This document shows, piece by piece, positions 1 to 64,000 of a stretch of 64,000 nt of DNA. A program made the position numbers and the translations under genes. The DNA lies in NCBI GenBank assembly GCA_964538675.1, contig CAZIGM010000002.1:2870-66869 (forward strand), given 5' to 3'. Under the pieces are notes generated by a model. It did no database searches. It saw nothing but the letters and a program-made list of their open reading frames with translations, and was not told the DNA's origin. The first letter of the stretch is position 1. The number at the start of each line of letters is the position of its first letter. This DNA is from an uncultured Bacillaceae bacterium. GTDB lineage: Bacteria; Bacillota; Bacilli; Tepidibacillales; Tepidibacillaceae.

Positions 1-1
1 C

Positions 2-748
2 TTATTTCTTTCTTGCTATATAGAAGATTCTTTCTGTTGTATCTGCGACTGGTTGGATTTGGAAATCACCATGAACATCCATAACCTCGAAGTCAACCTC
101 TTCCAACAGTCTCTTAATAACATCGACTTTATATGTTTTTTGATGGTGTGTTTCTTGGAATTTATCATAGCTGCCATTTTCCTTTTTCATAAAAAAAGTT
201 AAATCGTGCTCGACAGTTAATTCTGTTTCGTTTACCTCAGGTATCCAGATTACTGATACATCTTCATCATTCCAAGCATATATTTGTCCATTATAAATAT
301 CAGTCATTTTATATGGAGAATGGAGGTCGAATATAAAATAACCACCTATTTCTAGGTGTTTATGTATTCTAGTAAAGGTATTTTTTAATTCTTCTATATC
401 TGCTAGATAGTTAAAGGAATCACAATAACTTATTACTAGATTAGCAGTATCGTTTAACTCTAATTCTCTCATATCCTGCTCAATTAGAAGAAATGTAACA
501 TTATTTGCTAGCATTTTATGTTTTGCGATTGCAAGCATTTCACTAGATATATCTATGCCAATCATTTCATATCCTAGCTTGCTTAATGGAATAGAGATAT
601 TGCCTGTACCACAGCCGATATCAATTATTTTTTTTGGATTTATATTGTATTTATCAATAATAGCGTTGGTAAAATCAATCCACTCTTCATACGGTGCCTC
701 ATCCATTAATTGATCATATACATAGGCAAAATTATTATAGTTAATCAT
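2..748 (-). CDS. class I SAM-dependent methyltransferase (YqeM-like)
   Basis: 248-aa ORF with SAM-binding GxGxG motif IDIGCGTGNISIPL. It is the terminal gene of a yqeG-to-yqeM type cluster. Confidence 0.8.
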   Translation of the reverse strand: MINYNNFAYVYDQLMDEAPYEEWIDFTNAIIDKYNINPKKIIDIGCGTGNISIPLSKLGYEMIGIDISSEMLAIAKHKMLANNVTFLLIEQDMRELELNDTANLVISYCDSFNYLADIEELKNTFTRIHKHLEIGGYFIFDLHSPYKMTDIYNGQIYAWNDEDVSVIWIPEVNETELTVEHDLTFFMKKENGSYDKFQETHHQKTYKVDVIKRLLEEVDFEVMDVHGDFQIQPVADTTERIFYIARKK

Positions 749-1619
749 TTTTCATATAAGTCCATCCGTCCTTTTGATAGACTATTCCATCCTTCATTAA
801 TTTTCCTAACGCCCGCTTAAAGGCAGCTTTACTTAAATTAAATTTTTGCAATATTATATCTGCAGGAGTTTTATCCCAATAAGGCATTGCACCATTGCGC
901 TCTTTTAATATCTTCAATATCTTATCTGAATCTTCAATTCTGCTTATTTCCTTCAATGGCTTCATTGAAAGATTAATTCTGCTATCTTCACGAATATAAC
1001 TAAGCCGAACTTTAATCTTTTCACCTAATCTTAATTCATGTAAACGCTCAGTCTGGTGAAGAAAACCTACTCTGTTATATTCGGTTAAATAAATATGTGT
1101 ACCCATGCTCAAATTCTTGATAACGATACCTTCAAAGAAATTTTTTTTACTCTCTGGCAATTCTTCAATAGCTCGCTTCGACATAAAACTGTCTATTTCA
1201 CTTTCTTCTCTTACCAACTCAGCTAATAGCCTTCCTTGTTTATCATGAACAAGTTTTACTAATAAATAGTCACCATTAATAGGCCAAATTTTTTTATCTT
1301 CTGGTAACTCAGCTATCGGCAAAAGAACCTGCTTACTAATATAGTTTTCCATGAAAAAACCCATCGTCGGCTTAAAGTCTTTAACCTCTAAAAAATCTAT
1401 CTCACCCAAAACTAATTTTGGATGAACTAAAGTTGCAGCAGCTCTACCTTTATGATCGTTATATAAAAAAGCTTCTACAGTTTCGCCAATTTTAACTTCC
1501 TTATTATCAGTTTCAGAAAAATGCAATAGGACGTCTTCATACCCATCGCTAAGAAAATATCCAAAAGGAGAATCTCTTTCAATTTTTAAATTATGAAACA
1601 TTCCTGTTACTAAACTCAT
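741..1619 (-). CDS. cvfB: S1-like RNA-binding protein, CvfB/YitL family
   Basis: 292-aa ORF with repeated S1-like barrel segments and a C-terminal winged-helix-like tail (KAAFKRALGKLMKDGIV). It overlaps the downstream methyltransferase by 8 nt. Confidence 0.7.
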   Translation of the reverse strand: MSLVTGMFHNLKIERDSPFGYFLSDGYEDVLLHFSETDNKEVKIGETVEAFLYNDHKGRAAATLVHPKLVLGEIDFLEVKDFKPTMGFFMENYISKQVLLPIAELPEDKKIWPINGDYLLVKLVHDKQGRLLAELVREESEIDSFMSKRAIEELPESKKNFFEGIVIKNLSMGTHIYLTEYNRVGFLHQTERLHELRLGEKIKVRLSYIREDSRINLSMKPLKEISRIEDSDKILKILKERNGAMPYWDKTPADIILQKFNLSKAAFKRALGKLMKDGIVYQKDGWTYMKND

Positions 1620-1978
1620 TATACAATCTCCTTATAATCAACTCGAGGAGCGTCGCCCCATAGACGTTCAATATTATAGAAGGTCCTTTCTTCCTTATGA
1701 AAGATATGAATGACTACGTCTCCTAAGTCAATAAGTATCCATCTAGCTTGATTTAAACCTTCCATTCCCTTAATATCAATGTTTTTCTCATTCATTTTGC
1801 TTTTTATTTCATTAGCAATAGCTTGTACTTGAGTTTCCGAATTACCACTACATATTACAAAGTAGTCTGCTATTAATGATAGTTCCTTTATATCTAATAT
1901 TACTGTATTTATTGCTTTTTTGTCGTCAGCAATCTTTGCCGTTAATTGTGCTATTTCATTTATAGTCAAACTCATCAA
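1619..1978 (-). CDS. rsfS: ribosome silencing factor RsfS (YqeL/IojAP)
   Basis: 119 aa with an ADYFVICSGNSETQVQAI type core. Its position after yqeK matches Bacillus. Confidence 0.85.
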   Translation of the reverse strand: MMSLTINEIAQLTAKIADDKKAINTVILDIKELSLIADYFVICSGNSETQVQAIANEIKSKMNEKNIDIKGMEGLNQARWILIDLGDVVIHIFHKEERTFYNIERLWGDAPRVDYKEIV

Positions 1979-2568
1979 TTTTCCTCCTTTTGCATATTTT
2001 CAATATCATCAATTAAATAATTTCTTGCTTCTAATGTTAAATAATATATCTTCATTTTCTTTTCTAGTAAAAACATTATTGTCCCATCGAATGTTGCCAA
2101 CATTGCTTTGTCTAAATCTTTTTCTGCTAATATTCTAATCTTATCTACACCCTCAAATTGCCTATTTGGTTCAATATAATCTGCTAGACAGATTATTTTC
2201 TCAATTAGTGACATATTTTTTCTTCCTGAGGTATGAAATCTAATTGAGTTTATTATTTCTTCATCATAAATATTAAATTCATCTCGGATAATTATTGAGG
2301 CCACTGGACCATGCCATAATTCTTCATTATATTCTAATAAACCATTGGGTAAATCATTCTTTTCTTTAATAAATAAAGCTAACTTATTCTTATCCCAATC
2401 CTTGCAATAATCATGTAATATTCCTGCGATCTCTGCTTTTTTTGGATCAGCACCAAATCTAATAGCTAAAGTTCTTGCAATATCTGCAACATCTAATGAA
2501 TGGAGAAAGCGATTATGATTTACTTGTTTCTTTAATTCACTCTTAAAAAAATCAATCTCCATCATCAT
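1975..2568 (-). CDS. yqeK: HD-domain protein YqeK (bis(5'-nucleosyl)-tetraphosphatase family)
   Basis: HD motif ILHDYCK and RFHTSG. ATG at 2568 lies 10 nt after AAGGAG. The ORF-track start at 2598 lies deep inside nadD. Confidence 0.8.
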   Translation of the reverse strand: MMMEIDFFKSELKKQVNHNRFLHSLDVADIARTLAIRFGADPKKAEIAGILHDYCKDWDKNKLALFIKEKNDLPNGLLEYNEELWHGPVASIIIRDEFNIYDEEIINSIRFHTSGRKNMSLIEKIICLADYIEPNRQFEGVDKIRILAEKDLDKAMLATFDGTIMFLLEKKMKIYYLTLEARNYLIDDIENMQKEEN

Positions 2569-3151
2569 AAAGATTATTCTCCTTAATATATTTTTCAACA
2601 GATTCTGGAACTACATAACGTATCTCTCTACCTATTTTTACCCATTCTCTTATCAATGAAGAGGAAATTTCTAATTGAGGCATCGGTAACATTGTAACTT
2701 TACTTAATATTTTTTTCTCTTGTTCCGTCCGACTATCTTCAATATATCCAATACGTTTCAATCCTATGAATTGAACAAGTTCTACTAATTCCTCAATCCC
2801 ATACCATTTTGATAAGCTTTTAATCATATCCCCACCAATAACAAAATAAAAGCTATGCTGAGGATATCTTGTAATTAACTCTTTCATTGAATCTAAGGTA
2901 AAGGATGGACCATTTCGTTCCATTTCAATTGTACAGATTTTATACCGTGAGTCCAATTTTAATACCTTTTCAAGCATCTCAACTCGCTGCTTGAACGATG
3001 AAATATTCATATTAAGCTTATGTGGAGGTCTATATGCTGGCATAAACCAAACCTCATCTAGATTATGGTAGAATAAGACCTGATCAGCAGCGACAAGATG
3101 TCCCATATGTACTGGGTCAAATGTACCTCCGATTATACCTATTTTTTTCAT
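2552..3151 (-). CDS. nadD: nicotinate-nucleotide adenylyltransferase
   Basis: N-terminal GGTFDPVHMGHL (HxGH) motif and ISSSLIR (ISSTxxR-like) motif; 199 aa. Confidence 0.9.
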   Translation of the reverse strand: MKKIGIIGGTFDPVHMGHLVAADQVLFYHNLDEVWFMPAYRPPHKLNMNISSFKQRVEMLEKVLKLDSRYKICTIEMERNGPSFTLDSMKELITRYPQHSFYFVIGGDMIKSLSKWYGIEELVELVQFIGLKRIGYIEDSRTEQEKKILSKVTMLPMPQLEISSSLIREWVKIGREIRYVVPESVEKYIKENNLYDDGD

Positions 3152-3153
3152 TT

Positions 3154-3447
3154 TTACCTCGGTAATTTAATCTCTTTATTTTCTTTGGATTCTTTATACA
3201 AAACTATTGTATGTCCAATAATTTGAACTAGTTCAGCTTTTGTTCCTTTCGCGAGAGCTTGTGCGACATCATCTACATCCTCAGTACTATTATTAAGTAC
3301 TGATATTTTTAATAGCTCCCTTATTTCTAGTAATTCATCTATTTGCTTAATCATATTATCGTTTACTCCACCTTTACCAACCTGAAAAACTGGATCAAGA
3401 TGATGAGCGAGTGAACGAAGATATCTTTTTTGCTTTCCTATTAACAT
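3154..3447 (-). CDS. yhbY: YhbY/YqeI CRM-domain ribosome assembly RNA-binding protein
   Basis: 97 aa with FQVGKGGV motif. Conserved position between aroE and nadD. Confidence 0.8.
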   Translation of the reverse strand: MLIGKQKRYLRSLAHHLDPVFQVGKGGVNDNMIKQIDELLEIRELLKISVLNNSTEDVDDVAQALAKGTKAELVQIIGHTIVLYKESKENKEIKLPR

Positions 3448-3471
3448 ATAATTTAACCTACCTCACATTTT

Positions 3472-4320
3472 TTAATTGGAAATAAAAGAATCAATTACAG
3501 TATTTCTCATAAATATGGTATCTGGAAAAATACCTGTCCATTTTTTAAAAGCTATTGCGCCTTGATAAACAAACATTCCAAGCCCTGTATGTACTTTAGC
3601 TTCTTTTTCATCAGCTTCTTTTAACAATTTTGTAATTAAAGGATTATAAATAATATCACTTACTAGATGACAGGATTTTATCCATTCTTTATTAATTAGT
3701 GATTGATCTACGTTTGGATATAACCCAATTGATGTTGTGTTGATAATAACATCTACATTATCAATATACTCTTTGAGATTATCTATCTTAGCAGTTTTTG
3801 TATATACATTTCTATCTAATATTTCTTTTAAATTCTCAGCTTTTTCGATATTCCTATTTATAATTATGATAGAATCAAGGTTTTGTTTAGATATTGTATA
3901 GCCAATTGCTTTCGCAGCTCCACCTGCTCCTAAAAGCATAACTCTTTTTCCTTTCATACTAATACCAGTTTCATTGATTAATGATTGAACATATCCTTCT
4001 CCATCAGTATTATATCCGATTAATTTACCATTTTGATTAACAATTGTATTAACAGCCCCAATTCGTTTTGCCTCTTCAGAAATTTCATCTAAGAACTTTA
4101 TAACATCTACCTTATGAGGAATGGTAACATTAGCACCTCTAATATTCAATGCTCTAATGCCATCTATAGCACTTTCTAAATCATTTTGCTGAACATTAAA
4201 AGCTATATAGCGATAGTTCAACCCCAGTTTATCAAACATCATGTTATGCATTATAGGAGATTTTGAATGTTCAACTGGATTGCCAATTAAACCGATAAGT
4301 TGTGTTTCACTATTTATCAT
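3472..4320 (-). CDS. aroE: shikimate dehydrogenase
   Basis: Motifs SKSPIMHN, NVTIPHK and GAGGAAKA; 282 aa. Confidence 0.9.
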   Translation of the reverse strand: MINSETQLIGLIGNPVEHSKSPIMHNMMFDKLGLNYRYIAFNVQQNDLESAIDGIRALNIRGANVTIPHKVDVIKFLDEISEEAKRIGAVNTIVNQNGKLIGYNTDGEGYVQSLINETGISMKGKRVMLLGAGGAAKAIGYTISKQNLDSIIIINRNIEKAENLKEILDRNVYTKTAKIDNLKEYIDNVDVIINTTSIGLYPNVDQSLINKEWIKSCHLVSDIIYNPLITKLLKEADEKEAKVHTGLGMFVYQGAIAFKKWTGIFPDTIFMRNTVIDSFISN

Positions 4321-4334
4321 TATTTTACTCCCAT

Positions 4335-5441
4335 CTAAATTAATGCTTTTCTAATGTGCACTCCTATTCCTTTTGGAACATATACATCAATATTTGTTGG
4401 CTCACCATCAACTGTTACCCAACCCAAGCCTGATATTACAATATCAACTTTGTTTTTACCCAAGATATTAAATGAGTGTTTTGTTTGTTCAGGAAAGGTT
4501 TTTGCCTCTTCTTTTGTCGGAGGACATAAATATCCGCCAAGATGTTTTTCGTACATTTTATCCGCATTACTTAGTTTTGCTCGATGTATTAATATATCAT
4601 TTGATAGATAGCAAACAAAGGAATTTTTTGAGTCTCTTAATTGATCTATTCTTGCCAATCCTCCCCAGAACAATGTCTGCTTACCATGTAATTGATACAC
4701 TACTGGCTTAATTATTGCCCTAGGAGATATTTTTTTTAATGTGCTAGGTGATACATGTTCGCTAAAACGATTGCGATGAATTATTCCTGGAGTATCAATA
4801 ATAAAATGCTTATCTGTTAAAGGTATTTTTACTATATTTAGTGTTGTTCCTGGATATCTCGAAGTTGTAAGCTCAACATCATTTATCTCGTGTAAAATAC
4901 TTATCAATTTATTTATAAAGGTAGATTTCCCAACATTTGTTGCTCCAACAACATAAACATCTTTATCCTTTTGTTCCTCATCTATATAATTGATTATTTC
5001 CTCTAAGCAAATATTTTTATCGGTACTTGTGAGAAATATTTTTTCTGGTAATAGTCCTTGTTCCTTTACATGCTGTAACAACCACTGTTTTATCTTTTCG
5101 TGATTAATATTTTTAGAAAAGAGATCAATTTTATTTGCTACAAGAATAAAAGGATTATTACCGATAAACCTAGGCAATCCGTGAATTAAAGTGCCATCAA
5201 TATCAAATAAATCAACAATATGTACGACTAAGCAATCGGTAAATGAAATACCGTTTAATATCTGTAAAAAATCATCTCCATTAACTTCAATTGGTAAAAC
5301 CTCATTATAGTGTTTTATTCGATAACATCTTTGGCAAATAAATTGCTCTTTTTCTAGAGAAGCTTCAGGAATATAGCCTATATTATTAGGCAGTTCAGTT
5401 TGAAGCTCAATTCCACACCCCTCACAGTATTTATCAGACAT
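4335..5441 (-). CDS. yqeH: ribosome biogenesis GTPase YqeH
   Basis: N-terminal CxxC...CxRC zinc knuckle and circularly permuted GTPase motifs (NKIDL before GATNVGKST); 368 aa. Confidence 0.9.
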   Translation of the reverse strand: MSDKYCEGCGIELQTELPNNIGYIPEASLEKEQFICQRCYRIKHYNEVLPIEVNGDDFLQILNGISFTDCLVVHIVDLFDIDGTLIHGLPRFIGNNPFILVANKIDLFSKNINHEKIKQWLLQHVKEQGLLPEKIFLTSTDKNICLEEIINYIDEEQKDKDVYVVGATNVGKSTFINKLISILHEINDVELTTSRYPGTTLNIVKIPLTDKHFIIDTPGIIHRNRFSEHVSPSTLKKISPRAIIKPVVYQLHGKQTLFWGGLARIDQLRDSKNSFVCYLSNDILIHRAKLSNADKMYEKHLGGYLCPPTKEEAKTFPEQTKHSFNILGKNKVDIVISGLGWVTVDGEPTNIDVYVPKGIGVHIRKALI

Positions 5442-5444
5442 TAT

Positions 5445-5963
5445 TTAGTCCTCCCATATAAATAACCCACGTTTTTTTAGTAATGGTAAAATAATTCGTT
5501 CAATCTTACGATTTATCTTGGTACCTTTACTTTCTTTTGTAGATATTGGTGCTACTAAAATGGCATATAGTCCCATTCTTTTGCCTCCAAAAATATCTGT
5601 AAGAAGTTGATCTCCAATTACTACTGTTTCATTAATAGAAGAATTAAGTTTTTCTAAAGCCCTCTTATAAGGACTTTTTATTGGTTTCATAGCTTTATGA
5701 ATATATGGAACTGTTAAAGGTACTGCAAATTCAGATACCCTTGTTTTATTATTATTTGAAACAATGATTACTTTAAAACCTAGTTCTTGTAAATCATCAA
5801 GCCATTTCACAAGTTTTGGAGTATGTTCTGGTGAATTAGCTTCAACCAATGTATTATCTAAATCTGTGATAATAGAAGTAACTCCCGCTTCTTTAAGCGC
5901 TTGTAAATCGATATCATATATCGAATTAACATATAAGTCAGGTACAAAATCTTTTAATTTCAT
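5445..5963 (-). CDS. yqeG: YqeG-family HAD-IIIA phosphatase
   Basis: DLDNTL catalytic motif; 172 aa. First gene of the yqe cluster. Confidence 0.85.
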   Translation of the reverse strand: MKLKDFVPDLYVNSIYDIDLQALKEAGVTSIITDLDNTLVEANSPEHTPKLVKWLDDLQELGFKVIIVSNNNKTRVSEFAVPLTVPYIHKAMKPIKSPYKRALEKLNSSINETVVIGDQLLTDIFGGKRMGLYAILVAPISTKESKGTKINRKIERIILPLLKKRGLFIWED

Positions 5964-5978
5964 ATAACTTCTCCTCGT

Positions 5979-6264
5979 AAAGCCGAACTTTATTCAGATG
6001 GAGTTTGCGTAAATCAAGTTTTCTTTAACTCCACCTGAATTCTAGTAAGACTTATCCTAAATTCATTCTCCCCCACTTAACATAGCACGACTTAATGCTT
6101 TAGCATTATAGCGTGACTTGTGCTCTTGATTATTCTTCAATGATTAGCTTCGTTGTGTGCATAGCGAGACTTGTGCTCTTGATTATACTTCTGTGTTTAT
6201 CTTCGTTGTGTGCATAGCACGACTTAATGCTTGTGTAAGTAGGAGTCTTATCATATCTGGGTAA
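5979..6264 (+). repeat. dispersed modular intergenic repeat, copy 1 (longest; contains two 53-bp tandem subunits at 6108-6160 and 6161-6213)
   Basis: Starts AAAGCCGAACTTTATTCAGATGGAG and ends GGAGTCTTATCATATCTGGGTAA. The same ends recur at 16437, 41883 and 63077. Confidence 0.85.
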
Positions 6265-6356
6265 CTAAATCTTTATTTTAACTAATTTTTCTTTATTCGG
6301 CAATAACTATACCATATTTAACCGTAAAACTGCAAAAAAAATAGGGGGTAGATCCC

Positions 6357-7130
6357 CTAAGGTAATATTTGCGGTATCATTGTAATTGGATGTTTGATCA
6401 TTATCGGCCTTATATTATATACTTTTTCAATTTCATCTTCTTTTAAAACTTCTGCAACTGTACCAATTGCTTGAATATTACCTTGTTGGTTAATTAACAA
6501 TAAGCGATCACAATATTGTGCTGCCAAGTTGAGATCATGAAGTATCATTATAACAGTTAGATTTTTATCCCTTTGCCACCTTCGAACATAATGCATCAGT
6601 AATAGTTGATTACCTATATCAAGATATGTTGTTGGCTCATCTAAAAATAATATTTGTGGTTCTTGTACCATCGCCCTCGCTAAGGATACTAATTGTCTTT
6701 CACCACCAGATAACGTTTCTACAGACTGATTACGTTTATCCAATAAATCAAATACAACTAAAGCTTTTGTTATAATATCATAATCCTTTCTTGTAAGGTT
6801 AGCAAAAGGTCTCATCCATGGATAACGCCCCATAGCAACAACCTCTTCAACTGTAAATGAAAGTCGCGGTGTCCCTTCTTGTTCAACAACTGCAATATAT
6901 TTAGCTAAATCTTTTTTGCCATAGCTATTTAATGGTTCACCTTTTAAAACCACTTCCCCCTCTTTTATAGGTAAAATTCCTGTCAATTCTTTAAGAAGAG
7001 TAGTCTTTCCACAACCATTCGGACCAATTATGCCAAAACTTTCACCTTTTGTTATGTATAAAGATATATTGTCCAAAACTTTTTTCTTATCGTAGGAAAA
7101 GGATAGTTGATTGACCTCTAATATTTTCAT
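6357..7130 (-). CDS. ABC importer ATP-binding protein (BtuD/FecE type)
   Basis: Walker A GPNGCGKTT, signature LSGGERQ, Walker B LFLDEPT. Last gene of a riboswitch-led operon. Confidence 0.85.
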   Translation of the reverse strand: MKILEVNQLSFSYDKKKVLDNISLYITKGESFGIIGPNGCGKTTLLKELTGILPIKEGEVVLKGEPLNSYGKKDLAKYIAVVEQEGTPRLSFTVEEVVAMGRYPWMRPFANLTRKDYDIITKALVVFDLLDKRNQSVETLSGGERQLVSLARAMVQEPQILFLDEPTTYLDIGNQLLLMHYVRRWQRDKNLTVIMILHDLNLAAQYCDRLLLINQQGNIQAIGTVAEVLKEDEIEKVYNIRPIMIKHPITMIPQILP

Positions 7131-8161
7131 CAGTTCTTTCCCCTCAAACTTTTTCTTAGAAAATATGCAAAAATTGGGGCTCCTATAAAAGCTGTGAGTA
7201 CACCAATTGGAAGCTCTCTTGATGGTACAATTGTTCTAGCCAGAGTATCTGTCCATAATAAGAAAATCGCACCAGCAATAGTTGAAACCGGGATTAATAT
7301 GCGATGGTCAGGACCCGTTAACAATCTCATCAAATGAGGAATAATCAGACCGACAAATCCAATTATACCGACAATCGATACAGCTGTTGCTGCCATAAAA
7401 GATGCGACAATTAAAATAGTAATCTTTATTTTCTCAACATTCATTCCGAGATGAGTAGCGGCACCCTCTCCAAGAGCTATAACATTTAGCTCTCGTGATT
7501 GAGTATATAAATATATCATACCTAAAATGAAAACAGGTAACAAAACTAGAACATCAATCCAATCCTTATTCGCTAGACTACCCATCATCCAAAAAACAAT
7601 AGATTCCATTAAATCACCAGAGATAGTTATTAAAAATATTAATATTGCACCATTTAGCGATTGTAAAATAACTCCAGCTAGTATCAATGTCTGACTTCCT
7701 CTTTGATTGTTTATATTAGCTAAAAGAATTACAAAGCTTAATGAAATTACTGCACCTAACAATGCAAAGAGAGAAGTTGTAAAATAACCAATAATCGATT
7801 CCCCTACAAATAGCATAGAGCTTGCTGCTCCTATAGCTGCTCCTGACGAGACTCCAAGAATATATGGTTCAGCTAAAGGATTATGCAAAATACCTTGATA
7901 AGCAACACCTGCTATTGATAGAATAGCCCCTACAAGAATAGCCAAAAAGATTCTTGGTAATCGCAAATTCCATACAATATTCTCTTGTCCAGTTGTCCAT
8001 GTTTGTTCAATATCGACAAAAGGCAGATGATTACACAGTATTTTTACTACAGTATTAATTGGAATTTTAACTGAGCCTATCATATTTGTAACTACAATTG
8101 ATAAGAGGAGCAAGAGAAGAAGCCCCTCTATCCAATAAATTAATTTTCTTCTCTTATTCAT
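7130..8161 (-). CDS. FecCD/BtuC-family ABC importer permease
   Basis: Polytopic membrane protein with a FecCD-type C-terminal region (GVLTAFIGAPIFAYFL). The likely start MNKRRK at 8161 overlaps the SBP gene end. Confidence 0.8.
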   Translation of the reverse strand: MNKRRKLIYWIEGLLLLLLLSIVVTNMIGSVKIPINTVVKILCNHLPFVDIEQTWTTGQENIVWNLRLPRIFLAILVGAILSIAGVAYQGILHNPLAEPYILGVSSGAAIGAASSMLFVGESIIGYFTTSLFALLGAVISLSFVILLANINNQRGSQTLILAGVILQSLNGAILIFLITISGDLMESIVFWMMGSLANKDWIDVLVLLPVFILGMIYLYTQSRELNVIALGEGAATHLGMNVEKIKITILIVASFMAATAVSIVGIIGFVGLIIPHLMRLLTGPDHRILIPVSTIAGAIFLLWTDTLARTIVPSRELPIGVLTAFIGAPIFAYFLRKSLRGKN

Positions 8162-9119
8162 CTTCAAATAATTCTGGGTATAACGCTTTAGCAAGTTCCT
8201 CGAGAGCATCAATTATTCGTGGACCTGGGCGATTTACTAAATCACTATCAATATCATATACCTGATTATATTTAACTGCATCTACATCATGCCATCCCTC
8301 TCGAGTTAAAACATTAATTACAGCATTAGAATCATAGTAACCATAAGTAGTGAAAACAACCTCCGGGTTCTTTTCTATTACCTTTTCTTCACTATATTGA
8401 ACCCAACCCTCATTATCTACGATATTTATCCCACCAGCTTTTTCAATCAATTCATTCATAAATGTATTGGTACCACAAGTCCATAAATCAGATGATACTT
8501 CAACCCAAACCTTTTTTTTATTCTCATCATTAACATTTGATATTTTATTGTCTATTGCTTCTTCCTTCTCTTTCATATCAGCTAGTAATTGTTGAGCTTT
8601 TTCTTGAGAATTAGTTATTACTCCTAAATCCTCAATAGTTTGATAAGCCTCATTTATGCTTTGAGGATTATATTTAACTACTGATATATTTAAGTCTTCA
8701 TAAGATTTTATTAATTCATCATTGTGTGCACCGAAAATAATTAGGTCTGGATTCAAATTTAATGCTTGCTCAATATTTGGGTTTACACCATCTGTAAAAA
8801 CATATTCAACTTTTTCTTGTACATCTATTGGATAATTATCATTAATTGTTACTGCTATTACTTGGTCATCTAGATCTAATTCGTATAATATTTCAGTATT
8901 ACTTGGAAAAAAAGTAATAATTCTTTGTGGTTCAGTAGGAATCGTTACTTCTATATCTCTGTAATCTTTAATAGTTAAAGGATAGATAGTTGTAAGGGTA
9001 TCTTCTAATTGCTCATTATCTCCAACTTGATTTGTATTAGTTGGTGTAGATGTACAACCAGATAAAATACCAAATAATAAAATAATTATTGTTAACCATA
9101 TAAAACTTTTTCTCATCAT
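8154..9119 (-). CDS. BtuF/FhuD-type substrate-binding lipoprotein, probable cobalamin binding
   Basis: Signal peptide with LSGC lipobox. GAGGAG lies 8 nt before ATG 9119. It sits directly downstream of the cobalamin riboswitch. Confidence 0.75.
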   Translation of the reverse strand: MMRKSFIWLTIIILLFGILSGCTSTPTNTNQVGDNEQLEDTLTTIYPLTIKDYRDIEVTIPTEPQRIITFFPSNTEILYELDLDDQVIAVTINDNYPIDVQEKVEYVFTDGVNPNIEQALNLNPDLIIFGAHNDELIKSYEDLNISVVKYNPQSINEAYQTIEDLGVITNSQEKAQQLLADMKEKEEAIDNKISNVNDENKKKVWVEVSSDLWTCGTNTFMNELIEKAGGINIVDNEGWVQYSEEKVIEKNPEVVFTTYGYYDSNAVINVLTREGWHDVDAVKYNQVYDIDSDLVNRPGPRIIDALEELAKALYPELFEDE

Positions 9120-9212
9120 AATATACTCTCCTCGCATAATTCCTTTTTCAATTCAATAGATTTAATGTGCACTATTTACAAACTTAATAAGTGCGGCAAA
9201 CTAACCACTCCC

Positions 9213-9251
9213 AAAATAAAAACCTTCTTACCCTGAGGGATAAAAAGGTTT
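9213..9251 (-). terminator. intrinsic terminator of the riboswitch expression platform
   Basis: Minus strand reads AAACCTTTTTATCCCTCAGGGTAAGAAGGTTTTTATTTT, a stem followed by a T-run. Confidence 0.7.
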
Positions 9252-9295
9252 AATACACATACTTATACCAAATATAGACGTCACTCCTTTCCCTC

Positions 9296-9460
9296 GAAGA
9301 TCTAACATCTTATCATAAACAGGCAGGTCTCCTGACTCTTGGCAATGTATTTCCACGCCTTCCCGTCTTATTCTTAGACAGTGGCATAATGTGGAATACT
9401 TCCAATTACAGTGGCGGGACCGTGTTGGGTTTTCACCAAACTTCCCTTTTATCTTCTAGT
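9296..9460 (-). promoter_or_regulatory. cobalamin (B12) riboswitch aptamer
   Basis: Minus strand reads AGGGAAGTTTGGTGAAAACCCAACACGGTCCCGCCACTG, then GCCACTG, GGGAAGGCG and AGTCAGGAGACCTGCC (B12 box). Closing helix is GAAGAT/ATCTTC. Confidence 0.85.
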
Positions 9461-9552
9461 CACTTAAATACTAAAAGAACCTATTTATTAATTAAGTTAT
9501 GTAATTTTTTTATCATTATATATTATAGTTAAACAATTAACAAGTTTTTCAG

Positions 9553-10092
9553 TTACAAGTCAATGCCTTTAACTGCGGTAATTCCTTTATTATAATAATG
9601 TTTAATAGGATTTATTTCTGATACAAGATCGGCAATATCTATCAATTCCTGTTTGGCTCCTCTTCCTGTAATAACAAGATGAAGGTTATCGGGCTTTGTT
9701 TCTATCAATTCTATAACTTCAGACAAAGGCAATATATCGTCTATTGCAAAATTATTAATAGCTAAAGCACAATTTAATTCATCTAATACTATTAAATCAT
9801 ATTGACCTGACATAACCTTTTCTTTTGCAAACTTCCATGCATTTTTTAAAACTTCACGCTGTTTTTCTATTGTTTTTGTCCATGTAAAGCCAATTCCCAA
9901 CTGCTCTATTTCAACCCCTAATTTTTCTAATGCTTCTTGCTCACCAGAAAAGCCTTCCTTTGCCTTGATAAATTGAAAAAAACCTACTTTCATATTATTA
10001 CCTGCTGCTCTAACGGCCAAACCAATAGCTGATGATGTTTTACCTTTCCCATCTCCAGTATAAATAAGAGTAAGTCCTTTTTTAGTCTTCAT
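9553..10092 (-). CDS. cobO: cob(I)yrinic acid a,c-diamide / corrinoid adenosyltransferase (CobA/CobO/BtuR type)
   Basis: 179 aa with P-loop GDGKGKTSSAIG and LDELNCAL. Confidence 0.85.
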   Translation of the reverse strand: MKTKKGLTLIYTGDGKGKTSSAIGLAVRAAGNNMKVGFFQFIKAKEGFSGEQEALEKLGVEIEQLGIGFTWTKTIEKQREVLKNAWKFAKEKVMSGQYDLIVLDELNCALAINNFAIDDILPLSEVIELIETKPDNLHLVITGRGAKQELIDIADLVSEINPIKHYYNKGITAVKGIDL

Positions 10093-10108
10093 AAATATAT
10101 CCTCCAGT

Positions 10109-11668
10109 TCACTGCTGATTTAACTCATTTAATAATTCCTCAGCCTCTATAAAACTTGGATCAACCTTCAAAGCCATACTTAGAAGATTCATTGCTTGGT
10201 CATAATCTTCATTAAAAATATAGATCAAAGCAAGATTGTAATAAGCCTCTGGAAAATTCGGTTCGCGTTCTAGTGTTATCTCATATTGTTCAATGGCTTG
10301 GTCATAATCGCCTTCTGTTAATAATGTATTAGCATAATAAAAATTAAACATATACTGTTCTGGATATTCATCTACAAGAAAACTGAAAATTTCATGAGCC
10401 GTCTGTGTATTACCTTCTTCTAGTGCTTGTTGCCCTTTAATATAAATAGCTCCGCTTCCTTTAAGATCTTCAGAAATAACACCTAACCAAGTCATTCCAA
10501 CTATAGCTATAAGGACAACTATTGAAATAATACTGATTAGCCATTTTCTTTTCTTATCAGAAGGAAGGTGAATAATTGCTGCTATTATAAAACCACCAAA
10601 TAATCCTCCTATATGTGCATAAATATCTATACTAGATACTGTAAATCCAAACACTATGTTAATAGCAAGAATTGTAATTATATCTTTTCCAATCGTCTTA
10701 AAAAATAAGTCAGGATAAATATATCCAAAATAAAGCAGTGCCCCAAACAATCCAAATATTGCTCCTGATGCACCCGCTGCTACACTACTTGGCGCAAAGA
10801 GAAAGCTTATCAAATTTCCAATAATACCTGCTAACAGGTAGATGGCAATGAATCGAACAGAGCCATATATTTTTTCTGTTAATTTTCCTAAAAAATATAA
10901 TGCCAAATTATTAAAAGCAAAATGAACAAACCCAATATGTAAAAAAATCGGGGTGACAAAACGCCAATATTCACCATTCATTATTAAATATGATTCTTTA
11001 GCACCAAATCTTAATAACACTTCAGTATCGGTGCTCCCTCCACTAAAGGTCATTAATAAAAATATTATTGCGTTTATAATTATTAATGTATAAGTCAAAA
11101 TTGGTTTACCAAAATTAAAAATATTTATAATATTATTATAGCGATTTTCTTGTACATCACTTATTTCTTCAATCATTTTCTCAGCTTCATTTGGACTTTC
11201 TTCATGTATGTACTTAACAAATGGATCAACCTTTAATTTATCTTCGTCAAAGATATCATCAGGTATTCCAATCTTTCCACTCTCTAAATCAATATAACCA
11301 GAAAATATTTCTATTCCCTTATCTGTATTTCTTGAACTTTGTGAAATTATCTCATGAACTTCATTTGAAGGAGTAGAATTAAAAATATATAGATTAATAA
11401 ATCGTAAATGCTTTCCTTTTAATTGTTTAAGTATTTCTTTTGCTTTACTCTTTACTTGTAATAGATCGTTATTGATATGGTTAGGCCATACATAATCGAT
11501 TGGAATTAATCGTATATATATGTGTTCACCCTTTGAATTTTTAATTAAATTAATTGTTAGACCTTCACGGTTATCAATAGATGATTTCTCTCTTAAATTG
11601 AGCAAAGAAAATTCGTAATCTTTTACCAAATTATTTGCTACTGTCCATATATAATCTTTTAATAACAT
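10109..11668 (-). CDS. gluP: rhomboid intramembrane serine protease with C-terminal TPR repeats (GluP/YqgP-like)
   Basis: Catalytic Ser motif GASGAIFGL and His motif HIGGLFGG in a multi-TM core. TPR-like C-terminus (YYNLALIY...). Confidence 0.85.
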   Translation of the reverse strand: MLLKDYIWTVANNLVKDYEFSLLNLREKSSIDNREGLTINLIKNSKGEHIYIRLIPIDYVWPNHINNDLLQVKSKAKEILKQLKGKHLRFINLYIFNSTPSNEVHEIISQSSRNTDKGIEIFSGYIDLESGKIGIPDDIFDEDKLKVDPFVKYIHEESPNEAEKMIEEISDVQENRYNNIINIFNFGKPILTYTLIIINAIIFLLMTFSGGSTDTEVLLRFGAKESYLIMNGEYWRFVTPIFLHIGFVHFAFNNLALYFLGKLTEKIYGSVRFIAIYLLAGIIGNLISFLFAPSSVAAGASGAIFGLFGALLYFGYIYPDLFFKTIGKDIITILAINIVFGFTVSSIDIYAHIGGLFGGFIIAAIIHLPSDKKRKWLISIISIVVLIAIVGMTWLGVISEDLKGSGAIYIKGQQALEEGNTQTAHEIFSFLVDEYPEQYMFNFYYANTLLTEGDYDQAIEQYEITLEREPNFPEAYYNLALIYIFNEDYDQAMNLLSMALKVDPSFIEAEELLNELNQQ

Positions 11669-11764
11669 TATTATCTGATATCCTCCTAATCTAACTAATT
11701 ATTACTCTATTCTAACAGAAATAATTATATCTTCAAAATGTATTTTTTGAATAAGGCTAAACAT

Positions 11765-11789
11765 AAAAAAAAGCCCTTATATTAGGGCT
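11765..11789 (-). terminator. intrinsic terminator after the 11809-12456 gene
   Basis: Minus strand reads AGCCCTAATATAAGGGCT followed by TTTTTTT. Confidence 0.7.
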
Positions 11790-11808
11790 GCAACTTGTGA
11801 TTTTGAGG

Positions 11809-12456
11809 TTATTTTTTATTAAAATACATTTTCAGAATTAGCCATAATGCCAATAAAAAAGCGGCAATTATGCCAATCCATATTATGATTGATTTTGATG
11901 AGGACGGCTCAGGTTCGTCTACAAATTCATTATCCTCAGGTGGTTGAGGTATCTTTAAAGAGCTTTTATTAGTTTCTAAATAAAGCGGAATATCTTTGCT
12001 AATCCCTTTTGATAATTCAATTAAACCTTGTTCAATACTCTTTTTTTCTTTAACAATAGGAACAAAATACTTGTCAATCTCATTATTAAAAAACTCTACA
12101 TTTAAATCTTTTTTTTGTAATGCTTCACCTGTAGTTATGTATATTTTCTTTTCATCAGTAATAACTAGTATAAAAATAGTGTCCTGTGAAAAATTCCTGA
12201 AATTAAATAAAGATTCTGCCATTTCTTTAATATCTGTATTACTATTTATACTTGGAAGTATTAAATACCTATAAACCTCGGGTAATTGTTTAGCTGTTAT
12301 TTCAATATTTTGTATCTCTTCATCTGTAAAATACTTATATGAATCTTCAACAATTGGATACTTGTCATCTGAATTTGCCTCGACGACAATACTAGTACTT
12401 GTAAAGATACATAATAATAAAGAAAATACAATTAAACAAGCCATAACCCTTTTCAT
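11809..12456 (-). CDS. secreted/membrane-anchored protein, possibly TPM-domain
   Basis: 215 aa with an N-terminal signal peptide, a C-terminal TM helix and an acidic/Pro linker. The TPM assignment is only a resemblance. Confidence 0.4.
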   Translation of the reverse strand: MKRVMACLIVFSLLLCIFTSTSIVVEANSDDKYPIVEDSYKYFTDEEIQNIEITAKQLPEVYRYLILPSINSNTDIKEMAESLFNFRNFSQDTIFILVITDEKKIYITTGEALQKKDLNVEFFNNEIDKYFVPIVKEKKSIEQGLIELSKGISKDIPLYLETNKSSLKIPQPPEDNEFVDEPEPSSSKSIIIWIGIIAAFLLALWLILKMYFNKK

Positions 12457-12631
12457 TTATTCCAAGTCCCTTCAAATCACTTTATTGTGAAAAAATATAA
12501 CTAGGTAATAAACACTATTCATATATAACAAACTTTAAAATTAGTATAACATAGAACACTAGAAAATTCTTTAAACTATTTAAAAATGTAATAAAAAATA
12601 TACATATATGCATTCATACATCAAAATATAC

Positions 12632-12705
12632 AAAAATAAGCCTACATTTAGGCTGTTTATCATCATTATAATAAGCTTACTGCAAAGTAAGCTTATTATA
12701 ATGAT
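12632..12705 (-). terminator. double hairpin terminator region after the SleB-like gene
   Basis: A perfect 20-bp inverted repeat (12662-12681 / 12686-12705) is followed on the minus strand by AGCCTAAATGTAGGCT and a T-rich tract. Confidence 0.6.
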
Positions 12706-12715
12706 AACACATCTA

Positions 12716-13690
12716 TTATTTATAGAAACAATGATTCCCTATTTGAATGATTGGTTCCTTATTATTAAAATAAGTGCTAACTGAAATACTTGGATTATTA
12801 AAGAATAATGCCCCATTAGTAGGATCCACCCCAAGTAAAGCATCCTCAGCAGCTCTAAAGGAATCATTATCTGGATTTACATTGTATATCAATCCTGTTG
12901 TTACAGGTACAAATTGTGATTTTTGAAAAATAACATCATAGATTGTATTAGGAAAATACTTATCTTCAATTCTATTAAGTACTACTGCACCAACAGCAAC
13001 TAGTCCATCATATGGCTCGTCTCTTGCCTCTGTATAGATAATTTTAGCTAACCATTGAAGTTCTTCATCAGTATAACTGACTACAGCATTTGTTTTTAAA
13101 TCATCTAATGCCTTATATTGGATAGGTTCTAAATATAACTTGTCTCCAATCTGCAACATATCGCTACTTAAAGAATTCCACTCCATAATATAATCAATAC
13201 CTATACCAGTTTTCTGGCTAATTATATTTAAAGTATCACCCTCTTGAACTATATACGATGGTATTTCACTAATAAATACAGTCGATGTTTCTGATTCCCA
13301 TAATACTTTATGTCCATAGATTTCTGCAACAAATCTCACCGGCGCATAAGTGCGTCCATCAATAATTATTGCCCTTGAATCCATATATAATGTTTTATCA
13401 TTAAAGTATACTTTTTTACTATTTATATAAAATTTAGTTGTATCTATCCCATCAGTAATTATTGCCTCTCTTGCTTTACCATTCCAACTAACATAATATC
13501 CAAGCAATTCAGTAAAGGCTCTAACAGGAATATAAGTCCTACCATCAATTATTACTGCTTCCCCACTTTGGGCGAAATCTTGTCCATTAACTTTAATATT
13601 AATTGAAGATGCTCTTCCATCTATTGAAAATGATGATATCAAAAAAACAAATACTATAATCACAGTAAGGCATTTAATATATTTCTTCAT
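12716..13690 (-). CDS. spore cortex-lytic / cell wall hydrolase (SleB-CwlJ type) with two stalk domains and LysM
   Basis: Two copper-amine-oxidase-N-like repeats (DGRTY.PVR). LysM is YIVQEGDTLNIISQKTGI...GDKLYL. The C-terminal Hydrolase_2-like block is IIYTEARDEPYDGLVAVGAVVLNR. GAGGAG precedes ATG 13690. Confidence 0.8.
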   Translation of the reverse strand: MKKYIKCLTVIIVFVFLISSFSIDGRASSINIKVNGQDFAQSGEAVIIDGRTYIPVRAFTELLGYYVSWNGKAREAIITDGIDTTKFYINSKKVYFNDKTLYMDSRAIIIDGRTYAPVRFVAEIYGHKVLWESETSTVFISEIPSYIVQEGDTLNIISQKTGIGIDYIMEWNSLSSDMLQIGDKLYLEPIQYKALDDLKTNAVVSYTDEELQWLAKIIYTEARDEPYDGLVAVGAVVLNRIEDKYFPNTIYDVIFQKSQFVPVTTGLIYNVNPDNDSFRAAEDALLGVDPTNGALFFNNPSISVSTYFNNKEPIIQIGNHCFYK

Positions 13691-13802
13691 AGTCTCTCCT
13701 CTCAAAGCTTAATCTTTGAATGATGTTTAATTTATTCTAACATAGAAAAAGCTTATCTGAGAAGGTAATTTTTAGAACTAAAGTGAACAACTCCATCTGA
13801 TT

Positions 13803-13827
13803 AAAATAACCCACCTATAGAGGTGGG
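13803..13827 (-). terminator. intrinsic terminator
   Basis: Minus strand reads CCCACCTCTATAGGTGGG followed by TTATTTT. Confidence 0.6.
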
Positions 13828-13858
13828 CGTCTTAATCTAATTATAAAGCCGAACTTGA

Positions 13859-14968
13859 TTAATTTTGAAGTATCTTATTTGTAATCTTTGAATAACTAAT
13901 GATTTGATTTATTAATTCACTCTTTCTATTATTAATTGCTTCAAAATCCATAGCTTTAATATAATGTGCTTTTAGTTTATCATTAGCTTTTTTTGCCTCT
14001 TTTAAATAGTTTGTAGCTATTGTCATTTTAATTCGATATCTTGTTTCAATACTATTTAATTCTTTCTCATTTTCAATCTCCACTTTAGGATTAATACATA
14101 GAGCAAACATATCAATTATTTCATCATTTGCTCTACTCGGATTAATCACATGTGGTGCAGTACCATCAACAACTGCTATACTTAGTGAAGGAATTAGTAC
14201 CATATCAATACTATTAGGATCAAAACCACAAGGATAATATTCTACTGAAAGTCCCAATTTCTCTGCATGTTTACCGATTTTTTTCATCATAGTAGATTTA
14301 CCTGTTCCCGGTCTTCCTTTAATAATATATCTTTTTTTAATATTCTCCGTAATATTCTCAATATAATGAACATATCCTTCTGATGTAGCAGACCCGAAGA
14401 ATATATTTTTGCTAACTGGCTTGTGTTCTCTTTTTACTTCTTTACAAAAAATATCTTTTATAAATTCTTCAGTAATTTGATTAGCTTTATTAAAATTCAT
14501 TGAAGACAAATATATTTGCTCCCATTCATCATGAATGAGCTTTGCATCTGCAAATTGTTCATATGCTTGATTAGTTTTATCTTTAATATCATTTGTAAGC
14601 TTTACTATATGTAGGCGATTTTTTCTTATTATATTAGTATCCCAATATTCACCTAAATTAATTATCTCCTCAACAATTCCAGGATATTTTGGGGTTAACA
14701 GATGTGGCGTTGTTCCATCAATCACACCTAGTTTTATTGTCGGAATTATTACTCCATTTAAAGAATTTTTGTCTAATGAGCAATGGTAATAATCAACGTC
14801 GAATCCTTCGTTACTCATTAGTTCACCTATGTCTTTCATAATTGTTGATTTACCTGTTCCTGGCCCACCAATTAATATATATAGTCGTTCCAAACCCTTA
14901 ACTGCATCTTCAAACAGAGAATAAAACCCTAATGAGGTGTTTCCCTCTGCAAAGTAATTCTTAATCAT
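13859..14968 (-). CDS. uncharacterised ATPase with two P-loop modules
   Basis: 369 aa with duplicated Walker A motifs GGPGTGKST and GRPGTGKST, each followed by a similar VIDGT.PH block. Confidence 0.6.
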   Translation of the reverse strand: MIKNYFAEGNTSLGFYSLFEDAVKGLERLYILIGGPGTGKSTIMKDIGELMSNEGFDVDYYHCSLDKNSLNGVIIPTIKLGVIDGTTPHLLTPKYPGIVEEIINLGEYWDTNIIRKNRLHIVKLTNDIKDKTNQAYEQFADAKLIHDEWEQIYLSSMNFNKANQITEEFIKDIFCKEVKREHKPVSKNIFFGSATSEGYVHYIENITENIKKRYIIKGRPGTGKSTMMKKIGKHAEKLGLSVEYYPCGFDPNSIDMVLIPSLSIAVVDGTAPHVINPSRANDEIIDMFALCINPKVEIENEKELNSIETRYRIKMTIATNYLKEAKKANDKLKAHYIKAMDFEAINNRKSELINQIISYSKITNKILQN

Positions 14969-15061
14969 AATTTTTCCCCCTAGTTTAGCATTTAGTAATA
15001 TTGAAAAATAAACCCAATCATATTCTATGCATAGCCTATAAAAAAATTGTTACTTTCTTTG

Positions 15062-16417
15062 CTAGTCTGCTAGTCTTTTTTTTAAATTTAAGCTTAACTC
15101 TTCATATCCTTGCTTTCCTAATAGAGCAAACATATTTTTTTTGTATGCTTCAACTCCTTGTTGATCAAAAGGATTTACTCCCAATAAATAACCACTAATA
15201 GCACAGGCTTTTTCAAAGAAATATATCATCTTGCCTAAATAATATTCATTTAATCTTGGGATATTTATAACTATATTAGGAACACCTCCATCAACATGGG
15301 CAATTAATGTACCCTTATACGCCATTTCACTAATACCATTCATTGTTTTTTCAGATAAAAAATTCAGACCATCTAAATTATCAATATCCTCATTAATCTC
15401 CATATCTTTTCTTGGATATTTAATATTAAGAATTGTTTCAAATAAATCCTTTCGACCATCTTGCAAGTATTGACCAAGAGAATGAAGATCAGTAGTGAAT
15501 TTTAATGATGTTGGAAATATACCCTTACAATCCTTGCCTTCGCTTTCTCCAAATAACTGCTTCCACCATTCAGTAAAATAATGCATAGCTGGTTCATAAT
15601 TTGCTAATACCTCAATGCTTTTACCTTTCTTATATAAAATGTTTCTAATTGCCGCATATTGATAACATGGATTGTCTTCAATCACTTCAACACTATATGC
15701 TAATGATCCAGCTTGTGCACCTTCAAGTAACCTGTCTATATTTATTCCTGCAACAGCTATTGGTAACATACCTACAGGTGTCAAAACAGAATATCTTCCT
15801 CCCACATCATTTGGAATAACAAAAGTTTCATAACCTTCCTTTTCAGCTAATAATCTTAGAGCACCGGTGGATTTATCAGTCGTCACGACTATTCTATTCG
15901 TTGCTTCACTTTTACCATACTTGTTTTCCATATATTCCTTTAATACCCTAAATGCAATCGCCGGTTCAATTGTCGTACCTGATTTCGAGATAACATTTAT
16001 ACTAATGTCTTTATCTTTAATAACTTCCATTAATTCATTTAAATATGTTCCATTCAGATTATTTCCCGCAAAATATATCTGTGGAGAGTTCCTTTGTTCA
16101 TCTGACAAATTATTATAGAAAGAATGATTTAGAGCTTCAATAACAGCCCTTGCTCCAATATATGAACCACCAATCCCAATAGTTATAAAAGCTTGAGAAT
16201 TGCTTCTAACCCTATTGGCTACCTCTTTTAATCTTAAAAATTCTTCTTTATCATAATTAATTGGATAATCTAGCCATCCTAAATATTCCTTTCCCTGACC
16301 TGTCTTATCGTGAATCATATAATGGGCATCTATTATATATTTTTTTATGAACTCAATTTCATGCTCCTTTACAAAAGCATTAGTATAATCTAAGTTAATG
16401 TTATCCATCGTTGCCAC
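15062..16417 (-). CDS. pgi: glucose-6-phosphate isomerase
   Basis: 451 aa with typical PGI blocks ([24 protein letters not shown]). Confidence 0.9.
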
Positions 16418-16436
16418 CCCGATATCTTTTTATTAT

Positions 16437-16571
16437 AAAGCCGAACTTTATTCAGATGGAGTTTTTAAATTCATTTTCCCCCACTTAAACATAGCGAAAC
16501 TTGGGAACTCTGTTCCCTTAGTGAGACTTGCGCACTTTGTGTGGAAGTGGGAGTCTTATCATATCTGGATT
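16437..16571 (+). repeat. dispersed modular intergenic repeat, copy 2
   Basis: Has the same left end (AAAGCCGAACTTTATTCAGATGGAGTTT) and right end (GGGAGTCTTATCATATCTGGAT) as copy 1. Confidence 0.85.
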
Positions 16572-16584
16572 AAAACTATCTTAA

Positions 16585-17541
16585 CTAACTAGATAATTTA
16601 GACTTACAAAATATTGCTGCTCCAATAATCCCCGCTTCATTTCCTAACTTTGCAAAGACGATATCTCCTGCTGATATGGTTTTAATAAGTTTATTTTCCT
16701 TTACTTCAGTTTTTATTTTATCTAGTAAAAAGGGACCAGATTTAGAGAGACCGCCTCCAATTACAAAAATTTCTGGGTCAATAATATTTATTAAATTGAC
16801 AATACCAACACCTAGATACTTAACTAATCGATCTATTGATTTATTCGCAACGGTGTCACCTTTTAAAGCAGCTTCAAAGATTATCTGTCCATTTAAATTG
16901 TTAATATTTCCATTAATCATCTCGTTAACTAACGAAGTGTTTTTTTCTTGAAGAAGTTTTTTTGTATATTCTTTAAGTGCAGTTGCTGAAGCAAAGGTTT
17001 CAAAACAACCATTTTTACCACAATTACAATCATAAAAATTATTCCCTATTACCATATGTCCAATCTCTGAAGCTAATCCATGAAACCCATTATATATATT
17101 TCCGTCAATTATTATCCCTCCACCTATTCCAGTTCCTAATGTAAGCATTATTCCGCTATATGTATCTTTCATTGCTCCTACTTGATATTCAGCTAAAGCT
17201 GCCAAAGAAGCATCGTTATCTATAAATACTGGAATATTAATTTCTCTCTCCAAAATATCTCTTAAAGGAATGTCGTACCAATCTAAATTAACACATTGAA
17301 TAATATTTCCAGTTTTCTTATTAATAAACCCTGGAATTCCAATACCTACAGCTTTTACTTCTTTATTGTCTTTTACATATACTTCTATTGAGTTCGTTAT
17401 TAATTCAGCAATCTCTTTAATTATTTGAATAGGTTTTTTCTCTTTTTTTGTTGAAATTAATTTGCGGTATAAAATATTTGCATTCTCATCTACTATTCCT
17501 AAAGCAATTTTTGTGCCTCCTATATCTACACCTATATACAT
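16585..17541 (-). CDS. glcK: ROK-family glucokinase
   Basis: N-terminal IGVDIGGTK, a ROK Cys cluster (CNCGKNGCFE) and GGG motifs. Start MYIGV at 17541 follows GGAGGG. Confidence 0.85.
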   Translation of the reverse strand: MYIGVDIGGTKIALGIVDENANILYRKLISTKKEKKPIQIIKEIAELITNSIEVYVKDNKEVKAVGIGIPGFINKKTGNIIQCVNLDWYDIPLRDILEREINIPVFIDNDASLAALAEYQVGAMKDTYSGIMLTLGTGIGGGIIIDGNIYNGFHGLASEIGHMVIGNNFYDCNCGKNGCFETFASATALKEYTKKLLQEKNTSLVNEMINGNINNLNGQIIFEAALKGDTVANKSIDRLVKYLGVGIVNLINIIDPEIFVIGGGLSKSGPFLLDKIKTEVKENKLIKTISAGDIVFAKLGNEAGIIGAAIFCKSKLSS

Positions 17542-17655
17542 ATATCCCTCCAAAAACCCTAATATACTAGAAAAAGTCAAGGCTTTTTACCTTGACCCAA
17601 TAAATACTTTTTAATATATTCTTCCATTTATTATTATTCTTAAACATCCTATTTA

Positions 17656-18342
17656 TTATTTATTTGCTTTTTGTATTCGTTTACTTGCTATAGCATTTTC
17701 ATTAGGATAAAAAGCTGTGTCTTTTACATTCTCATACCATAATAAGTGATGTTCTTTCGCATAATTTACGTCTATATTTCCTTTTATTATTGATTTCAAT
17801 GCCCGCCTATAAGGCTCATAAAAATAAAAAATTACGTGTAAGGCAAAAAAGATTACAAATATTATTGTTGATATATTATGAAATAATAAACTTAGTTCAT
17901 TTACTCCAAAAATTAAAATAATTCCAGATATAGCAGATATTAATCCTACTATAATAACTAGAAGAAATGAAAATTTTTGAATAGCATTAAATTTGCCTTG
18001 TGGAACCTTTTTATTAGCTAGTAGTCCTCTAAACCATTTCCAATCTAATTCATTCCATTTAAAAATAAATAACCAGTTTCTTTTATTTTTATTCTTAATT
18101 AGATATAAAATTGGTGGAATAATGAATATTAGCCCACCTAATAGGTGAATCACCTTTTGCGGTGAACCGCTCCAAGATCCTACATAATACATAATAGCAC
18201 CTGTAATTAAAAGAATAATAAAGCCTAAAGTAAAAAACCAGTGTAGTCTTCTATCTGCTATAGTAAATCTTTTTATGAATTTTAAATTCGTCAATCCAAT
18301 TCCCATATAAATAATCTCTCCTACGACATATTTTGTTAGCAC
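17656..18342 (-). CDS. cytochrome b-like membrane protein (Ni/Fe-hydrogenase/formate dehydrogenase gamma-like)
   Basis: 228 aa with four predicted TM helices carrying conserved His positions (RRLHWFF, VIHLLGG, LFHN, ALHV). The family call is tentative. Confidence 0.45.
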   Translation of the reverse strand: MLTKYVVGEIIYMGIGLTNLKFIKRFTIADRRLHWFFTLGFIILLITGAIMYYVGSWSGSPQKVIHLLGGLIFIIPPILYLIKNKNKRNWLFIFKWNELDWKWFRGLLANKKVPQGKFNAIQKFSFLLVIIVGLISAISGIILIFGVNELSLLFHNISTIIFVIFFALHVIFYFYEPYRRALKSIIKGNIDVNYAKEHHLLWYENVKDTAFYPNENAIASKRIQKANK

Positions 18343-18533
18343 TCTTTATTATTATTTTGTCTATTATTTGTGAACAAATTCCTAATAAAATATTAAATAT
18401 ATATGACGTACAAAGAATCTTAATTAATTTTAAAACTAATAGCTTGCAAGAATACTGGTATATCAACATTCTTATAATAGAAAAAATGTGTAGTCCATTT
18501 TATTACATATATGTTTATTTATTGTATATATTA

Positions 18534-18561
18534 TTGAGTTTTCTAGTATTCATGATATAAT
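18534..18561 (+). promoter_or_regulatory. sigma-A-like promoter (TTGAGT-16 nt-TGaTATAAT)
   Basis: Extended -10 with a perfect TATAAT. The same architecture recurs at 19636-19663 and 20220-20247. Confidence 0.45.
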
Positions 18562-18567
18562 TTCATT

Positions 18568-18795
18568 AAAATTAATAGTTCTTTTGAACTATAAATTAAT
18601 AATACAATCATAGATTGTGCAGATGTAAAACAACCCTTTATTAGTGATTTTATACACTAAATACAGTAATGTTGTTATAAATACATCTGGTTTACTATCG
18701 TACTACCAACACTAGTGTATGTATGGGGTTTGCTCTGTACATAGACTTTTTTGTTTTTTTCTAAAATTCAATTTTTTAAAAGAGGGTGAAGATTT
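18568..18795 (+). promoter_or_regulatory. structured ~230-nt leader L1 of the receiver gene (unclassified)
   Basis: Homologous in blocks to leader L2 (20255-20482). Ends in a terminator hairpin at 18715-18760. Confidence 0.5.
18715..18760 (+). terminator. leader L1 intrinsic terminator
   Basis: GTGTATGTA-loop-TACATAGAC followed by TTTTTTGTTTTTTT, upstream of the receiver start codon. Confidence 0.6.
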
Positions 18796-19182
18796 ATGAA
18801 AAACTCCAAGATACTTATTATTGAAGATGAACACTCTATATCCGAAATCCTAACTTATAAATTAAAAAAAGAGAAATTTGAAGTAATGGGTGCGAAAACT
18901 GGACAAGAAGGTTTAATTGTAATACCTTACTTTAAACCAGACCTTATTTTACTAGATATTAAACTTCCTGATATTAGCGGATTTGATATCTGCAAAGAGA
19001 TAAAAGATAACTATCAAACTCCTATAATTATGTTAACAGCTAGAATCAATTTAAAGGATATAAGTTATGGATTAGCCCTTGGAGCAGAAGATTATATTAC
19101 AAAGCCTTTCGACATCAATGATGTTTTAGAAAGAATTAACTTAGTATTAGATAGAAGGAAAAATACTTCATGTTTTAACTAA
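18796..19182 (+). CDS. stand-alone response-regulator receiver domain protein (CheY/Spo0F-like)
   Basis: 128 aa with acidic pocket IIEDE, phospho-acceptor LILLDIKLPD, LTAR and KPF. No output domain. RBS is GAGGGTG. Confidence 0.85.
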   Translation: MKNSKILIIEDEHSISEILTYKLKKEKFEVMGAKTGQEGLIVIPYFKPDLILLDIKLPDISGFDICKEIKDNYQTPIIMLTARINLKDISYGLALGAEDYITKPFDINDVLERINLVLDRRKNTSCFN

Positions 19183-19207
19183 ACTAAATACTTAGAAATT
19201 AATAACT

Positions 19208-19549
19208 ATGAGAAAAAATATTATTTTTCATAAGGAGGTGATTCTTATAAATACATCCTTAACAAAGAAAATAAACCATAGCAAAAATAACTCTCAAAAA
19301 CAGAAGGTTGAGGATATTGAAAAAAATATTTATGAAGAAAAATTGAAAGAAGAATTTTTCAATAATATATCTCATGAAATAAAAACTCCTATTACAATAA
19401 TCTTAGGTTATGCTCAACTATTAAAGGAAGAATACTATAGCTGTAATGGAATTCACTCTATAGCAATAGATTATATAGAATCCGAAAGCAAAAAACTAAA
19501 TTCAATAGTAGATGAAATTATTGAAAAAGCCAGATATAGTAAATATTAA
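19208..19549 (+). CDS. DHp (HisKA) -only mini-protein, paralog 1
   Basis: H-box FFNNISHEIKTPITIILGYAQLLKEE. The ORF stops about 55 aa after the His with no ATP-binding domain. Start is uncertain because AAGGAGG at 19232 is followed by no canonical start codon. Confidence 0.6.
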   Translation: MRKNIIFHKEVILINTSLTKKINHSKNNSQKQKVEDIEKNIYEEKLKEEFFNNISHEIKTPITIILGYAQLLKEEYYSCNGIHSIAIDYIESESKKLNSIVDEIIEKARYSKY

Positions 19550-19554
19550 AAACC

Positions 19555-19588
19555 CAGGTATGCGGTTTTAAAAAACTGCATACCTTTG
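19555..19588 (+). terminator. hairpin terminator after DHp paralog 1
   Basis: AGGTATGC-14 nt loop-GCATACCT followed by TTGT. The T-run is weak. Confidence 0.45.
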
Positions 19589-19635
19589 TATATATGTAAG
19601 AAAATCTTTAAAATGGTAAATTAAATAATATATGT

Positions 19636-19663
19636 TTGCAATTTACCAATATAATGATATAAT
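19636..19663 (+). promoter_or_regulatory. sigma-A-like promoter (TTGCAA-16 nt-TGaTATAAT)
   Basis: Consensus-like elements upstream of DHp paralog 2. Confidence 0.45.
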
Positions 19664-19725
19664 TTTTTTTAGCTTTTTTAATAATAAAGATTAAAACTGA
19701 TATGTTCAATGAGGAGATAGAAATA

Positions 19726-20025
19726 GTGAATATAGCTAAAAAACATAAATTTGCAAAAACTAAAATTACTTCATTTAACAAGCCTATTAATAAAAAGAAA
19801 ATAATAGTTTCAGAAAACTATAAAAAAGAATTTTTTAATAACATATCTCATGAAATTAAGACCCCACTAACTATAATCTTAGGCTACGCACAACTTTTAA
19901 AAGAAGAGAATTTCAGCTCTGAAAGACTGTATTTAGAAGCTGTTGAAAATATAGAGCATGAAAGCATAAGATTAAATTCATTAATAAATAATCTTATAGA
20001 AAAAGCAAAACAAACTAAAAATTAA
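19726..20025 (+). CDS. DHp (HisKA) -only mini-protein, paralog 2
   Basis: H-box FFNNISHEIKTPLTIILGYAQLLKEE. GTG 19726 lies 9 nt after GAGGAG, whereas the ORF-track ATG 19702 lacks an RBS. A terminator follows. Confidence 0.65.
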   Translation: MNIAKKHKFAKTKITSFNKPINKKKIIVSENYKKEFFNNISHEIKTPLTIILGYAQLLKEENFSSERLYLEAVENIEHESIRLNSLINNLIEKAKQTKN

Positions 20026-20067
20026 AAGAAGATGATTACTGCATATCTCGCAGAATCATCTTCTTTT
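20026..20067 (+). terminator. intrinsic terminator after DHp paralog 2
   Basis: 12-bp stem AAGAAGATGATT / AATCATCTTCTT followed by TT. Confidence 0.6.
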
Positions 20068-20219
20068 GCATTTATTCTCACTCATTTTTTTCTCCTTCTT
20101 TCTTCCCCTATGCCATACACTTTGTCTTTCTGAAACGTAATGAAGAATCTTTTTTTCTTGATAGATTATTCGGAAAAGCCTCAGATTAACTTATTTATGG
20201 AAAAATACATAATTAATGT

Positions 20220-20247
20220 TTGCATTCACCTTATTAAATGGTATAAT
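20220..20247 (+). promoter_or_regulatory. sigma-A-like promoter (TTGCAT-16 nt-TGgTATAAT)
   Basis: Consensus-like elements at the head of leader L2. Confidence 0.45.
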
Positions 20248-20254
20248 TTTCTAA

Positions 20255-20482
20255 GGGAAATTAAAAAGTTGCCATGACCCTTGAGTGTTGGAAGCACTCA
20301 AAGGCTCATGCAGGTGAATTGGCACCTACACGTGAGACATATTGTCTCCACAGCAACGATGTTATTATATACTATATTTGGCATTTCCTCAATCAACAAT
20401 AACATTAGTGCATGTGTAGGGTTAAACCTGCGCATGCACTTTTTAATTTCCCTCCAAAAAAAATATTTGGAGGGAAATTTAT
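20255..20482 (+). promoter_or_regulatory. structured ~230-nt leader L2 (homolog of L1)
   Basis: Block homology to L1. Terminator at 20408-20445. An extra hairpin TTCCCTCCAAA/TTTGGAGGGAA (20448-20476) covers the SD. Confidence 0.5.
20408..20445 (+). terminator. leader L2 intrinsic terminator
   Basis: GTGCATGTG-loop-CGCATGCAC followed by TTTTT. Two stem positions co-vary with the L1 hairpin. Confidence 0.6.
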
Positions 20483-20594
20483 ATGCAACAAGCTAGAATA
20501 CTCGTCATTGAAGGACTACTTCACAAAACCTTTTGATATTAACGAATTACTAAAGATAATTAAAAAGACAGTAAAACAAAGTTGCTTATGCTAG
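20483..20594 (+). pseudogene. receiver-domain gene remnant with large internal out-of-frame deletion
   Basis: Starts MQQARILVIE (receiver N-terminus). One frame over it continues DYFTKPFDINELLKIIKK (receiver C-terminus). About 85 codons are missing in between. Confidence 0.7.
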
Positions 20595-20647
20595 TTCAAT
20601 TAATTGAAATATTATTTGTATAGGTTACTAGATTAGGAGATAAGAGA

Positions 20648-20890
20648 ATGTTTATTAATGAGAAAGATAATAAAATTATTATGGAAAAATATAAAGAGGA
20701 GTTTTTCAACATTCTAGCGCATGAACTCAAAACCCCACTTACAATAATTATAGGATATGCCCAGTTGTTAAAAGAAGAAGAATTTAGTTCAAAGGAAACT
20801 TATCTAAAAGCTGTTAGCAATATAGAATATGAAAGCAAGAAGCTTAACTCTATAATAGATGAGCTTATAAAGAAGGCAAAACAATTTTAA
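20648..20890 (+). CDS. DHp (HisKA) -only mini-protein, paralog 3
   Basis: 80 aa with H-box FFNILAHELKTPLTIIIGYAQLLKEE. AGGAG lies 8 nt upstream of the ATG. Confidence 0.7.
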   Translation: MFINEKDNKIIMEKYKEEFFNILAHELKTPLTIIIGYAQLLKEEEFSSKETYLKAVSNIEYESKKLNSIIDELIKKAKQF

Positions 20891-20980
20891 GATTAGAAAA
20901 ACAGACGCTTATAAATTATTTGAGTTGAATCAAATATTAATTCAAATATATTAACATTCGACAATTTAAGACAAATTTCG

Positions 20981-21184
20981 GGAGATACACGGTATCATTG
21001 CGAACAAAGTGAGCTTACCACTTTAGTCAGAAATCATGGATTAAGGCGCTGTCGCTATTTACGATTAGAAGGTGCAAAAATTCATATAACATTAGCAAAC
21101 ACAGCTTGCAACATAATAATGATGGTGAATTTGTTAAAATCAAAGGACCAACCTAGCTTTACTCTGCTAAGAAAAGCAGGCTAG
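20981..21184 (+). pseudogene. C-terminal remnant of an IS1182/IS5-type DDE transposase
   Basis: Translates to GDTRYHCEQSELTTLVRNHGLRRCRYLRLEGAKIHITLANTACNIIMMVNLL. The HGLRR.RY.GL.K pattern is typical of that transposase tail. No upstream catalytic part is present. Confidence 0.6.
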
Positions 21185-21799
21185 ACATGGATAATGGATA
21201 AATATTAGGTGAAATTCACCATATATTAAACTCCTCTATCTTTGATTTTATTATGAATATCAATTTCTATTAAAATGAATTAATTTAAATGAATATTTAT
21301 TCAATTTATAAGGAAACTGCGTAAAAAAAGCCCTTTTCTAAGCAGTTTCCCCGGTACCTTTGCGAATGGAAATGAGCTTGTTAGTCTTCATAATTTTATC
21401 CTTTTGATAGTTTTTTTAAAATAATTATCATTAATGATTAACAAAGACATTTAATTTAAGGTGTCTCCACATGGCTCCCGACGTTGATTTTGATGTCTTG
21501 AGCGTTTTTTTTACACAGTTCCGTACGTGGACACTTTTCTACGCTATTTTTCACATTTTGCTCGTTCGCAGAAACATGTCCACTATATATGCGTATTTAG
21601 GGAACAATTCATACAATATATTGAGTGTTCAATTTTGATGTTTTTCCGTAAGTAAAATGGCACAATAGGTTCACCTTGATGTCTTGATTGCAATTTGTTA
21701 TTATGCCGTTCTCGGCAAAATGTCCACAGTGCTATTGTGGTTAAGCCCGTTCTCGGAAACAAGTCAATAGTTGAATCCAACTGAGAACGGTAAGGTAGT

Positions 21800-23080
21800 T
21801 TAAAATCCAGGGGTGCACTTCAGGATATATTCTGCATCTGTAAGCCGTTGTTCTGCCTCTTCACATAGCGTATCGTATGTAGTTATTCTTATATCACTCC
21901 GATTATTAGTCAGTAACCGCCTCCATTGATATATTGGGATTGACGGTTTTTTGCCAATAATCAGATTTATTTCTGGCTCGTAATATTCAATTCCTTCATC
22001 TGCCAAAGTCCTTTTTACCTTATCTTGTTCCAATAAACGTTTGTAGTTCTTCACTTGCGTAATAGCGTCGTGGACAGCAGAAACAAACATAGGAACATCC
22101 GATACCGACTTAGTTAAATCAATATTGGAACGCTTTAACTCAAAGAGTTCCCAATCACCTATAATTGTATTTCTCATAAAAATATCTAACCTACGGTCCT
22201 TTTTCCCTATGTCTAAATCAGGGAATCTTAGCCATAACTGTGTTGAAATCCTATCATATTTTCCTCCAAATATTTCCTGGTAATGTTGCCGCAAGAATTC
22301 CTCTAAATGCCTTTCTTTTGCATCGCTAAAAATCAACTTATTGAATTCAACCAGAACATCATTAGCTGCGATAACCTTTTTGAGGGTAGGTTGAATCAGG
22401 GACATTGACTTTCTTGTCACGCCGGAAAATTCATTTTCAGCTATAAATCGAGATGTATGAATACCACTGTCCGAAAGACTGATACATATCCCGTCATCGT
22501 TTTCCGTTAAAAAATTGCGAAGATTGTTCCGCACAACCGCCTCGTTTTTTGCTGATGCTTTTATGAACGTGTTTATATTTCCAGCTCCAATTCGATATGT
22601 ACTGTTTGGTAACATAGAAGTTAGTTGTTTTTCATACAACGAAAGTAATTCTTCATCATCAATGCCCAATTTCTCAGTATCAAAGTTATTTATTGCATAT
22701 AAAGTGACACCGTCAACAGGAAGCCAAAGATCATACTTCCTTTTAGATATGTATTTTGACATCAAATCCCGCAACTCTGCCAAGTCAAGATTATCGGGTG
22801 TAAATTTCTCAAATACCGTACTAGGTGCATAACACATAAGAAATGCGTCTGAACTTTGGTAGAATCTCTCTGGCGGGCATTCAAAAATTCTATCATCAAT
22901 ATGGGATAACTTTTGAATTTTTCCACTATAAAGTTCAGACTCATTAAGAAGTCTTTGAAAAAACACCTCAAAAGCGTTCCTGTCAAATCTTCCGATAATC
23001 GATTTTATCAAACCATCATCCATTTTTACCTCCTGAATTATCCAATTCACCAACCAATCTTCGAAGTCGCTAAAATACAT
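21800..23080 (-). CDS. DUF4263 (Shedu SduA-type) PD-(D/E)xK nuclease-domain protein
   Basis: 426 aa. C-terminal blocks are HLEEFLRQH, RLDIFMR, WELFELKRS, AITQVKNY, NLIIGKK and ITTYDTL. The N-terminal ~270 aa is unassigned. Confidence 0.7.
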   Translation of the reverse strand: MYFSDFEDWLVNWIIQEVKMDDGLIKSIIGRFDRNAFEVFFQRLLNESELYSGKIQKLSHIDDRIFECPPERFYQSSDAFLMCYAPSTVFEKFTPDNLDLAELRDLMSKYISKRKYDLWLPVDGVTLYAINNFDTEKLGIDDEELLSLYEKQLTSMLPNSTYRIGAGNINTFIKASAKNEAVVRNNLRNFLTENDDGICISLSDSGIHTSRFIAENEFSGVTRKSMSLIQPTLKKVIAANDVLVEFNKLIFSDAKERHLEEFLRQHYQEIFGGKYDRISTQLWLRFPDLDIGKKDRRLDIFMRNTIIGDWELFELKRSNIDLTKSVSDVPMFVSAVHDAITQVKNYKRLLEQDKVKRTLADEGIEYYEPEINLIIGKKPSIPIYQWRRLLTNNRSDIRITTYDTLCEEAEQRLTDAEYILKCTPGF

Positions 23081-23171
23081 ATACTCGTACCCCTGATCAT
23101 TCTTTTAGTTGAATAAATTTGAATTCTGAATCTAAGGGTAAAACTAATTCTGATTCCATATTTCTTGGATA

Positions 23172-25031
23172 TCAATCTCTCTTTATCTGGTAATACTCCA
23201 ACACTTCACGCACATTCTTTTCCTGACAATGTTCAATATCTTCGTCTGCAAATCGGTTGCTCGCAATTATATCTTTTGCAACTTGCAATTGTTTCTCATC
23301 GAGAGCCGTAAATTTATCCCACCATTCGTTCACAAGATTACTTTCATCGTCATAATGACTTCGATATCTATCCGCAAGTCGAGTCCGAAGTTCTTCGTCA
23401 TACTTTCGGCGATATATAATAAATGCTTCTGGCATCCAAAGAATTTTATTATATTCATCAATATCTTTCCCAAACGCTTCTTCAAAAAATGCTTTGCCAC
23501 GTCCGATTTTACCTTTTGTAGCATTAAGTACAGCTTGTATTGCACGAATAAACTTACGGTTCCAGTTCTTTCCGATGTAATCACGATTGCGGAAATAAAT
23601 TGGGTCGTCAATCGGATGATACTTCATAGGAAATGAGTAAATTGTGACACCAAGTTCTTCACAAAGATCTATGTTAATCCTCATTCGATAATATAGTTCA
23701 TCCGGCTTGTCTTGATAGTTATAAAGTAGATAGTTTGAAAGGTTACTAATACCGTGTTTAGCTGCTGTTTTTATTGCCTTTATATAAATATTGCTCATAG
23801 AATAATGGTCAAATGCTATACGTAGCGGGCGAATATTAATTTCGGATAGTTTTGCCATTTTTGCATCCGTGACCAATCTTGCATCAATACCTTGATTAAA
23901 ATCAATATAGCGTGCACGTTTCACTTTTTTAAAAATTTTATCATACAATGGGCGAACAGTATCATCAAAAGCAAGGATACTATCTTTTGTTGCGGCTTCA
24001 GTGTATAGTAAATTTAACTTTTCCCGTTTGCGATAGAAGTTGCCAGCGTCTTCTTCGCTCATTTTTTTTGAAAGACGATCATATATTCCAATCATTTTTT
24101 TTCTATACGCTCTGATATTATAACTAGCTTTCAGATTATCTATAGTGAAGCTATACTCGCTTGGCGGCATATACATTGCACTTTTCGCAAATCCACATTC
24201 TTTAATTTCATCAATAATTATATCAAAACATTTTGATGCAAAAACGTTATTGTCCATTAAAAGCAGATCCTTTTGAGCACCAAAGCGTTCTTCTGTCTCC
24301 TTAATTTGTTGTTTTAGAGCTATATAATCATTATAGTCCGGTTCGAGTCTCGGCACAGCACAAAATTCACACTTATTTACACAGCCCCTTGTCATATAAC
24401 CAAAGTACGCATTATTTGCAGGATACTTGTAATCTATCTCATCAAGAATAGAATAATCTAACGGCAATTCATCAATAATATATTGATTGTCATTATCTAG
24501 AATTCCAGGTGTGTTTAACAAACCTTTATGAGGATCAATTCCCGTTTCTTTTTTAATTTCTTCTGGCAAAATGGTTGACGCAATACCTCCCACGAGCATT
24601 CTACCGTCGTCTTTGCAAAATTTCTTTGCATAGTTGACTGTTTCAATTGTTTTATTCCAATAAAAGCTAAACAGCGTAGTAATGCCTACTACGTCATATT
24701 TTGGAAAGTCCTCAGCCTTGTACCGTAATCGATACACTTTAATTTTATTTTCCAACTCACTATTTTGAAAGTCCGGGATAGCATCTAAGGGAGCATATTT
24801 CCCAGTCTTAATGTGTTCAATCAGTTTAGGAAAGTACTTACCAAGAGAAGCATCTCCAATTTCATCAAAAAACTCCTCACAGAGGAGCCTTGCAGCAAGC
24901 TCTTTTAGATTTCCCTTGAAAAATCTTACATCATCTTCAAGACGACGATAGTATGTGGCTAATTTCATTAGCCCCATAGGTGGATATTTGTTTTTATAAT
25001 CTGGCTCAATTAGCAACACTCTTCGATTCAT
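23172..25031 (-). CDS. radical SAM protein with N-terminal B12-binding-like domain (class B-like)
   Basis: 619 aa with CxxxCxxC motif TRGCVNKCEFCAV. The N-terminus LLIEPDYKNKYPPMGLMKLATY resembles class B radical SAM enzymes. The ATG overlaps the upstream stop (ATGA). Confidence 0.7.
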   Translation of the reverse strand: MNRRVLLIEPDYKNKYPPMGLMKLATYYRRLEDDVRFFKGNLKELAARLLCEEFFDEIGDASLGKYFPKLIEHIKTGKYAPLDAIPDFQNSELENKIKVYRLRYKAEDFPKYDVVGITTLFSFYWNKTIETVNYAKKFCKDDGRMLVGGIASTILPEEIKKETGIDPHKGLLNTPGILDNDNQYIIDELPLDYSILDEIDYKYPANNAYFGYMTRGCVNKCEFCAVPRLEPDYNDYIALKQQIKETEERFGAQKDLLLMDNNVFASKCFDIIIDEIKECGFAKSAMYMPPSEYSFTIDNLKASYNIRAYRKKMIGIYDRLSKKMSEEDAGNFYRKREKLNLLYTEAATKDSILAFDDTVRPLYDKIFKKVKRARYIDFNQGIDARLVTDAKMAKLSEINIRPLRIAFDHYSMSNIYIKAIKTAAKHGISNLSNYLLYNYQDKPDELYYRMRINIDLCEELGVTIYSFPMKYHPIDDPIYFRNRDYIGKNWNRKFIRAIQAVLNATKGKIGRGKAFFEEAFGKDIDEYNKILWMPEAFIIYRRKYDEELRTRLADRYRSHYDDESNLVNEWWDKFTALDEKQLQVAKDIIASNRFADEDIEHCQEKNVREVLEYYQIKRD

Positions 25032-26596
25032 TGTAGTTCGTCCTCGATCTTCTGTATTATGGTTTCAGCAGTCTCTTTGTTAGTAGATGAGACAATAATT
25101 CCAAATATTTTTGAAATAAGTTTCCGTTCTTTTTTACTATAGGTTGATAGCTTATCCGTTCTCCATGGAATTTTAGTATCCTTTGTAATGTTTGATTCAG
25201 GTGGTTTTACACTTGTCACTATAGGATTTTTTTGATTTCGCTCCGTTTCAATACGGTTAATTAAGCGCCCCATGACGTTATTATCATTTCCATCAGCTTT
25301 TTTCTTTTTCTTTTCGATATTTTTTTTTGCTTCTTCTGCCTTAGATTTTGCTTTCTTAATTTCTGCAAATTCGGCTTCTCTATGCGCGGTATCAACAAAT
25401 ACGCCTTTTGCTTCTTTTTCCTTGAACTCCGCTTCTTTCTTAGCCAAGAAATCTATCTTATTAAACGCACTATTAATGGCAGAACCGCTATAATATGTAC
25501 TTTTGAGTTCATCATTAAAATATTGTTTAAGTTCTCGTTCAAATTGATTGCGTGTTTCATTTTCATTAAAATAATCTCTCTGAGAATTCGGTATAAGGTT
25601 TTTCGCCACAGCAAAAACTTCACCGATAAAATAATGATGCCCCCTGTCTTCTTTGAATAGTTTTTGCAATGCGTTGTCGTCACCTATCTGAATATTTTCC
25701 TTACGCAGACGAAGGCCACGCATTTGGCAATCCTTATGAATAGCCGCCTTAAAAACAGATACTCCCCACCAAATCCACGCGAGAAGGTTACCATCTACAT
25801 CTCTAATATCTTTGAATTCAATAGAAAATATTTCATCATCACCTTTAGCATGAGTTTTATACTTTGTCTTATATTTTTTTACCACTGTTTCACCATTCAG
25901 AGTGATATCATATTCATCAATATTATACTTTATTTCATCGGCATGTTTATGAATCTCCTTTCGGAATATAAAAGTGTTTATATAAGGAACAGGAGCCACA
26001 AAAGATAGATATTCCTTTATTTGTGCAAAATCAAGCAAGTCAGTGTTTGCATCATTAATTCCAACAAGTTCAACCTTAAACCAATGTTCATTGGGATCCG
26101 CCTTGTCTTCTGTCGTAAATTCATTTATAGAACGAAGAACATCACTTGCAGTATATTTTTCACCCCTTCCATTCGCAACAATCATTTCACGCATTTTTTG
26201 AGCATTGCAACACATAGTTGAGATGATAGTTTCGCCTTTTGCAGTCGATGTAAAAACCAATTCTCTACAATAAGCAAGCCCACATAACCTACCAATTCCA
26301 CGAAAGCCCTTATCCTCACCTATTTTTTTATCAGAATCGGCAATGTTACCTAAAGTTTTCTGGAAATCAGCAGCCGGAATCCCTGTTGCATTATCTTCTA
26401 TACTGATAATTCGTTTATCAGAATCAAGCCAGATATGAATACGCCCCTCACCTTGAAGCAAGAGTCCTTCTCGTTCTGCTTTGTCAATTTGATCACATGC
26501 GTTCTGTATATATTCGCGATAAATAACTCTTGAATCTTGGTACATTCCTGTCGTAAGATTTTCTAATATATTTACACCAAAAACATATTTGTCCAT
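25028..26596 (-). CDS. GHKL (Bergerat-fold, HATPase_c_3/MORC-like) ATPase
   Basis: 522 aa with N box EYIQNACDQ, G1 IEDNATGI and G2 GFRGIGRLCG. A Lys/Glu-rich coiled coil lies toward the C-terminus. RBS is GAGAGGAG. Confidence 0.75.
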   Translation of the reverse strand: MDKYVFGVNILENLTTGMYQDSRVIYREYIQNACDQIDKAEREGLLLQGEGRIHIWLDSDKRIISIEDNATGIPAADFQKTLGNIADSDKKIGEDKGFRGIGRLCGLAYCRELVFTSTAKGETIISTMCCNAQKMREMIVANGRGEKYTASDVLRSINEFTTEDKADPNEHWFKVELVGINDANTDLLDFAQIKEYLSFVAPVPYINTFIFRKEIHKHADEIKYNIDEYDITLNGETVVKKYKTKYKTHAKGDDEIFSIEFKDIRDVDGNLLAWIWWGVSVFKAAIHKDCQMRGLRLRKENIQIGDDNALQKLFKEDRGHHYFIGEVFAVAKNLIPNSQRDYFNENETRNQFERELKQYFNDELKSTYYSGSAINSAFNKIDFLAKKEAEFKEKEAKGVFVDTAHREAEFAEIKKAKSKAEEAKKNIEKKKKKADGNDNNVMGRLINRIETERNQKNPIVTSVKPPESNITKDTKIPWRTDKLSTYSKKERKLISKIFGIIVSSTNKETAETIIQKIEDELQ

Positions 26597-26625
26597 TAAC
26601 TCACTCCTCTCACTTTAATTGTTTG

Positions 26626-28350
26626 TCAGTCTTTGAATTGCTTATATATTGGTTTTGGAAATTTGATTTTCAGTAAGGAGCGAAAAATTGGATTTTGAAT
26701 TAGATAATCCCCCTGTTCCAATCTGGTTAACATGTTTTTATATGTACTCGGTAAACTACCATAATCCTTAGTAGCAGTTTCAATAGAGTTTGTTCGACCA
26801 TATGCATGAGTGGAACAATTTCCAGTAACTCGCTGATGTATATTGGAACGGAACTGTTCCGCACCAAAAAGCACAATGCCCAGCGAGCGACCACGTTCTG
26901 TAACATCTAGAATTTCTCTCAAAATTGGCGATGTCTTTGGTGTCTCTTTCGAGGCGTATTTATTGAGTTCGTCAATGAATACAATGATTCTCGATGGTGG
27001 ATTAACACCATCTTCTCCGTCATATTCACCCAATTTTAAATTGTAAATTGTACGCACCGCATCACCAAATACAAATGCTTGTTTATCCTCTGGAAGTTTA
27101 GCAACATCAATAACACAAACCTCATTTTTACTTATATGTTTCAACGCATCTGCCAAACGGCATTCATGCTTGCTTGGGTCAGGACGGTTTGCAAACATAT
27201 CATCATTTTTAGTTGCTTTGTTGATAATACGTTTAAACTTTCTCCAACTGAGCACAGATATTTCATTAGAAACCCTTTGCTGACCTTTTGTTGAAGGTTG
27301 CGACCTTTGGGAAAGCTCGTTTACCTTATCTCTAAAGTCTTGCCATGTTACAATGTTTCCACCACCAAAATCAGGGTCCATATCATCAATAATTTTGCTG
27401 ATTATCGACTCCATTGTTTGTTGTGGGTCATCAACATCTGCAAACAGCATTTCAAGACTTTCTTTATCATCTTCATACGAATATTTGAACTTTTCAAGTT
27501 GTTGATAATCCATATATACCTTCACATCATCTACGCCAAGATAAGTACTTCTTTTTGCTGATGTATTGCTCGAAAACGGAATATAGTATTTGACGTTCTT
27601 AAACGGTTCTGTTGATAGTTTAAGAATTTCATAGTCAGCAAAAACCCTTTCTTTTTCGCCTGGTTTGTCGGCAATAAAGTCATTTGCTCTATCAATTGCC
27701 ATAAGATCTTTGCCTTTGACATTAAAAATAACAAATGCAACACTATCATCGGCATCATCAACTTTTATGTAATGGTCCTGAATAGCTTTCAACAGAAACA
27801 TAGCGTACGAAGTCTTTGATGCAAGTCCTGAAATACCTGAGATATTTAGATGTGCTCCCTCAGGACCCAATATGAATTTAGAGTTGAGATTCACCGGCAA
27901 TATAACCTCATCATTGGTTCCTTCATACATCTTCAGCGAACCACAAACAAGAGGATTCTGAACTTTATCAAGACCTAATGCCATAGTTATTTCTTCAGCT
28001 GTAGCAAGATATACTGGAGCATTATTATGAACAGGAGTATAAAGGTTTTTGTCGTTGAAAGATATTGCAGCTTCAGCATAGTTCATCCTTACACGTAAAG
28101 TCGATTCTTCTACATTAACATCCCCGAAGTCGCTGGAAATGAAATTTGTTAAAAAGCTCTGAGCATCGGTAATATGAGAGATATTTTCAATCACACCAAA
28201 TGAAAACGAGTTGTCAATATGCTTAACTTTAACAATGTCGAATGCATGAAGCTTCAAATCTGAGTCTGTCCAAAAATTAAACTTATCCATTGTAGTCGGC
28301 GTTTTTTCAATGGCAAGTACACGTCCTATAAGTTTGTTTTTACTATTCAT
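26626..28350 (-). CDS. HerA/FtsK-clade ATPase (HerA-like)
   Basis: 574 aa with an N-terminal HAS-barrel-like segment, a deviant P-loop NISGISGLASKTSY, Walker B IIVFIDELNKY and RGRSLGIVLFGAEQ. GGAGG RBS. Confidence 0.7.
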   Translation of the reverse strand: MNSKNKLIGRVLAIEKTPTTMDKFNFWTDSDLKLHAFDIVKVKHIDNSFSFGVIENISHITDAQSFLTNFISSDFGDVNVEESTLRVRMNYAEAAISFNDKNLYTPVHNNAPVYLATAEEITMALGLDKVQNPLVCGSLKMYEGTNDEVILPVNLNSKFILGPEGAHLNISGISGLASKTSYAMFLLKAIQDHYIKVDDADDSVAFVIFNVKGKDLMAIDRANDFIADKPGEKERVFADYEILKLSTEPFKNVKYYIPFSSNTSAKRSTYLGVDDVKVYMDYQQLEKFKYSYEDDKESLEMLFADVDDPQQTMESIISKIIDDMDPDFGGGNIVTWQDFRDKVNELSQRSQPSTKGQQRVSNEISVLSWRKFKRIINKATKNDDMFANRPDPSKHECRLADALKHISKNEVCVIDVAKLPEDKQAFVFGDAVRTIYNLKLGEYDGEDGVNPPSRIIVFIDELNKYASKETPKTSPILREILDVTERGRSLGIVLFGAEQFRSNIHQRVTGNCSTHAYGRTNSIETATKDYGSLPSTYKNMLTRLEQGDYLIQNPIFRSLLKIKFPKPIYKQFKD

Positions 28351-28365
28351 TATTTTTACTCCTCC

Positions 28366-29532
28366 TTAAAATAGATGCAGAAAACTTTCTGTACTCAAAT
28401 ATTTTGACTTCACAAAAGACTCAGTAAGATATATAGGATAGATGTGATTCGCCCAACGCAAATCCGAACCATAGCAAACCGGATTACGTTCGTTTATCAG
28501 GTACGCACTAAGCACATCTACAAGGTCACTATCTATGCCATTATCGACATCTTCTTGCGTCACAAGTATTTTTTCTACTTTCAATATTCCATCAAAAGGA
28601 GTTCGAGTCCGTTTCTTATCCCTAAGCCGAATGTACCACACCGCAAACTGGATATCATTACCCAAAAAATCACTAACAAAACAGGCCACAGGCGTACGGT
28701 GATACAGTGGTAAGTCAGCAATAAATCCAGGATTTGATTTCCCATTAATATCCAAACATGTTTCTGGGTTAAAATTCTTTGAGACCCCTAGTACCCAACT
28801 GTAATTGTTTTTGAACATCTGGTATTTCCTTTTATCGGCCTTGTCCTCTTTGGTTGGCTTATATTCAAGCGAACCATCTTTAACCAAATAGTTATTTTGG
28901 TTTAACTTGCCCTCACGAACAAGCTCGGCGACCAGTTCTTTTTCACGTTCTATCATACGGTCTTGGATACACGCAGTTCCCCTATCTTCAAACTTCTTGT
29001 CTGTATTTTTTGCTGTTTTATATGGCAATATCGTAGAAAACACTATACCTACCCGTTTTAACTCTGCACACTCATTTAGCTTTTTGGCTGTTGCATTAAA
29101 AAAACCCGGTATCCCATCGGCATCAGCAATATCTGGCAATGACAATACTATCTCTCGTTTGAACTTCTCTGGAATGACTGTTTTATTAACTCTACGACAA
29201 CAGCCAACTCCAATTTGTCCAGCGATTACAGGATAAATTACACTTCTGCCATTAGACACTTTATAGGCAATATCATCAACTTTAAACACCCTACGAGAAC
29301 CATCTAAAAAATAAGCGAGTAACTGCTCATCCCTTGCCGCAAGTTTTTTTCTTAAATCTTCAAGAGAAATATATTTGCGGTGTGGAGTGGTTTCAGCTGT
29401 CTTTTTCCAGATGATCGAATTATCTCCATAATCTATAAATGGGCGTTCAACGTAATCTAGTCCATATTTATGAGCCTTATAGCTTTTACCTCCAGTTTCT
29501 CTCGCCAAGACAGTCATTATTTTATCTGCCAT
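28366..29532 (-). CDS. NurA-like RNase-H-fold nuclease
   Basis: 388 aa from ATG 29532, with AGGAGG 6 nt upstream. The ORF-track start at 29619 has no RBS. Motifs are FLDGSRR, IEREKE and LVKDGSLEY. It sits immediately upstream of the HerA-like gene. Confidence 0.6.
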   Translation of the reverse strand: MADKIMTVLARETGGKSYKAHKYGLDYVERPFIDYGDNSIIWKKTAETTPHRKYISLEDLRKKLAARDEQLLAYFLDGSRRVFKVDDIAYKVSNGRSVIYPVIAGQIGVGCCRRVNKTVIPEKFKREIVLSLPDIADADGIPGFFNATAKKLNECAELKRVGIVFSTILPYKTAKNTDKKFEDRGTACIQDRMIEREKELVAELVREGKLNQNNYLVKDGSLEYKPTKEDKADKRKYQMFKNNYSWVLGVSKNFNPETCLDINGKSNPGFIADLPLYHRTPVACFVSDFLGNDIQFAVWYIRLRDKKRTRTPFDGILKVEKILVTQEDVDNGIDSDLVDVLSAYLINERNPVCYGSDLRWANHIYPIYLTESFVKSKYLSTESFLHLF

Positions 29533-29556
29533 GTATTTCCTCCTATGATTGACATA

Positions 29557-29585
29557 ATTATCATTTTTTGACGAATAGGTGTCGA
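29557..29585 (-). promoter_or_regulatory. candidate sigma-A promoter of the five-gene operon (TCGACA-17 nt-GATAAT)
   Basis: Read on the minus strand, about 25-50 nt upstream of the NurA-like start. A TG lies one nt before the -10. Confidence 0.35.
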
Positions 29586-30245
29586 GTAAAAAACTTACAT
29601 TTGTAAACCCGTACACCAATACTAATTAATTTATCAATTGTAGTGATTTTAGACATATCACTATTTCTTTTATCACCATGCTACCTATGTCATCGCTCAT
29701 GATGAATTCAATCATATTCACACTGCTATAATCCCCAGTTGTCCAAATATCATTTTTGCAATAATAACCTTACACTAACCGCAGTTAGAAATTATATAGC
29801 GAAACAAAGAAGCTTTCATACCGTCTGTAGCGCCGCACTCTTTCAACGACAAAATCTACGAATCAAGGAACAGCATCTAGGCGCATATTCCCCTCGCACT
29901 TCTAAAAATTTCATAATAGTAGGCGCCATGGACATATATAAAAAGGCATGATGGCCCTTGCATTCATTCAGTTTTTGCTTTCCATATTATCACCGCATCA
30001 AAGGTATCCTTCGAAATACTTGCTATTATACAATTTGGAAGGCAATTCTAACAATTAGTGTAAATATAACATATTTATTCACGATTATAAATTTAAAAAT
30101 TACGAAAACGCGAACATTATTTTAAAATAATCAAAAGACTAATAATACGCACCAATTTTACATCTATCCCATTTCCTCAAGATCATGCATGTTATCTAAT
30201 ATGCCAACTCAAACCCCACTTCATTTTACGGTCCTTTTTCTTTCC

Positions 30246-30557
30246 CTAGATATATTCTCTCAAACGAATTTTAGCACTTTGGGGAAAATAGACAAAATGA
30301 ATAAATCCAACAAACCAAATAAAATTAGGGCTAACTTTCTTTGTTTTAATCTCTAGTTTTTTTAGCACTAATAATTTATCTTTTATATTCTTTTTTTTTA
30401 TTATTGGATTTCCATTCTCGTATCTAACCCTATGATAAATATTCGTTATATTATTTAATTCATTTATTATTTGAATATGCTGTATATTTATCATTCCACT
30501 TATTTCATTAGACATATTTATATTATTAATTTCTATCTGTCTAGTTTTTTTTACCAT
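30246..30557 (-). pseudogene. fragment paralogous to the C-terminus of the DUF4129 protein (33155-34387)
   Basis: EINNINMSNEISGMINIQHIQIINELNNITNIYHRVRYENGNPIIKKK aligns with IDINNSVTSSDIRREINIKHPNVSNEINEITDIYQKIRYGNENPTISKK. The TM-rich N-terminal part is missing. Confidence 0.55.
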
Positions 30558-30842
30558 ATTTCCATTGTATACATAATTTAAATATCTATCTACGTTTTGA
30601 ATCTATTGATTCTACTTTTTGATAGAAGTCCACATAAAAAAATGTAAAATTAAGCTTAAATAATTTACTTTTTCTATTAAATTTGTCTTTATTTTATATT
30701 GTAGAAGTTATTCCAATATTTTTTATCTTAAGATTAAGATAATTATTCCATTTAATTATAACCCTCCAATTACTCCGTATGGATATTTAGTAATGAAAAT
30801 AATAAGTTATAAAAACATTCTAAAAAGAGAGGAGCCGATTTT

Positions 30843-31004
30843 ATGAGTGCACAAGTTAATTGTCCAAAATATATTGCTGGTGAATTAAAAAAATTCAAAT
30901 CTTTTAAAAGGGTAGCCAAATTCTACCCCGAGCTCAATTCTGAATTTGATAAAAGAACGAAGTGTTTTATAGATTGTAATTTCACTTTGACACATTTACT
31001 ATAA
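30843..31004 (+). CDS. small hypothetical ORF (53 aa)
   Basis: ATG lies 7 nt after AGAGAGGAG. It is Cys-containing and basic. There is no family recognition and it is below the ORF-track length cutoff. Confidence 0.25.
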   Translation: MSAQVNCPKYIAGELKKFKSFKRVAKFYPELNSEFDKRTKCFIDCNFTLTHLL

Positions 31005-31029
31005 TGCTTTATTTTTTTATTTAAGTACT

Positions 31030-31260
31030 CTAATCCACTGTAATATTCTTTAATTTCCCATCTTTCTTTTCATCTACTGGCTTCTTCTCTAAATATTCTC
31101 CTGATATAGTATGAATGGCTTTGATGAACTCGTCTTGATGTTCTTTTATATTTGTTCTAACAGGTTCAGGCATTTCTTCTAAGATAACATCTGCTATTCT
31201 TAATTTAATTCGAAGTAAATTGATTATCATTTCTTCATTTATCATTAGTTTTACCTCCAA
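31030..31260 (-). CDS. small hypothetical protein downstream of ArsA-like gene
   Basis: 76-aa ORF overlapping the ArsA-like stop. No recognisable motif. Confidence 0.4.
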   Translation of the reverse strand: MEVKLMINEEMIINLLRIKLRIADVILEEMPEPVRTNIKEHQDEFIKAIHTISGEYLEKKPVDEKKDGKLKNITVD

Positions 31261-32413
31261 ACCTTATTAATAACCTTTCATCCTCAAGCTTAGCACCTTT
31301 TATACTTAAGGAAGTTAATGTTCTTGGTAAGGAAATATTTCTTTTGACTTTACCTGCCTTAATAATTAACTCATCACCTTTTTGGTTTAAATCTAAATCT
31401 TCCTTACTAATAAATGGCATGTATAGTGAGAAGATATAATCTTCATTATCTTTAATCACTTCCTGAGTTCTTATATTATATTTAATCTCATTAGGATCTT
31501 CGTCTTTAAATATTTCATTCCCCATTTTTTGTAGCATCTTTATGCCTACAACTTCTTGTTCAAATAATGGAGCATAATATATTGGTAATGGTGAAAAGTT
31601 GTTTTTTATTGTCTCTATATATTCCTTTTGGATATCCTTCCATGCCTTAAAATAATCATCTGTTACACTATTAGGTAATACCTTATTTATAACTATTGCA
31701 TCAATATTGAAGTTATATATATTAAGATAAGTAAAGCTTCTCTGAGCCTCTTTAATTACCATTTTCTCTGGATTTACTACAATTCTTATACTAGCCACTT
31801 CTTTATTTGAAAAAAGATTTCTCATCTCGTCTAACTGTTGATAGATATTCTCTATTTCTCCCATAACACCATCAGAAGGCATTGGAATCCCAGTTAACGG
31901 TTGAATGACTGGTTTAATCAATTTAATTGCTTTTCTTTTCATCGGAAATAATTTTTCCATCCACCAGCGAAGCATATCTGGAAAACTTAGTAGTGCCAAT
32001 GTTTCCCCTGTTGGAGCTGAATCAATAATTATTACATCATATGTGTTTTCTTTATAGTACTTAAGTATTCTAATAAGACTTAATAAATCTTCTAAACCAG
32101 GAAACATCGTTAATTCTTCTGTTGTAATATCCTTAATAGTTTTTGATGTAAAAAGAGCTGTTAAGTATTCTTGTATTTTACCCCAACCTTTTTCTACTTC
32201 ATAAGTTGGATCTATTTCTTGTGCCCATAAGTTCTCTTTAATTTCTATTGGTTCAGCTGTCAATTTAAGATCAAAAGAATCACCTAAGCTATGAGCTGGA
32301 TCAGTGCTAACAATTAAAGTTTTTAACCCTTTCTTAGCACTTTGAACAGCAGATGCTGCTGCTATGCTTGTTTTACCAACTCCACCTTTACCTGTGTATA
32401 AAATAATTCTCAT
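31235..32413 (-). CDS. ArsA/GET3-family ATPase with C-terminal HSP20-like domain
   Basis: Deviant Walker A GKGGVGKTS, a DTAPTG-like IDSAPTGE, and a C-terminal beta-rich tail (DELIIKAGKVKRNISLP). Confidence 0.8.
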   Translation of the reverse strand: MRIILYTGKGGVGKTSIAAASAVQSAKKGLKTLIVSTDPAHSLGDSFDLKLTAEPIEIKENLWAQEIDPTYEVEKGWGKIQEYLTALFTSKTIKDITTEELTMFPGLEDLLSLIRILKYYKENTYDVIIIDSAPTGETLALLSFPDMLRWWMEKLFPMKRKAIKLIKPVIQPLTGIPMPSDGVMGEIENIYQQLDEMRNLFSNKEVASIRIVVNPEKMVIKEAQRSFTYLNIYNFNIDAIVINKVLPNSVTDDYFKAWKDIQKEYIETIKNNFSPLPIYYAPLFEQEVVGIKMLQKMGNEIFKDEDPNEIKYNIRTQEVIKDNEDYIFSLYMPFISKEDLDLNQKGDELIIKAGKVKRNISLPRTLTSLSIKGAKLEDERLLIRFGGKTNDK

Positions 32414-32520
32414 AAATTCTCCTCCTTTAATTTATCTTTCGTATATTACGACAGTCATAATATACGGTTAAATCTAAGCCCATCTTAGGATGGGCACTCG
32501 AGCTGTAAAATCTGAACGTT

Positions 32521-33012
32521 CTATTCTATATTAATTTTATTAATTTGTATCTTTTCTTCGTTTTTATTTTCTTCTGTTTTTTCTGAATTGATAACATTTA
32601 CTACCTTAATAAATATATTGATTAATGTTTTCTTTTCATCCTCTGTTAAAACGTTTTCAACCAGATTAATATATTTAAATATTTTATCTTTTATATCATT
32701 AATTAATAATGAACCTTCATCTGTAAGACTTATAACTACTATCCTTCTATCTATTTCGTGGCGCTCTCTTTTTAATAAGTCTTTTTTAACAAGTCTGTCA
32801 ATAATACTTGTAGCTGTGCTCATAGGAACATTAATATAGTCAGCGATTTGGCTCATTATTATTCCCTTATTACGATCAACCATCAACATAGCAATTAATT
32901 CAGATTTAGATAATTGCAAATCAATGTTTATCCACTCTTCCGGATATAAAATTTTTTTAGCATTTTCTAAGAAAAAATCAAAAAGATTATTATTAGACAT
33001 AAATTTCATCAC
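32521..33012 (-). CDS. MarR-family transcriptional regulator
   Basis: 163 aa with a winged HTH (MSQIADYINVPMSTATSIIDRLVKKDLLKRERHEIDRR). Confidence 0.8.
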   Translation of the reverse strand: MMKFMSNNNLFDFFLENAKKILYPEEWINIDLQLSKSELIAMLMVDRNKGIIMSQIADYINVPMSTATSIIDRLVKKDLLKRERHEIDRRIVVISLTDEGSLLINDIKDKIFKYINLVENVLTEDEKKTLINIFIKVVNVINSEKTEENKNEEKIQINKINIE

Positions 33013-33154
33013 CTGTATATTTCATGTTTCGTATTAATTATACAATACATTCTTTTGAATAAAATGTCAATCTTTATTCTTGTACCTATTGCTTTTATAA
33101 TTTTTAATGCTAGTGGATAAATATTCTCTTGTATATACTTGATTAACTTTTATT

Positions 33155-34387
33155 CTAATTTTTAATCTTTTTAACACTATTGATTAATTCCTTATATTCT
33201 TTTTTAGATATTGTTGGATTTTCGTTTCCGTATCTAATTTTCTGATAGATATCAGTTATTTCATTTATCTCATTGCTTACATTAGGGTGTTTTATATTAA
33301 TCTCTCTTCTTATATCACTAGAAGTGACTGAATTATTAATATCTATTTGTTTGGATTTCTTAAGCCAAAGTAAAAACCTTTGATAGCTTTTACGGTGAAA
33401 ATCAGAAGAAGTAAACCTTTTTCTTTTCTTCTTATCTTCTATTTCATAAGAATATTGAATAACTTCATTAATAGTTCCATTCTCATTTGTGGAATTAAAA
33501 TCAATTTTTTTAATAGATTTATATATTAAAAATACTGCAGCAATAATAACCAAACCGATTACTACTGTTTCTATATTCCTCCACATTTCCTCATTATATG
33601 TAGAGTTGATTAAATCATTATCTACATCTTGTTCCGTTGGTTCTATTTTTGATAAAAATTCACTTATATTATCCTCTGATTGTGGAAATTCTAGTTCCTT
33701 AAAACTAAAAATAAAATTACCTATTAAAATAAAAATATAGTATAAAACATCTTTGAAAAAGGAGAATAAGGCTAGAACACTATCCTTAATAAAGTTAAAC
33801 AAAAGTAGAAAAATAGCTAACCCAGATATAACAAATATAAAGATATATCTTAGGCTTTTTCTTAATTCTAAAGAGATAGTTGAGTCTTTTAGATATATAA
33901 ATAATCCACCAAATAAATATAAGCAAATAAGGATTACATATGAAATAAGCACCCAAGTATTATCAATTTGATAATTATTGAATGAATTAAAAAGAAAGAA
34001 CAAAAACGAAGCGACAAGATAAAAATATATTCTATATAAAAAAATATTATTGTTTATTAATCTTACTTCTTCTTCTTTTTTAAAAGTTAAAACTAAAAGT
34101 AAAAGAATTATCACCCAGGAAATTGGAGAATAGTTCAACGACCATACACCATAAATAGTAAGAACAGCAAGCAACAAATAAAAAAACTTGCTAGCATTTT
34201 CTTTAAAAATAATAAATGTTAGTGAGAAAAGAAAAAAAATTAACCATAAAAAATATACTGATAATGTAAAATAAGTTTTAAAGAAAATTGGGAAAGTTAA
34301 AGTCAAAATCATATAAATAATATAGCTGTCTATCATATATAAAATCCATCTAGGTAGCTGATTTATAGAGAACGCCCATATCTTCAT
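33155..34387 (-). CDS. polytopic membrane protein with C-terminal DUF4129-like domain
   Basis: 410 aa and TM-rich, with a C-terminal ...IYQKIRYGN... block. Third gene of the MoxR-DUF58 operon. Confidence 0.55.
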   Translation of the reverse strand: MKIWAFSINQLPRWILYMIDSYIIYMILTLTFPIFFKTYFTLSVYFLWLIFFLFSLTFIIFKENASKFFYLLLAVLTIYGVWSLNYSPISWVIILLLLVLTFKKEEEVRLINNNIFLYRIYFYLVASFLFFLFNSFNNYQIDNTWVLISYVILICLYLFGGLFIYLKDSTISLELRKSLRYIFIFVISGLAIFLLLFNFIKDSVLALFSFFKDVLYYIFILIGNFIFSFKELEFPQSEDNISEFLSKIEPTEQDVDNDLINSTYNEEMWRNIETVVIGLVIIAAVFLIYKSIKKIDFNSTNENGTINEVIQYSYEIEDKKKRKRFTSSDFHRKSYQRFLLWLKKSKQIDINNSVTSSDIRREINIKHPNVSNEINEITDIYQKIRYGNENPTISKKEYKELINSVKKIKN

Positions 34388-35543
34388 TGGCTTCTACCCC
34401 CTCGTTTAATGGATTTATATATATTACTTTATATCCCTCTCTTTTTAATAATGATATTTGTTGTTTTACTTCTTGTGACAGATAAGTACTTACCAAAATA
34501 ATTGTAGGCTTTGTTAAGCCAATATCTTTTTTTACATATTTTAAAGTATGAATATAGTTAACACTTATATAGCTTTTTAACTTTGCTAGTTGATAGAGAA
34601 CATTCTCCAAATCTTTTTTTCTCTTTGCCGATAATTTATATAGATTATTAGATCTTACCAATTTAGCATTCATTAATATATTATAGGAAATATTATTACT
34701 AGAGAATAAATATGCTAATGAAGCAGTTGCAGAAATTACTTGTTCCACTTCATCCTCATCTGTCCCCATCCATGTCTTATCATTAGTTTTTAGATTAGAT
34801 AATATCCACAATTCTTTGTGTGTGGTGAATTCATATTGTTTTGTAAACAATTTATTGTATTTGCCAGTTGCCTTCCAATCTATCTTAGTGAATGGATCTG
34901 ATTGTATATACTCTCTAGCTCCTTTTGGTAAAATTCTATCCTCTATAAGTGCTTTATTAGATTTTTTACTACCATATAATTGATTGAAAAATTGATTTAT
35001 ATTATTAATAGCATATATATTAGGATAGATGCCGATTTCTTTATATTTAACTTTATTAAATATTTTATTGTTTAAGTTAAATGGATCAGAAATATTAAGC
35101 TTTAAATCTCCTATAAAATAGTTTCCTCTTTTATTAGCTATACAATTAATTTTCTTAGTTATTCTTGTTTTTGGAGGAACACTGAAATTCAATTTATAAA
35201 AATTATAGTACCCTTCATTTCTGATAAGCTTTAATTCTTCTAGTATATTAATATTACGATGAAAAGAAACTATTAACTCAATGTTTGGATAAGGAAGTAT
35301 AGATTTATTTTCAATTGAATAAGTTATTTCAAAAGGTTTTTCCTTAAAACTAGCATTTCTTTTACTAGTCATCGTTACTGATAGATTTTTATACGCACTA
35401 TTAATCCATAAAATACTTATATATAAGATAACAATAATAAATAAACCTAGTCCCAATAGTATAGCTTCATTATAAAGAAAGCCTAAGATTAAAAATATTA
35501 TTCCTATAGGAAATAGTATATTATATCTCATATAATCACCCAA
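34350..35543 (-). CDS. DUF58 domain protein
   Basis: 397 aa with an N-terminal TM hairpin and a DPFxxIDWKATGK-like motif (SDPFTKIDWKATGKYNKLFTKQYE). Confidence 0.7.
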   Translation of the reverse strand: MGDYMRYNILFPIGIIFLILGFLYNEAILLGLGLFIIVILYISILWINSAYKNLSVTMTSKRNASFKEKPFEITYSIENKSILPYPNIELIVSFHRNINILEELKLIRNEGYYNFYKLNFSVPPKTRITKKINCIANKRGNYFIGDLKLNISDPFNLNNKIFNKVKYKEIGIYPNIYAINNINQFFNQLYGSKKSNKALIEDRILPKGAREYIQSDPFTKIDWKATGKYNKLFTKQYEFTTHKELWILSNLKTNDKTWMGTDEDEVEQVISATASLAYLFSSNNISYNILMNAKLVRSNNLYKLSAKRKKDLENVLYQLAKLKSYISVNYIHTLKYVKKDIGLTKPTIILVSTYLSQEVKQQISLLKREGYKVIYINPLNEGVEANEDMGVLYKSAT

Positions 35544-36480
35544 TATCCTCTAGTGGTACTGGTATTCCAGAAATAGTTTCATTTATTATATCTGCCCCTG
35601 TTTTTTGCAAAGAAATATCCATTGATAAAACAAGACGATGCTCTAAAACTGGAACAAAAGCTTCTTGTATGTCTTCAGGTATAACAAATGTGCGATTGCG
35701 TAAATATGCCAATGCTTGTACATAACGTACAATTGCTAATGTAGCTCTTGGGCTTGGACCAACTTCTATTTCTGAATGGTTTCTTAAAGAAGTAATTGTT
35801 TTTACTATATATTCAAGCAATTCTTTTTCAAGATGGATTCCTTTAACCTCTTCTTGAATTAAAATTATATCTTCAATATTCATAACTGCTATCAATTCTT
35901 CTAATGGATTATCTTCTTTATATCGATAAATCATATCCAATTCTTCTTCTTCAGTTGGATAACCTAAAGAAATTTTTATTAAAAATCTATCTAATTGAGC
36001 TTCTGGTAAAGGAAATGTTCCCTCTGTTTCGATAGGGTTCTGGGTAGCGATAACAAGAAAAGGAGATGGGAGCTTAATAGTCTCTCGATCAACTGTCACT
36101 TGTTTTTCTGCCATTCCTTCTAACAAAGCTGATTGACTTCTAGGAGTTGTTCGATTCAGTTCATCTGCTAAAACAATATTGGCATGGATTGGTCCAGCTC
36201 TCCAAACAAATTCCTGCTTTTTTTGGTTATAATAATTAATTCCGACAATATCATTTGGTAATAAATCAGGAGTAAATTGTATTCGAGAAAAATCCCCATT
36301 TAATGATTTGGCTAAGCTTTTTGCTAACATTGTTTTTCCTGTTCCAGGTACATCTTCTAATAAAACATGACCTTCCGCAAGGAATGCAGCAATGATTTGT
36401 TCGACCTGTTTTTCTTTACCTATAATGATTTTATTAAGATTGTTTTTTAATTCATTTAATTCTGCTTGTGACTTTTTCAA
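35536..36480 (-). CDS. MoxR-family AAA+ ATPase
   Basis: Walker A EDVPGTGKT, Walker B VLADELNR and a typical MoxR length of 314 aa. Confidence 0.9.
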   Translation of the reverse strand: MKKSQAELNELKNNLNKIIIGKEKQVEQIIAAFLAEGHVLLEDVPGTGKTMLAKSLAKSLNGDFSRIQFTPDLLPNDIVGINYYNQKKQEFVWRAGPIHANIVLADELNRTTPRSQSALLEGMAEKQVTVDRETIKLPSPFLVIATQNPIETEGTFPLPEAQLDRFLIKISLGYPTEEEELDMIYRYKEDNPLEELIAVMNIEDIILIQEEVKGIHLEKELLEYIVKTITSLRNHSEIEVGPSPRATLAIVRYVQALAYLRNRTFVIPEDIQEAFVPVLEHRLVLSMDISLQKTGADIINETISGIPVPLEDIG

Positions 36481-36608
36481 AAAAATTTCCTCCTAAAATT
36501 AGTTTATTACTTACCTTAAACTTCATATATTTCCACTTAAAGACTATTATATAATTTAGGAGCAATAATTGAAATGGAAAAACTTTTAAAGTTTTTGGAT
36601 TATAATCT

Positions 36609-37133
36609 TTAATCCAACAATATTGCCTTTAATCTTGCTATGTCCCTTTCATTCTTAGTTATTTTTTCATATGCTAATTCAATATCTGGTTGTTGTGTGA
36701 CTATCAACTCTAATTGTTTTTGAATATAAACCAATTTTTCAAAGTGTAATTCAATAGTATCTTTAAGCTGAGTTAATATCTTTTCGTTTTGTTCTAATCT
36801 ATCAGCCAAATAATCAAATCTTATATCCACTTGCTCAATTCTCTTTGCAATCTGGTTACATCTTACATTTACTTGGTCAATCTCTTTGTTTATTTGTTCA
36901 AATCTTATATCTGCTTGTTCAATCTCTTTGTTTATTTGTTCAAATCTTACATTTGCTTGGTCAATCTCTTTGTTTATTTGTTCAAATCTTATATCTGCTT
37001 GTTCAATTTTTTTATCAATCTGATTAAATCTTTCATTATATTGCTGCTCAAATATTTTTTCTATTTGGTCAAATTGATTGTTAATTTCATCACGAAAATT
37101 GAATATTATGCTTTTTATCTCATTATTAATCAA
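36609..37133 (-). CDS. coiled-coil repeat protein
   Basis: 174 aa with tandem 14-aa units A[DN][IV]RFEQINKEI[DE]Q. Confidence 0.5.
   Translation of the reverse strand: MINNEIKSIIFNFRDEINNQFDQIEKIFEQQYNERFNQIDKKIEQADIRFEQINKEIDQANVRFEQINKEIEQADIRFEQINKEIDQVNVRCNQIAKRIEQVDIRFDYLADRLEQNEKILTQLKDTIELHFEKLVYIQKQLELIVTQQPDIELAYEKITKNERDIARLKAILLD
36835..37044. repeat. about five tandem 42-bp repeats inside the coiled-coil gene
   Basis: The unit TCAATCTCTTTGTTTATTTGTTCAAATCTTATATCTGCTTGT is repeated near-perfectly at 36877, 36919 and 36961. Diverged copies flank these. Confidence 0.85.
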
Positions 37134-37269
37134 AAAATCACCTCACGAAAATAAATAACTAAGCTTTTATATCATATTTTTATATACATTTTTTTAGAAC
37201 TTTATTATAGAAACATAAAAAAGAGCAAAGAATTTTTGCTCTAAAGTGGTAACCTATTTTCAATTATCT

Positions 37270-37518
37270 TTACTTATCTATAATTTTGTTTAACTGTCTA
37301 ATAACTAAAGAGAAACCTATACCAACAACTGAAGCTAAATAAAGGATTGCAAATATCATGGTTGAGCTGTCTGAATTTGCTCCTAAGAATCCACAAAGAA
37401 TAAAACCAAAAATAAAGATTAATATTCCGTTAATCGCATGAATGATAAAATATTTCAATTGCATTCCCACCTTTTTTAAATATTTTTTCCTTAATTTTTT
37501 TAAAAAATATGTCGTCAA
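37270..37518 (-). CDS. small membrane protein
   Basis: 82 aa with two hydrophobic helices. Confidence 0.4.
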   Translation of the reverse strand: MTTYFLKKLRKKYLKKVGMQLKYFIIHAINGILIFIFGFILCGFLGANSDSSTMIFAILYLASVVGIGFSLVIRQLNKIIDK

Positions 37519-37592
37519 TTCCTTAAGTTAATTGTAACTTGTGATTGACGACATTTATTTTTCATTATTATTCACAATTATTTAAATCTTAA

Positions 37593-38468
37593 TTACTCAC
37601 TAACAATCTGTTCATTACGCTTAAGAAAATCAAAGAAAATGACTGTGTAATATACAACATTTATTGCTAATAATATCATAAAGATAATTTTGTCTAATAG
37701 GATAGATATGTTGCTTTCTCCAAAAGCTGCTCCGAAAATCAATTGGAACAACCATATTACAAGTATATCTACAGCAAAAATTCCAAAATATAAACCTAGC
37801 AAACGAAGACCTTTTTTTCCTTTTACTAACTCCCAACTCTTCCTAATACCCATAATGCCTCTTTCAAATATAATAAAGGCAAAATAAAAGCTCATTCTAG
37901 TCATTAAATATATAATTGTCGGTGTTATAAGTACGGCTAATAATGCGATTGGAATAATTCTCTGACTAAATCCCTCTATCAAAGCTAAACTTAAAGGTAC
38001 AAATGCAAGGAAGAATAGGATAAGAACTACAAAAAAGAAATAGGTAACACCACCACGAAATAAAGCCCAATACCTTAATAAAGCTCCTTTAATTGCTTTG
38101 CCAAAGGATACATTTTTACCTTCCTTAAGGCCACCTACTAATATTATTATTGAAGCAATAGCTAATGGTATAGCAACTAACTCTAATATAATTATACCTA
38201 TTATGAGTAAATTAGCTTCTAAGCTAGTCAAATTGGATAAATTCATACCTACATATTTCATCATAAAAAAACCATCGCTCATGTCTATAGCTCCAAAAGT
38301 AATCCCATAAATTGAAAATTTACCATAAACTTGAGTTATAAATACATAAAAAGGTCCTGTAAAAACAAGTACAAACAAAAAAAGTTTTATAAAGTTATTC
38401 TTAAAGATAGAAAAAGTTAATTTTATTATTTCAACAAAAGTAAGCGGTTTATCTGCCCAAGATACCAT
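37593..38468 (-). CDS. polytopic membrane protein, unknown function
   Basis: 291 aa with about 6 TM segments. Confidence 0.5.
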   Translation of the reverse strand: MVSWADKPLTFVEIIKLTFSIFKNNFIKLFLFVLVFTGPFYVFITQVYGKFSIYGITFGAIDMSDGFFMMKYVGMNLSNLTSLEANLLIIGIIILELVAIPLAIASIIILVGGLKEGKNVSFGKAIKGALLRYWALFRGGVTYFFFVVLILFFLAFVPLSLALIEGFSQRIIPIALLAVLITPTIIYLMTRMSFYFAFIIFERGIMGIRKSWELVKGKKGLRLLGLYFGIFAVDILVIWLFQLIFGAAFGESNISILLDKIIFMILLAINVVYYTVIFFDFLKRNEQIVSE

Positions 38469-38676
38469 TTCTAAAAATCTCCTCTCCTTTCAAATACTAA
38501 TCTTAATTAAATGTTTATGTATCTATTATTAAAAATTATGTTTATTTATATATTATATCAAATTTGTTTAATTACTCATAGTATGATAAATATTTCAAAG
38601 TATAATATTAGAAAGAAGAATAAAATAAATATAAGCATTTGTAAATTTGTGTATCTACAAATGCTTATTATAATTT

Positions 38677-39765
38677 TTATTCTCTAATTGTGTTTTTTAA
38701 TAAAGTATCTATCTCATCATCCGTCATTTGATAGTCAAAAAATAGATTAAAGAATTCTTTTGTTTCTTCTTTTATGTCAATTTGATATACATCTGGATAT
38801 AATAAATCCCCTAACCACTGTAATCCCATTATCCTTAACAATGTAGGTGGTTGACTAAACCAGTCATATGGACCATAAGGAATATCGTATACCTCTTTAT
38901 TCTTTACTGCAGCAATATTTTGCCAAGATACATCATTTAATATATCATCATATAATTCTTCATTATGACTCGAATTTGAACTAAGAATAATTAGTTCAGG
39001 ATCCCAATCTAATAATTGCTCCAATGAAACCTCTAATCTTCTTAAATTCTTATCAACGCCTGGATCGGCAATATTTAAACCGCCAACTAAATCTAGAACT
39101 TCAGTATTTATTGAGCCTTTTGGAATTGTTTCTAATCCATTAAGTCCTGCACCATAGTAAACTTCTTTTCTCTCATCTTCTTGAATTAATGCTGCTTTTT
39201 GGTTAATTTCATTAAATACTTCTCTACTATAGTCTGCTAATTCTTTAGCTCTATCTTCTACACCTAAAATATTTCCTAGGAATTCATATGAGTCCGCTTG
39301 ATTTGTAATACTTCCATCAACCATAATAACAGGAATATTTAACATCTCTTCAATCTCATTCGATTCAGCAATATACCCTTCATTTACGTCTCCCATATTA
39401 ATGATAATATCTGGTTCTACCGTTAATATTTCTTCTAAATTAGTAGAATTTGTACCTTTCCATCTTCCTAACACGGGTAAATCATAATATTCCGGTTTAA
39501 TAAATTGCTTTTCTGATTCAAGCTCAAAGTTCCAACCAGTCACCTTGTCTGGTGCCAATGTATACACAAATAAAGTACCAATAGAATGAGTTGCGTAAAC
39601 TTTATTAATCTCCGCTGGTATTGTTACCGTCCTTCCTGCCATATCAGTAATCGTTCTTGATGTCGGTTGATCTGCATTTTCCTGTTCTTGTTCTGAATTA
39701 CAGCCAATTAAACTTATTACTATAATTAAAGCTATTAATACAATAAATGTTTTTTTAATATACAT
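38677..39765 (-). CDS. ABC importer substrate-binding lipoprotein (siderophore/corrinoid/heme type)
   Basis: Signal peptide with LIGC lipobox and a periplasmic-binding-protein type 8 pattern. Confidence 0.75.
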   Translation of the reverse strand: MYIKKTFIVLIALIIVISLIGCNSEQEQENADQPTSRTITDMAGRTVTIPAEINKVYATHSIGTLFVYTLAPDKVTGWNFELESEKQFIKPEYYDLPVLGRWKGTNSTNLEEILTVEPDIIINMGDVNEGYIAESNEIEEMLNIPVIMVDGSITNQADSYEFLGNILGVEDRAKELADYSREVFNEINQKAALIQEDERKEVYYGAGLNGLETIPKGSINTEVLDLVGGLNIADPGVDKNLRRLEVSLEQLLDWDPELIILSSNSSHNEELYDDILNDVSWQNIAAVKNKEVYDIPYGPYDWFSQPPTLLRIMGLQWLGDLLYPDVYQIDIKEETKEFFNLFFDYQMTDDEIDTLLKNTIRE

Positions 39766-39806
39766 TGATACCCCTCCAACTTGCTTTCTGATTTATATTT
39801 TATTTA

Positions 39807-40586
39807 CTAAGATGCTGATACGCATACATTAATACTTTTATCATTAGATACTGAAGCATTAATTATTCTTACCCCTATACCATAAATATCTTCCATATTT
39901 TCTTCTGTTATTATCAAATTAGGTTCGCCAATTCTATTTATATTATTATCTTTCATTAAAGCTACTTTAGATGAATATTGCAAAGCATGATCGGGATAAT
40001 GTGTTGACATAATAATTGCTAATCCGCTTTTTGCTAGCTGCTTAATGTGCTGTAATACTTTTATTTGATTACCAAAATCCAAATTTGATGTTGGTTCATC
40101 CATTATTAATATCTGAGGCTTTTGGGCTAATGCTCTTGCTATTAAAACAAGTTGCCTTTCTCCACCGCTTATTTCTGTATAAATTTTATCTTTAAGATAT
40201 GAGATATTTAGAATATCCATAGATTCCATAGCTACCTCAAAATCATCCTTCGATGGTGAAGCATAAGATTTGAGGTGAGCAGTTCTTCCCATCAAAACAA
40301 CATCAATTACCTTAAAAGGAAAGGGAGGAGTATGGTGTTGTGGAACATAGCCGATATAATGTGCTATTTTGCTACGTGACCAATTCCTAATACTACTACC
40401 ATCTAGTAAAATATCCCCTTTTTCCGCATTATACAAACCTAATACAGCTTTAAATAATGTTGTTTTTCCTGTACCATTTGGACCAAGCAAGCTTAGTACT
40501 TCTCCTGAATCTATAGAGAAAGATACATCAGAAAACACTTTCTTTTTCTCATAGCTAAAGCTTAAATTTTTTACTTCTAATCTCAT
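39807..40586 (-). CDS. ABC importer ATP-binding protein
   Basis: Walker A GPNGTGKTT, signature ISGGERQ, Walker B LIMDEPT. ATG 40586 overlaps the permease stop (ATGA) and follows GGAGGGG. Confidence 0.85.
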   Translation of the reverse strand: MRLEVKNLSFSYEKKKVFSDVSFSIDSGEVLSLLGPNGTGKTTLFKAVLGLYNAEKGDILLDGSSIRNWSRSKIAHYIGYVPQHHTPPFPFKVIDVVLMGRTAHLKSYASPSKDDFEVAMESMDILNISYLKDKIYTEISGGERQLVLIARALAQKPQILIMDEPTSNLDFGNQIKVLQHIKQLAKSGLAIIMSTHYPDHALQYSSKVALMKDNNINRIGEPNLIITEENMEDIYGIGVRIINASVSNDKSINVCVSAS

Positions 40587-41611
40587 ACCCAACCCCTCCT
40601 AGAATATGCTAATAAATAGATAAAGACTGGTGCGCCTATTATTGAAGTAAGAATACCAAGTGGTATTTCCATTGGTAGAATAAGTCTAGCCAACGAATCA
40701 ACTAGCAACAGATAGATACTTCCTATTAATATTGAAGCAGGTAACAAAATCTTATAATTCGGACCTACAAGTAATCTAGCCAAATGAGGTACTAATAGCC
40801 CCACCCATCCAATAATACCGCTTATTGATACAACTGATGCAGTTAGTAAAGTTGAAGTTAATATAACAATAAATCGTATTTTCTTAGTATCAATACCTAA
40901 TGCTTGTGCTTCTTCATCGCCAAAAGCCATAATGTTTAAACGCCATTTAACTAAAAATAAAGGTATCATTCCAATCATCACTGGTATCATAATAAAGTAA
41001 ATATCCTCCATTGTTACCCTTGATAAACTACCCATCAGCCAAAATGTTATAGCGGGAAGTTTTTCATATGGATCGGCCACATATTTTAATAAAGATATAA
41101 AAGATGAAAATAATGTACCTATCAAAATTCCAGTTAAGATTAGTATTAAAGTAATATCCGATTTTTTAAATCTAGCACTAATTAAATAAGTAACAAAAAC
41201 AGCTACTAGTCCAAAAACAAAAGCCATAATTTGAATACCTAGATTATTTAATGACAATATAATTGCCAAAGCAGCACCAAAGCCTGCACCAGCCGAAGCT
41301 CCCAAAATATCTGGAGAAACTAATGGGTTTTTAAATATTCCTTGGTAAGCAGTACCAGATACTGATAACGCTGCTCCAACAATAATTGCTCCCAAAATTC
41401 TAGGTAATCGAATATTAAATATTACTGTGTCTAAGGTGGATGGTAAGGTATGCTCTAATGAAAATATTTTTGAATATAGAATAATACCAAGCTCATTTAA
41501 TGAAATAGGATATCTACCGATTGAAATAGACAATAATGATAGGAGTACTAATAACATTGTCAAAGAAATAAATATTGTTTTATTTGACTTAAAAATTTTT
41601 TGCTCTGTCAT
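40583..41611 (-). CDS. FecCD-family ABC importer permease
   Basis: Polytopic FecCD pattern. Start is uncertain: ATG 41611 lies about 14 nt after GAGAGGGG, and the ORF-track TTG 41635 is the alternative. Confidence 0.8.
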   Translation of the reverse strand: MTEQKIFKSNKTIFISLTMLLVLLSLLSISIGRYPISLNELGIILYSKIFSLEHTLPSTLDTVIFNIRLPRILGAIIVGAALSVSGTAYQGIFKNPLVSPDILGASAGAGFGAALAIILSLNNLGIQIMAFVFGLVAVFVTYLISARFKKSDITLILILTGILIGTLFSSFISLLKYVADPYEKLPAITFWLMGSLSRVTMEDIYFIMIPVMIGMIPLFLVKWRLNIMAFGDEEAQALGIDTKKIRFIVILTSTLLTASVVSISGIIGWVGLLVPHLARLLVGPNYKILLPASILIGSIYLLLVDSLARLILPMEIPLGILTSIIGAPVFIYLLAYSRRGWV

Positions 41612-41640
41612 AGTAGTTATTATTACCCCTCTCAATATAA

Positions 41641-41675
41641 AAAGTCCTAATATGTAAAAAACATACTAGGACTTT
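41641..41675 (-). terminator. intrinsic terminator within the leader of the second importer operon
   Basis: Minus strand reads AAAGTCCTAGTATGT-loop-ACATATTAGGACTTT followed by TTATATT. It lies just upstream of the RBS. Confidence 0.6.
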
Positions 41676-41830
41676 AAATTAAATTCAAAGCACTCAAGTA
41701 TCTCCTTTACAAAACAGGAAGGCATACACGTTTCCATGAATACCCCGCGGGATATAAATATCCCAGGTCAATTAACCGTAAACTTTATTGTCCTTAGGTA
41801 ATAATTGACTCGGAGATGATTATTTAATTA
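41676..41830 (-). promoter_or_regulatory. unclassified multi-hairpin leader RNA
   Basis: The closing helix ATCTCC/GGAGAT encloses hairpins GTCAATTA/TTAATTGAC, GGGATA/TATCCC and GGAA/TTCC. No known riboswitch core was recognised. Confidence 0.35.
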
Positions 41831-41882
41831 TTAATATAGATAAGCATATCAAAGATTTACAAAAAATCAATACTATTTTTAT

Positions 41883-41992
41883 AAAGCCGAACTTTATTCA
41901 GATGGAGTTTTAACTCCACCTGAATTTATGTGAGACTTATCCTAAATTCATTCTCCCCCACTTATGAAGTGGGGGTCTTATTATATCTGGAT
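41883..41992 (+). repeat. dispersed modular intergenic repeat, copy 3 (shortest complete form)
   Basis: Left end, hairpin CTCCACCTGAA, CCCCCACTT/AAGTGGGGG hairpin and right end TCTTATTATATCTGGAT. Confidence 0.85.
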
Positions 41993-42020
41993 AAAGCCGA
42001 ACTTTATTCAGATGGAGTTT
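41993..42020 (+). repeat. solo left end of the dispersed repeat
   Basis: AAAGCCGAACTTTATTCAGATGGAGTTT immediately follows copy 3 and abuts the stop codon at 42023. Confidence 0.8.
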
Positions 42021-42022
42021 TT

Positions 42023-42355
42023 CTAAAAAGTAACTATTTTGTCAGACCATTCGACCATTTCAATACAATCTATCATAGTTGATATTGGACAGACTTCGTT
42101 TCCATCCATGCTTCGAGATTTAAGACAGTTTCCACAAGCAAGAATATGACCACCTATATCGATAAAAGTATTCAGCTGGGTTGCAACATCAAATTTTTCA
42201 TGTTCTAAATTTTGACATTCGACTGCCTCTCCCATCAAAAAAACCTTAACATCATGACCACGTTTTCTAGCAGTTACTGCAAAACGAAACGCATTCCATG
42301 CCTTCTCATATTCCTTAGTCTCAATTATTATTCCAAGTTTCATTCCCAATTTCAA
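42023..42355 (-). CDS. DsrE/DsrF-like family protein
   Basis: About 106-110 aa with the pattern KLGIIIE...VKVFLMGEAV...ACGNCL. Confidence 0.55.
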   Translation of the reverse strand: MKLGMKLGIIIETKEYEKAWNAFRFAVTARKRGHDVKVFLMGEAVECQNLEHEKFDVATQLNTFIDIGGHILACGNCLKSRSMDGNEVCPISTMIDCIEMVEWSDKIVTF

Positions 42356-42493
42356 CTCCGTTAATATAATTCTTTACACTAAAAAATATTATTTTAGGTA
42401 TATTATCATATTTATTGGCATATGCCAAATATTTCGCAAAAAAATAATCCCTAAATAAATTTTTTGTTTTAATTTAGGGGGAATCATTGATTA

Positions 42494-43609
42494 CTATTTC
42501 AAATTTTCTGGATTAAGCGACTCCAATTCTGGAATAACGAATAATCCATCCTTACGAATTAATTCATCATCAAAGTATATCTCTCCACCACCATACTCAG
42601 GGCGTTGAATAAATACTAAATCCCAATGTATATTTGACTTGTTTCCATTATCTGCTTCGTCATATGCTCTTCCTGGGGTAAAATGAATAGAGCCTGAGAT
42701 TTTTTCATCAAATAATGTATCTTTCATTGGGCTTAGAATATAAGGGTTGACTCCTATTGCGAATTCTCCAACGTATCTAGCTCCTTCATCAGTATCAAAT
42801 ATTTTATTGATTCTTTCAGTATTATTAGCAGTTGCATTTATTATTTTTCCATCCTTAAACTCTAACCTAATATTTTCAAATGTAACACCCTCGTAAAGCG
42901 TTGGTGCATTATAGCTAATAACACCATTAACCGAATTTTTAACTGGTGCCGTAAATACTTCTCCATCAGGTATATTCATCTCACCAGCACATTTTATTGC
43001 AGGAATATTTTTTATGGAAAATTGAAGATCAGTTCCAGTACCTTTAATATGTACTCTGTCCGTCTTTTCCATTAATTCAACTAATGCATCCATTGCTTTG
43101 GACATCTTACTATAATCTAAATTACATACATTAAAATAAAAATCTTCAAAGGCTTCTGTACTCATACTTGCTAATTGAGCCATAGAAGATGTTGGATAAC
43201 GCAGAATCACCCATTTAGTGCGATTAACACGCTCTTCAAAGTGTACTGGTTTTACGAAAAGATCACTATACAATTTCATCTTCTCTTCTGGTACATCAGA
43301 TAATTCATTAACATTATTTCCTGCTCTAATACCTATGTAAGCATCTACTTCTTTCATTCTTGCTAATTCCCACTCTGCCATATCTTTTAACTGTTCTTCA
43401 CTTGCCTCTGTTAACAAAACCCGTGTTACTTCACTTCTCTTTAAAGTTATATACGGTATTCCGCCAACTACATTTACTTGCTTAACTAGTGCGTTAGCTA
43501 ATTCTGTTTCCTCTCCAATCATTTCGATTAGTATTTTTTCTCCTTTTTGTAGATTAACAGAATATTGCACTAATTGTTTTGCTAATTGGTCAATGCGAAT
43601 GTCTTTCAT
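42494..43609 (-). CDS. M29-family aminopeptidase (AmpS/PepS type)
   Basis: Blocks NIPDGEVFTAP, GEFAIGVN, SIHFTPG and HWDLV. ATG 43609 follows GGAG. Confidence 0.85.
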   Translation of the reverse strand: MKDIRIDQLAKQLVQYSVNLQKGEKILIEMIGEETELANALVKQVNVVGGIPYITLKRSEVTRVLLTEASEEQLKDMAEWELARMKEVDAYIGIRAGNNVNELSDVPEEKMKLYSDLFVKPVHFEERVNRTKWVILRYPTSSMAQLASMSTEAFEDFYFNVCNLDYSKMSKAMDALVELMEKTDRVHIKGTGTDLQFSIKNIPAIKCAGEMNIPDGEVFTAPVKNSVNGVISYNAPTLYEGVTFENIRLEFKDGKIINATANNTERINKIFDTDEGARYVGEFAIGVNPYILSPMKDTLFDEKISGSIHFTPGRAYDEADNGNKSNIHWDLVFIQRPEYGGGEIYFDDELIRKDGLFVIPELESLNPENLK

Positions 43610-43639
43610 AGTTAGTCTCCTTTTTATCAATATTTTATT

Positions 43640-45121
43640 TTATCTAGAATATATTATTAGTTGATCTTTTCCTTTATTCTTAGCTTCGTATAAGGCTTGA
43701 TCAGCTTTATGAACTAGTTTTAGGTAATCTATTTCTTTATCCTCTGCTTTCCAACTAGCTACACCACAAGAGATTGTTACTTTAGGATCCGTTTCTTCCC
43801 TTACCCGTTTTACAATTCTCTCACCTATTTTTACAGCTGCATTTTCGTCAGCTTTTGGTAAATATATAGCTAATTCTTCTCCACCCCATCTTGCAGCTAC
43901 ATCTTCTTCTCTAATATTACTCTTAAATATTTTGGCCACTAAAATAAGTATTTTGTCTCCTATATGATGCCCATAATTATCATTAACCCTCTTAAAATTA
44001 TCTAAATCAAAAAGAAGTAAGGTTCCACCCTTGTCTTCAAGCTGAGACTCTTTTATTTTTTCATCAAGATAAGAGCGATTAAAAAGATTAGTTAAATAAT
44101 CAGTTATAGCTAACTGCTGAATTTGATTCAACATAAATGAATTGGTTAAGGCTAAACTAAACTGTTGGGAAAGTAATTCTAAGAATTTAAGGTCATCATA
44201 AGAAAATTGATTATCTTCCTTAGAAGTTACAGCTAAAGCACCTGTTATTTCATTTCTTATAAATATAGGGGTAGCAATAATAGAATTACAACAGCTATTC
44301 CGATTGCAATAATTACCACCTAGCCCATAATCCTTCGTTCTATCACCAATAATTATTGCTTCTTTTCTCTTGTAAACTAGACCAATATATGTATCATCTA
44401 CTGGTATAAAATCAATCTCTTTTTCTGTATTATTCTTCACATTAATATATTTATTTTTCTCTTCATTTATTTCAGCATAAACAATAAATTGTGACTTATA
44501 TATATTAGTCAATTCAGAAATCACTACATTAACTACATCATCTTTATTTAAATTATTATTTATTTCTTTAGTTAATGAATTAATTGTCTCCAATCTTCTT
44601 ACCCAGCTATTCAATCGTTGATATAATTGAGAATTTTCGAATGCACTTCCAATGATTTCAACTATTTCATTAAGAAAATTAATTCTATTAAGACTGTTTT
44701 TAAAATTACTGCTTTTTAAATACACTACCCCATATATCGCTTGTTTTCCTTTGATTGGAATAGCAATTTCCTTAATATCTTGATCTATTATGTACTTACC
44801 TTCAATAAAAGCTTTATTTTTTATATCATTAATATTTTGTATCATATTCATAAGTTTAATAGGTACACTTGAAATCTTATAATCTTGAGATAACCAAAAT
44901 TCAAAACTATCTTCTGGAAATAATAGATTAATATAATTAATACCTTCTAATAGAATTTCATTTGTATCATAGTTAGAATAAAGATTTTTTTGTAAAAAAT
45001 ATAATAATTCCTCATCTTTTTTTTCTCTAAATTGTATCTCTTTATCCTCTTTAGTTTCTTCTCCTGATAATACTAGAGAATTTGCTACTTCTAAGTTAAT
45101 ATCTTTATTACTAGCAACCAT
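43640..45121 (-). CDS. GAF-domain diguanylate cyclase (GGDEF)
   Basis: C-terminal LLLFDLDNFKRVNDNYGH and RWGGEELAIY (GGEEL active-site variant). The N-terminal regions are GAF-like. ATG 45121 follows GAAGGAAGGGG. Confidence 0.85.
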   Translation of the reverse strand: MVASNKDINLEVANSLVLSGEETKEDKEIQFREKKDEELLYFLQKNLYSNYDTNEILLEGINYINLLFPEDSFEFWLSQDYKISSVPIKLMNMIQNINDIKNKAFIEGKYIIDQDIKEIAIPIKGKQAIYGVVYLKSSNFKNSLNRINFLNEIVEIIGSAFENSQLYQRLNSWVRRLETINSLTKEINNNLNKDDVVNVVISELTNIYKSQFIVYAEINEEKNKYINVKNNTEKEIDFIPVDDTYIGLVYKRKEAIIIGDRTKDYGLGGNYCNRNSCCNSIIATPIFIRNEITGALAVTSKEDNQFSYDDLKFLELLSQQFSLALTNSFMLNQIQQLAITDYLTNLFNRSYLDEKIKESQLEDKGGTLLLFDLDNFKRVNDNYGHHIGDKILILVAKIFKSNIREEDVAARWGGEELAIYLPKADENAAVKIGERIVKRVREETDPKVTISCGVASWKAEDKEIDYLKLVHKADQALYEAKNKGKDQLIIYSR

Positions 45122-45740
45122 TCTTACCCCTTCCTTCAATATGAGCTGCATCATTTATTTTAATAATTTTCCATTCAGATTTTTTATGATTATAAATAAT
45201 AGTAGATATACTCGTATTAAGCAATTTAAGATATCTTTTCGTTAGTTTATCCTGACTTATTTCTTGTAAAAGAGAATTGATAGCAGCACCATGACTCACA
45301 ATCAAAATACTATCATCTAAATGATTTTTGCTCAATTTTAATATTGAATTAAGTACTCTCGTTTTTAGAGAATCTAGCGTCTCAATTCCATAAGAATTCA
45401 ATTCTTTGCACATCAAAATATCAAAATCAGAGTACAATGATTTTACCTCATTAACCTCTAAACCTTCTAATTTACCAAATGACCTTTCTCTTAGATTATT
45501 ATCTATATTCACTTTTAAATTATATATATCAGCTATGGTTTCAGCAGTTGCTTTGGCACGTATTAAATCACTAGAATATATAGCATCTATTTTAGTTTTC
45601 TCATCATATAAGCGTTTTGCTAAATTTGTAGCTTGAAACTCACCATATCTATTTAGGGGTATATCAATTTGCCCTTGGAATCTTCTTTCTCTATTAGAAT
45701 CTGTCTCTCCATGTCTTACTAAGTATATTATAGTCTCCAT
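45111..45740 (-). CDS. histidine phosphatase (phosphoglycerate mutase-like) family protein
   Basis: LVRHGETDSN catalytic motif and SHGAAI; 209 aa. Confidence 0.8.
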   Translation of the reverse strand: METIIYLVRHGETDSNRERRFQGQIDIPLNRYGEFQATNLAKRLYDEKTKIDAIYSSDLIRAKATAETIADIYNLKVNIDNNLRERSFGKLEGLEVNEVKSLYSDFDILMCKELNSYGIETLDSLKTRVLNSILKLSKNHLDDSILIVSHGAAINSLLQEISQDKLTKRYLKLLNTSISTIIYNHKKSEWKIIKINDAAHIEGRGKNGC

Positions 45741-45750
45741 TATTATCCTC

Positions 45751-46950
45751 TCAATTATTACTCTCTAAGTTAATATTCTCATATTGTATTGGCACCATAT
45801 ATTGTTGGTTGCCATCCCATATATATTCTATCGTTTTTACAAAACTATTATTAGTATTATCAAAGATATCTACAACATAATATGTCAAGCCTCTATTATA
45901 ATATTCAATTAAATTAAGATCATAGTAATAGCTACTTTTAGCTTGTTCTATTGGTTCCCCAATGCTATTATATATGCCTTCAGAATTACCATACCACTGC
46001 ATTTTCCCTGTCATGTCCATATATATCCATTGATCAACTTGTCTGTAGAATAAATCTTCTTTTTCTAATGTATTCTTGTCATCAAGTGATATTGCAAGAA
46101 ACCCTTTTTTATTATATTTATTCCACTGGTCATATATAAAAGCAAATTCTCCATACAACCATCTATCAGCTTCTTTTACCTTGCCTTCTTCACTATTATT
46201 ATTAGTTAATTTATTTAAATCAATAGTAATTGTTTTATAATTACTTATCCCAGTTTGAAACTGATCAAAATAAAAAACAAATGTTAACCATTCAGTTTCT
46301 TTTGAAGAAGCAAATACCTCTGTATACACTAGAGAACTTGATTGATCATCAAGTAATATCTTCCAGACATCATCATTTTTTGATGTAGAAATAGTAAATA
46401 TTACATTTTCCTCATTTGTTTCTTCACTAAAGTACCAAAGACCCTGTTCAGTTTCATAAATAAATATGTTATTCCAATCTAATTTATTGGGAGGAATAGT
46501 TATTTCATATGCACTTTCAACTAATTCTTTGGCAAAAGCAAATTCCTTTGAATCTAGTATAAATTCATTATCTGGAATAAATATAGAAAAAACATTTTCA
46601 TCTGTTATTATATTGTTAATGTTAAGAATGTAACCACCTTTAATTTTATCATCATAATTAATAGAAGCTAAATAATTCCCATCACTATTAAAACCATATA
46701 GATATGATAATCTATTAGTTTTTACTTGTGTGATAAAGTTAGAGTTTTTAAATAGTTTATCAAGACTTATAACATTTGTTGAATCATATAAGGAATCAGA
46801 ATCGTATTTTGGACTGTTATCTACTTTATTCCATTCTTCTTCATTTGAATTATTATTTGAGTTGTTATATAAGGTGAAGAATATAAAGTATGAAATTATT
46901 AATAATATAAAAATTATAAATGCCTTAAATAAAAATTTTCGATTTCTCAA
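45751..46950 (-). CDS. membrane-anchored hypothetical protein
   Basis: 399 aa with an N-terminal TM anchor and an Asn-rich linker. No motif recognised. Confidence 0.5.
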   Translation of the reverse strand: MRNRKFLFKAFIIFILLIISYFIFFTLYNNSNNNSNEEEWNKVDNSPKYDSDSLYDSTNVISLDKLFKNSNFITQVKTNRLSYLYGFNSDGNYLASINYDDKIKGGYILNINNIITDENVFSIFIPDNEFILDSKEFAFAKELVESAYEITIPPNKLDWNNIFIYETEQGLWYFSEETNEENVIFTISTSKNDDVWKILLDDQSSSLVYTEVFASSKETEWLTFVFYFDQFQTGISNYKTITIDLNKLTNNNSEEGKVKEADRWLYGEFAFIYDQWNKYNKKGFLAISLDDKNTLEKEDLFYRQVDQWIYMDMTGKMQWYGNSEGIYNSIGEPIEQAKSSYYYDLNLIEYYNRGLTYYVVDIFDNTNNSFVKTIEYIWDGNQQYMVPIQYENINLESNN

Positions 46951-47307
46951 GTAGCCAGTCCACCTCCTCTATTACTCTATCATTTTAACATATTAATCTT
47001 TAATGTTCACTAATGAAACATTGATAATAATTCCTCTATTTAGAATTAACCAAAATATGTTATTCTCCTGCTTGTTATTTAATAAGTTTTTACTAATTAA
47101 TCCATTCTTACTTGACACTAAGCATATAAAAGCTTTATTATATAAAAAGTGAATATGGGAATATTATATCTTAGATGTGAACCCTCACTCATTTTGTCCT
47201 TATAGAGCGCGGCTGATTTATTTCTATAAGATAAGTATGTTGACAAAATTGAGCACATCAAATGCCCATAAAAATTTTTATTGTATATGAGAGGGGTTTT
47301 TTATTAA

Positions 47308-47907
47308 ATGTCACGTTATACAGGACCAAAACATAAGTTGAGTCGTCGTGTTGGTATCTCTTTGAGTGGTACAGGAAAAGAAATGAAACGTCCTTATCCT
47401 CCAGGTCAACATGGACAAAGTCAACGTAGAAAAGTAAGCGAGTATGGACTTCAATTAAATGAAAAACAAAAATTACGCCACATGTATGGCTTAAATGAAA
47501 AACAGTTTGTTAATCTTTTTGTTAAAGCTACCAAAATGCATGGTGTATCTGGTGAAAACTTTATGATTCTTTTGGAAAGTCGTTTAGATAACCTTGTTTA
47601 TCGTATGGGCTTATCTCATACTCGTCAAGGAGCTAGACAATTAGTAAATCATGGGCATGTTACTGTTAATGGAAAAAAGGTTGACATTGCTTCTTATCAA
47701 GTTAAACCTAATGATGTAATTGGTTTGCGTGAGAAGAGCCGTAACTTGAACATGATAAAAGAAGCATTAAAAGATCGCAACTATCTTCCTGATTATGTTA
47801 CTTTTGATGATAAGTCACTAGAAGGTAAATTTATTCGTTTACCAGAACGTTCTGAGTTACCTCAAGAAATTAACGAAAAACTTATCGTAGAGTACTATTC
47901 AAAATAA
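47308..47907 (+). CDS. rpsD: 30S ribosomal protein S4
   Basis: [14 protein letters not shown]... with an S4 domain ([11 protein letters not shown]...ARQLVNHGH). Confidence 0.95.
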
Positions 47908-47914
47908 TATTAAT

Positions 47915-47944
47915 AAGCATCCAAAATTGGATGCTTGTTTTTTT
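47915..47944 (+). terminator. rpsD intrinsic terminator
   Basis: AAGCATCC-AAAATT-GGATGCTT followed by GTTTTTTT. Confidence 0.8.
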
Positions 47945-48162
47945 GTAGAAAATGGTATTTGTAGTTTACAACGTGCTCACGATGTCCGTTACCTTTCTTT
48001 TAATGAGTAAAATACGGAAGAAAGGTAACTCCCAAAAGCCGCACTTATGTAAAGCTACAAAACTTTTAGGTATAATAATAATCGCAGGACCGAACTTACT
48101 TAACGTAAGTGAGTACCAGAGATTTAAGCTGTAACACTGAAATTTGGCGTTTTATACAGTCT
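47944..48162 (-). repeat. MITE-like element A (long form)
   Basis: Ends are TGTAGAAAATG and CGTTTTATACAGTCT. It aligns with the reverse complement of element B. It carries an internal perfect 12-bp-stem hairpin at 47988-48029. Confidence 0.7.
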
Positions 48163-48186
48163 GTGGATGCTTATTTTTTTATTTTT

Positions 48187-49446
48187 TTATCTAACTATAT
48201 TTATCTTTGCAAATTTCCTTTTACCGACTTGAATTATCATATCTTGTTTAATCTCTACTACATAATCAATATCATCTATTTTCTCTTCATCTATTTTTAC
48301 TGCGCCCTGTTCAATCATTCTACGTCCTTCTCCATTAGACGAAACTAGTCCTAGTGAAACAATAAGTTTTACAATCCACACTTTATCGTCTTTTAGTATA
48401 TCTTTCTCTATATCTACAACAGGAAGGTCATCAGGAAGGGCACCTTTTTGGAAAACAGTTCTAAAGTGATTCTCTGCGTTTTCAGCTGCCTGTTTACCAT
48501 GATACATTCTAACTAATGTGAATGCCATTTTCATCTTTGCATCTCTAGGATGAATACTTCCATCTTCAATCCCTTTAATCATTTCCTTAACCTCATCATG
48601 AGAAAGATCAGTAACTAATTTAAAGTATTTAATCATTAATTCGTCAGGAATGGACATTGCCTTACCATATATTTGATTAGCTTCTTCATCAACTCCAATA
48701 TAATTCCCTAAACTTTTGCTCATCTTTTGTACACCATCTAAGCCCTCAATTAGAGGTAACATTAATACTGCTTGTTGATTCTGACCATACTCTTTTTGAA
48801 GTTGTCTTCCCATTAATAAATTAAATTTTTGATCAGTTCCACCGATTTCTATATCTGTATTTAGAGCCACAGAATCATATCCTTGCATTAAAGGATAAAA
48901 GAATTCATGAACACTTATTGGTTGATTAGAACTAAATCTTTTCTCAAAGTCATCCCTTTCCAACATTCTTGCAACTGTTATCTTAGATGATAACGTTACA
49001 ACATCGGCAAAAGTAAGCGGAGAAAGCCACTTACTGTTATAGTGAACTTCTGTTTTCTCAGAGTCTAGAACTTTAAATAATTGGTCAACATATGTTTGAG
49101 CGTTTTCTTTTACCTGTTCTGGTGTTAATTGTCTTCTAGTTTCCGATTTACCTGAAGGATCCCCTATTTGTCCCGTAAAATCTCCTATAACGAGTTGAAC
49201 AATATGACCTAGTTTTTGAAATTGTCTTAATTTTTGCAATGGTACAGTATGTCCAATATGAATATCTGGTGCTGATGGGTCAAGCCCTAATTTTACTTTT
49301 AATGGTTTATTATTTTTTATAGAATAGATTAATTTCTTCTTGAACTCATCTTCAGGTATTATCTCTACTGCTCCCCTACTAAGTATACTCCATTGTTTAT
49401 CAAATTCTGTTTGCTGTTCTTTTGTTAATTCCAACTTATCGCTCAT
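48187..49446 (-). CDS. tyrS: tyrosine--tRNA ligase
   Basis: HIGH motif (DIHIGH), KMSKS motif and a C-terminal S4-like domain. ATG 49446 follows GGAGGG. Confidence 0.95.
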   Translation of the reverse strand: MSDKLELTKEQQTEFDKQWSILSRGAVEIIPEDEFKKKLIYSIKNNKPLKVKLGLDPSAPDIHIGHTVPLQKLRQFQKLGHIVQLVIGDFTGQIGDPSGKSETRRQLTPEQVKENAQTYVDQLFKVLDSEKTEVHYNSKWLSPLTFADVVTLSSKITVARMLERDDFEKRFSSNQPISVHEFFYPLMQGYDSVALNTDIEIGGTDQKFNLLMGRQLQKEYGQNQQAVLMLPLIEGLDGVQKMSKSLGNYIGVDEEANQIYGKAMSIPDELMIKYFKLVTDLSHDEVKEMIKGIEDGSIHPRDAKMKMAFTLVRMYHGKQAAENAENHFRTVFQKGALPDDLPVVDIEKDILKDDKVWIVKLIVSLGLVSSNGEGRRMIEQGAVKIDEEKIDDIDYVVEIKQDMIIQVGKRKFAKINIVR

Positions 49447-49700
49447 TATTTTCCCTCCATAAATAAAAAATAAAAAATAAAAACCACATCCCAAAAACAT
49501 AGGGACGTGGTTAAACGCGTTACCACCCTAATTAAGAGCATGCTTAAATTCTCTCATCTCATTTGCTTAACGGGTTACCGGAATAGTTTTATTTTCTATT
49601 CAGCTCTAGTATTGTAATTCGGTTAGATAATATTGTACTGACTTCCACCTTAATATCAGCTCTCTTAGAACAAATATTATCGCCTACTTAGAACTTTCAT
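49447..49700 (-). promoter_or_regulatory. T-box riboswitch leader (Tyr specifier)
   Basis: T-box sequence AGGGTGGTAACGCG at 49516-49529, terminator stem at 49484-49510 with a T-run, AGAGA motif, and a UAC codon at 49635-49637 followed by A in a specifier-loop-like context. Confidence 0.85.
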
Positions 49701-49770
49701 TGCTTTTATTTATAAGATTTTTATTAATTTTTAACATAATATCTTACAAAAGTCAATATTGCTCTTCTTA

Positions 49771-49890
49771 AGACTGTATAAAATGCCCTATTTCAGCGTT
49801 ACTGCTAAAATCTCTGGTACTCACTTACATTAAGTAATCTCCGTTCCTTCGATTTAAGCGTGCCTTGAACTAGAACATTTTCTACAGTCT
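49771..49890 (+). repeat. MITE-like element B (short form, 120 bp)
   Basis: 15-nt terminal inverted repeats AGACTGTATAAAATG / CATTTTCTACAGTCT with one mismatch. Confidence 0.7.
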
Positions 49891-50138
49891 GTACTTTGTC
49901 AATATAAAAAATAAGCATCCTCAGACTTTTTAAAATGTCCTATATTTTTTCCAATAGAAATTTACTAAATGATACATTATAATTATATTAATTTATTTTT
50001 TATTTTATTAAAATATGTTAATAATATTTAAAGCATAGCTATTTTAGTATATTTATTGAATTTTTGATGAGTTTAGACATTATTTTAAGACTAGTGTTTG
50101 GTATTTATGATATAATATCAATTTGGGAGGGAGATTTA

Positions 50139-53100
50139 ATGACTCAACAGAAGAAAACCAAAAATCAAAAAAAATTAAAAAATACATTTAAAATTACTAA
50201 ATATATTAAATTTTTCTTTATAGCGTTAGTTTTAGGTTGTTTTTTATTTACTGGTGTTCTCACAGGATTAGTAATATCTTATGTGAAAGATGAACCTATT
50301 AGAAGTGCTGAAGAAATACAAAATAAAATTTCGACAAATAACTTAACTGGATTTGCTTATTTTGTTAATACTGATGAAGAAGGCAATAATCAACTAATCG
50401 GTACTTTGAGAGCTGATGAAGATAGACGCTTAATTAAATACGATGAAATGCCGAAAGTTTTTATAGATGCTGTTGTTGCCATAGAAGACCGTGCGTTTTG
50501 GGATCATAATGGTGTAAATTTTGTATCTACAGGTAGAGCATTTTTTCAACAATTATTTAATCTTGAAGTACAAACTGGCGGAAGCACAATTACTCAACAA
50601 TTAGCTAAGAATTCCTTTCTATCTTTAGAAAAAACAAACGAAAGAAAAGTTAAAGAAATTTTCTTAGCATTACGAATAGATTTACTTATGTCTAAAGAGG
50701 AAATTTTTGCTGCGTATGTTAATAAAAATCCTTATGGAAAAGCGGCAAATCTAAATAATGTATACGGAATTCAAGCTGCGTCTAAAGGTTATTTTAATAA
50801 AGATGCTAAAGACTTGAATCTTGCAGAATCGGCTTATTTAGCAGGTCTTCCTCAACGACCTACTGCTTACTCTGCTTTTGATAGTAATGGCTTTAATGAA
50901 GATAAATACCAATTGGCTATCAGTAGACAACAACAAGTACTTAACAGCATGCTTGAAGAAGGATATATAAATGAAACTGAATATAATGAATCTTTGGCTT
51001 ATAATATAAAAGAAGCATTTGCATATGACACTGAGTCTTCACAAAAAGAAGCATACAATACTTACTCTTACCTTATGCTTGAAATTGAAGATAGAGCAAC
51101 AGAATTACTACTTGAAAGTTTGGATATTACTGCAGACACTGCCGATTATGATTTAACTTTTGAAAACGCCAAACAGGAATTATTAACCGGTGGATATAAG
51201 GTATACACAACAATTGATAAAGATATATATGAAGCAATGAATAGTGTTGCTAAAAATCCAGATAATTTTAGTAACCCGAGAACATATAATTTTGAATTAA
51301 CTAATGGAAATACCATAAAAATAGAAGATGCTCTAGAAGAAGTAGGAGCAACTCTAATTGAAAACAAAACAGGTGCAATATTAGGTTTTATCGGTGGTAG
51401 GGACTTTACACAATCCCAGGTTAATCATTCTAATTTTAGAGGAACTTCTGATAGACAACCTGGTTCTTCAATTAAACCTTTATTAGATTATGGACCTGCT
51501 CTAGAATTAGGGTACATTCAACCTGCCACACCTATAGATGATATTCCCTTAGGAACGGCATGGGAGCCAGAAAATTGGAACCACAAATATAATGGAAGAA
51601 TTCCTGCAAGGGAAGCACTAAATTGGTCATACAATATTCCTGCGGTTAAGGTTTATGGAATGGTTGGACCTGATACTGGCTATGAATATTATACAAAGCT
51701 TGGTCTTGAAGTTGACGAAACTTTCTTTAAACAAGCTGGTTTAACACCTGCTATTGGTTCAATTGAAACATCTCCAGAAAGAATGACAAGTGCATATACA
51801 ACTTTTGCTAATGGTGGAATATATGTTCATTCTTATATGATAGATAGAATTGTAGATAATAACGGAAATGTTGTTTATGAGCATAAATCGCAACCTGAGG
51901 TTGTATTTAGTGAGCAGACATCCTATTTAATGACTGATATGTTGCGAACTGTAATATCTAGTGGTACTGGTGGTACTGTTCGTAAATATGTGGGATACGA
52001 TTTAGATATCGCTGGAAAAACTGGAACTACTAATGATACCAAAGATGCATGGTTTATTGGTTATTCCCCTGAGGTTACTTTAGGAGTATGGGTTGGATAC
52101 GACTATCCTATTAAATTATGGGATCAATCGATTGCTTCAAAAACATGGGGAAGTATATTTGCTGAGGTTCTTAGCGTTAAACCAGATATATCACCTACTA
52201 AATCAACATTTAAAATGCCCGATGATTTAGTTAAAATGGAGGTTTCAAGTACATCAGGTAAATTACCATCTGATTTAACAAGAGAAGCTGGTTATTTAAC
52301 TACTGATTGGTTTAATAAACAATATATCCCTACTGAAATAGATGATTCTTTGGAAAGAGCAAGAGTAGTTTATTATAACGATGGACGATATTTTGCCAAA
52401 CCAGAAACTCCAGACGATATGGTACAAACAGGTATCTTCTTTAAACGTGAATCATATGTTGTGCCAGAATATGACCCAGATGATGAAGATGCTTTTGAAA
52501 AAAGTAACCCTGTTGATTTTGATAAGGAGTTACCTAATGAAGAAGATCCAAGAATCTCATTTGGTATGCCACCTGAACCACCTTCGTCAATAATATTAAA
52601 ATCTCAAGAAAATCAAAATATATTATCTTGGGATAAAAATACTGATTCAACTATAGTCGGTTATAGAATATATAAATATTCACTGCTTAGTATTGGTTTT
52701 AAATACGTTGGTACGACTTTGCAAAAGGACTTAAAGCCCGGGAGAATGTATTATGAAGATAAAGCAGGTAGTTGTATTTACTATATTGTAGCTGTAAATA
52801 GTAATGGTATGGAATCGAGTAAGTCAGAGTATATCGGTAATATGGATTTCAATCCTTTCGATAATGAAAATAATGATGACACAGGGAACAATGATTTTCC
52901 TTTAACAATTCCAAGCGCACCTAGTAATGTGAACTCTATTCATGTCGCATCTACTAATTATGTTACATTGACATGGTCTCAAAATGATTCTCAGGAATTC
53001 GTTATTAGATACAATATCTACTTTGGTAATGATATGAGCGGACCATTTACTTTAGTAGCTAACACACAAGATGTACTATATACTCATAACTTTGGAGAAC

Positions 53101-53183
53101 AGGAAGGCGAAATATATTACTATATTACAGCTGTCAACCAATTAGGAGAATCTCAACATTCAGAGATTATCGAAATAAAGTAA
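50139..53183 (+). CDS. class A penicillin-binding protein (glycosyltransferase + transpeptidase) with two C-terminal FN3-like repeats
   Basis: GT51 motifs EDRAFWDHNG and GGSTITQQL. Transpeptidase motifs SSIKP and KTGTT. ATG 50139 follows GGGAGGGAG. Confidence 0.9.
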   Translation: MTQQKKTKNQKKLKNTFKITKYIKFFFIALVLGCFLFTGVLTGLVISYVKDEPIRSAEEIQNKISTNNLTGFAYFVNTDEEGNNQLIGTLRADEDRRLIKYDEMPKVFIDAVVAIEDRAFWDHNGVNFVSTGRAFFQQLFNLEVQTGGSTITQQLAKNSFLSLEKTNERKVKEIFLALRIDLLMSKEEIFAAYVNKNPYGKAANLNNVYGIQAASKGYFNKDAKDLNLAESAYLAGLPQRPTAYSAFDSNGFNEDKYQLAISRQQQVLNSMLEEGYINETEYNESLAYNIKEAFAYDTESSQKEAYNTYSYLMLEIEDRATELLLESLDITADTADYDLTFENAKQELLTGGYKVYTTIDKDIYEAMNSVAKNPDNFSNPRTYNFELTNGNTIKIEDALEEVGATLIENKTGAILGFIGGRDFTQSQVNHSNFRGTSDRQPGSSIKPLLDYGPALELGYIQPATPIDDIPLGTAWEPENWNHKYNGRIPAREALNWSYNIPAVKVYGMVGPDTGYEYYTKLGLEVDETFFKQAGLTPAIGSIETSPERMTSAYTTFANGGIYVHSYMIDRIVDNNGNVVYEHKSQPEVVFSEQTSYLMTDMLRTVISSGTGGTVRKYVGYDLDIAGKTGTTNDTKDAWFIGYSPEVTLGVWVGYDYPIKLWDQSIASKTWGSIFAEVLSVKPDISPTKSTFKMPDDLVKMEVSSTSGKLPSDLTREAGYLTTDWFNKQYIPTEIDDSLERARVVYYNDGRYFAKPETPDDMVQTGIFFKRESYVVPEYDPDDEDAFEKSNPVDFDKELPNEEDPRISFGMPPEPPSSIILKSQENQNILSWDKNTDSTIVGYRIYKYSLLSIGFKYVGTTLQKDLKPGRMYYEDKAGSCIYYIVAVNSNGMESSKSEYIGNMDFNPFDNENNDDTGNNDFPLTIPSAPSNVNSIHVASTNYVTLTWSQNDSQEFVIRYNIYFGNDMSGPFTLVANTQDVLYTHNFGEQEGEIYYYITAVNQLGESQHSEIIEIK

Positions 53184-53213
53184 AGCTTATCTTTGTTTTC
53201 TATTAAAATTTAA

Positions 53214-53257
53214 GGGGGATACCATTAATAATATTATGGTCATCCCCCATTTTTTTA
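53214..53257. terminator. bidirectional terminator between PBP and mtnN
   Basis: GGGGGAT...ATCCCCC stem followed by ATTTTTTT. Confidence 0.7.
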
Positions 53258-53287
53258 TTATTCATTTAAAATTTATATACCCACTTA

Positions 53288-53977
53288 TTAGATATCTCTC
53301 AACATCTTATCTACTATTAAATAACTTCGATCAGCGGCAAATTTAGCAAATTCACTAAAATTCACATTAGCTGAATGGTCTGCCTTATCTGACATCGAAC
53401 GTACAATAACAAATGGAATATTATTCATATTACATACTTGGGCAACTGCTGCTCCTTCCATCTCCGTACACAGTCCTTTGAACTTTTCGTAAAGCTCTTT
53501 TGCCAAACCAACATCCGCTATAAATTGATCTCCCGACAATATTTTTCCAGAAATAATATTTACATCACTTACTTCTTCGCTTGCTTTAAGTGCTATATTT
53601 ATTAATTCATTATCTGCCTCAAAAATAGATTTCTCGGAATAAGGAATAAATCCCTTTTCAAAACCTAATGGACTAGCATCAATATCATATTGTTGTGCTA
53701 TCGTAGAAATTACAATGTCACCAATATTCAAATCTGGATGTAATGCTCCAGCAACACCTGTAAATATTATTTTATCAACTTGAAATTTATCTATTAAAAT
53801 CTGTGTGCAAACTGCAGAATTTACTTTTCCTACGCCCGATTTACAAAGCACTATTTGTTGCCCACTCATTAGTCCCTGATAAAATATAATTTTTGCAATT
53901 TTTGTTTCAGTAATATCTTCTATTTTCAGTTTATAACTTTCAATTTCTTCATCCATGGCACCAATAATACCTATCAA
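53288..53977 (-). CDS. mtnN: 5'-methylthioadenosine/S-adenosylhomocysteine nucleosidase
   Basis: MIGIIGAMDEE N-terminus, TEMEGAAVAQV and VRSMSD blocks. Confidence 0.9.
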   Translation of the reverse strand: MIGIIGAMDEEIESYKLKIEDITETKIAKIIFYQGLMSGQQIVLCKSGVGKVNSAVCTQILIDKFQVDKIIFTGVAGALHPDLNIGDIVISTIAQQYDIDASPLGFEKGFIPYSEKSIFEADNELINIALKASEEVSDVNIISGKILSGDQFIADVGLAKELYEKFKGLCTEMEGAAVAQVCNMNNIPFVIVRSMSDKADHSANVNFSEFAKFAADRSYLIVDKMLRDI

Positions 53978-54124
53978 TTATAACCCTCCTTGAATTAATC
54001 AAAAAACTACTACAAAGGTTATCACGTCCTTTCTTCACTTTCAGAAAGTCCTGATTTACATGTTCTTGAGCAGTTTCTTTCAAATTTCATTTTTTCTAAT
54101 TTCATTAAATTTACCTTACGTATT

Positions 54125-54913
54125 TTACTGATTATTACTTAAAGCATTTTCTAGATTCTCAGCTTTATATTCATCATAATTTTTATCTAAGATTACTATA
54201 ACTACTCGACGGTTTTTCATTCTTCCCTCTGAAGTTTTATTCGTGTCTAAAGGTATCGTATCAGCAAAACCAGATATTTTAAACCTATCTCCTGGTATTA
54301 AATGCTCTTTTATAAAATAATTTGCCACATTAGCCGCTCTATCCCCGGATAAATTCCAATTTGAAACATATTGAGAAGGTTGAATAATTCTTTGACTATC
54401 AGTATGTCCTTCTATTTCTACTAAATTAGGTATTGTTTTTAAAAGGTCAGCAACAGTATCTAAAAAAGGTTTAGCTTGTTGTTTTACAACAGCTTGTCCC
54501 GAATCAAATAATACATCTTCTTGTAAAACTAATTCAACACCCCGTTCTTCTCTTGTAGCAGTTATAACACCTTCTAAATCATGTTCCACTAAATAATTTT
54601 TAACTTCAGCCAGTAACTCATCTAATTGTTTTTGATTTTCATCTTTTTCACCAGTATCTAAACTTTTTTCCATATCAACTGGTGGGAAATCCAAATCAAT
54701 AGGACTTGTTGGAGGGTTATCTAGAATAAATTCAGAACTCTCATCAAAAACTCCTTTAAAAGAGTTAGCTATCATTCGAAACTTATTAGCATCTATTTCA
54801 GAAAAAGAAAACAATAAAATAAAAAAAACTAATAATAATGTCATTAAGTCCGAAAAGGTTGCCATCCATGGCGGAGAGCCCTTTTTTACTTTTTTCTCTT
54901 TCTTAGAGCTCAT
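54125..54913 (-). CDS. motB: flagellar stator protein MotB/MotS family (OmpA-like C-terminus)
   Basis: N-terminal PWMATFSDLMTLLLVFF with the conserved Asp. The C-terminal peptidoglycan-binding domain is NWNLSGDRA...NRRV. Location next to ccpA mirrors Bacillus motPS. Confidence 0.85.
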   Translation of the reverse strand: MSSKKEKKVKKGSPPWMATFSDLMTLLLVFFILLFSFSEIDANKFRMIANSFKGVFDESSEFILDNPPTSPIDLDFPPVDMEKSLDTGEKDENQKQLDELLAEVKNYLVEHDLEGVITATREERGVELVLQEDVLFDSGQAVVKQQAKPFLDTVADLLKTIPNLVEIEGHTDSQRIIQPSQYVSNWNLSGDRAANVANYFIKEHLIPGDRFKISGFADTIPLDTNKTSEGRMKNRRVVIVILDKNYDEYKAENLENALSNNQ

Positions 54914-55728
54914 TAGTAAGCCACCTCTTCAGTATTTGAGACAAGCTCTTCAGCAGCTGGTTCCTTTTTCTTTTTATCAATAAAAACATCTAATTTCTCT
55001 TTTAATAATTTTGGGTTTTGACCCGATTGAACACCCAATACGCCTTCAATCATTATTTGCTTTACATAGACTTCGAAATCTGTACGAATCTGAATTTTTC
55101 CTGCTAAAGGAATGAAAAATAAATTAGCTAGTACTGAGCCATAAAATGTTGTAATCAAAGCTAACGCCATTGTTGGACCAATTGCACTTGCGTCACTTAA
55201 ATTTAAAAGCATTAAAATTAGACCAATGAGCGTACCTATCATTCCCCATGCTGGTGCTAATTCTCCTGCTTTTTCAATTACGCTAATACCTGTGTTTTTT
55301 CTTTCCTCTAATGCTACAATCTCTGCTGAAAGAATCTCTCTAATTTGTTCAGCTTCTAGTCCATCAACTGTTAAAAGAATTCCCTTTTTTATAAAATCAT
55401 CCTCTAACTCTTCTACCTTGTTATCCAGTGCCAATAGTCCTTCTCTTCTCGCAATTGTAGAGAGTTCTATAAATAATTCTACTAATTCCGCAATATCTTT
55501 TTTTTCTTGATAAAAGGCTTCCTTTATAGCATCGCGTGCCAATTTAAATTCATCAGATGAGAAATTAACCAATAACGCTGCAGTTAATCCTCCAAAGACC
55601 GTTATCATTGAAGAAATACTAATAAATATTTTTGCCCCAATTAACCCACCAGTTAGTAGAATAGCTAAAGCAATTAATATAATACCCAAAATCATGCCTA
55701 TTGGTGTCATAACATCAAATTTTCTCAT
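54913..55728 (-). CDS. motA: flagellar stator protein MotA/MotP family
   Basis: 271 aa with 4 TM segments. The APAWGMIGTLIGL and TTFYGSVLANL blocks are typical of MotA. Confidence 0.85.
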   Translation of the reverse strand: MRKFDVMTPIGMILGIILIALAILLTGGLIGAKIFISISSMITVFGGLTAALLVNFSSDEFKLARDAIKEAFYQEKKDIAELVELFIELSTIARREGLLALDNKVEELEDDFIKKGILLTVDGLEAEQIREILSAEIVALEERKNTGISVIEKAGELAPAWGMIGTLIGLILMLLNLSDASAIGPTMALALITTFYGSVLANLFFIPLAGKIQIRTDFEVYVKQIMIEGVLGVQSGQNPKLLKEKLDVFIDKKKKEPAAEELVSNTEEVAY

Positions 55729-55751
55729 ACGACTCTCCCGCTACATATATT

Positions 55752-55800
55752 AAAGTCAAACTTTATTCCGATGGAGCTTTACTCCGACTATATTCTAGTA
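55752..55800 (+). repeat. degenerate copy of the dispersed-repeat left module
   Basis: AAAGTCAAACTTTATTCCGATGGAGCTTTACTCCGAC versus the consensus AAAGCCGAACTTTATTCAGATGGAGTTTTAACTCCAC. Confidence 0.6.
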
Positions 55801-55838
55801 CTTAAAGAATACAAGTTACGCTAGGACAAATTCTATTT

Positions 55839-56843
55839 CTACATCTTTTTTGTAGATTGTCTGTCTATCAATTTATGTTGAAGTACAACAATTTGATCTT
55901 GAATAGGTTCGTTATTCATATGTTTAGTTAAAAATCTCATGGCAACTGCTCCAATATCATATTGTGGTTGAGAAACGGTTGATAGTAATGGACGTACCAT
56001 TGATGATATCGAAGTATCATCAAAACCTCTTACTTCAATATCAATCGGAACATTCAAACCTTTTTCTTGAATCACATGAATAGCTCCAACCGCCATTTCA
56101 TCACTTGAAGCAAATATTGCAGTTGGCCTTTCTTTTAACGTTAAAAAAAACTTCATTGCTTCCATACCTGATTCATAATAATAATTACCTACTCTTATAT
56201 ATTCCTCTTTAAAGGGAATGTTTGCTTCCTTAAGTGCATCTTTATAGCCTGAAAATCTCTCATAACCAGACAGTGGATCACTTAAAGGACCAGATATATA
56301 CCCTATTTTAGTATGTCCACTATCAATAAACGCCTTTACCGCATCTTTAGCTGCTAAAAAATGATTAATATCAACCGAAGGGAAAATCCTGTCTGAATCT
56401 TTAGTAGTAGCTAAAACAACCGGTACATAGGCGGTTTGGAAAATATTAAGATGGACATCAGTTACTTTCCCTCCCATAAATAGTAAACCGTCAACCTGTT
56501 TTTCAAATAATGTATTTATTAAAGTTATTTCCTTATCAATACTTCTATCAGAGTTGCACAGAATAATATTGTAATTATACATGCTAGCTATATCTTCTAT
56601 TCCCCTAACAACCTCGGCGAAGAAAGAATTAGAAATATCAGGAATAATTACTCCAACTGTTGTTGTTTTTTTACTTGCCAGTCCTCTAGCAACAGCATTT
56701 GGTCTATATCCTAAACGTTCTACTACTTCTAATACTTTTTTTCTAGTTGCTGGTTTAACTTGTGTGCTACCGTTAATTACTCTCGACACGGTTGCCATAG
56801 AAAAACCTGATTCACGTGCAACATCATAGATTGTCACTGGCAT
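55839..56843 (-). CDS. ccpA: LacI-family catabolite control protein A
   Basis: N-terminal HTH VTIYDVARESGFSMATVSRVING. The aroA(G)-ccpA-motPS synteny matches Bacillus. ATG 56843 follows GGAGAG. Confidence 0.8.
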   Translation of the reverse strand: MPVTIYDVARESGFSMATVSRVINGSTQVKPATRKKVLEVVERLGYRPNAVARGLASKKTTTVGVIIPDISNSFFAEVVRGIEDIASMYNYNIILCNSDRSIDKEITLINTLFEKQVDGLLFMGGKVTDVHLNIFQTAYVPVVLATTKDSDRIFPSVDINHFLAAKDAVKAFIDSGHTKIGYISGPLSDPLSGYERFSGYKDALKEANIPFKEEYIRVGNYYYESGMEAMKFFLTLKERPTAIFASSDEMAVGAIHVIQEKGLNVPIDIEVRGFDDTSISSMVRPLLSTVSQPQYDIGAVAMRFLTKHMNNEPIQDQIVVLQHKLIDRQSTKKM

Positions 56844-56975
56844 ATACAACTCTCCATTTTTTGAAGGTATATCCCTTCATTTATTTTATCGACATTATTA
56901 TATAATTTTTCAATACTTAATCATAATTTTTTTCGACAATTTTTTAATTAATCCTTCATACTATTTTACTATTTG

Positions 56976-58046
56976 TTATTGGATGAATTTAGCTTCCCTT
57001 AATGAAGAAAGTAATTCTCTGAATTGGTTTACATTTAATTGCTGATTAGCATCAGATAATGCAACCTCTGGATCTGGGTGAACTTCAACCATAATTCCAT
57101 CAGCACCTGCTGCAAGTGCTGCTTTAGCTGTGGGTATTACAATATCCTTTCGACCAGAAGAATGGCTTATATCTACAATTACAGGCAAATGAGTTTCCTG
57201 TTTTAAAATCGGAACAGCTAGTATATCCAAAGTATTACGTGTCCATTTTTCATAAGTCCTTATTCCCCGTTCAACTAGTACTACTTGACTATTACCTTTA
57301 GAAACTATATATTCAGCAGCAAATATTAATTCCTCAATCGTAGCGGCTATACCTCTTTTCAAAAGTACAGGTGTTTTAACTTCCCCTGCAGCTTTAAGTA
57401 ATTCAAAATTCTGCATATTTCTAGCACCGATTTGAATAACATCTACGTATTCTGTAGCTGTTTCTATATCAGCCGGATTAACAATTTCACTTACTACTTT
57501 TAGTTCATATTTATCTGCTACCTTTCGAAGAATCTTTAGACCATCTATGCCTAATCCTTGAAAATCATATGGAGATGTTCTAGGCTTAAATGCTCCAGCA
57601 CGTAATAACGTTAATCCTTGCTTCACAAGCTCTTTTGCAACTATATCCATCTGTTCTTCATTTTCTACTGAACAAGGTCCAGCAATGACAACCGGTTTTT
57701 CACCTATTGTAGTGTTACCAATGTTAACTATTGTATTCTCTGCTTGCTTTTCTCTACTTACTAAAAGCTTCCTATTGTTTTCTTCTTGTTGCAAATCTAA
57801 TGAAGCTTTAAATATTTGCTTAAACAAATATCTTATTGTATTATCATCAAATGGTCCTTCGTTATGTTCAATTATTTTATTAATCATTGCCCGTTCTCGA
57901 ATTGGATCAAATCTTGGCAACCCTTGTTTTGTTTTTATATTCCCAATATCTTGAATTATTTCTGCTCTTTTGTTAATAAGGTATAATAATTCAAGATTAA
58001 TATCATCTACTATACCTCTTAATCGTTCTAATTCCTTGTTGCTCAT
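56976..58046 (-). CDS. aroA: bifunctional chorismate mutase / 3-deoxy-7-phosphoheptulonate synthase AroA(G)
   Basis: N-terminal chorismate mutase helix bundle ([19 protein letters not shown]) fused to a KDO8PS-like DAHP synthase (GPCSVE, KPRTSPY). Confidence 0.9.
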
Positions 58047-58170
58047 AATTTCCTCCTAGATTAAAATATTTATTAAAATAGATTATACCTTCTTTAAGCA
58101 TGAATGCAAATAAAAAAGGAATCTTTACTAAGAAAATAGAATATAGTTTAACGTAAAAATAAATAAAGAG

Positions 58171-60330
58171 GTGTCCATTGTGAAAGAAAAAACACCAATC
58201 TTTGCCCTAGATATAGGTACAAGAAGCATTATTGGGGTAATTATCGAGCCTTTAAATGAAGGCAAATTCCATATTAAAGATATAAAAATAATTGAACATG
58301 AAGATCGTTCTATGCTAGATGGACAAATACATGATATTTTAGCAGTTTCTAAAACTATCAAGATGGTTAAACTACATCTAGAATCTAACAATGGTCCTTT
58401 AAGACATGTTGCGGTAGCTGCTGCGGGTCGTTCTTTAAAAACTTTGTCTGTTACTGTAGATACAAGCATAGAAAGCCAACCTCTATTAACAAAAGAGGAT
58501 ATTAGGGCTTTAGAATTATCTGCCGTTCAAGAGGCTCAAAAAAAGCTTCTTGATAATGAAGAGCAAGAAGATTTAGCACATTATCATTGTGTTGGTTACA
58601 GCGTTGTAAATTACTTTTTAGATGACCAAATTATTTGGAGTTTAATAGATCAGCGAGGTAAAAAAGCTACAGTAGAAATAATTGCTACTTTTTTACCTGG
58701 AATAGTTGTAGATTCATTAATTTCTTCTCTTCATAGAGCAGATTTGGAAATGCAAGCACTAACTTTGGAACCAATTGCTGCCATTAATGTTTTAATCCCG
58801 CCTTCAATGAGAAAATTAAATATTGCCTTTGTTGATATTGGAGCAGGTACGTCAGATATTGCCATTACAGCTGATAGTACAATAATTGCCTATGGAATGG
58901 TACCTTATGCAGGAGATGAAATCACTGAAGCTATATGCGAAAATTTTTTATTAGACTTTCATGTTGCTGAAGATATCAAAAGAAAAATAATTTCTTATGA
59001 TGAAATAAGTTTTACTGATATATTAGGAGTAAGTCAAACAATTCCTAGCGATGAATTTATTAATCAAATAGATAAAGATATAAATATTCTCGCAAAACAT
59101 ATTTCCGAAAAAATTATTGAATTAAATGGCAAACCTCCAAAAGCTGTAATGCTTGTAGGTGGTGGAAGCCAAACCGCAAAATTAACAGAAAAAGTTGCAA
59201 TTAACCTTGGTATTCCCTCACATAGAGTAGCAGTAAGAGGAGCGGATGCAATAGAATATGAAATTAAATGGCCTGAAAATACTGATAAAGGTCCTGATTT
59301 AATAACACCTATTGGTATTGCCATATCCTCTAAAGAAAATCCAGTAAATTACACAACTGTTTTGGTAAATAACGAAATTGTACGCCTTTTTGAAATGAAA
59401 ACATTAACTATTGGTGATGCACTTATTGCTGCTGGTATACCAATCAAAAAAATGCTTGGCAAGCCAGGTTTAGCAATGACTATTAACATTAATGGAACAT
59501 TTAAAATTATTCCGGGTGAACGTGGAACAATGCCTGAGATTTTATTAAATGATAATCCAGCAACTATGGAAACAAAAATTAAAAATACTGATAAAATAAA
59601 CGTCAAACCTGGTATTAATGGCAAAAATGCTACACTAACTGCTGAAGAGTCTTTAAAATATTCACCAATTAAACCATTAAATATAACCATAAATAATAAA
59701 CAACATAGCCTTCTACCTTTATTAAAAATAAATAATATAGATGCCGGATATTCTGTACCGATACGCGACCGTGATTCTCTATTATTTGAACACGTAAAAA
59801 ATATAGAAGAGGCATTAGTTTTGGCAGAATATTCAACGGAACCTTTTTCAAAAACAATATTTCATCTGAATGTTATGAACGTCTCAAAAGCAATTCCTTT
59901 TGTTCCAAAAAAATTATATAAAAATGGTAAGGTTGCGGATTTACATGAGCCTATATATGATAGAGATATAATTACATTTGATAATTTTACTAAACCTTTT
60001 CCAACTATAAAAAGCTTATTAAAGGATGATATTAATCCGAGTTGCCAAATTGGTGTTACTTTTAATGGTCAACAAATAAAAATGGAACCTGAATCCCTGC
60101 AAATACTAATGAATAAGAAAACAGTAGACTTAAATACTCAGGTAGAACCTAATTGCGTTATAGATATTAAATGGAGAGACAATGAAAAAATTACTTTTAG
60201 GGATATATTTCGATATGTAGAATTAGATACTTCTAGAGGAAGGAAATATTCAATGCTTGTAAATGGAGAAAATGTAGAATTCACTACACCTATTAATAAT
60301 GGCGATATCTTACAACTAATATGGAAGTAA
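58171..60330 (+). CDS. large actin-fold ATPase domain protein (FtsA/PilM/EutJ-like N-terminal half)
   Basis: FALDIGTRSIIGV and VDIGAGTSDI phosphate-binding motifs plus LVGGGSQ. The C-terminal ~330 aa is unassigned. Start may be GTG 58180. Confidence 0.55.
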   Translation: MSIVKEKTPIFALDIGTRSIIGVIIEPLNEGKFHIKDIKIIEHEDRSMLDGQIHDILAVSKTIKMVKLHLESNNGPLRHVAVAAAGRSLKTLSVTVDTSIESQPLLTKEDIRALELSAVQEAQKKLLDNEEQEDLAHYHCVGYSVVNYFLDDQIIWSLIDQRGKKATVEIIATFLPGIVVDSLISSLHRADLEMQALTLEPIAAINVLIPPSMRKLNIAFVDIGAGTSDIAITADSTIIAYGMVPYAGDEITEAICENFLLDFHVAEDIKRKIISYDEISFTDILGVSQTIPSDEFINQIDKDINILAKHISEKIIELNGKPPKAVMLVGGGSQTAKLTEKVAINLGIPSHRVAVRGADAIEYEIKWPENTDKGPDLITPIGIAISSKENPVNYTTVLVNNEIVRLFEMKTLTIGDALIAAGIPIKKMLGKPGLAMTININGTFKIIPGERGTMPEILLNDNPATMETKIKNTDKINVKPGINGKNATLTAEESLKYSPIKPLNITINNKQHSLLPLLKINNIDAGYSVPIRDRDSLLFEHVKNIEEALVLAEYSTEPFSKTIFHLNVMNVSKAIPFVPKKLYKNGKVADLHEPIYDRDIITFDNFTKPFPTIKSLLKDDINPSCQIGVTFNGQQIKMEPESLQILMNKKTVDLNTQVEPNCVIDIKWRDNEKITFRDIFRYVELDTSRGRKYSMLVNGENVEFTTPINNGDILQLIWK

Positions 60331-60365
60331 TCTTTGAATTAAATATGTGAGGTGTTTTATGATTT

Positions 60366-60707
60366 ATGACTTACAATAATCCATATAATATTGAAATAAA
60401 ATATTTCCCTATAGGTAAAGATAATTTTTTTCTTATTACAGGCGGAACAGCACATATTGGTGCCACAGCAACCGCTTATTGGGATAATAAACAATTGCAT
60501 ATTTCTTTAAAAGAATTGCCTCATCACAAAGAAGGAGAGCTAGCCAAGGAATGTGCAGAGTTAGCTGCTAAAGCACTTAATAGCACATGTTCCGTAATCA
60601 TGGGAATTCATATAGATAATGCATCAAAGGAAGATATAGATAATATAATTAGCTTTGTAAAAAAAGAAATGAGCAATAAACTAAATGTACTTTTAAAGGA
60701 TAAATAA
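60366..60707 (+). CDS. hypothetical protein
   Basis: 113-aa ORF co-directional with and 35 nt after the previous gene. A terminator follows. Confidence 0.5.
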   Translation: MTYNNPYNIEIKYFPIGKDNFFLITGGTAHIGATATAYWDNKQLHISLKELPHHKEGELAKECAELAAKALNSTCSVIMGIHIDNASKEDIDNIISFVKKEMSNKLNVLLKDK

Positions 60708-60746
60708 AAAAAAGCTATTGAATTTAACCCAAATAGCTTTTTTTAT
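60706..60746. terminator. bidirectional terminator
   Basis: A-run, AGCTATT...AATAGCT stem, then T-run, between convergent genes. Confidence 0.7.
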
Positions 60747-60754
60747 TTATATAT

Positions 60755-61183
60755 TTATTTACAACTATGCTTTTGTTGGCATTTTTTACATATCCCATAT
60801 ACTTCAAATTTGTGATTCTCTATTTTAAAATCCTCTTCATAATCTTCGAGAAAAAACTCCATAGGACATTTCTTCGTTATTGTAATATCACCACAAATAC
60901 TACATATCAAATGATGATGATGACCCTCAACACATGGTGCTTTAAATCTAGTTTCACCATCAAATTGCTTTTCCTCTACTAATCCCAAATCGACTAAAGT
61001 ATTTAAGTTACGGTAAATAGTATCAAAGCTGACACATGGGTATTTCTTCTGTACATTATTTAATATGTCCTTTGCTGAAACATATTTATTGTTCTTATAT
61101 ATCGATTCAACAATTGCTTTTCGTTGTTCAGTTAATTTATAACCTTGTTCTTTTAAAGTGTTCATTACTTCGTTAATTGTCAT
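60755..61183 (-). CDS. Fur-family metalloregulator (PerR/Zur-like)
   Basis: 142 aa with a winged helix, an HHHH cluster and two CxxC pairs (CSICG, CKKC). Confidence 0.85.
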   Translation of the reverse strand: MTINEVMNTLKEQGYKLTEQRKAIVESIYKNNKYVSAKDILNNVQKKYPCVSFDTIYRNLNTLVDLGLVEEKQFDGETRFKAPCVEGHHHHLICSICGDITITKKCPMEFFLEDYEEDFKIENHKFEVYGICKKCQQKHSCK

Positions 61184-61323
61184 CTATGTCCACCCCTAGC
61201 CGAACATTATCTATTGTTTTTATGATAAGAAAGTATGTCATGTTTGTCAAATTATATTAATACAATTTACTTCTAATATATGTTATTATTATCTTTTATA
61301 ACGAACAGTTTTGGGGTGTAATT

Positions 61324-63078
61324 ATGAAACATTTTATTGCTTTAAAAGATTTTTTTATAGAAAATAAACGAAAATATATTATAGGCATACTCTGGCTAAT
61401 TGGAGTAGATGTCTTACAATTACTTATTCCAAAAATATTAGGTGTATACACTGATGCTTTAAAAACAGGTACTCTTACCTCGAAAAATATGTTGTTTTAT
61501 GGATTTCTAATCATTATTATTGCTTTTTTTATGTTCCTTTTTAGATATCTCTGGCGAATATATATTATGGGAACAGCGCGTTTACTAGAATATAAATTAA
61601 GAAATGATTTATATACGCATTTTCAAAAGTTATCTACCAATTATTTTAATAATCACAAAACTGGGGACTTAATGGCTCATGCAACTAATGACATTAACGC
61701 AGTTCGAATGGCTGCTGGTCCAGGGATTATTATGATATTTGATGCCACAATTTTATTAACTGCTTCTATCTTTATGATGGCACAAACAATTTCTTTAAAG
61801 TTGACAATTATAGCTCTTATACCTTTGCCCTTTATGGCTCTTATAACTGGTAAATTCGGAACTATAATTCATCATCGTTTTCGTAAAGCACAAGAATCTT
61901 TTTCAAATTTAACAGAGAAAGTTCAGGAAAATTTTTCAGGCATACGTGTAGTTAAATCCTTTGTCCAAGAAAATGAAGAGATTAATAAATTCACAGATGC
62001 TAATCAAGATTATGTGAATAAAAACATGAGATTAGTTAAAATTCATGCATTATTTCATCCGATTGTGCAATTAATTTCAGGCTTAAGTTTATTAATCGTA
62101 CTTACATATGGTGGCATTCTAGTTATTAATAGAGAGATTTCCCTAGGTGATTTCGTTGCTTTTAACAGTTACCTAGGATTATTAACTTGGCCAATGATGG
62201 CAATCGGCTGGGTAGTAAATATCTTGCAAAGAGGTTCTGCCTCAATGGCTCGCCTTAATGAAATATTCAGAACAAAACCGGAAATATATGATTTACCTAA
62301 TATAGTAAACAAGGATTTGAATGTGATTGCTGGAGATATAGACATTACAAATCTATCCTATGCTTACCCCGAAACAACATATAATGTTCTTAAAGATATT
62401 AACATTCATATTCCCCAAGGTAATACCTTAGCGATAGTTGGGAAAACAGGTAGTGGTAAGACTACTTTAGTAAATTTACTGCTAAGACTTTTTGATATTG
62501 AAACGGGAAAAATTAAAATTGATGGTAACGATATAAAAGAATTTCCATTAGAAATATTACGTCAAAACATAGGTTATGTTCCACAAGACAATTTTTTATT
62601 TTCTACAACTATTAAGGATAATATAGGTTTTGGAGTGGACTATTACAATGATGAAGAAATTGAAGAAGCTGCTAAAATTGCACAAATATTTGATAACATC
62701 ATAGATTTCCCAAATAAATTCAAAACAATTGTTGGAGAGCGAGGGGTTTCTCTATCTGGAGGACAGAAACAGAGAATTTCGATTGCTAGAGCATTAATAA
62801 AAAATCCAAGTATTTTAATCTTAGATGATAGTTTATCTGCAGTGGACACAAAAACCGAGGAGGCTATTTTGAAAAGATTAAAAGACTCAATGAAGAACAA
62901 AACAGCTATAATAATATCGCATCGAATATCCACAATTAAAGATGCTGATGAAATAATTATGTTAGAGGATGGAGTAATAATTGAGCGAGGAACACATGAA
63001 AAGCTAGTAAATTCCCAAGGAACCTACTATGAGCTATATCAAAAACAGCTTTTAGAAGAAATGATTGCTAACCAGTAA
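61324..63078 (+). CDS. ABC exporter fused permease/ATPase subunit
   Basis: Six-TM exporter domain plus Walker A GKTGSGKTT, LSGGQKQR and ILILDDS. Confidence 0.9.
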   Translation: MKHFIALKDFFIENKRKYIIGILWLIGVDVLQLLIPKILGVYTDALKTGTLTSKNMLFYGFLIIIIAFFMFLFRYLWRIYIMGTARLLEYKLRNDLYTHFQKLSTNYFNNHKTGDLMAHATNDINAVRMAAGPGIIMIFDATILLTASIFMMAQTISLKLTIIALIPLPFMALITGKFGTIIHHRFRKAQESFSNLTEKVQENFSGIRVVKSFVQENEEINKFTDANQDYVNKNMRLVKIHALFHPIVQLISGLSLLIVLTYGGILVINREISLGDFVAFNSYLGLLTWPMMAIGWVVNILQRGSASMARLNEIFRTKPEIYDLPNIVNKDLNVIAGDIDITNLSYAYPETTYNVLKDINIHIPQGNTLAIVGKTGSGKTTLVNLLLRLFDIETGKIKIDGNDIKEFPLEILRQNIGYVPQDNFLFSTTIKDNIGFGVDYYNDEEIEEAAKIAQIFDNIIDFPNKFKTIVGERGVSLSGGQKQRISIARALIKNPSILILDDSLSAVDTKTEEAILKRLKDSMKNKTAIIISHRISTIKDADEIIMLEDGVIIERGTHEKLVNSQGTYYELYQKQLLEEMIANQ

Positions 63079-63216
63079 AGCCGAACTTATATCGTGTTTT
63101 CTGCGATATTAGCGAGACTTATCCTAAATTCATTCTTACCCACTTAACTTTGCGTGATTAAGAGACATAACCTTTTCACCTTGTATAGAAGTGGACATCC
63201 TATCATATCTGGGTAA
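63077..63216 (+). repeat. dispersed modular intergenic repeat, copy between the two ABC exporter genes
   Basis: Starts AAAGCCGAACTT inside the stop codon region. It contains GAGACTTATCCTAAATTCATTCT and ends CCTATCATATCTGGGTAA. Confidence 0.8.
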
Positions 63217-63230
63217 AGGAAGTGAGCTAT

Positions 63231-64000
63231 ATGAGTACAGAATTTCATGAGGAAGATGCCTTAGGTAAAGCTTATGATTATCGCCTAATGAAGCGTCTAT
63301 TAAAATACACAAAACCTTACAAATTGTTAATTACATTTTCCATTTTTCTTTTATTAATAATTACAGCTTTAGAGCTTGCACAACCTTATCTAATTAAGAT
63401 AGCAATTGATGATCATATTAATGGAATACATGACCCAATGGTTATTTATGAGCCTGGAGAAGCTCCAACAGAGGGTGTTGTTTTTAGAGGAGAAGAATAT
63501 GTAAGGCTAAAAAAACTTGATATCAATTCTGAGAACTTAGAAATATATCAAATAATTGAAAAAGACGATGTTTTTTATTTGATAGATGGTACTATATCTA
63601 AAACCACTAAGTATGAAATTATTTATAAAGATAATAAACCAATTATTAAAACTGATGAACAGACCTTTAAAACAATAGAATTAACAGAAGAAGAAATAAG
63701 ACAATTTAGAGAAAAAGATATTTTAGCATTATATAAAATAGGTATAATTTTTTTAATGATTCTTTTATTAATATTTATTCTTAACTACATTCAGACATAT
63801 ATCCTTCAATATACTGGACAAAAGGTTATATTTACAATAAGACAAAAATTATTTTCACATCTACAAAAATTATCTTTAAGATTTTTTGACAAAAATCCAG
63901 TAGGTAGATTGGTAACTAGGGTAACTAATGACGTTGAAACATTAAATGAAATGTATACAAATGTTTTAGTTAATTTATTTAAAGATGTATTTATACTAAT
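63231..64000 (+). CDS. ABC exporter fused permease/ATPase subunit, partner (partial, runs off window)
   Basis: ATG 63231 lies 8 nt after GGAAGTGAG. The translation MSTEFHEEDALGKAYDYRLMKRLLKY...FFDKNPVGRLVTRVTNDVE is typical of the exporter TMD. No stop before the window end. Confidence 0.85.
   Translation, partial: MSTEFHEEDALGKAYDYRLMKRLLKYTKPYKLLITFSIFLLLIITALELAQPYLIKIAIDDHINGIHDPMVIYEPGEAPTEGVVFRGEEYVRLKKLDINSENLEIYQIIEKDDVFYLIDGTISKTTKYEIIYKDNKPIIKTDEQTFKTIELTEEEIRQFREKDILALYKIGIIFLMILLLIFILNYIQTYILQYTGQKVIFTIRQKLFSHLQKLSLRFFDKNPVGRLVTRVTNDVETLNEMYTNVLVNLFKDVFIL

Follow-up and report, generated by a model that had tools for sequence, protein, structure and literature searches.

Two leader RNAs of about 230 nt in the window, by which we mean the whole 64,000-nt stretch of DNA analysed, look like selected RNA gates of an undescribed and very rare type. 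Both would be cis-acting 5′ UTR RNAs in which premature intrinsic termination keeps a small signalling operon off. With moderate confidence, we regard them as a lineage-specific terminator/antiterminator attenuator, complemented in one of the two forms, the leader-2 type, by a putative second gate acting on translation. This attenuator reading is supported by the architecture of the loci, by selection on the RNA structure and by a plausible antiterminator predicted from the folds.

A duplicated module with a terminator before each first gene

The region between 18.5 and 20.9 kb holds one module in two paralogous versions, each consisting of a leader, a receiver gene and a DHp-only gene. In module 1, leader 1 (18568-18795, plus strand) is the 5′ UTR of an intact gene encoding a receiver-only response regulator of 128 aa (18796-19182, plus strand; Pfam PF00072, E=1.6e-28), which shares its transcript with the gene for DHp (HisKA)-only protein 1, hereafter DHp-1 (113 aa; 19208-19549, plus strand; Pfam PF00512). 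DHp-1 is followed by a terminator and by a second DHp-only gene with its own promoter (19702-20025). In module 2, leader 2 (20254-20482, plus strand) precedes a receiver remnant (20483-20594, plus strand) in which the first ~10 codons run out of frame into the last ~28, an internal deletion with frameshift that makes it a pseudogene. The next gene, encoding DHp-only protein 3 (80 aa; 20648-20890, plus strand; Pfam PF00512), is intact and can still be controlled by leader 2. The first-pass annotation had placed both leaders in front of receiver genes; this holds for leader 1, whose receiver is intact, but in leader 2 the receiver is only a pseudogene.

Both leaders start from promoters of the extended -10 type, with TG upstream of TATAAT, as had been proposed from the letters alone. 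The consensus scan scored 10/12 for each of them: that of leader 1 lies at 18534-18561 on the plus strand (TTGAGT, 16 nt, TG-n-TATAAT) and that of leader 2 at 20219/20220-20247 on the plus strand (TTTGCA/TTGCAT, 16/17 nt, TG-n-TATAAT). Promoter-like sites are frequent in the scanned stretch, which is AT-rich, with 32 found against 19 expected. Measured from the -10 box, the ATG lies at 234 nt in leader 1 and at 235 nt in leader 2, in agreement with the leader length of ~230 nt given earlier.

Intrinsic terminators upstream of the coding regions, likewise reported before, were recovered in both leaders by the scan. The terminator of leader 1 (18714-18747, plus strand; 3+11 bp, scan stem 18718-18743) is followed by a long U tract at 18748-18762, and that of leader 2 (20407-20440, plus strand) has a stem of 14 bp followed by a T run. 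The scan returned three terminator-like sites over 2.7 kb, where shuffled sequence would give 0.5. The compensatory changes described between the two terminator stems are also real: in columns 175/200 and 180/195 of the alignment, C-G replaces U-A and G-C replaces A-U. The two start codons (18796 and 20483) lie 30-45 nt downstream of the terminator ends, leaving no room for another promoter, and the downstream genes would therefore be transcribed only through the terminators. An intrinsic terminator between promoter and start codon, the generic mark of an intrinsic-terminator attenuator, is accordingly present in both leaders.

Predicted structure of the leader-2 type and its proposed switch

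The leader-2 type comprises leader 2 of the window (L2) and two copies on contigs C9 and C23 of G009, a genome from a different genus of the same order. The order of its elements was derived from full-length minimum free energy (MFE) folds and the RNAalifold consensus. After a single-stranded 5′ end, RNAalifold predicts a four-way junction (20268-20357, plus strand) made of P0 (GUUGC/GCAAC), a long P1 (20273-20310), P2 (20312-20327; GGUG/CACC) and P3 (20332-20351; GAGAC/GUCUC). It is followed by P4 (GAUGUUAUU/AAUAACAUU; 20358-20406, plus strand), which is found in the MFE fold, in RNAalifold and in pair counts, and then by the terminator. P4 carries a 31-nt loop, the 5′ part of which is block 3 (UUAUAUACUAUAUUUGG), the best-conserved stretch in common with leader 1. 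Read on the minus strand, the reverse complement of block 3 (20392-20364) forms a near-consensus promoter (TTGAGG, 17 nt, TATAAT; 10/12). Such matches occur at background frequency and this one is absent from leader 1, and we rejected an antisense promoter as the cause of block 3 conservation.

The candidate antiterminator uses as its 5′ strand CCUACACGUG (20325-20334, plus strand), which shares nucleotides with both P2 (3′ arm) and P3 (5′ arm), and as its partner the 5′ arm of the terminator (20411-20420). When prefixes of the nascent RNA were folded up to the terminator loop, the antiterminator was the MFE structure in L2, C9 and C23: CCUACAC(GUG) pairs with (CAU)GUGUAGG of the terminator 5′ arm, and the resulting three-way junction encloses P3 and P4. 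It is also the best duplex that the terminator 5′ arm can form with upstream RNA, surpassing 98.6% of dinucleotide shuffles in L2 (p=0.014) and 99.2% in C9 (p=0.008); for C23 and leader 1 the corresponding p is about 0.25. In all four leaders the best duplex is located at the homologous segment. Among L2, C9 and C23 the terminator 5′ arm is invariant and the 3′ arm varies at four columns, always in a wobble-compatible way, an asymmetry to be expected of a strand with two partners. Across the leaders the terminator state is more stable than the antiterminator by only 5-10 kcal/mol, the margin being 6-10 kcal/mol for the leader-2 type, and therefore termination should be the default.

From these folds, we infer a switch and its direction as follows. 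The first ~105 nt would fold into the four-way junction P0-P3, tying up CCUACACGUG, the terminator would then form and the default state would be OFF. If the junction were prevented or opened, CCUACACGUG could pair with the terminator 5′ arm (CAUGUGUAGG) to give the three-way-junction antiterminator, with read-through by RNA polymerase. Turning the operon on would thus need something that hinders the junction or stabilises the antiterminator.

A second gate may operate in the read-through RNA. The first 16 nt of leader 2 (AGGGAAAUUAAAAAGU; 20254-20269, plus strand) are perfectly complementary to ACUUUUUAAUUUCCCU, which extends from the last terminator pair through the U tract into the anti-SD. 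This pairing, with the U tract and anti-SD at 20438-20455, is worth -19.7 kcal/mol; its first base is precisely the predicted +1, and the 5′ end is invariant in the C9 copy. The same anti-SD can form a hairpin with the SD (AAUUUCCCUCCAAA / UUUGGAGGGAAAUU; 20445-20479, plus strand), with an energy of -18.8 kcal/mol for L2 and -15.6 kcal/mol for C9. In the MFE fold of the C9 read-through RNA, the helix between the 5′ and 3′ ends is formed and the SD is free. The anti-SD would switch translation off by pairing with the SD and on by pairing with the 5′ end of the transcript, and these two states are predicted to be nearly isoenergetic.

Selection on the leader-2-type RNA

The core of leader 2 is better conserved between the two genomes than the genes around it. 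It is 90.9% identical to the C9 copy (180/198), compared with 79.6% nucleotide identity between the adjoining DHp gene and its C9 ortholog (Fisher p=0.0013), where most differences fall at third codon positions. The receiver remnant shows 75-76% nucleotide identity to the ends of the C9 receiver, and the syntenic ROK gene 71.9% identity between the window genome and G009.

The pattern of substitutions follows the predicted structure. Eleven of the 18 substitutions between L2 and C9 are in unpaired columns, namely the hairpin loops of P1, P2, P3, P4 and the terminator and one junction base, and the seven in paired columns all keep the pair, none being broken; two terminator pairs are changed on both sides. 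When the 18 substitutions were placed at random, a mean of 7.6 pairs was broken, and zero broken pairs occurred in 0/20000 trials. The C23 copy has two double-compensatory pairs in P1 and only one broken pair. Purifying selection spans the whole 5′ domain of the leader-2 type, beyond the terminator alone, and the covariation, which the first-pass annotation had drawn from the terminal hairpin, extends to P1 and P4. Across the four sequences, 92.6% of the cells are paired and both partners differ in ten pairs, where shuffles give 3.7 +/- 1.3 and slid controls 0-4; these values come from four related sequences of two genomes, two of them near-identical, and from a structure partly derived from these same sequences. 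The covariation statistics are weak, and validation by covariation is impossible with the present sequences. Coming from four related sequences, these figures are an indication, rather than proof, of selection on the structure of the leader-2-type RNA.

Leader 1 as a diverged relative

The two leaders have a global identity of 65%, and BLASTN of each against the window's own genome did not link them. An nhmmer profile of the three leader-2-type sequences was searched against the whole 1.88-Mb genome, where leader 1 (18668-18775) was the best non-self, non-palindromic match (E=0.032), the matched part running from block 3 through the terminator. We accept homology of the 3′ halves because this match sits at the exactly analogous position upstream of a paralogous gene. 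Leader 1 was not recovered with a covariance model built for the 5′ domain of leader 2, and in the alignment with the leader-2 type the P1-P3 columns of leader 1 are mostly unpaired. On this sequence comparison, detectable homology between the leaders is confined to their 3′ halves. As leader 1 is devoid of the leader-2 5′ domain, the two leaders have no common sensor there: their regulatory logic may be common, a common 'aptamer' is not. Of the four aligned blocks that had been described, those in the 3′ half are upheld, but blocks one and two are not significant on their own; block one has some outside support, as a third leader, from G009, also contains GCAGATGTAAAA.

By MFE, leader 1 folds into a 5′ hairpin at 18570-18597 and a long hairpin at 18621-18688 (plus strand) in which block 1 (CAGAUGUA, AACAAC) pairs with block 3 (GUUGUU, UACAUCUG), together with a possible short P4. 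The folds show neither a helix between 5′ end and tail, nor a strong SD hairpin, nor a four-way junction. Inside the long hairpin, at the position homologous to CCUACAC of leader 2, lies an ACCCU segment that can pair with GGGGUU of the terminator 5′ arm; forcing this pairing costs 5 kcal/mol, and by the shuffle test the duplex is indistinguishable from chance (p about 0.25). Leader 1 would then be a diverged, simpler paralog that keeps the promoter, a block 1:block 3 hairpin enclosing the ACCCU anti-terminator segment, P4 and the terminator.

The GCAGAUGUA...UACAUCUGC hairpin of leader 1 is also present in the syntenic leader on contig C1 of G009. In this short leader (locus L149, around 1789-1930, minus strand), which adjoins a ROK kinase gene and lies directly before a DHp-only gene, block 1 GCAGAUGUAAAA and its block 3 partner UACAUCUG form a simple hairpin plus a U tract. 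The locus itself (L149 1064-1791, minus strand), next to the same ROK kinase gene, carries a tandem pair of DHp-only genes but lacks a receiver, and the promoter of the second gene lies inside the loop of the first gene's terminator hairpin.

Distribution and relatives

The leaders had been described as matching no recognisable riboswitch class, and database searches bear this out. At the gathering threshold of Rfam 15, neither leader was matched and the window yielded only Cobalamin, T-box and Moco RNAs elsewhere. Relaxing the search to E<=10 added only noise for the leaders (rli38, snoRNAs and miRNAs, all far below threshold), and the homologous G009 loci had no match. With covariation also reaching beyond the terminator, the earlier proposal withstands its own refuting conditions to the extent that they are computable. 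A word search of the literature returned nothing specific to such leaders.

Within the order of the window genome (15 genomes, one family), BLASTN found copies in G009 only. The C9 copy is 89-91% identical to leader 2 and has an intact receiver and a DHp-only gene downstream; the C23 copy is 79% identical and is followed by a degenerate truncated receiver in which the acceptor Asp is replaced by Glu. Searching the 151 nearest relatives with a full-leader model (R1) gave true matches only in the window genome (G000) and G009; matches of ~30 bits in G004 and G011 were rejected, since they consist of a P4-like hairpin and a terminator but lack the 5′ domain. A model of the 5′ domain (R2) had no match outside the window genome in 150 genomes of the class, and revealed no further copies in G000 and G009. 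The leader family is very rare, having been found in only 2 of about 400 class genomes searched.

The DHp-only genes are similarly restricted. In a tblastn search with DHp-1 of 401 class genomes, short DHp-only frames occurred in G000 and G009 only, and the remaining matches were full-length kinases. These short DHp-only ORFs have 80-120 aa and carry the H-box. A protein homology search with DHp-1 identified four small DHp-only relatives in Logan and JGI assemblies (P0002-P0004, P0006). The receiver, searched against genome contigs, found only generic receivers with identities of <=53%. An ordinary pair of an OmpR-type regulator and a kinase, such as that on G009 contig C22 (L190), is the likely parent type.

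Searches of metagenome, viral, plasmid and phage sequences added no copy. A pattern scan of metagenomes with block 3 gave five matches, none of which fits R1, and we discarded them as chance level. Two pattern scans of viral contigs gave nothing, and BLASTN against plasmids and phages gave generic two-component genes or nothing.

The C9 locus of G009 has two further features. The SD region of its intact receiver is a run of 11 G (L022, about 2174-2184, minus strand), which could vary in length (phase variation) or be an assembly artefact. Just downstream of the module, a nucleotidyltransferase/HEPN-like gene pair is flanked by three copies of a ~150-nt repeat (L022 45-194, 223-372 and 1226-1376), 65-95% identical in two parts, for which Rfam returned noise only.

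Comparison with known regulators and nature of the trigger

In their predicted folds, the leaders resemble the T-box leaders and riboswitch expression platforms of Firmicutes, in which a promoter is followed by a structured sensor region, mutually exclusive antiterminator and terminator, and the gene; as in those systems, the terminator 5′ arm would be the shared strand and the terminator state is the thermodynamic ground state. Unlike T-box leaders, they are without the T-box sequence and the Stem I/specifier architecture and match nothing in Rfam, their putative sensor is a four-way junction, and unlike T-box and riboswitch leaders in general, they control signalling proteins rather than aminoacyl-tRNA synthetase or metabolic genes. 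A T-box identity was rejected, as RF00230 scored 100.7 bits on a genuine copy at 49498-49709 and did not match the leaders even at E<=10.

Leaders of protein-dependent antitermination systems, such as the ANTAR targets of EutV/NasR, the RAT of LicT/SacY, PyrR and TRAP, resemble the present ones in being short, lineage-restricted and dedicated to one operon type. In these systems a trans-acting protein picks the terminator or the antiterminator, and ANTAR systems are linked to two-component signalling. The leaders differ from TRAP and HutP targets in lacking UAG/GAG repeat arrays, and from protein-dependent leaders as a whole in that the module has no gene for an RNA-binding protein. An ANTAR target was rejected, there being no pair of hexaloops with A1/G4 on reading by eye and no ANTAR gene in the module; the P2 loop, as read by eye from the folds, is AAUUGG or AUAUCAC and the P3 loops have 3-5 nt.

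Attenuated leaders can double as trans-acting sRNAs, as do SreA/SreB of Listeria and the EutX/Rli55 riboswitch-sRNAs of Enterococcus and Listeria. Similarly, a terminated leader of ~200 nt could accumulate here as a stable RNA, and copies are kept before dead genes; in contrast to SreA/SreB and EutX/Rli55, these leaders embed no known aptamer.

Other explanations of the leader sequence were also rejected. A leader peptide is contradicted by the 42-codon ORF at 20274-20402 having no SD, by its shrinking to 6 codons in C9 and by the absence of its AUG from leader 1; we regard this ORF as non-coding, although C23 has a comparable open frame of about 53 codons. The leaders do not behave like a MITE either: each genome has only two copies, which without exception precede the same module, and the leader flanks TTTCTA and CCAAAA are not a target-site duplication. 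Inverted ends would suit a retron-like ncRNA, yet no reverse transcriptase gene follows.

As to the trigger, we infer that a trans-acting macromolecule, either a protein or an RNA recognising the conserved block 3 loop, is more likely than a metabolite. Block 3 is the best-conserved single-stranded element that both leaders have in common, and a predicted loop of this kind would suit a protein or RNA partner. A metabolite riboswitch would be expected to show a conserved aptamer in all members and in many lineages; instead, leader 1 has no 5′ domain, and among the genomes searched the family is found in G000 and G009 only. The metabolite reading is unproven and somewhat disfavoured. The earlier proposal had named a riboswitch or an attenuator; of the two, the attenuator is supported by the architecture, by selection and by the predicted leader-2 antiterminator, but the riboswitch is weakened by the lack of a common sensor domain, the restriction to two genomes and the signalling genes under control. 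A more ambitious possibility, which we consider rather doubtful, is that the leader-2 type is the first representative of a novel class of sensing riboregulators, with a four-way-junction sensor, a terminator/antiterminator switch and a second gate in which the 5′ end of the transcript and the SD compete for the anti-SD. Such a class would serve to turn on, upon some ligand or factor, a kinase-less phosphorelay module of receiver-only and DHp-only proteins.

Alternative explanations

The switch itself could be illusory, with the terminator and the SD hairpin acting as constitutive dampers that set a low expression of a duplicated and partly decaying module, and with the alternative pairings being coincidental. 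The module is indeed decaying, its receiver being deleted in L2 and degenerate in C23, neither leader 1 nor C23 shows significant antiterminator complementarity, and AT-rich genomes yield many chance pairings and promoter-like sites (the 32 against 19 expected). Dampers of this kind, however, would not account for purifying selection over the whole 5′ domain rather than the terminator alone, for an antiterminator strand and a terminator 5′ arm that stay invariant while the 3′ arm drifts, or for a 16-nt complementarity between 5′ end and tail that begins exactly at +1, and we find this reading improbable. We assign an equally low probability to a genuine riboswitch for a small molecule or an ion, of a new class in which the four-way junction or the P4 loop would bind a ligand, for example a second messenger, and so select between terminator and antiterminator. 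The multi-helix junction is structured, its junction and loop nucleotides are invariant while the hairpin loops vary, the expression platform is of the classic type and no known class matches. Its distribution, though, is extremely narrow, with G000 and G009 as the only carriers among the 151 nearest relatives, none further in the 150-genome class sample and none of the five metagenome pattern matches fitting the model. Short DHp-only ORFs are likewise restricted to G000 and G009 in the 401 class genomes, the RNA was never found upstream of another gene type, leader 1, which precedes the intact receiver of this genome, is without the junction domain, and the signalling genes under control hint at no ligand.

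A different kind of alternative is that each unit from promoter to terminator is a stand-alone gene for a trans-acting sRNA of ~190 nt, with the downstream genes expressed by leak-through and the leader position incidental or secondary, as in a dual-function RNA. The unit has a strong promoter and a strong terminator, and its RNA is compact, with the 5′ end closing on the tail, and is better conserved than the flanking genes; moreover, L2 and C23 have been kept, with structure-preserving changes, before dead receiver genes. That two of the four copies precede broken receivers could mean that the RNA works independently of the receiver. The P4 loop of L2 (20369-20394) can also pair with the 3′ coding end of DHp-1 (19519-19542) at -20.6 kcal/mol, beating 98% of shuffles; this duplex is interrupted, with about 21 bp and p about 0.02 against shuffles of the module-1 mRNA. 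The match could be fortuitous or could reflect contact in trans of one module with the other, and on reading by eye the complementarity is not kept in the DHp genes of G009. Against an sRNA gene also speak the anti-SD/SD hairpin and the SD mimic at the 5′ end, which are meaningful only in cis, the position of all copies directly upstream of a receiver/DHp gene or its remnant, with no free-standing copies, and the intact DHp gene that L2 still has to control. On this evidence, we rate a stand-alone sRNA as unlikely, and the cis-acting attenuator is the reading we prefer.

Significance

As an attenuator, the leaders are a very rare new form of a familiar kind of regulator, notable for the two proposed stacked gates and for the odd genes under control. 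Their general importance is limited by this rarity, with two genomes and 2/4 copies located before broken receivers. If the switch is real, it would be an undescribed RNA gate on an unusual module, in which a stand-alone receiver is combined with mini-proteins consisting of the histidine-kinase dimerisation domain only. It would also be a clean natural case of stacked transcriptional and translational gates, in which the 5′ end of the RNA serves as an anti-anti-SD. The trigger of such a switch would tell when the signalling module is used.

What the first reader, a model, noticed from the sequence alone, without database searches (positions are those of the whole stretch)
18796..20890. Stand-alone receiver plus three paralogous DHp-only (H-box only) mini-proteins: a kinase-less phosphotransfer or decoy module
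One intact 128-aa receiver has all phospho-acceptor residues (IIEDE, LLDIKLPD, LTAR, KPF). It is followed by three paralogs of about 80-110 aa at 19208, 19726 and 20648. Each consists of a short variable N-terminus plus a histidine-kinase dimerisation/phospho-acceptor hairpin, for example FFNNISHEIKTPLTIILGYAQLLKEE...ES..LNS.I..LIEKAK. All three stop at the same domain boundary, about 55 residues after the His. Two are followed by terminator hairpins. No N, G1, F or G2 ATP-binding boxes occur anywhere nearby. The shared boundary argues for genuine domain-limited genes rather than random truncations. They could act as Spo0B-like phosphotransferases partnered with a Spo0F-like receiver. Alternatively they could be dominant-negative heterodimerising inhibitors of a full-length kinase encoded elsewhere.
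Basis: partly seen in the sequence, partly recalled or inferred. Interest (0 to 1): 0.7.

Follow-up and report, generated by a model that had tools for sequence, protein, structure and literature searches.

The report
Kinase-less mini two-component genes, conserved
The short receiver gene and the three "histidine-kinase hairpin only" genes are real, selected genes of a rare family (also found fused into one protein elsewhere), not kinase wreckage; they probably tune a normal two-component pathway and sit behind a conserved, unclassified structured RNA leader.

Summary
The region contains one intact 128-aa receiver and three paralogous 80-113-aa proteins that match only HisKA (DHp). All three stop at the end of DHp helix 2, and no catalytic, sensor, HAMP or DNA-binding remnants lie nearby.

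These are not truncation debris:
- About 12 short relatives exist in other genomes and metagenomes, all ending at the same boundary.
- The syntenic locus of a Vulcanibacillus MAG (housekeeping neighbours 66-77% identical) carries two DHp-only genes and no kinase.
- dN/dS of the DHp core is 0.03-0.15 with synonymous sites near saturation.
- Two 211-aa REC-DHp fusion proteins end at the same boundary.

- A second receiver, destroyed by an out-of-frame internal deletion (20483-20594).
- The receiver is dispensable in the family: 8 of 14 units lack it.
- A ~230-nt structured leader (20252-20482) that is more conserved than the coding DNA and has no Rfam match.

The mechanism is inferred, not shown. 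The proteins cannot autophosphorylate, yet His, E/D(+1), T/N(+4) and all receiver phospho-residues are kept. I therefore favour a phosphotransfer/phosphatase accessory branch, most likely attenuating, on a full-length OmpR-class system. This is a new variant of the known but unstudied "HisKA without HATPase" class.

The parts
18534..18561 (+). Promoter-like site of unit 1 (TTGAGT-16-TGnTATAAT)
   Evidence: Consensus scan only, 10 of 12 matches with an extended -10.
18659..18754 (+). Degenerate leader of unit 1. It keeps the P5-like hairpin and the intrinsic terminator (18718-18743 plus T run). The four-way junction is not recognisable.
   Evidence: Hit of covariance model R1, 34.7 bits, E=2.8e-7. 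Terminator scan. 73% identical to the region upstream of the DHp gene in L007.
18796..19182 (+). Stand-alone receiver (REC only, 128 aa), OmpR/YycF-class, with all phospho-acceptor residues and no DNA-binding domain
   Evidence: Pfam Response_reg E=1.6e-28. Best PDB match is B. subtilis YycF receiver, 3e-29. NCBIfam YycF model covered only at positions 2-121 of 231. dN/dS 0.10-0.20 against L005 and L001.
19208..19549 (+). DHp-only protein 1 (113 aa; His56). The start codon is uncertain.
   Evidence: HisKA only, E=1.2e-15. Orthologues P0154 and P0006/L007. Core dN/dS 0.13, N-terminal extension 0.52.
19556..19585 (+). Intrinsic terminator after DHp1
   Evidence: 13-bp stem plus T run.
19613..19666 (+). 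Promoter of unit 2 (TTTGCA-17-TGnTATAAT), a copy of the unit-3 promoter
   Evidence: Direct repeat D2, 74% identical to 20197-20250. Promoter scan. The same motif lies upstream of the second DHp gene of L003.
19702..20025 (+). DHp-only protein 2 (107 aa from ATG 19702; probably 99 aa from GTG 19726, which has a GAGGAGA Shine-Dalgarno). No receiver and no leader.
   Evidence: HisKA only, E=4.8e-17. AF2 model: residues 1-28 disordered, helices 29-67 and 74-106. Foldseek top hits are the DHp of HK853, DivL, YycG, SrrB and PhoR.
20026..20067 (+). Terminator hairpin after DHp2
   Evidence: Self-complementary, 86% over 42 nt, followed by TTTTGC in the sequence.
20197..20250 (+). Promoter of unit 3 (TTTGCA-17-TGGTATAAT)
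   Evidence: Conserved in L001 and L005.
20252..20482 (+). Structured leader RNA. In consensus coordinates:
- 5' strand 20255-20269, complementary to 20438-20452.
- Predicted four-way junction about 20268-20357.
- P5 hairpin 20358-20406.
- Terminator 20407-20440 plus U tract.
- Anti-SD/SD hairpin about 20445-20480.
   Evidence: 82-92% nt identity to L001, L005 and L011, against 56-81% for the adjacent DHp core. MFE z-score -7.3. Consensus fold. Covariation is weak: 4 compensatory pairs, 3 of them in the terminator. No Rfam match.
20483..20594 (+). Dead receiver of unit 3. The first ~10 codons (MQQARILVIE) are joined out of frame to the last ~27 codons (DYFTKPFDINELL...); about 300 nt are deleted.
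   Evidence: Alignment with the intact units of L005 and L001. tblastn of full-length regulators hits 20514-20582 at E=0.02.
20648..20890 (+). DHp-only protein 3 (80 aa; His25) with its own Shine-Dalgarno (TTAGGAGA), conserved in L005
   Evidence: HisKA only, E=2.6e-15. 75% identical to the L005 DHp; core dN/dS 0.09.

Best explanation
The locus is a lineage-specific expansion of a conserved "mini two-component" module. The module consists of a promoter, a structured leader with a terminator and an SD-sequestering hairpin, an OmpR-class receiver that has lost its DNA-binding domain, and a HisKA DHp hairpin that has lost its sensor, HAMP and ATP-binding domains.

Shown:
- The genes are real and under strong purifying selection.
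- They end cleanly at domain boundaries.
- They recur at the orthologous locus of a relative.
- They exist as single-chain REC-DHp fusions elsewhere.
- The receiver is often lost while the DHp gene is kept.

Inferred mechanism:
- The DHp proteins dimerise into a four-helix bundle that cannot autophosphorylate.
- They still bind OmpR-class receivers.
- They use the retained His / E-D(+1) / T-N(+4) motif to take phosphoryl groups back from, or hydrolyse them off, receiver~P.
- The REC-only protein competes for the same kinase or DHp surface, acting as a phosphate sink or as a mask of the DHp.
- Together they form an accessory, most likely attenuating, branch on a full-length paralogous OmpR-class system encoded elsewhere.
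- Their dosage is set by the leader RNA.

In this window, unit 1 is complete, unit 2 is DHp only, and unit 3 has just lost its receiver.
For: 1. A family of short proteins. A full HMMER scan of 1.84 billion representatives puts 80-137-aa proteins at the top. Full kinases (~490 aa) come only below, matching over the DHp alone. There are 12 short members at 90% clustering, and all end within about 5 residues of each other.
2. Orthologous locus. L003 is collinear with window 9565-17574 at 66-77% aa identity, then carries two 98-aa DHp-only genes. L007 is similar.
3. Selection. dN/dS is 0.08-0.28 in all pairs with dS of about 1 or more. The DHp core gives 0.03-0.15 and the N-terminal extension 0.5-0.9.
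4. Fusions. Rosetta-stone fusions P0270 and P0125 (211 aa, REC plus a 20-aa disordered linker plus a DHp hairpin) sit between smc and yebC and end at the same boundary.
5. Catalytic residues. His is invariant. +1 is E or D. +4 is T in 9 of 10 aligned members and N in the tenth. +5 is P in 9 of 10 (S in the tenth). The role of the acidic +1 and T/N +4 residues is as quoted. The receiver D/D/T/K residues are kept in all 8 mini-receivers and fusions.
6. No remnants of lost domains. Each gene has its own terminator.
7. Closest full-length relatives. Those of the receiver (P0272, 56%) and of the DHp (P0010, ~46-50% identical over the DHp stretch) report the same longest-contig length, 13177 bp. This suggests one parent-type system. 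Helix-1 contact positions are similar between the minis and these kinases (read).
8. Precedents. Kinase-dead HK derivatives work with single-domain receivers in SdrG-PhyT (PMC5898713) and RedD-RedE (PMC2755868).
Against: - No expression, interaction or phosphotransfer data exist.
- No target system has been identified.
- All characterised kinase-dead relatives (Spo0B, ChpT, PhyT, RedE) keep a CA-like domain, and RedE's phosphatase needs ADP. A bare DHp may therefore be a poor catalyst.
- Conservation of the H-box could reflect binding rather than chemistry.
- The family is small and fast-changing (duplications, receiver loss, leader decay). That pattern also fits a dispensable or conflict-related role.
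- The "same contig" inference for P0010 and P0272 rests only on equal contig lengths.
Confidence: 0.55

Rival explanations
1. Binding-only decoys. The DHp proteins heterodimerise with, or the pair titrates, a full-length kinase or regulator without any phosphoryl chemistry (dominant-negative small proteins).
For: - The DHp is the dimerisation module and the minis keep a complete hairpin.
- The receiver is dispensable in 8 of 14 units.
- Helix-1 positions resemble those of the closest full kinases.
- REC-like inhibitors of kinases are known, for example FixT (PMC7078487).
Against: - The phospho-acceptor His is invariant and the E/D(+1), T/N(+4), P(+5) positions are kept in all or nearly all members. 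All receiver phospho-residues are kept across sequences whose synonymous sites are saturated. A pure decoy would be free to lose them.
- The closest full kinases are only ~45-55% identical in the DHp, which is low for specific heterodimerisation.
Confidence: 0.2
2. Forward phosphorelay of the Spo0F/Spo0B type. An upstream kinase phosphorylates the receiver, the DHp His takes the phosphoryl group, and it passes it to a terminal regulator to activate it.
For: - The architecture is REC only plus a His-bearing four-helix-bundle protein in one operon, or in one chain.
- Precedents are Spo0F-Spo0B and SdrG-PhyT-PhyR.
Against: - Most family units have no receiver, and one was lost recently in this window.
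- The receiver is nearer to YycF/OmpR-class receivers (3e-29) than to Spo0F (about 1e-17).
- Pfam sees HisKA, not a Spo0B-type domain.
- There is no pseudo-CA domain.
Confidence: 0.15
3. Decaying fragments of one or several full-length kinase genes, that is, pseudogene debris in a variable, IS-scarred region.
For: - One receiver in the cluster is dead.
- A transposase fragment lies just downstream (weak).
- The N-terminal extensions evolve almost neutrally.
- The leader of unit 1 is degenerate.
Against: - Core dN/dS is 0.03-0.15 with dS near saturation.
- The same short form sits at the orthologous locus of a genome about 70% identical in housekeeping proteins.
- There are no CA, HAMP or sensor remnants.
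- DNA homology among the copies stops at the stop codons.
- Fusions have the same end.
Confidence: 0.03
4. Conflict or addiction module. The DHp protein is a toxin-like shut-off of an essential WalRK-like pathway, the receiver is its antidote, and the pair is deployed next to defence systems.
For: - Two receiver-bearing units lie beside defence genes: Shedu and a mad8-like island in the window, and PDC-M68B plus MNT/HEPN in L005.
- The receiver's best named match is YycF.
- Turnover of copies is rapid.
Against: - The window locus is syntenic with L003 and L007, where no defence genes are adjacent.
- The fusions sit between smc and yebC.
- Many DHp genes lack the supposed antidote.
- There are no family members in the viral collection.
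- The DHp has no PADLOC hit.
Confidence: 0.07

Closest known systems
"HisKA, no HATPase" / "possible incomplete histidine kinase" class (P2CS; Galperin census, PMC5847659)
   Same: HisKA domain with a conserved His and no ATP-binding domain. REC-...-HisKA proteins without HATPase are listed there (e.g. AF_1472). None has been studied experimentally.
   Different: The archaeal examples carry PAS/GAF sensor domains. Here the protein is essentially a bare DHp hairpin (68-113 aa). It is paired or fused with a bare receiver and sits behind a structured leader.
Spo0F-Spo0B (B. subtilis) and ChpT (Caulobacter) dimeric histidine phosphotransferases
   Same: A single-domain receiver plus a dimeric helical-hairpin protein with a phosphorylatable His and no autokinase activity.
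   Different: Spo0B and ChpT keep a degenerate CA-like domain (own knowledge; stated for ChpT and Spo0B). The minis have none. Pfam assigns them to HisKA, not to the Spo0B domain. The receiver is not a Spo0F orthologue.
SdrG-PhyT-PhyR relay of Sphingomonas melonis (PMC5898713)
   Same: A degenerate kinase takes phosphoryl from a single-domain receiver on its His. It also sequesters the output regulator, so it is both positive and negative.
   Different: PhyT is membrane-anchored, belongs to a different HK lineage and keeps a degenerate catalytic domain. The organisms are alphaproteobacteria.
RedD-RedE of Myxococcus xanthus (PMC2755868)
   Same: An HK-like protein that does not autophosphorylate. 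It receives phosphoryl from a receiver protein on its His and dephosphorylates another regulator.
   Different: RedE has a conserved HATPase_c domain and its phosphatase needs ADP/ATP. The minis have no nucleotide-binding domain.
Isolated EnvZ DHp ("domain A") in vitro
   Same: A bare DHp dimer binds its regulator, can be phosphorylated in trans and retains regulator-phosphatase activity. This is from my own knowledge of Zhu et al. 2000, whose title is cited in papers found.
   Different: It is an engineered fragment, not a natural gene.
FixT and other single-domain receivers acting as inhibitors or phosphate sinks (PMC7078487, PMC4214558)
   Same: A REC-only protein feeds back on a kinase or drains phosphoryl groups.
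   Different: FixT works with a full kinase and has no DHp-only partner. The receiver here keeps all phospho-acceptor residues.

Membership tests
HisKA (PF00512) DHp domain | Profile match above Pfam gathering score | tested here: met
   56.7-62.2 bits against a cut-off of 26.9 for all three proteins.
HisKA (PF00512) DHp domain | Conserved phospho-acceptor His with acidic +1 and T/N +4 | tested here: met
   HE[IL]KTP in all three window proteins. His is invariant in 10 of 10 family members; +4 is T in nine and N in one.
HisKA (PF00512) DHp domain | Antiparallel two-helix hairpin fold | tested here: met
   AF2 helices 29-67 and 74-106, pLDDT 86-97. Foldseek top hits are the DHp of HK853, DivL, YycG, SrrB and PhoR, at rmsd 1.3-2.8 A.
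HisKA (PF00512) DHp domain | Homodimeric four-helix bundle | not testable with these tools
   No multimer prediction was available.
Sensor histidine kinase (functional HK) | HATPase_c catalytic domain with N, G1, F and G2 boxes | tested here: not met
   No HATPase_c in any of the three proteins. tblastn with three full kinases finds no CA-like DNA in the window or the related loci.
Sensor histidine kinase (functional HK) | Input (sensor/TM/HAMP) region | tested here: not met
   The N-terminal 16-47 residues are short, poorly conserved (dN/dS 0.5-0.9) and predicted disordered.
Response regulator receiver (PF00072) | Profile match plus acidic pocket, phospho-Asp, Thr and Lys | tested here: met
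   99.5 bits covering positions 1-111 of 111. E10-D11, D54, T82 and K104 are conserved in all mini-receivers.
OmpR/PhoB-family response regulator (incl. YycF/WalR) | C-terminal winged-helix Trans_reg_C domain | tested here: not met
   The protein ends after helix 5. The NCBIfam YycF model is covered only at positions 2-121 of 231, 118 bits against a cut-off of 340. No wHTH remnant in the DNA.
Spo0B / ChpT dimeric histidine phosphotransferases | Helical hairpin with His plus a C-terminal pseudo-CA alpha/beta domain | tested here: not met
   The proteins stop at the end of helix 2.
Spo0B / ChpT dimeric histidine phosphotransferases | Reversible Asp-His-Asp phosphotransfer | not testable with these tools
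   This needs biochemistry.
Spo0F | Orthology to the sporulation single-domain receiver | tested here: not met
   PDB search: YycF 3e-29, Spo0F 8e-18 to 1e-16.
"HisKA without HATPase" incomplete-HK class (P2CS) | HisKA with a conserved His present and HATPase absent in a complete ORF | tested here: met
   The class definition is quoted.
Riboswitch / cis-regulatory leader (for 20252-20482) | Conserved structured domain upstream of the genes, with an expression platform | tested here: inconclusive
   - Present: a terminator and an SD-sequestering hairpin.
- More conserved than the coding DNA; z-score -7.3.
- Weaknesses: only 4 full copies, junction helices invariant, 4 compensatory pairs.
Riboswitch / cis-regulatory leader (for 20252-20482) | Match to a described RNA family | tested here: not met
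   No Rfam 15 hit at E<=1 in the window region or E<=5 over the leader in L001 and L011. ARAGORN negative.

The most novel reading that the evidence does not exclude
Bare DHp hairpins are a natural class of small-protein regulators of two-component signalling. They are built from the kinase's own interaction module and work as stand-alone regulator phosphatases or phosphoryl shuttles, with or without a cognate REC-only partner. Their production is gated by a previously undescribed structured RNA (a four-way-junction leader) that senses an unknown signal. Other unrelated 58-96-aa HisKA-only proteins seen in the searches hint that the principle is wider than this clade.
Probability: 0.3. Interest if true: 0.75.

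Novelty: new variant of a known kind. Interest (0 to 1): 0.58.

Why it matters
Genome annotation treats HisKA-only ORFs as "incomplete" or broken kinases. Here one such family can be shown by comparative evidence alone to be maintained by selection. The evidence is the orthologous locus, saturated synonymous sites, fusion proteins and a shared regulatory leader.

If the proteins act as inferred, they are a minimal natural His-Asp module made only of the two interacting domains. Such a module could do three things:
- Test directly whether a DHp alone is a competent phosphatase or phosphotransferase in vivo.
- Add a new type of accessory regulator to two-component signalling.
- Offer small, portable parts for rewiring such pathways.

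The leader RNA is a separate candidate for a new cis-regulatory RNA class.

Tried and rejected
1. N-terminal extension as a receiver relic. The N-terminal extensions of the 98-113-aa DHp proteins looked like relics of a receiver (LTKKF/ILRPF vs ITKPF; KNIIFHKEV vs KILIIEDE, seen in alignment A8). A receiver HMM gives only 0-1 bit, at inconsistent positions, so the idea is not supported.
2. Hidden kinase or regulator remnants. tblastn with full-length kinases and regulators finds none.
3. Genome-collection scan with the DHp alignment. Neither the source genome nor family members were recovered.
4. Metagenome and viral scans with a 20-base pattern from the leader junction. Four chance matches were all rejected by the covariance model; the viral scan found none.
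5. Viral-contig scan with the DHp alignment. It returned only distant kinase-like matches, none in the family.
6. Known RNA families and tRNA-like genes for the leader: none.
7. PADLOC for the DHp: no hit. The receiver hit to a Shedu model reflects a REC domain inside that model, not membership.
8. Literature search for characterised "DHp-only" or "HisKA-only" proteins. Nothing specific was found in the held library.
9. The leader of unit 1 and of the fusions as full copies of the RNA. Only the P5-like hairpin and the terminator are recognisable.
Full report
**1. Observation**

The coordinates and content are as described.
- ORF 18796-19182 is a complete receiver domain (Pfam Response_reg, E=1.6e-28). 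It carries the acidic pocket, Asp54, Thr82 and Lys104.
- ORFs 19208-19549, 19702-20025 and 20648-20890 match HisKA only, at E=1e-15 to 5e-17. None matches HATPase_c.
- The three share 216 nt of DNA homology that ends exactly at the stop codons, and they share an invariant H-box.
- Terminator hairpins follow DHp1 and DHp2.
- tblastn with three full-length relatives (sensor-HAMP-DHp-CA) finds only the DHp stretches, both in the whole 64-kb window and in every related locus.
- tblastn with full OmpR-type regulators finds no winged-helix remnant.

**2. Anatomy**

The region holds three units, not one.
- Unit 1: promoter-like site 18534-18561, a degenerate leader with a terminator (18659-18754), the receiver, DHp1 and a terminator.
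- Unit 2: a copy of the unit-3 promoter (19613-19666), then DHp2 and a terminator. The GTG at 19726 behind GAGGAGA is probably the real start.
- Unit 3: promoter 20197-20250, a ~230-nt leader, the remnant of a second receiver, then DHp3 with its own Shine-Dalgarno.

Aligning unit 3 with intact units from two other organisms shows what happened to that receiver. About 300 nt have been deleted out of frame, leaving MQQARILVIE... and ...DYFTKPFDINELL in different frames. Downstream lie a weak transposase fragment and a defence island containing Shedu and a mad8-like gene.

**3. Relatives**

A full HMMER scan of 1.84 billion representative proteins ranks 80-137-aa proteins first. Complete kinases of about 490 aa come only afterwards, and they match over the DHp alone. 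The word-indexed search finds 12 short members. All end within about 5 residues of each other, and His is invariant.

Genomic contexts are as follows.
- L003, contig 1 of Vulcanibacillus MAG GCA_050175155.1, is collinear with window 9565-17574 (CobA, rhomboid, TPM, LysM hydrolase, AAA, PGI, ROK at 66-77% aa identity). It then carries two tandem 98-aa DHp-only genes and no receiver.
- L007 has one DHp-only gene between the LysM hydrolase and an ABC transporter.
- L005 (same MAG, another contig) and L001 (a JGI metagenome) have leader, receiver (127 aa) and DHp (80 or 68 aa).
- L011, L008 and L009 have the leader, or its 3' end, directly before a DHp gene.
- Two proteins of 211 aa (P0270, P0125; loci L092-L094, between smc and yebC) are receiver-DHp fusions that end at the same DHp boundary.
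- A 122-aa receiver-only orphan also exists.

Counting units with known context, six have a receiver and eight do not.

**4. Selection**

Nei-Gojobori estimates give dN/dS of 0.08-0.28 for every pair of DHp genes, receivers and fusions, with synonymous divergence near or beyond saturation. Splitting the DHp genes gives 0.03-0.15 for the 67-codon core and 0.5-0.9 for the N-terminal extension. The hairpin is therefore strongly constrained and the extension is close to neutral. The extension is also predicted to be disordered. This excludes pseudogene debris.

**5. Origin**

- The receiver is OmpR/YycF-class: B. subtilis YycF receiver at 3e-29, Spo0F at about 1e-17. The NCBIfam YycF model is covered over its first half only.
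- The DHp is nearest to WalK/PhoR/PnpS-type H-boxes.
- The closest full-length regulator (P0272, 56%) and the closest full-length kinase (P0010, ~46-50% identical over the DHp stretch) both report a longest contig of 13,177 bp. They may therefore be neighbours. I could not fetch that contig.
- The pair thus looks like a full OmpR-class system stripped to its two interacting domains.

**6. Structure**

- AF2 models DHp2 as a disordered N-terminus plus two long helices. Foldseek aligns them to the DHp of HK853, DivL, YycG, SrrB and PhoR.
- The fusion is a confident receiver, a 20-residue disordered linker and the hairpin. pTM is 0.58, so the relative orientation of the two domains is not fixed.

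**7. Leader**

- Window 20252-20482 is 82-92% identical to the leaders of L001, L005 and L011, while the adjacent DHp cores are only 56-81% identical.
- RNAalifold predicts a closing helix, three hairpins with invariant stems and variable loops (a four-way junction), a further hairpin, an intrinsic terminator and a hairpin that pairs CCCUCC with the GGAGGG Shine-Dalgarno.
- The 5' 15 nt are perfectly complementary to the U tract plus the anti-SD strand. This suggests a switch.
- The MFE z-score is -7.3.
- Covariation is thin: four compensatory pairs, three of them in the terminator, because most pairs never vary.
- A covariance model finds the complete motif only in these four loci. It finds the P5-like hairpin and terminator part upstream of unit 1 and in L007, and only weakly upstream of the fusions.
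- There is no Rfam match, and pattern scans of the metagenome and viral collections gave nothing real.

**8. Mechanism (inference)**

- Without a CA domain the proteins cannot autophosphorylate.
- The family keeps the phospho-acceptor His, the acidic +1 residue and the T/N at +4. The text quoted links the acidic +1 residue to kinase activity and the T/N at +4 to phosphatase activity. The family also keeps every receiver phospho-residue. This argues that phosphoryl chemistry, not only binding, is selected.
- Because the receiver is often lost, the DHp must also act on something encoded elsewhere.
- I therefore favour an accessory branch on a full-length OmpR-class system. In it the DHp dimers bind the regulator and remove or shuttle its phosphoryl group. 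The REC-only protein acts as a sink or as a competitor for the DHp or the kinase.
- Precedents exist for kinase-dead HK derivatives working with single-domain receivers: SdrG-PhyT and RedD-RedE. All of those keep a CA-like domain.
- Rivals are binding-only decoys, a forward Spo0F/Spo0B-like relay and a conflict-type module.

**9. Comparison and novelty**

"HisKA without HATPase" proteins are a recognised but unstudied annotation class. Stand-alone HisKA proteins are also listed as putative phosphotransfer proteins in surveys. The new elements here are:
- comparative proof that one such family of bare hairpins is functional;
- its pairing or fusion with a bare receiver;
- its dynamics of duplication and receiver loss;
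- its dedicated structured leader.

I found no characterised DHp-only protein in the held literature. Unrelated short HisKA-only proteins also turned up in the searches, so the phenomenon may be broader.

**10. Caveats**

- The family is small (about a dozen clusters) and mostly known from short metagenomic contigs.
- There are no expression or biochemical data, and the target pathway is unknown.
- The RNA structure rests mainly on thermodynamics and conservation, not covariation.

Noticed in passing
window 20252-20482 (also L001 1353-1590, L005 7329-7570, L011 3-235): A ~230-nt structured leader with no Rfam match. It has a predicted four-way junction, a further hairpin, a terminator and an SD-sequestering hairpin. 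Its 5' strand can pair with the anti-SD. It is more conserved than the genes it precedes. It is a candidate new cis-regulatory RNA or riboswitch, with only four full copies found.
   Followed up: partly
window 20483-20594: Remnant of a second receiver gene. An out-of-frame internal deletion of about 300 nt leaves the first ~10 and the last ~27 codons. This is receiver loss caught in progress.
   Followed up: yes
window 20978-21184 (+): Translates to ...HGLRRCRYLRLEGAKIHITLANTACNIIMMVNLL..., which resembles the C-terminus of an IS1182/IS5-type DDE transposase. Pfam DDE_Tnp_1_6 matches only at E=0.04. It is probably an IS scar bounding the cluster.
   Followed up: partly
window 21800-29619 (-): A defence island next to the cluster. 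It contains Shedu SduA (21800-23080), a 619-aa protein with a weak radical-SAM hit, a 522-aa GHKL ATPase (HATPase_c_3), a 574-aa mad8-like protein and a 417-aa unknown. The island is absent from the syntenic loci L003 and L007, which have ABC transporters there.
   Followed up: partly
window 9565-17574 vs L003 1-7600: Collinear with contig 1 of Vulcanibacillus sp. MAG GCA_050175155.1 at 66-77% aa identity. The window therefore comes from a related member of the Bacillaceae. The cytochrome b561 gene at 17656-18342 has no counterpart at that position in L003.
   Followed up: partly
L092 6001-6636; L093/L094 6001-6636: 211-aa receiver-DHp fusion proteins without a catalytic domain, at a conserved housekeeping position between smc and yebC in another lineage. 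A leader upstream keeps the terminator but not the junction.
   Followed up: partly
proteins P0242, P0250, P0256, P0258, P0191: Unrelated short (58-96 aa) HisKA-only proteins from other lineages, including an isolate, Desulfuribacillus stibiiarsenatis. P0250, P0256 and P0258 share conserved C-termini. Bare DHp proteins may therefore have arisen several times.
   Followed up: no
L005 4031-6961 and 8621-9332: The receiver-DHp unit of the Vulcanibacillus MAG sits between a SMEK_N / DUF2326 (PDC-M68B, LmuB-like) pair and an MNT/HEPN pair, with IstB and a methyltransferase nearby. This is another defence or mobile context.
   Followed up: no
window 19232-19241: A strong Shine-Dalgarno-like AAGGAGGTGA lies inside the annotated DHp1 ORF and is partly conserved in L007 (AAGGCGGTGA). 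No canonical start codon follows it at the usual spacing, so the true start of DHp1 is unclear.
   Followed up: no

Follow-up and report, generated by a model that had tools for sequence, protein, structure and literature searches.

Five adjacent genes in a bacterial genome are predicted to encode a NurA-like nuclease, a HerA ATPase, a GHKL ATPase, a B12-type radical SAM enzyme and a Shedu nuclease. Do they form a single system, and what might their products do together? Coordinates given below are positions within the window, the 64,000-nt stretch of DNA that was analyzed, and the genes, which are on the minus strand, are numbered 1 to 5 in the order of transcription.

Organization and origin of the locus

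The five open reading frames occupy positions 21800-29532. Their junctions are identical to those given in an earlier note on this DNA: gaps of 15 and 29 nt, then a 4-nt ATGA overlap and finally a 91-nt gap. Gene 1 comprises 388 codons counted from the ATG at 29532; the longest open reading frame opens at a TTG codon at 29619, and homologues begin at the equivalent of the ATG. The ribosome-binding site that the note had assigned to each gene is present in every case (AGGAGG for gene 1, AAGGAGGAG for gene 2 and GAGAGGAG for gene 3), with weaker sites for gene 4 (GAGGA) and gene 5 (GGGG). The promoter-like site claimed upstream from gene 1 was recovered on the minus strand at 29585-29557 (10 of 12 matches). 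It is weak evidence alone because such sites are common in this AT-rich DNA (57 observed versus 38.7 ± 6.7 expected). The site falls, as does the AGGAGG of gene 1, within a leader of about 120 nt (29533-29655, minus strand) conserved along with genes 1 to 4. The leader had no match among Rfam families and therefore contains no riboswitch. In agreement with the note, no terminator-like site was found in the gaps between the five genes, which are bordered on both sides by such sites (29959-29942 and 21220-21208).

The genes are located in an island (21000-30200) flanked by fragmented two-component genes and by an ArsA/MarR region. Across positions ~21,000-30,200 the GC content rises to 0.34-0.40, compared with 0.23-0.28 in the flanking DNA, and the corresponding GC3 values are 0.26-0.34 and 0.18-0.21. 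Contig L085, which comes from the same sample, covers positions 21300-30196. The surroundings had been described as an accessory patch with gene fragments and an IS remnant: the first is borne out by GC and GC3, the second by HisKA pieces beside the island, and the third was looked for and not confirmed. A 6.5-kb block starting at 29655, and thus including the leader, is 90% identical at the nucleotide level to Desulfosporosinus loci L001 and L005. Homology stops at 23157 in comparison to L001 and L002 and at 23133 in comparison to L005, the latter position being 39 nt past the stop codon of gene 4; the minus-strand segment 23133-23171 is the 3' end of the transferable block. Together, the 90% block and the anomalous base composition indicate recent horizontal transfer of genes 1 to 4. 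The locus was acquired horizontally and is not housekeeping, in line with the earlier reading of the region as accessory.

A four-gene cassette and its enzymes

Genes 1 to 4 were colinear in 63 of the 70 genome loci with enough upstream DNA. The hosts belong to at least 11 phyla and include Bacillota, Bacteroidota, Synergistota, Chlorobiota, Chloroflexota, Planctomycetota, Elusimicrobiota, Desulfobacterota, Spirochaetota, a Holosporales bacterium and a Methanomicrobiales archaeon. The four genes were also colinear in 13 of 24 IMG/VR loci, with radical SAM identity as low as 35-40%, and the order was recovered from a NurA relative ~26% identical to gene 1; synteny of the cassette holds to ~27-40% identity. 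Genes 3 and 4 overlap or lie no more than 18 nt apart in the majority of loci, gene 1 is invariably directly upstream from the HerA gene in the loci examined, and the neighbor downstream from the radical SAM gene differs from locus to locus. Judged by synteny, the conserved unit is the cassette of four genes, NurA-like/HerA/GHKL/B12-type radical SAM, at positions 23133-29655. The catalytic motifs do not vary among the 51 sequences compared, indicating purifying selection on each of the four enzymes. PADLOC-DB v2 (2023 models) assigned no named system, with no match for genes 1, 3 and 4 and only partial matches for gene 2 (mad8, 1.6e-9; HerA, 2.6e-3), and no published description of a NurA-HerA-GHKL-radical SAM cassette was found in the full-text literature, in keeping with the earlier note, which recognized no named system in the five-gene combination. 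The cassette is widespread and horizontally transferred, and apparently unnamed.

The five family assignments made previously were all supported by profile, PDB, Pfam, PADLOC or AF2/Foldseek evidence. Gene 1 (28366-29532, minus strand) encodes a divergent NurA-family nuclease, for which single-sequence searches returned no direct match in Pfam, NCBIfam, PADLOC or the PDB. The top PDB match of its family profile (A6) was Deinococcus radiodurans NurA (7f6d_H, E = 6.8e-5), Pfam NurA was the top family among distant relatives (3 of 45, best E = 1.1e-3), and a Heliomicrobium protein 78% identical to gene 1 is labelled 'NurA domain-containing' in UniRef. Residues D77, E197, D219 and H363 are invariant (51/51). 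Gene 2 (26626-28350, minus strand, 574 residues) encodes a HerA-clade ATPase matching D. radiodurans HerA in a phmmer search of the PDB (7f6d_B, E = 2.7e-39). It is the best conserved of the four proteins (mean pairwise identity 0.70), and its Walker A (G172..K179-T180) and Walker B (D460-E461) motifs are invariant in all 51 sequences.

Gene 3 (25028-26596, minus strand, 522 residues) encodes an Hsp90-like GHKL (Bergerat-fold) ATPase, as indicated by a match to Pfam HATPase_c_3 (E = 4e-9, 37 bits versus a cut-off of 25), by the N-domains of HtpG, TRAP1 and Hsp90 as nearest PDB sequences (best E = 3.3e-5), and by weak NCBIfam matches to HtpG and top6B. The N box (E28, N32), G1 (D68, G72) and G2 (G97-G102) are invariant in 51 sequences, and D35 is present in 50 of them. 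This is the least conserved protein of the cassette (mean pairwise identity 0.49), and variation is greatest in the last ~130 residues, in a Lys/Glu-rich C-terminal region.

Gene 4 (23172-25031, minus strand, 619 residues), whose start overlaps the gene 3 stop codon, encodes a radical SAM enzyme with a B12-binding-type N-terminal domain and an invariant C217-x3-C221-x2-C224 motif (CxxxCxxC; 51/51). The Pfam matches, Radical_SAM (4.5e-4) and B12-binding (2.5e-3), were both under the cut-off. The AF2 model (pLDDT 86.4, pTM 0.84) matched TsrM (6wte, 1.6e-6), MgmA (9ccb), AprD4 (6fd2) and OxsB (5ul2) in a Foldseek search of the PDB, and phage COG1032 and B12-binding-like radical SAM proteins in BFVD. 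Thus, the modeled fold is that of a B12-type radical SAM enzyme, with methylases as best structural matches. AprD4 shares the B12-type domain yet does not use B12, so that cobalamin binding by gene 4 cannot be deduced from the fold. Gene 4 also matches phrog_9298 (1.7e-33) and has more than 6,400 homologues in the protein collection. A related phage radical SAM gene is located amid DNA methyltransferase genes.

Genomic partners and proposed function

Integrative and mobilizable elements carry the cassette, with defence genes as its neighbors. The Bacteroidales elements encode an integrase, Mob_Pre and a primase, with RloB/AAA_21 or reverse transcriptases as neighbors; the Firmicutes elements encode MobA/MobL or a serine recombinase; further loci contain an integrase and a relaxase, ParAB, or SNF2/DUF429 and HD genes. 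An uncontrolled survey of the flanks detected serine recombinases, AbiEii, Old/GajA/AriA-like proteins, pAgo and type I methyltransferases near cassettes. Homologous genes thus occur together in other genomes as well, where they lie on mobile elements beside defence genes, in line with the hypothesis of the earlier note.

Gene neighborhoods associate the radical SAM family with DNA-clamp-type partners and interchangeable nuclease-ATPase modules. The partners of distant relatives are GHKL, DndB-like or ParB-like proteins, and their nuclease-ATPase modules differ from that of the cassette. On alphaproteobacterial plasmids, SNF2 and ParB_N genes accompany DndB-like, radical SAM and GHKL genes, a PIN_8-GHKL nuclease-ATPase pair being adjacent; the GHKL protein adjoining the radical SAM gene on Rhizobium plasmids is 31% identical to gene 3 (E = 6e-58). 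A ParB-like protein is encoded directly upstream from the radical SAM gene in some loci, a label supported for some partners by a motif together with a single weak pairwise match (E = 1e-3), and a PDB profile search with the ParB-like partners returned no match. The GHKL-radical SAM pair is not obligatory since Marinitoga camini virus 1 harbors a compact radical SAM gene along with NurA and HerA but has no GHKL gene, and since the radical SAM gene is solitary, adjoining clpB, in loci L033 and L041.

As part of the best explanation of these observations, we tentatively propose that the cassette is a two-module system directed against mobile elements (phage or plasmid). HerA and NurA would form the usual hexameric-translocase/nuclease complex, acting as the effector that degrades DNA. 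The GHKL ATPase and the radical SAM enzyme, which would be translationally coupled, would together constitute a DNA-directed enzyme, the former acting as an ATP-gated DNA clamp or specificity subunit and the latter altering DNA chemically. The likeliest outcome would be self-marking, for instance through a C-methyl-type modification, that shields host DNA from HerA-NurA. Based on genomic context, a role in defence is probable, the chances that DNA is the substrate of the radical SAM enzyme are about even, and a self-marking restriction-modification logic is conceivable, if somewhat doubtful. No target-recognition or hypervariable domain was evident in the four proteins, nor was a recognizable modification reader in NurA-HerA, and the high conservation of all four proteins would be unusual for a sequence-specific restriction-modification system.

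The lack of a visible specificity domain is also consistent with another logic for the same four genes, which we consider rather unlikely, in which the GHKL and radical SAM proteins would either sense infection or act directly as effector. Here the radical SAM enzyme would damage or tag invader DNA, or make a small-molecule signal, thereby creating or licensing substrates for HerA-NurA, and the outcome would be direct immunity or abortive infection, as for Sir2-HerA and DUF4297-HerA. Known HerA defence systems are activated supramolecular effector complexes, and Ophion provides an example of non-viperin radical SAM defence interfering with nucleic acids. The clamp-radical SAM pair may itself be the effector since such pairs were found without a detectable nuclease (L114, L116-118). 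However, the presence of DndB-like and ParB-like partners, along with nuclease-ATPase modules that are separate and can be swapped, is more reminiscent of modification-restriction systems than of sensor-effector pairs, methylases are the top structural matches of gene 4, and solitary chromosomal radical SAM genes are easier to account for if the enzyme is harmless.

The carriers, integrative and mobilizable elements and temperate phage, raise the alternative of a repair, recombination or maintenance module serving these elements and not host defence. HerA-NurA would resect ends, as the canonical complex does in end resection and repair in D. radiodurans and archaea, and the radical SAM enzyme would repair or modify DNA or shield the element from host restriction. 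Spore photoproduct lyase is a radical SAM enzyme that repairs DNA, and the related phage radical SAM gene lies within an anti-restriction-type methyltransferase cluster. We regard this alternative as unlikely: Mre11/Rad50 and other repair partners are absent, the distribution is patchy and shaped by horizontal transfer, and the cassette occupies variable cargo slots beside bona fide defence genes, outside the replication and transfer cores, the adjoining cargo changing on several elements while the backbone is constant.

The Shedu gene and comparison with known systems

Gene 5 encodes a 426-residue DUF4263/SduA_C PD-(D/E)xK nuclease (coding sequence 21800-23080, minus strand) matching Pfam SduA_C (1.4e-8, 35.5 bits versus a cut-off of 27) and five PADLOC SduA models. 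Its block of homology (21786-23131), which takes in the 51 nt upstream from the gene, is 92.4% identical at the nucleotide level to locus L127 over exactly these positions, in a different gene context. The proposal that all five genes form one system is therefore very improbable. In its favor, the genes are on the same strand throughout, the 91-nt gap preceding Shedu lacks a terminator-like site, and GC is alike in the cassette and Shedu. The copy in L127, the only other near-identical one, is less than 7 kb from a radical SAM-GHKL pair, which may reflect a loose functional affinity of Shedu with such modules, but an IS element and other genes intervene. Synteny largely refutes the five-component unit. 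Shedu was absent from the other cassette loci (0/84 by tblastn) and was detected among 1,793 open reading frames of 127 loci (phmmer/hmmsearch, E ≤ 1) only in the same genome and in L127; the downstream neighbor of the cassette is variable; and the Desulfosporosinus homology stops at 23133-23157, ahead of Shedu, the two distinct blocks abutting at 23131-23133. Shedu is a self-sufficient single-gene defence system, and gene 5 appears to be an independent, ordinary member adjoining the cassette. We tentatively favor a small defence island of two independent modules, the cassette (23133-29655) and Shedu (21786-23131).

The idea that gene 4 encodes a metabolic enzyme modifying natural products, peptides or lipids, with incidental linkage to the nuclease and ATPase genes, has hardly any credibility: characterized B12-type enzymes mostly act on peptides, proteins and small molecules, and gene 4 has a trace NCBIfam match to a lipid-biosynthesis B12/radical SAM family, but the four overlapping or tightly spaced genes keep their order across the phyla listed above, no precursor peptide, transporter or biosynthetic gene is conserved near the cassette, and every alternative radical SAM partner is DNA-associated.

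The two-module proposal also draws on the homology of the NurA and HerA proteins of the cassette to the solved D. radiodurans NurA-HerA complex (7f6d). The earlier note had named viperins as the radical SAM enzymes of defence, a view now outdated by the publication of Ophion and HXS, whose architectures are unrelated to that of the cassette. The putative combination of self-marking with degradation by HerA-NurA would parallel the Dnd and Dpd modification-restriction systems.

Two adjoining modules in the window

The window carries five successive ORFs on the minus strand: gene 1 (28366-29532, 388 aa, putative divergent NurA), gene 2 (26626-28350, 574 aa, HerA), gene 3 (25028-26596, 522 aa, GHKL ATPase), gene 4 (23172-25031, 619 aa, radical SAM protein), and gene 5 (21800-23080, 426 aa, Shedu nuclease). 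The arrangement described in an earlier note was recovered, with junctions of 15 nt, 29 nt, a 4-nt ATGA overlap, and 91 nt. Gene 1 starts at an ATG (position 29532) that is also used by its homologues and is preceded by an AGGAGG site. A sequence scan detected a promoter-like site at 29585-29557 on the minus strand; since such matches are common in AT-rich DNA, the scan on its own proves little. Scanning revealed no terminator-like site between the five genes. Terminator-like sites bounding the gene set were located at 29959-29942 and 21220-21208.

The earlier note had proposed that the five genes form a single anti-mobile-element system. Genes 1 to 4 are colinear and located on the same strand in 63 of the 70 loci that have enough upstream DNA, and genes 3 and 4 overlap or are separated by no more than 18 nt in most loci. 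The four-gene order is kept in IMG/VR contigs in which identity of the radical SAM protein is 35-40%, and around a NurA relative that is ~26% identical to gene 1. The gene located 3' of the radical SAM gene differs by locus (Schlafen/AlbA_2, AAA_24, YhcG nuclease, HD protein, transporter, and others). Relatives of gene 5 were not detected at the cassette loci by tblastn, and searches of the 1,793 ORFs of 127 loci with phmmer and hmmsearch (E ≤ 1) returned none besides those of the same genome and of L127, a contig harboring a near-identical Shedu gene.

Nucleotide comparisons led to the same partition. A block displaying 90% identity to two Desulfosporosinus genomes, extending from window position 29655 to 23157/23133, comprises a leader of ~120 nt and genes 1 to 4, and stops 15-39 nt past the stop codon of gene 4. 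The Shedu block (21786-23131, including 51 nt of 5' DNA) displays 92.4% identity to L127, which originates from another sample and provides another context. These homology blocks are distinct, and the cassette and Shedu abut at 23131-23133. Judged from the sequence comparisons, the apparent operon is composed of two mobile modules placed head to tail. The proposal of a five-gene system, which accounts for the shared strand and short junctions in this genome, was therefore not retained, given the co-occurrence of genes 1 to 4 in 63/70 loci, the absence of gene 5, and the separate homology blocks; we consider it very improbable. The search for the same gene order in other genomes succeeded for genes 1 to 4, which were found on mobile elements near defence genes. 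A 'five-gene operon' of one genome can thus be two adjoining mobile modules.

Gene 5 itself was correctly recognized as a DUF4263/Shedu nuclease: SduA_C (PF14082) scored 35.5 bits for a cut-off of 27, five PADLOC SduA models matched with E-values of 6e-8 to 2.6e-3, and the D...E-x-K motif is present (LDIF...FELK). The nuclease domain is common to gene 5 and Shedu (SduA), whereas the N-terminal 250 aa of gene 5 match nothing; its subtype is rare. A metagenome scan for relatives returned one distant match on a 1.8-kb contig. Shedu is here a neighbour of the four-gene cassette and no component of it. The sole other near-identical copy (90% aa and 92.4% nt identity), in L127 (Logan SRR28692089, 1-11242), lies ~6.8 kb downstream of another pair of radical SAM (711 aa) and GHKL (465 aa) genes and of a gene encoding a ParB-like 550-aa protein, with an IS (DDE_Tnp_1) between Shedu and the pair. 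This placement may be fortuitous within a defence island, or may reflect some affinity, if a loose one, of the Shedu subtype for radical SAM-GHKL modules.

The GC content of the region extending from ~21,000 to 30,200 is 0.34-0.40, versus 0.23-0.28 in the flanks, and the GC3 of the island is 0.26-0.34, versus 0.18-0.21 in the adjoining host genes. One flank encodes a ROK kinase, a cytochrome b561, a response regulator, and three HisKA fragments; the other encodes ArsA and MarR. The gene fragments previously reported beside the cassette were confirmed (the HisKA pieces) but the IS remnant was not, as blastn of both island edges against plasmids produced no match and the short ORFs were uninformative. 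Neither a tRNA gene nor flanking direct repeats marking an integration site were detected in the region, and Rfam families and riboswitches, including the cobalamin riboswitch, had no match in it. At 18796-20890, the response-regulator ORF is followed by short ORFs of 113, 107, and 80 aa, each comprising a HisKA domain only, which look like broken or duplicated histidine-kinase genes at the island edge. On the other side (29656-31030), ~1.4 kb of DNA located 5' of the leader is devoid of a convincing gene, with one AT-rich ORF of 103 aa (30246-30557) matching no family. The GC content drops from 0.34 to 0.245 near 30,200, probably at the island boundary.

Assignment of the four cassette proteins

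Single-sequence searches of Pfam, NCBIfam, PADLOC, PHROG, and the PDB with gene 1 returned no match. A narrow profile of the family matched 7f6d_H, the NurA chain of a Deinococcus radiodurans complex (PDB 7F6D), at E = 0.23. With a broad profile (45 diverse members), 7f6d_H was the top PDB match (E = 6.8e-5 over ~100 residues), and this NurA is the complex partner of 7f6d_B, the HerA matched by gene 2. PF09376 was the top Pfam family among distant members, yet only 3 of the 45 matched (best E-value of 1.1e-3). A protein 78% identical to gene 1 bears the UniRef name 'NurA domain-containing', and gene 1 is directly upstream of HerA in the 63/70 loci keeping all four genes. Residues D77, E197, D219, and H363 are invariant in 51 sequences and would map to the NurA active site. 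An AF2 model built from a shallow alignment (sequences 76-92% identical) was unusable (pLDDT of 38.7). The NurA-like label was kept on the basis of the family profile match to 7f6d_H and of HerA adjacency, and we accept gene 1 as a probable divergent NurA.

The remaining three labels were also upheld. Gene 2 is a HerA/FtsK-clade ATPase, since it matches the D. radiodurans HerA (7f6d_B, E = 2.7e-39) and contains Walker A and B motifs, of which K179/T180 and D460/E461 are invariant in 51/51 sequences. In PADLOC, gene 2 only gave partial matches, to mad8 and HerA, the latter model being marginal (2.6e-3). For gene 3, HATPase_c_3 reached 37 bits (Pfam cut-off of 25) and the N, G1, and G2 boxes of the Bergerat fold are present, identifying a GHKL ATPase. 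The nearest PDB relatives of its N-domain are the N-domains of HtpG, Hsp90, and TRAP1. Residues E28, N32, D68, G72, and G97-G102 are invariant in the 51 sequences, and D35 is present in 50/51.

Gene 4 scored below the Pfam cut-offs, both for Radical_SAM (20.9 bits for a cut-off of 29.5) and for B12-binding. Its sequence profile found no relative in the PDB, and structure search alone gave matches. The AF2 model obtained from a 45-sequence alignment (pLDDT of 86.4, pTM of 0.84) gave TsrM, MgmA, AprD4, and OxsB as best Foldseek matches (probability of 1.0), together with phage COG1032-type proteins. Identity to these B12-domain enzymes is 9-12%, with TM-scores of 0.28-0.37. The CxxxCxxC motif (C217, C221, and C224) is invariant in 51 sequences. 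The motif and the AF2 and Foldseek results sustain the description of gene 4 as a radical SAM protein with a B12-binding-like N-domain. The fold of this domain fits B12 users (TsrM and OxsB) as well as AprD4, an enzyme that works without B12.

Homologues of gene 4 number more than 6,400 in the protein collection, and a pattern scan detected relatives in 228 GTDB species. Mean pairwise identity is 0.70 for HerA, 0.59 for NurA, 0.58 for the radical SAM protein, and 0.49 for GHKL, the most variable stretch of which is formed by the C-terminal ~130 residues.

Hosts, mobile setting and radical SAM relatives

The hosts of the cassette belong to at least 11 phyla and are nearly all anaerobes. They comprise Bacillota, Bacteroidota, Synergistota, Chlorobiota, Chloroflexota, Planctomycetota, Elusimicrobiota, Desulfobacterota, Spirochaetota, a Holosporales bacterium, and a Methanomicrobiales archaeon; the cassette is frequent in Bacteroidales and Firmicutes from gut and rumen. 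In Bacteroidales, it is the cargo of an integrative mobilizable element encoding an integrase, Mob_Pre, a PriCT_2 primase, and an excisionase-like HTH protein, with an adjacent cargo slot of variable content (RloB/AAA_21, reverse transcriptases, and others). Neighbours in Firmicutes are MobA/MobL relaxases, serine recombinases, integrases, ParAB, SNF2/DUF429, and HD genes. The flanks (raw counts, 148 ORFs from 17 loci) included serine recombinases (6), Schlafen/AlbA_2 (4), AbiEii, Old/GajA/AriA-like ATPases, pAgo, type I methyltransferases, and Fic proteins. This setting is typical of defence cargo and rules out a housekeeping role. A gene encoding Schlafen AlbA_2 and HATPase_c_4 domains (plus wHTH) is a recurrent neighbour (2488-4242 in L086-L090, 11884-13230 in L007, and similar loci), located 5' of the cassette in the elements of Bacteroidales and 3' of it in Lachnospiraceae; it may act as a regulator or represent further cargo.

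Radical SAM homologues were also found with other partners. Searching plasmids by tblastn revealed proteins 36-41% identical to gene 4 on alphaproteobacterial plasmids, beside 'DGQHR domain' proteins. The operon order is (SNF2 helicase, ParB_N protein), DndB-like (PF14072), radical SAM, and GHKL. The GHKL protein displays 31% identity to gene 3 (E = 6e-58), and the operon is adjoined by genes for a PIN_8 nuclease and a second GHKL ATPase. Loci of this type are present in Rhizobium pR132505 (L096), Novosphingobium pNL1 (L097), and Rhizobium pCC511_1 (L099), and in L120-L123 and L126, on conjugative plasmids and IMG/VR contigs. The architecture appears to be undescribed too. In four IMG/VR contigs (L114, L116, L117, and L118), a gene encoding a 480-680-aa protein is directly upstream of that of a 541-aa radical SAM homologue, and no gene for NurA or another nuclease, for HerA, or for GHKL was detected. 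The upstream protein contains a ParB-like N-terminal motif (NPDNARF...DGNRRLTSLKL), which together with one weak pairwise match hints at a ParB-like protein; comparison with the PDB did not support the ParB label.

Phages contribute two further contexts. In the temperate phage Marinitoga camini virus 1 (KP836355, L098), NurA, HerA, and radical SAM genes are adjacent (5902-9728) in an accessory region near resolvase and repressor genes, and the locus contains no GHKL gene. E-values were 5e-17 for NurA versus gene 1, 6e-89 for HerA versus gene 2, and 4e-23 for the compact 360-aa radical SAM protein versus gene 4. Gene 4 matches phrog_9298 (1.7e-33), the family of a 305-aa radical SAM protein of Bacteroides phage BI-TP1 (L102, 5761-6678) encoded among DNA methyltransferases, a PAPS reductase, and an ASCH protein. 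Such a cluster is typical of a phage DNA-modification or anti-restriction region. Solitary homologues, 55-58% identical to gene 4, occur in Synergistales (L033, 10001-11806; L041, 9950-11803) and in L053 and L057. Those of L033 and L041 adjoin clpB, and are followed by a tricarboxylate transporter gene and an AAA_24 gene, respectively. The solitary genes may be cassette remnants or encode an enzyme acting alone. The radical SAM protein is therefore the hub of these associations. Its partners are NTPases of the DNA-clamp type (GHKL, DndB-like, ParB-like), and one nuclease-ATPase module can stand in for another. Taken as a whole, the wider family is suggestive of an action on DNA.

Modes of action and relation to known systems

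HerA and NurA would form a degradative arm in which, by analogy with the solved complexes, a hexameric translocase feeds DNA to the NurA nuclease. The GHKL and radical SAM proteins would be translationally coupled and would form a DNA-directed enzyme. For the cassette as a whole, we tentatively favour a logic resembling modification-restriction, because of the Dnd/Dpd-like layout of the relatives, of the occurrence, in the absence of a nuclease, of radical SAM genes that are solitary or paired with a clamp gene, and of the methylase-like structural neighbours of gene 4. The main rival is a sensor/effector logic, as in other HerA systems; the lack of a hypervariable specificity domain speaks for it, the Dnd/Dpd-like layout of the relatives for modification-restriction, and we hold this rival to be somewhat unlikely. 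A more specific reading combines the cassette with its relatives: a clamp of the GHKL, ParB, or DndB type would load the radical SAM enzyme onto DNA, in which the enzyme would install an undescribed radical-made mark on an unactivated carbon atom, possibly in a cobalamin-dependent manner. This mark would designate DNA as self for swappable restriction modules, which would be NurA-HerA in the cassette and PIN_8-GHKL in Alphaproteobacteria. We regard this joint reading as doubtful. A role in repair or in maintenance of the mobile element, to be set beside both the homology to an end-resection complex and the defence-type neighbourhood, is improbable, and a metabolic role, suggested by the enzyme class of gene 4, is extremely so.

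In PADLOC-DB v2.0.0, no named system covers the cassette, and genes 1, 3, and 4 had no match at E ≤ 0.01. Membership of MADS was rejected since the mad8 match was partial, confined to the P-loop region, and there is no methyltransferase. NCBI names of the window proteins and their close relatives are 'hypothetical protein' or 'ATP-binding protein'. No description of the cassette was found in the full-text literature, mostly outside subscription journals, and it is absent from the reappraisal of phosphorothioate (DNA sulfur) modification and from the work on BREX diversity, archaeal dark matter, ProPhylo, MADS, and the modularity network (Ophion). We know of no earlier link between the chemistry of a B12-type radical SAM protein with an Hsp90-like ATPase and nucleic-acid immunity.

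We rate the cassette as belonging with the multi-gene NTPase-nuclease conflict systems of mobile elements. If it is a defence system, it adds one more that is widespread (at least 11 phyla) and brings the ancestral HerA-NurA pair into the HerA defence family. It would moreover provide a concrete place to seek a new enzymatic DNA modification or lesion. If the DNA-mark reading is true, a new class of modification-restriction immunity would extend across bacteria, archaea, plasmids, and phages. The DndB/ParB-radical SAM-GHKL, PIN_8-GHKL, and phage NurA-HerA-radical SAM variants provide material for dissecting sensing, marking, and killing.

Gene 2 and, probably, gene 1 are homologous to the two subunits of the HerA-NurA end-resection complex (D. 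radiodurans 7F6D). The two genes are adjacent, and the motifs of the ATPase and the acidic motifs of the nuclease are kept. In contrast to that complex, the cassette is an operon with GHKL and radical SAM genes, is patchily distributed on mobile elements, is not accompanied by Mre11/Rad50, and encodes a probable NurA that has diverged past Pfam recognition. As in Sir2-HerA and DUF4297-HerA, a HerA-clade ATPase is encoded beside a degradative effector in defence islands or mobile elements, but the effector would be NurA and two further partner enzymes are present. Gene 4 shares with the COG1032 enzymes TsrM, MgmA, OxsB, and AprD4 a radical SAM barrel preceded by a Rossmann-like N-domain of the B12 type, and differs from them by large insertions of helices and by a helical domain at the C-terminus. 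In prokaryotic viperins, Ophion, and HXS, a radical SAM protein is an essential part of an anti-phage cassette. These proteins belong to other radical SAM subfamilies and act alone (viperin), with PHP and PRTase (Ophion), or with a peptide maturase and an HxS-repeat effector (HXS); unlike the cassette, these systems lack B12-type domains, GHKL ATPases, and HerA-NurA. Finally, the distant radical SAM-GHKL relatives associated with DndB-like, ParB_N, SNF2, and nuclease-ATPase genes resemble the two-module layout of Dnd and Dpd. No DndACDE, DpdA, Ssp, or DndB-like gene accompanies the cassette: the likeness is one of layout and not of membership, and the chemistry would be radical SAM-based.
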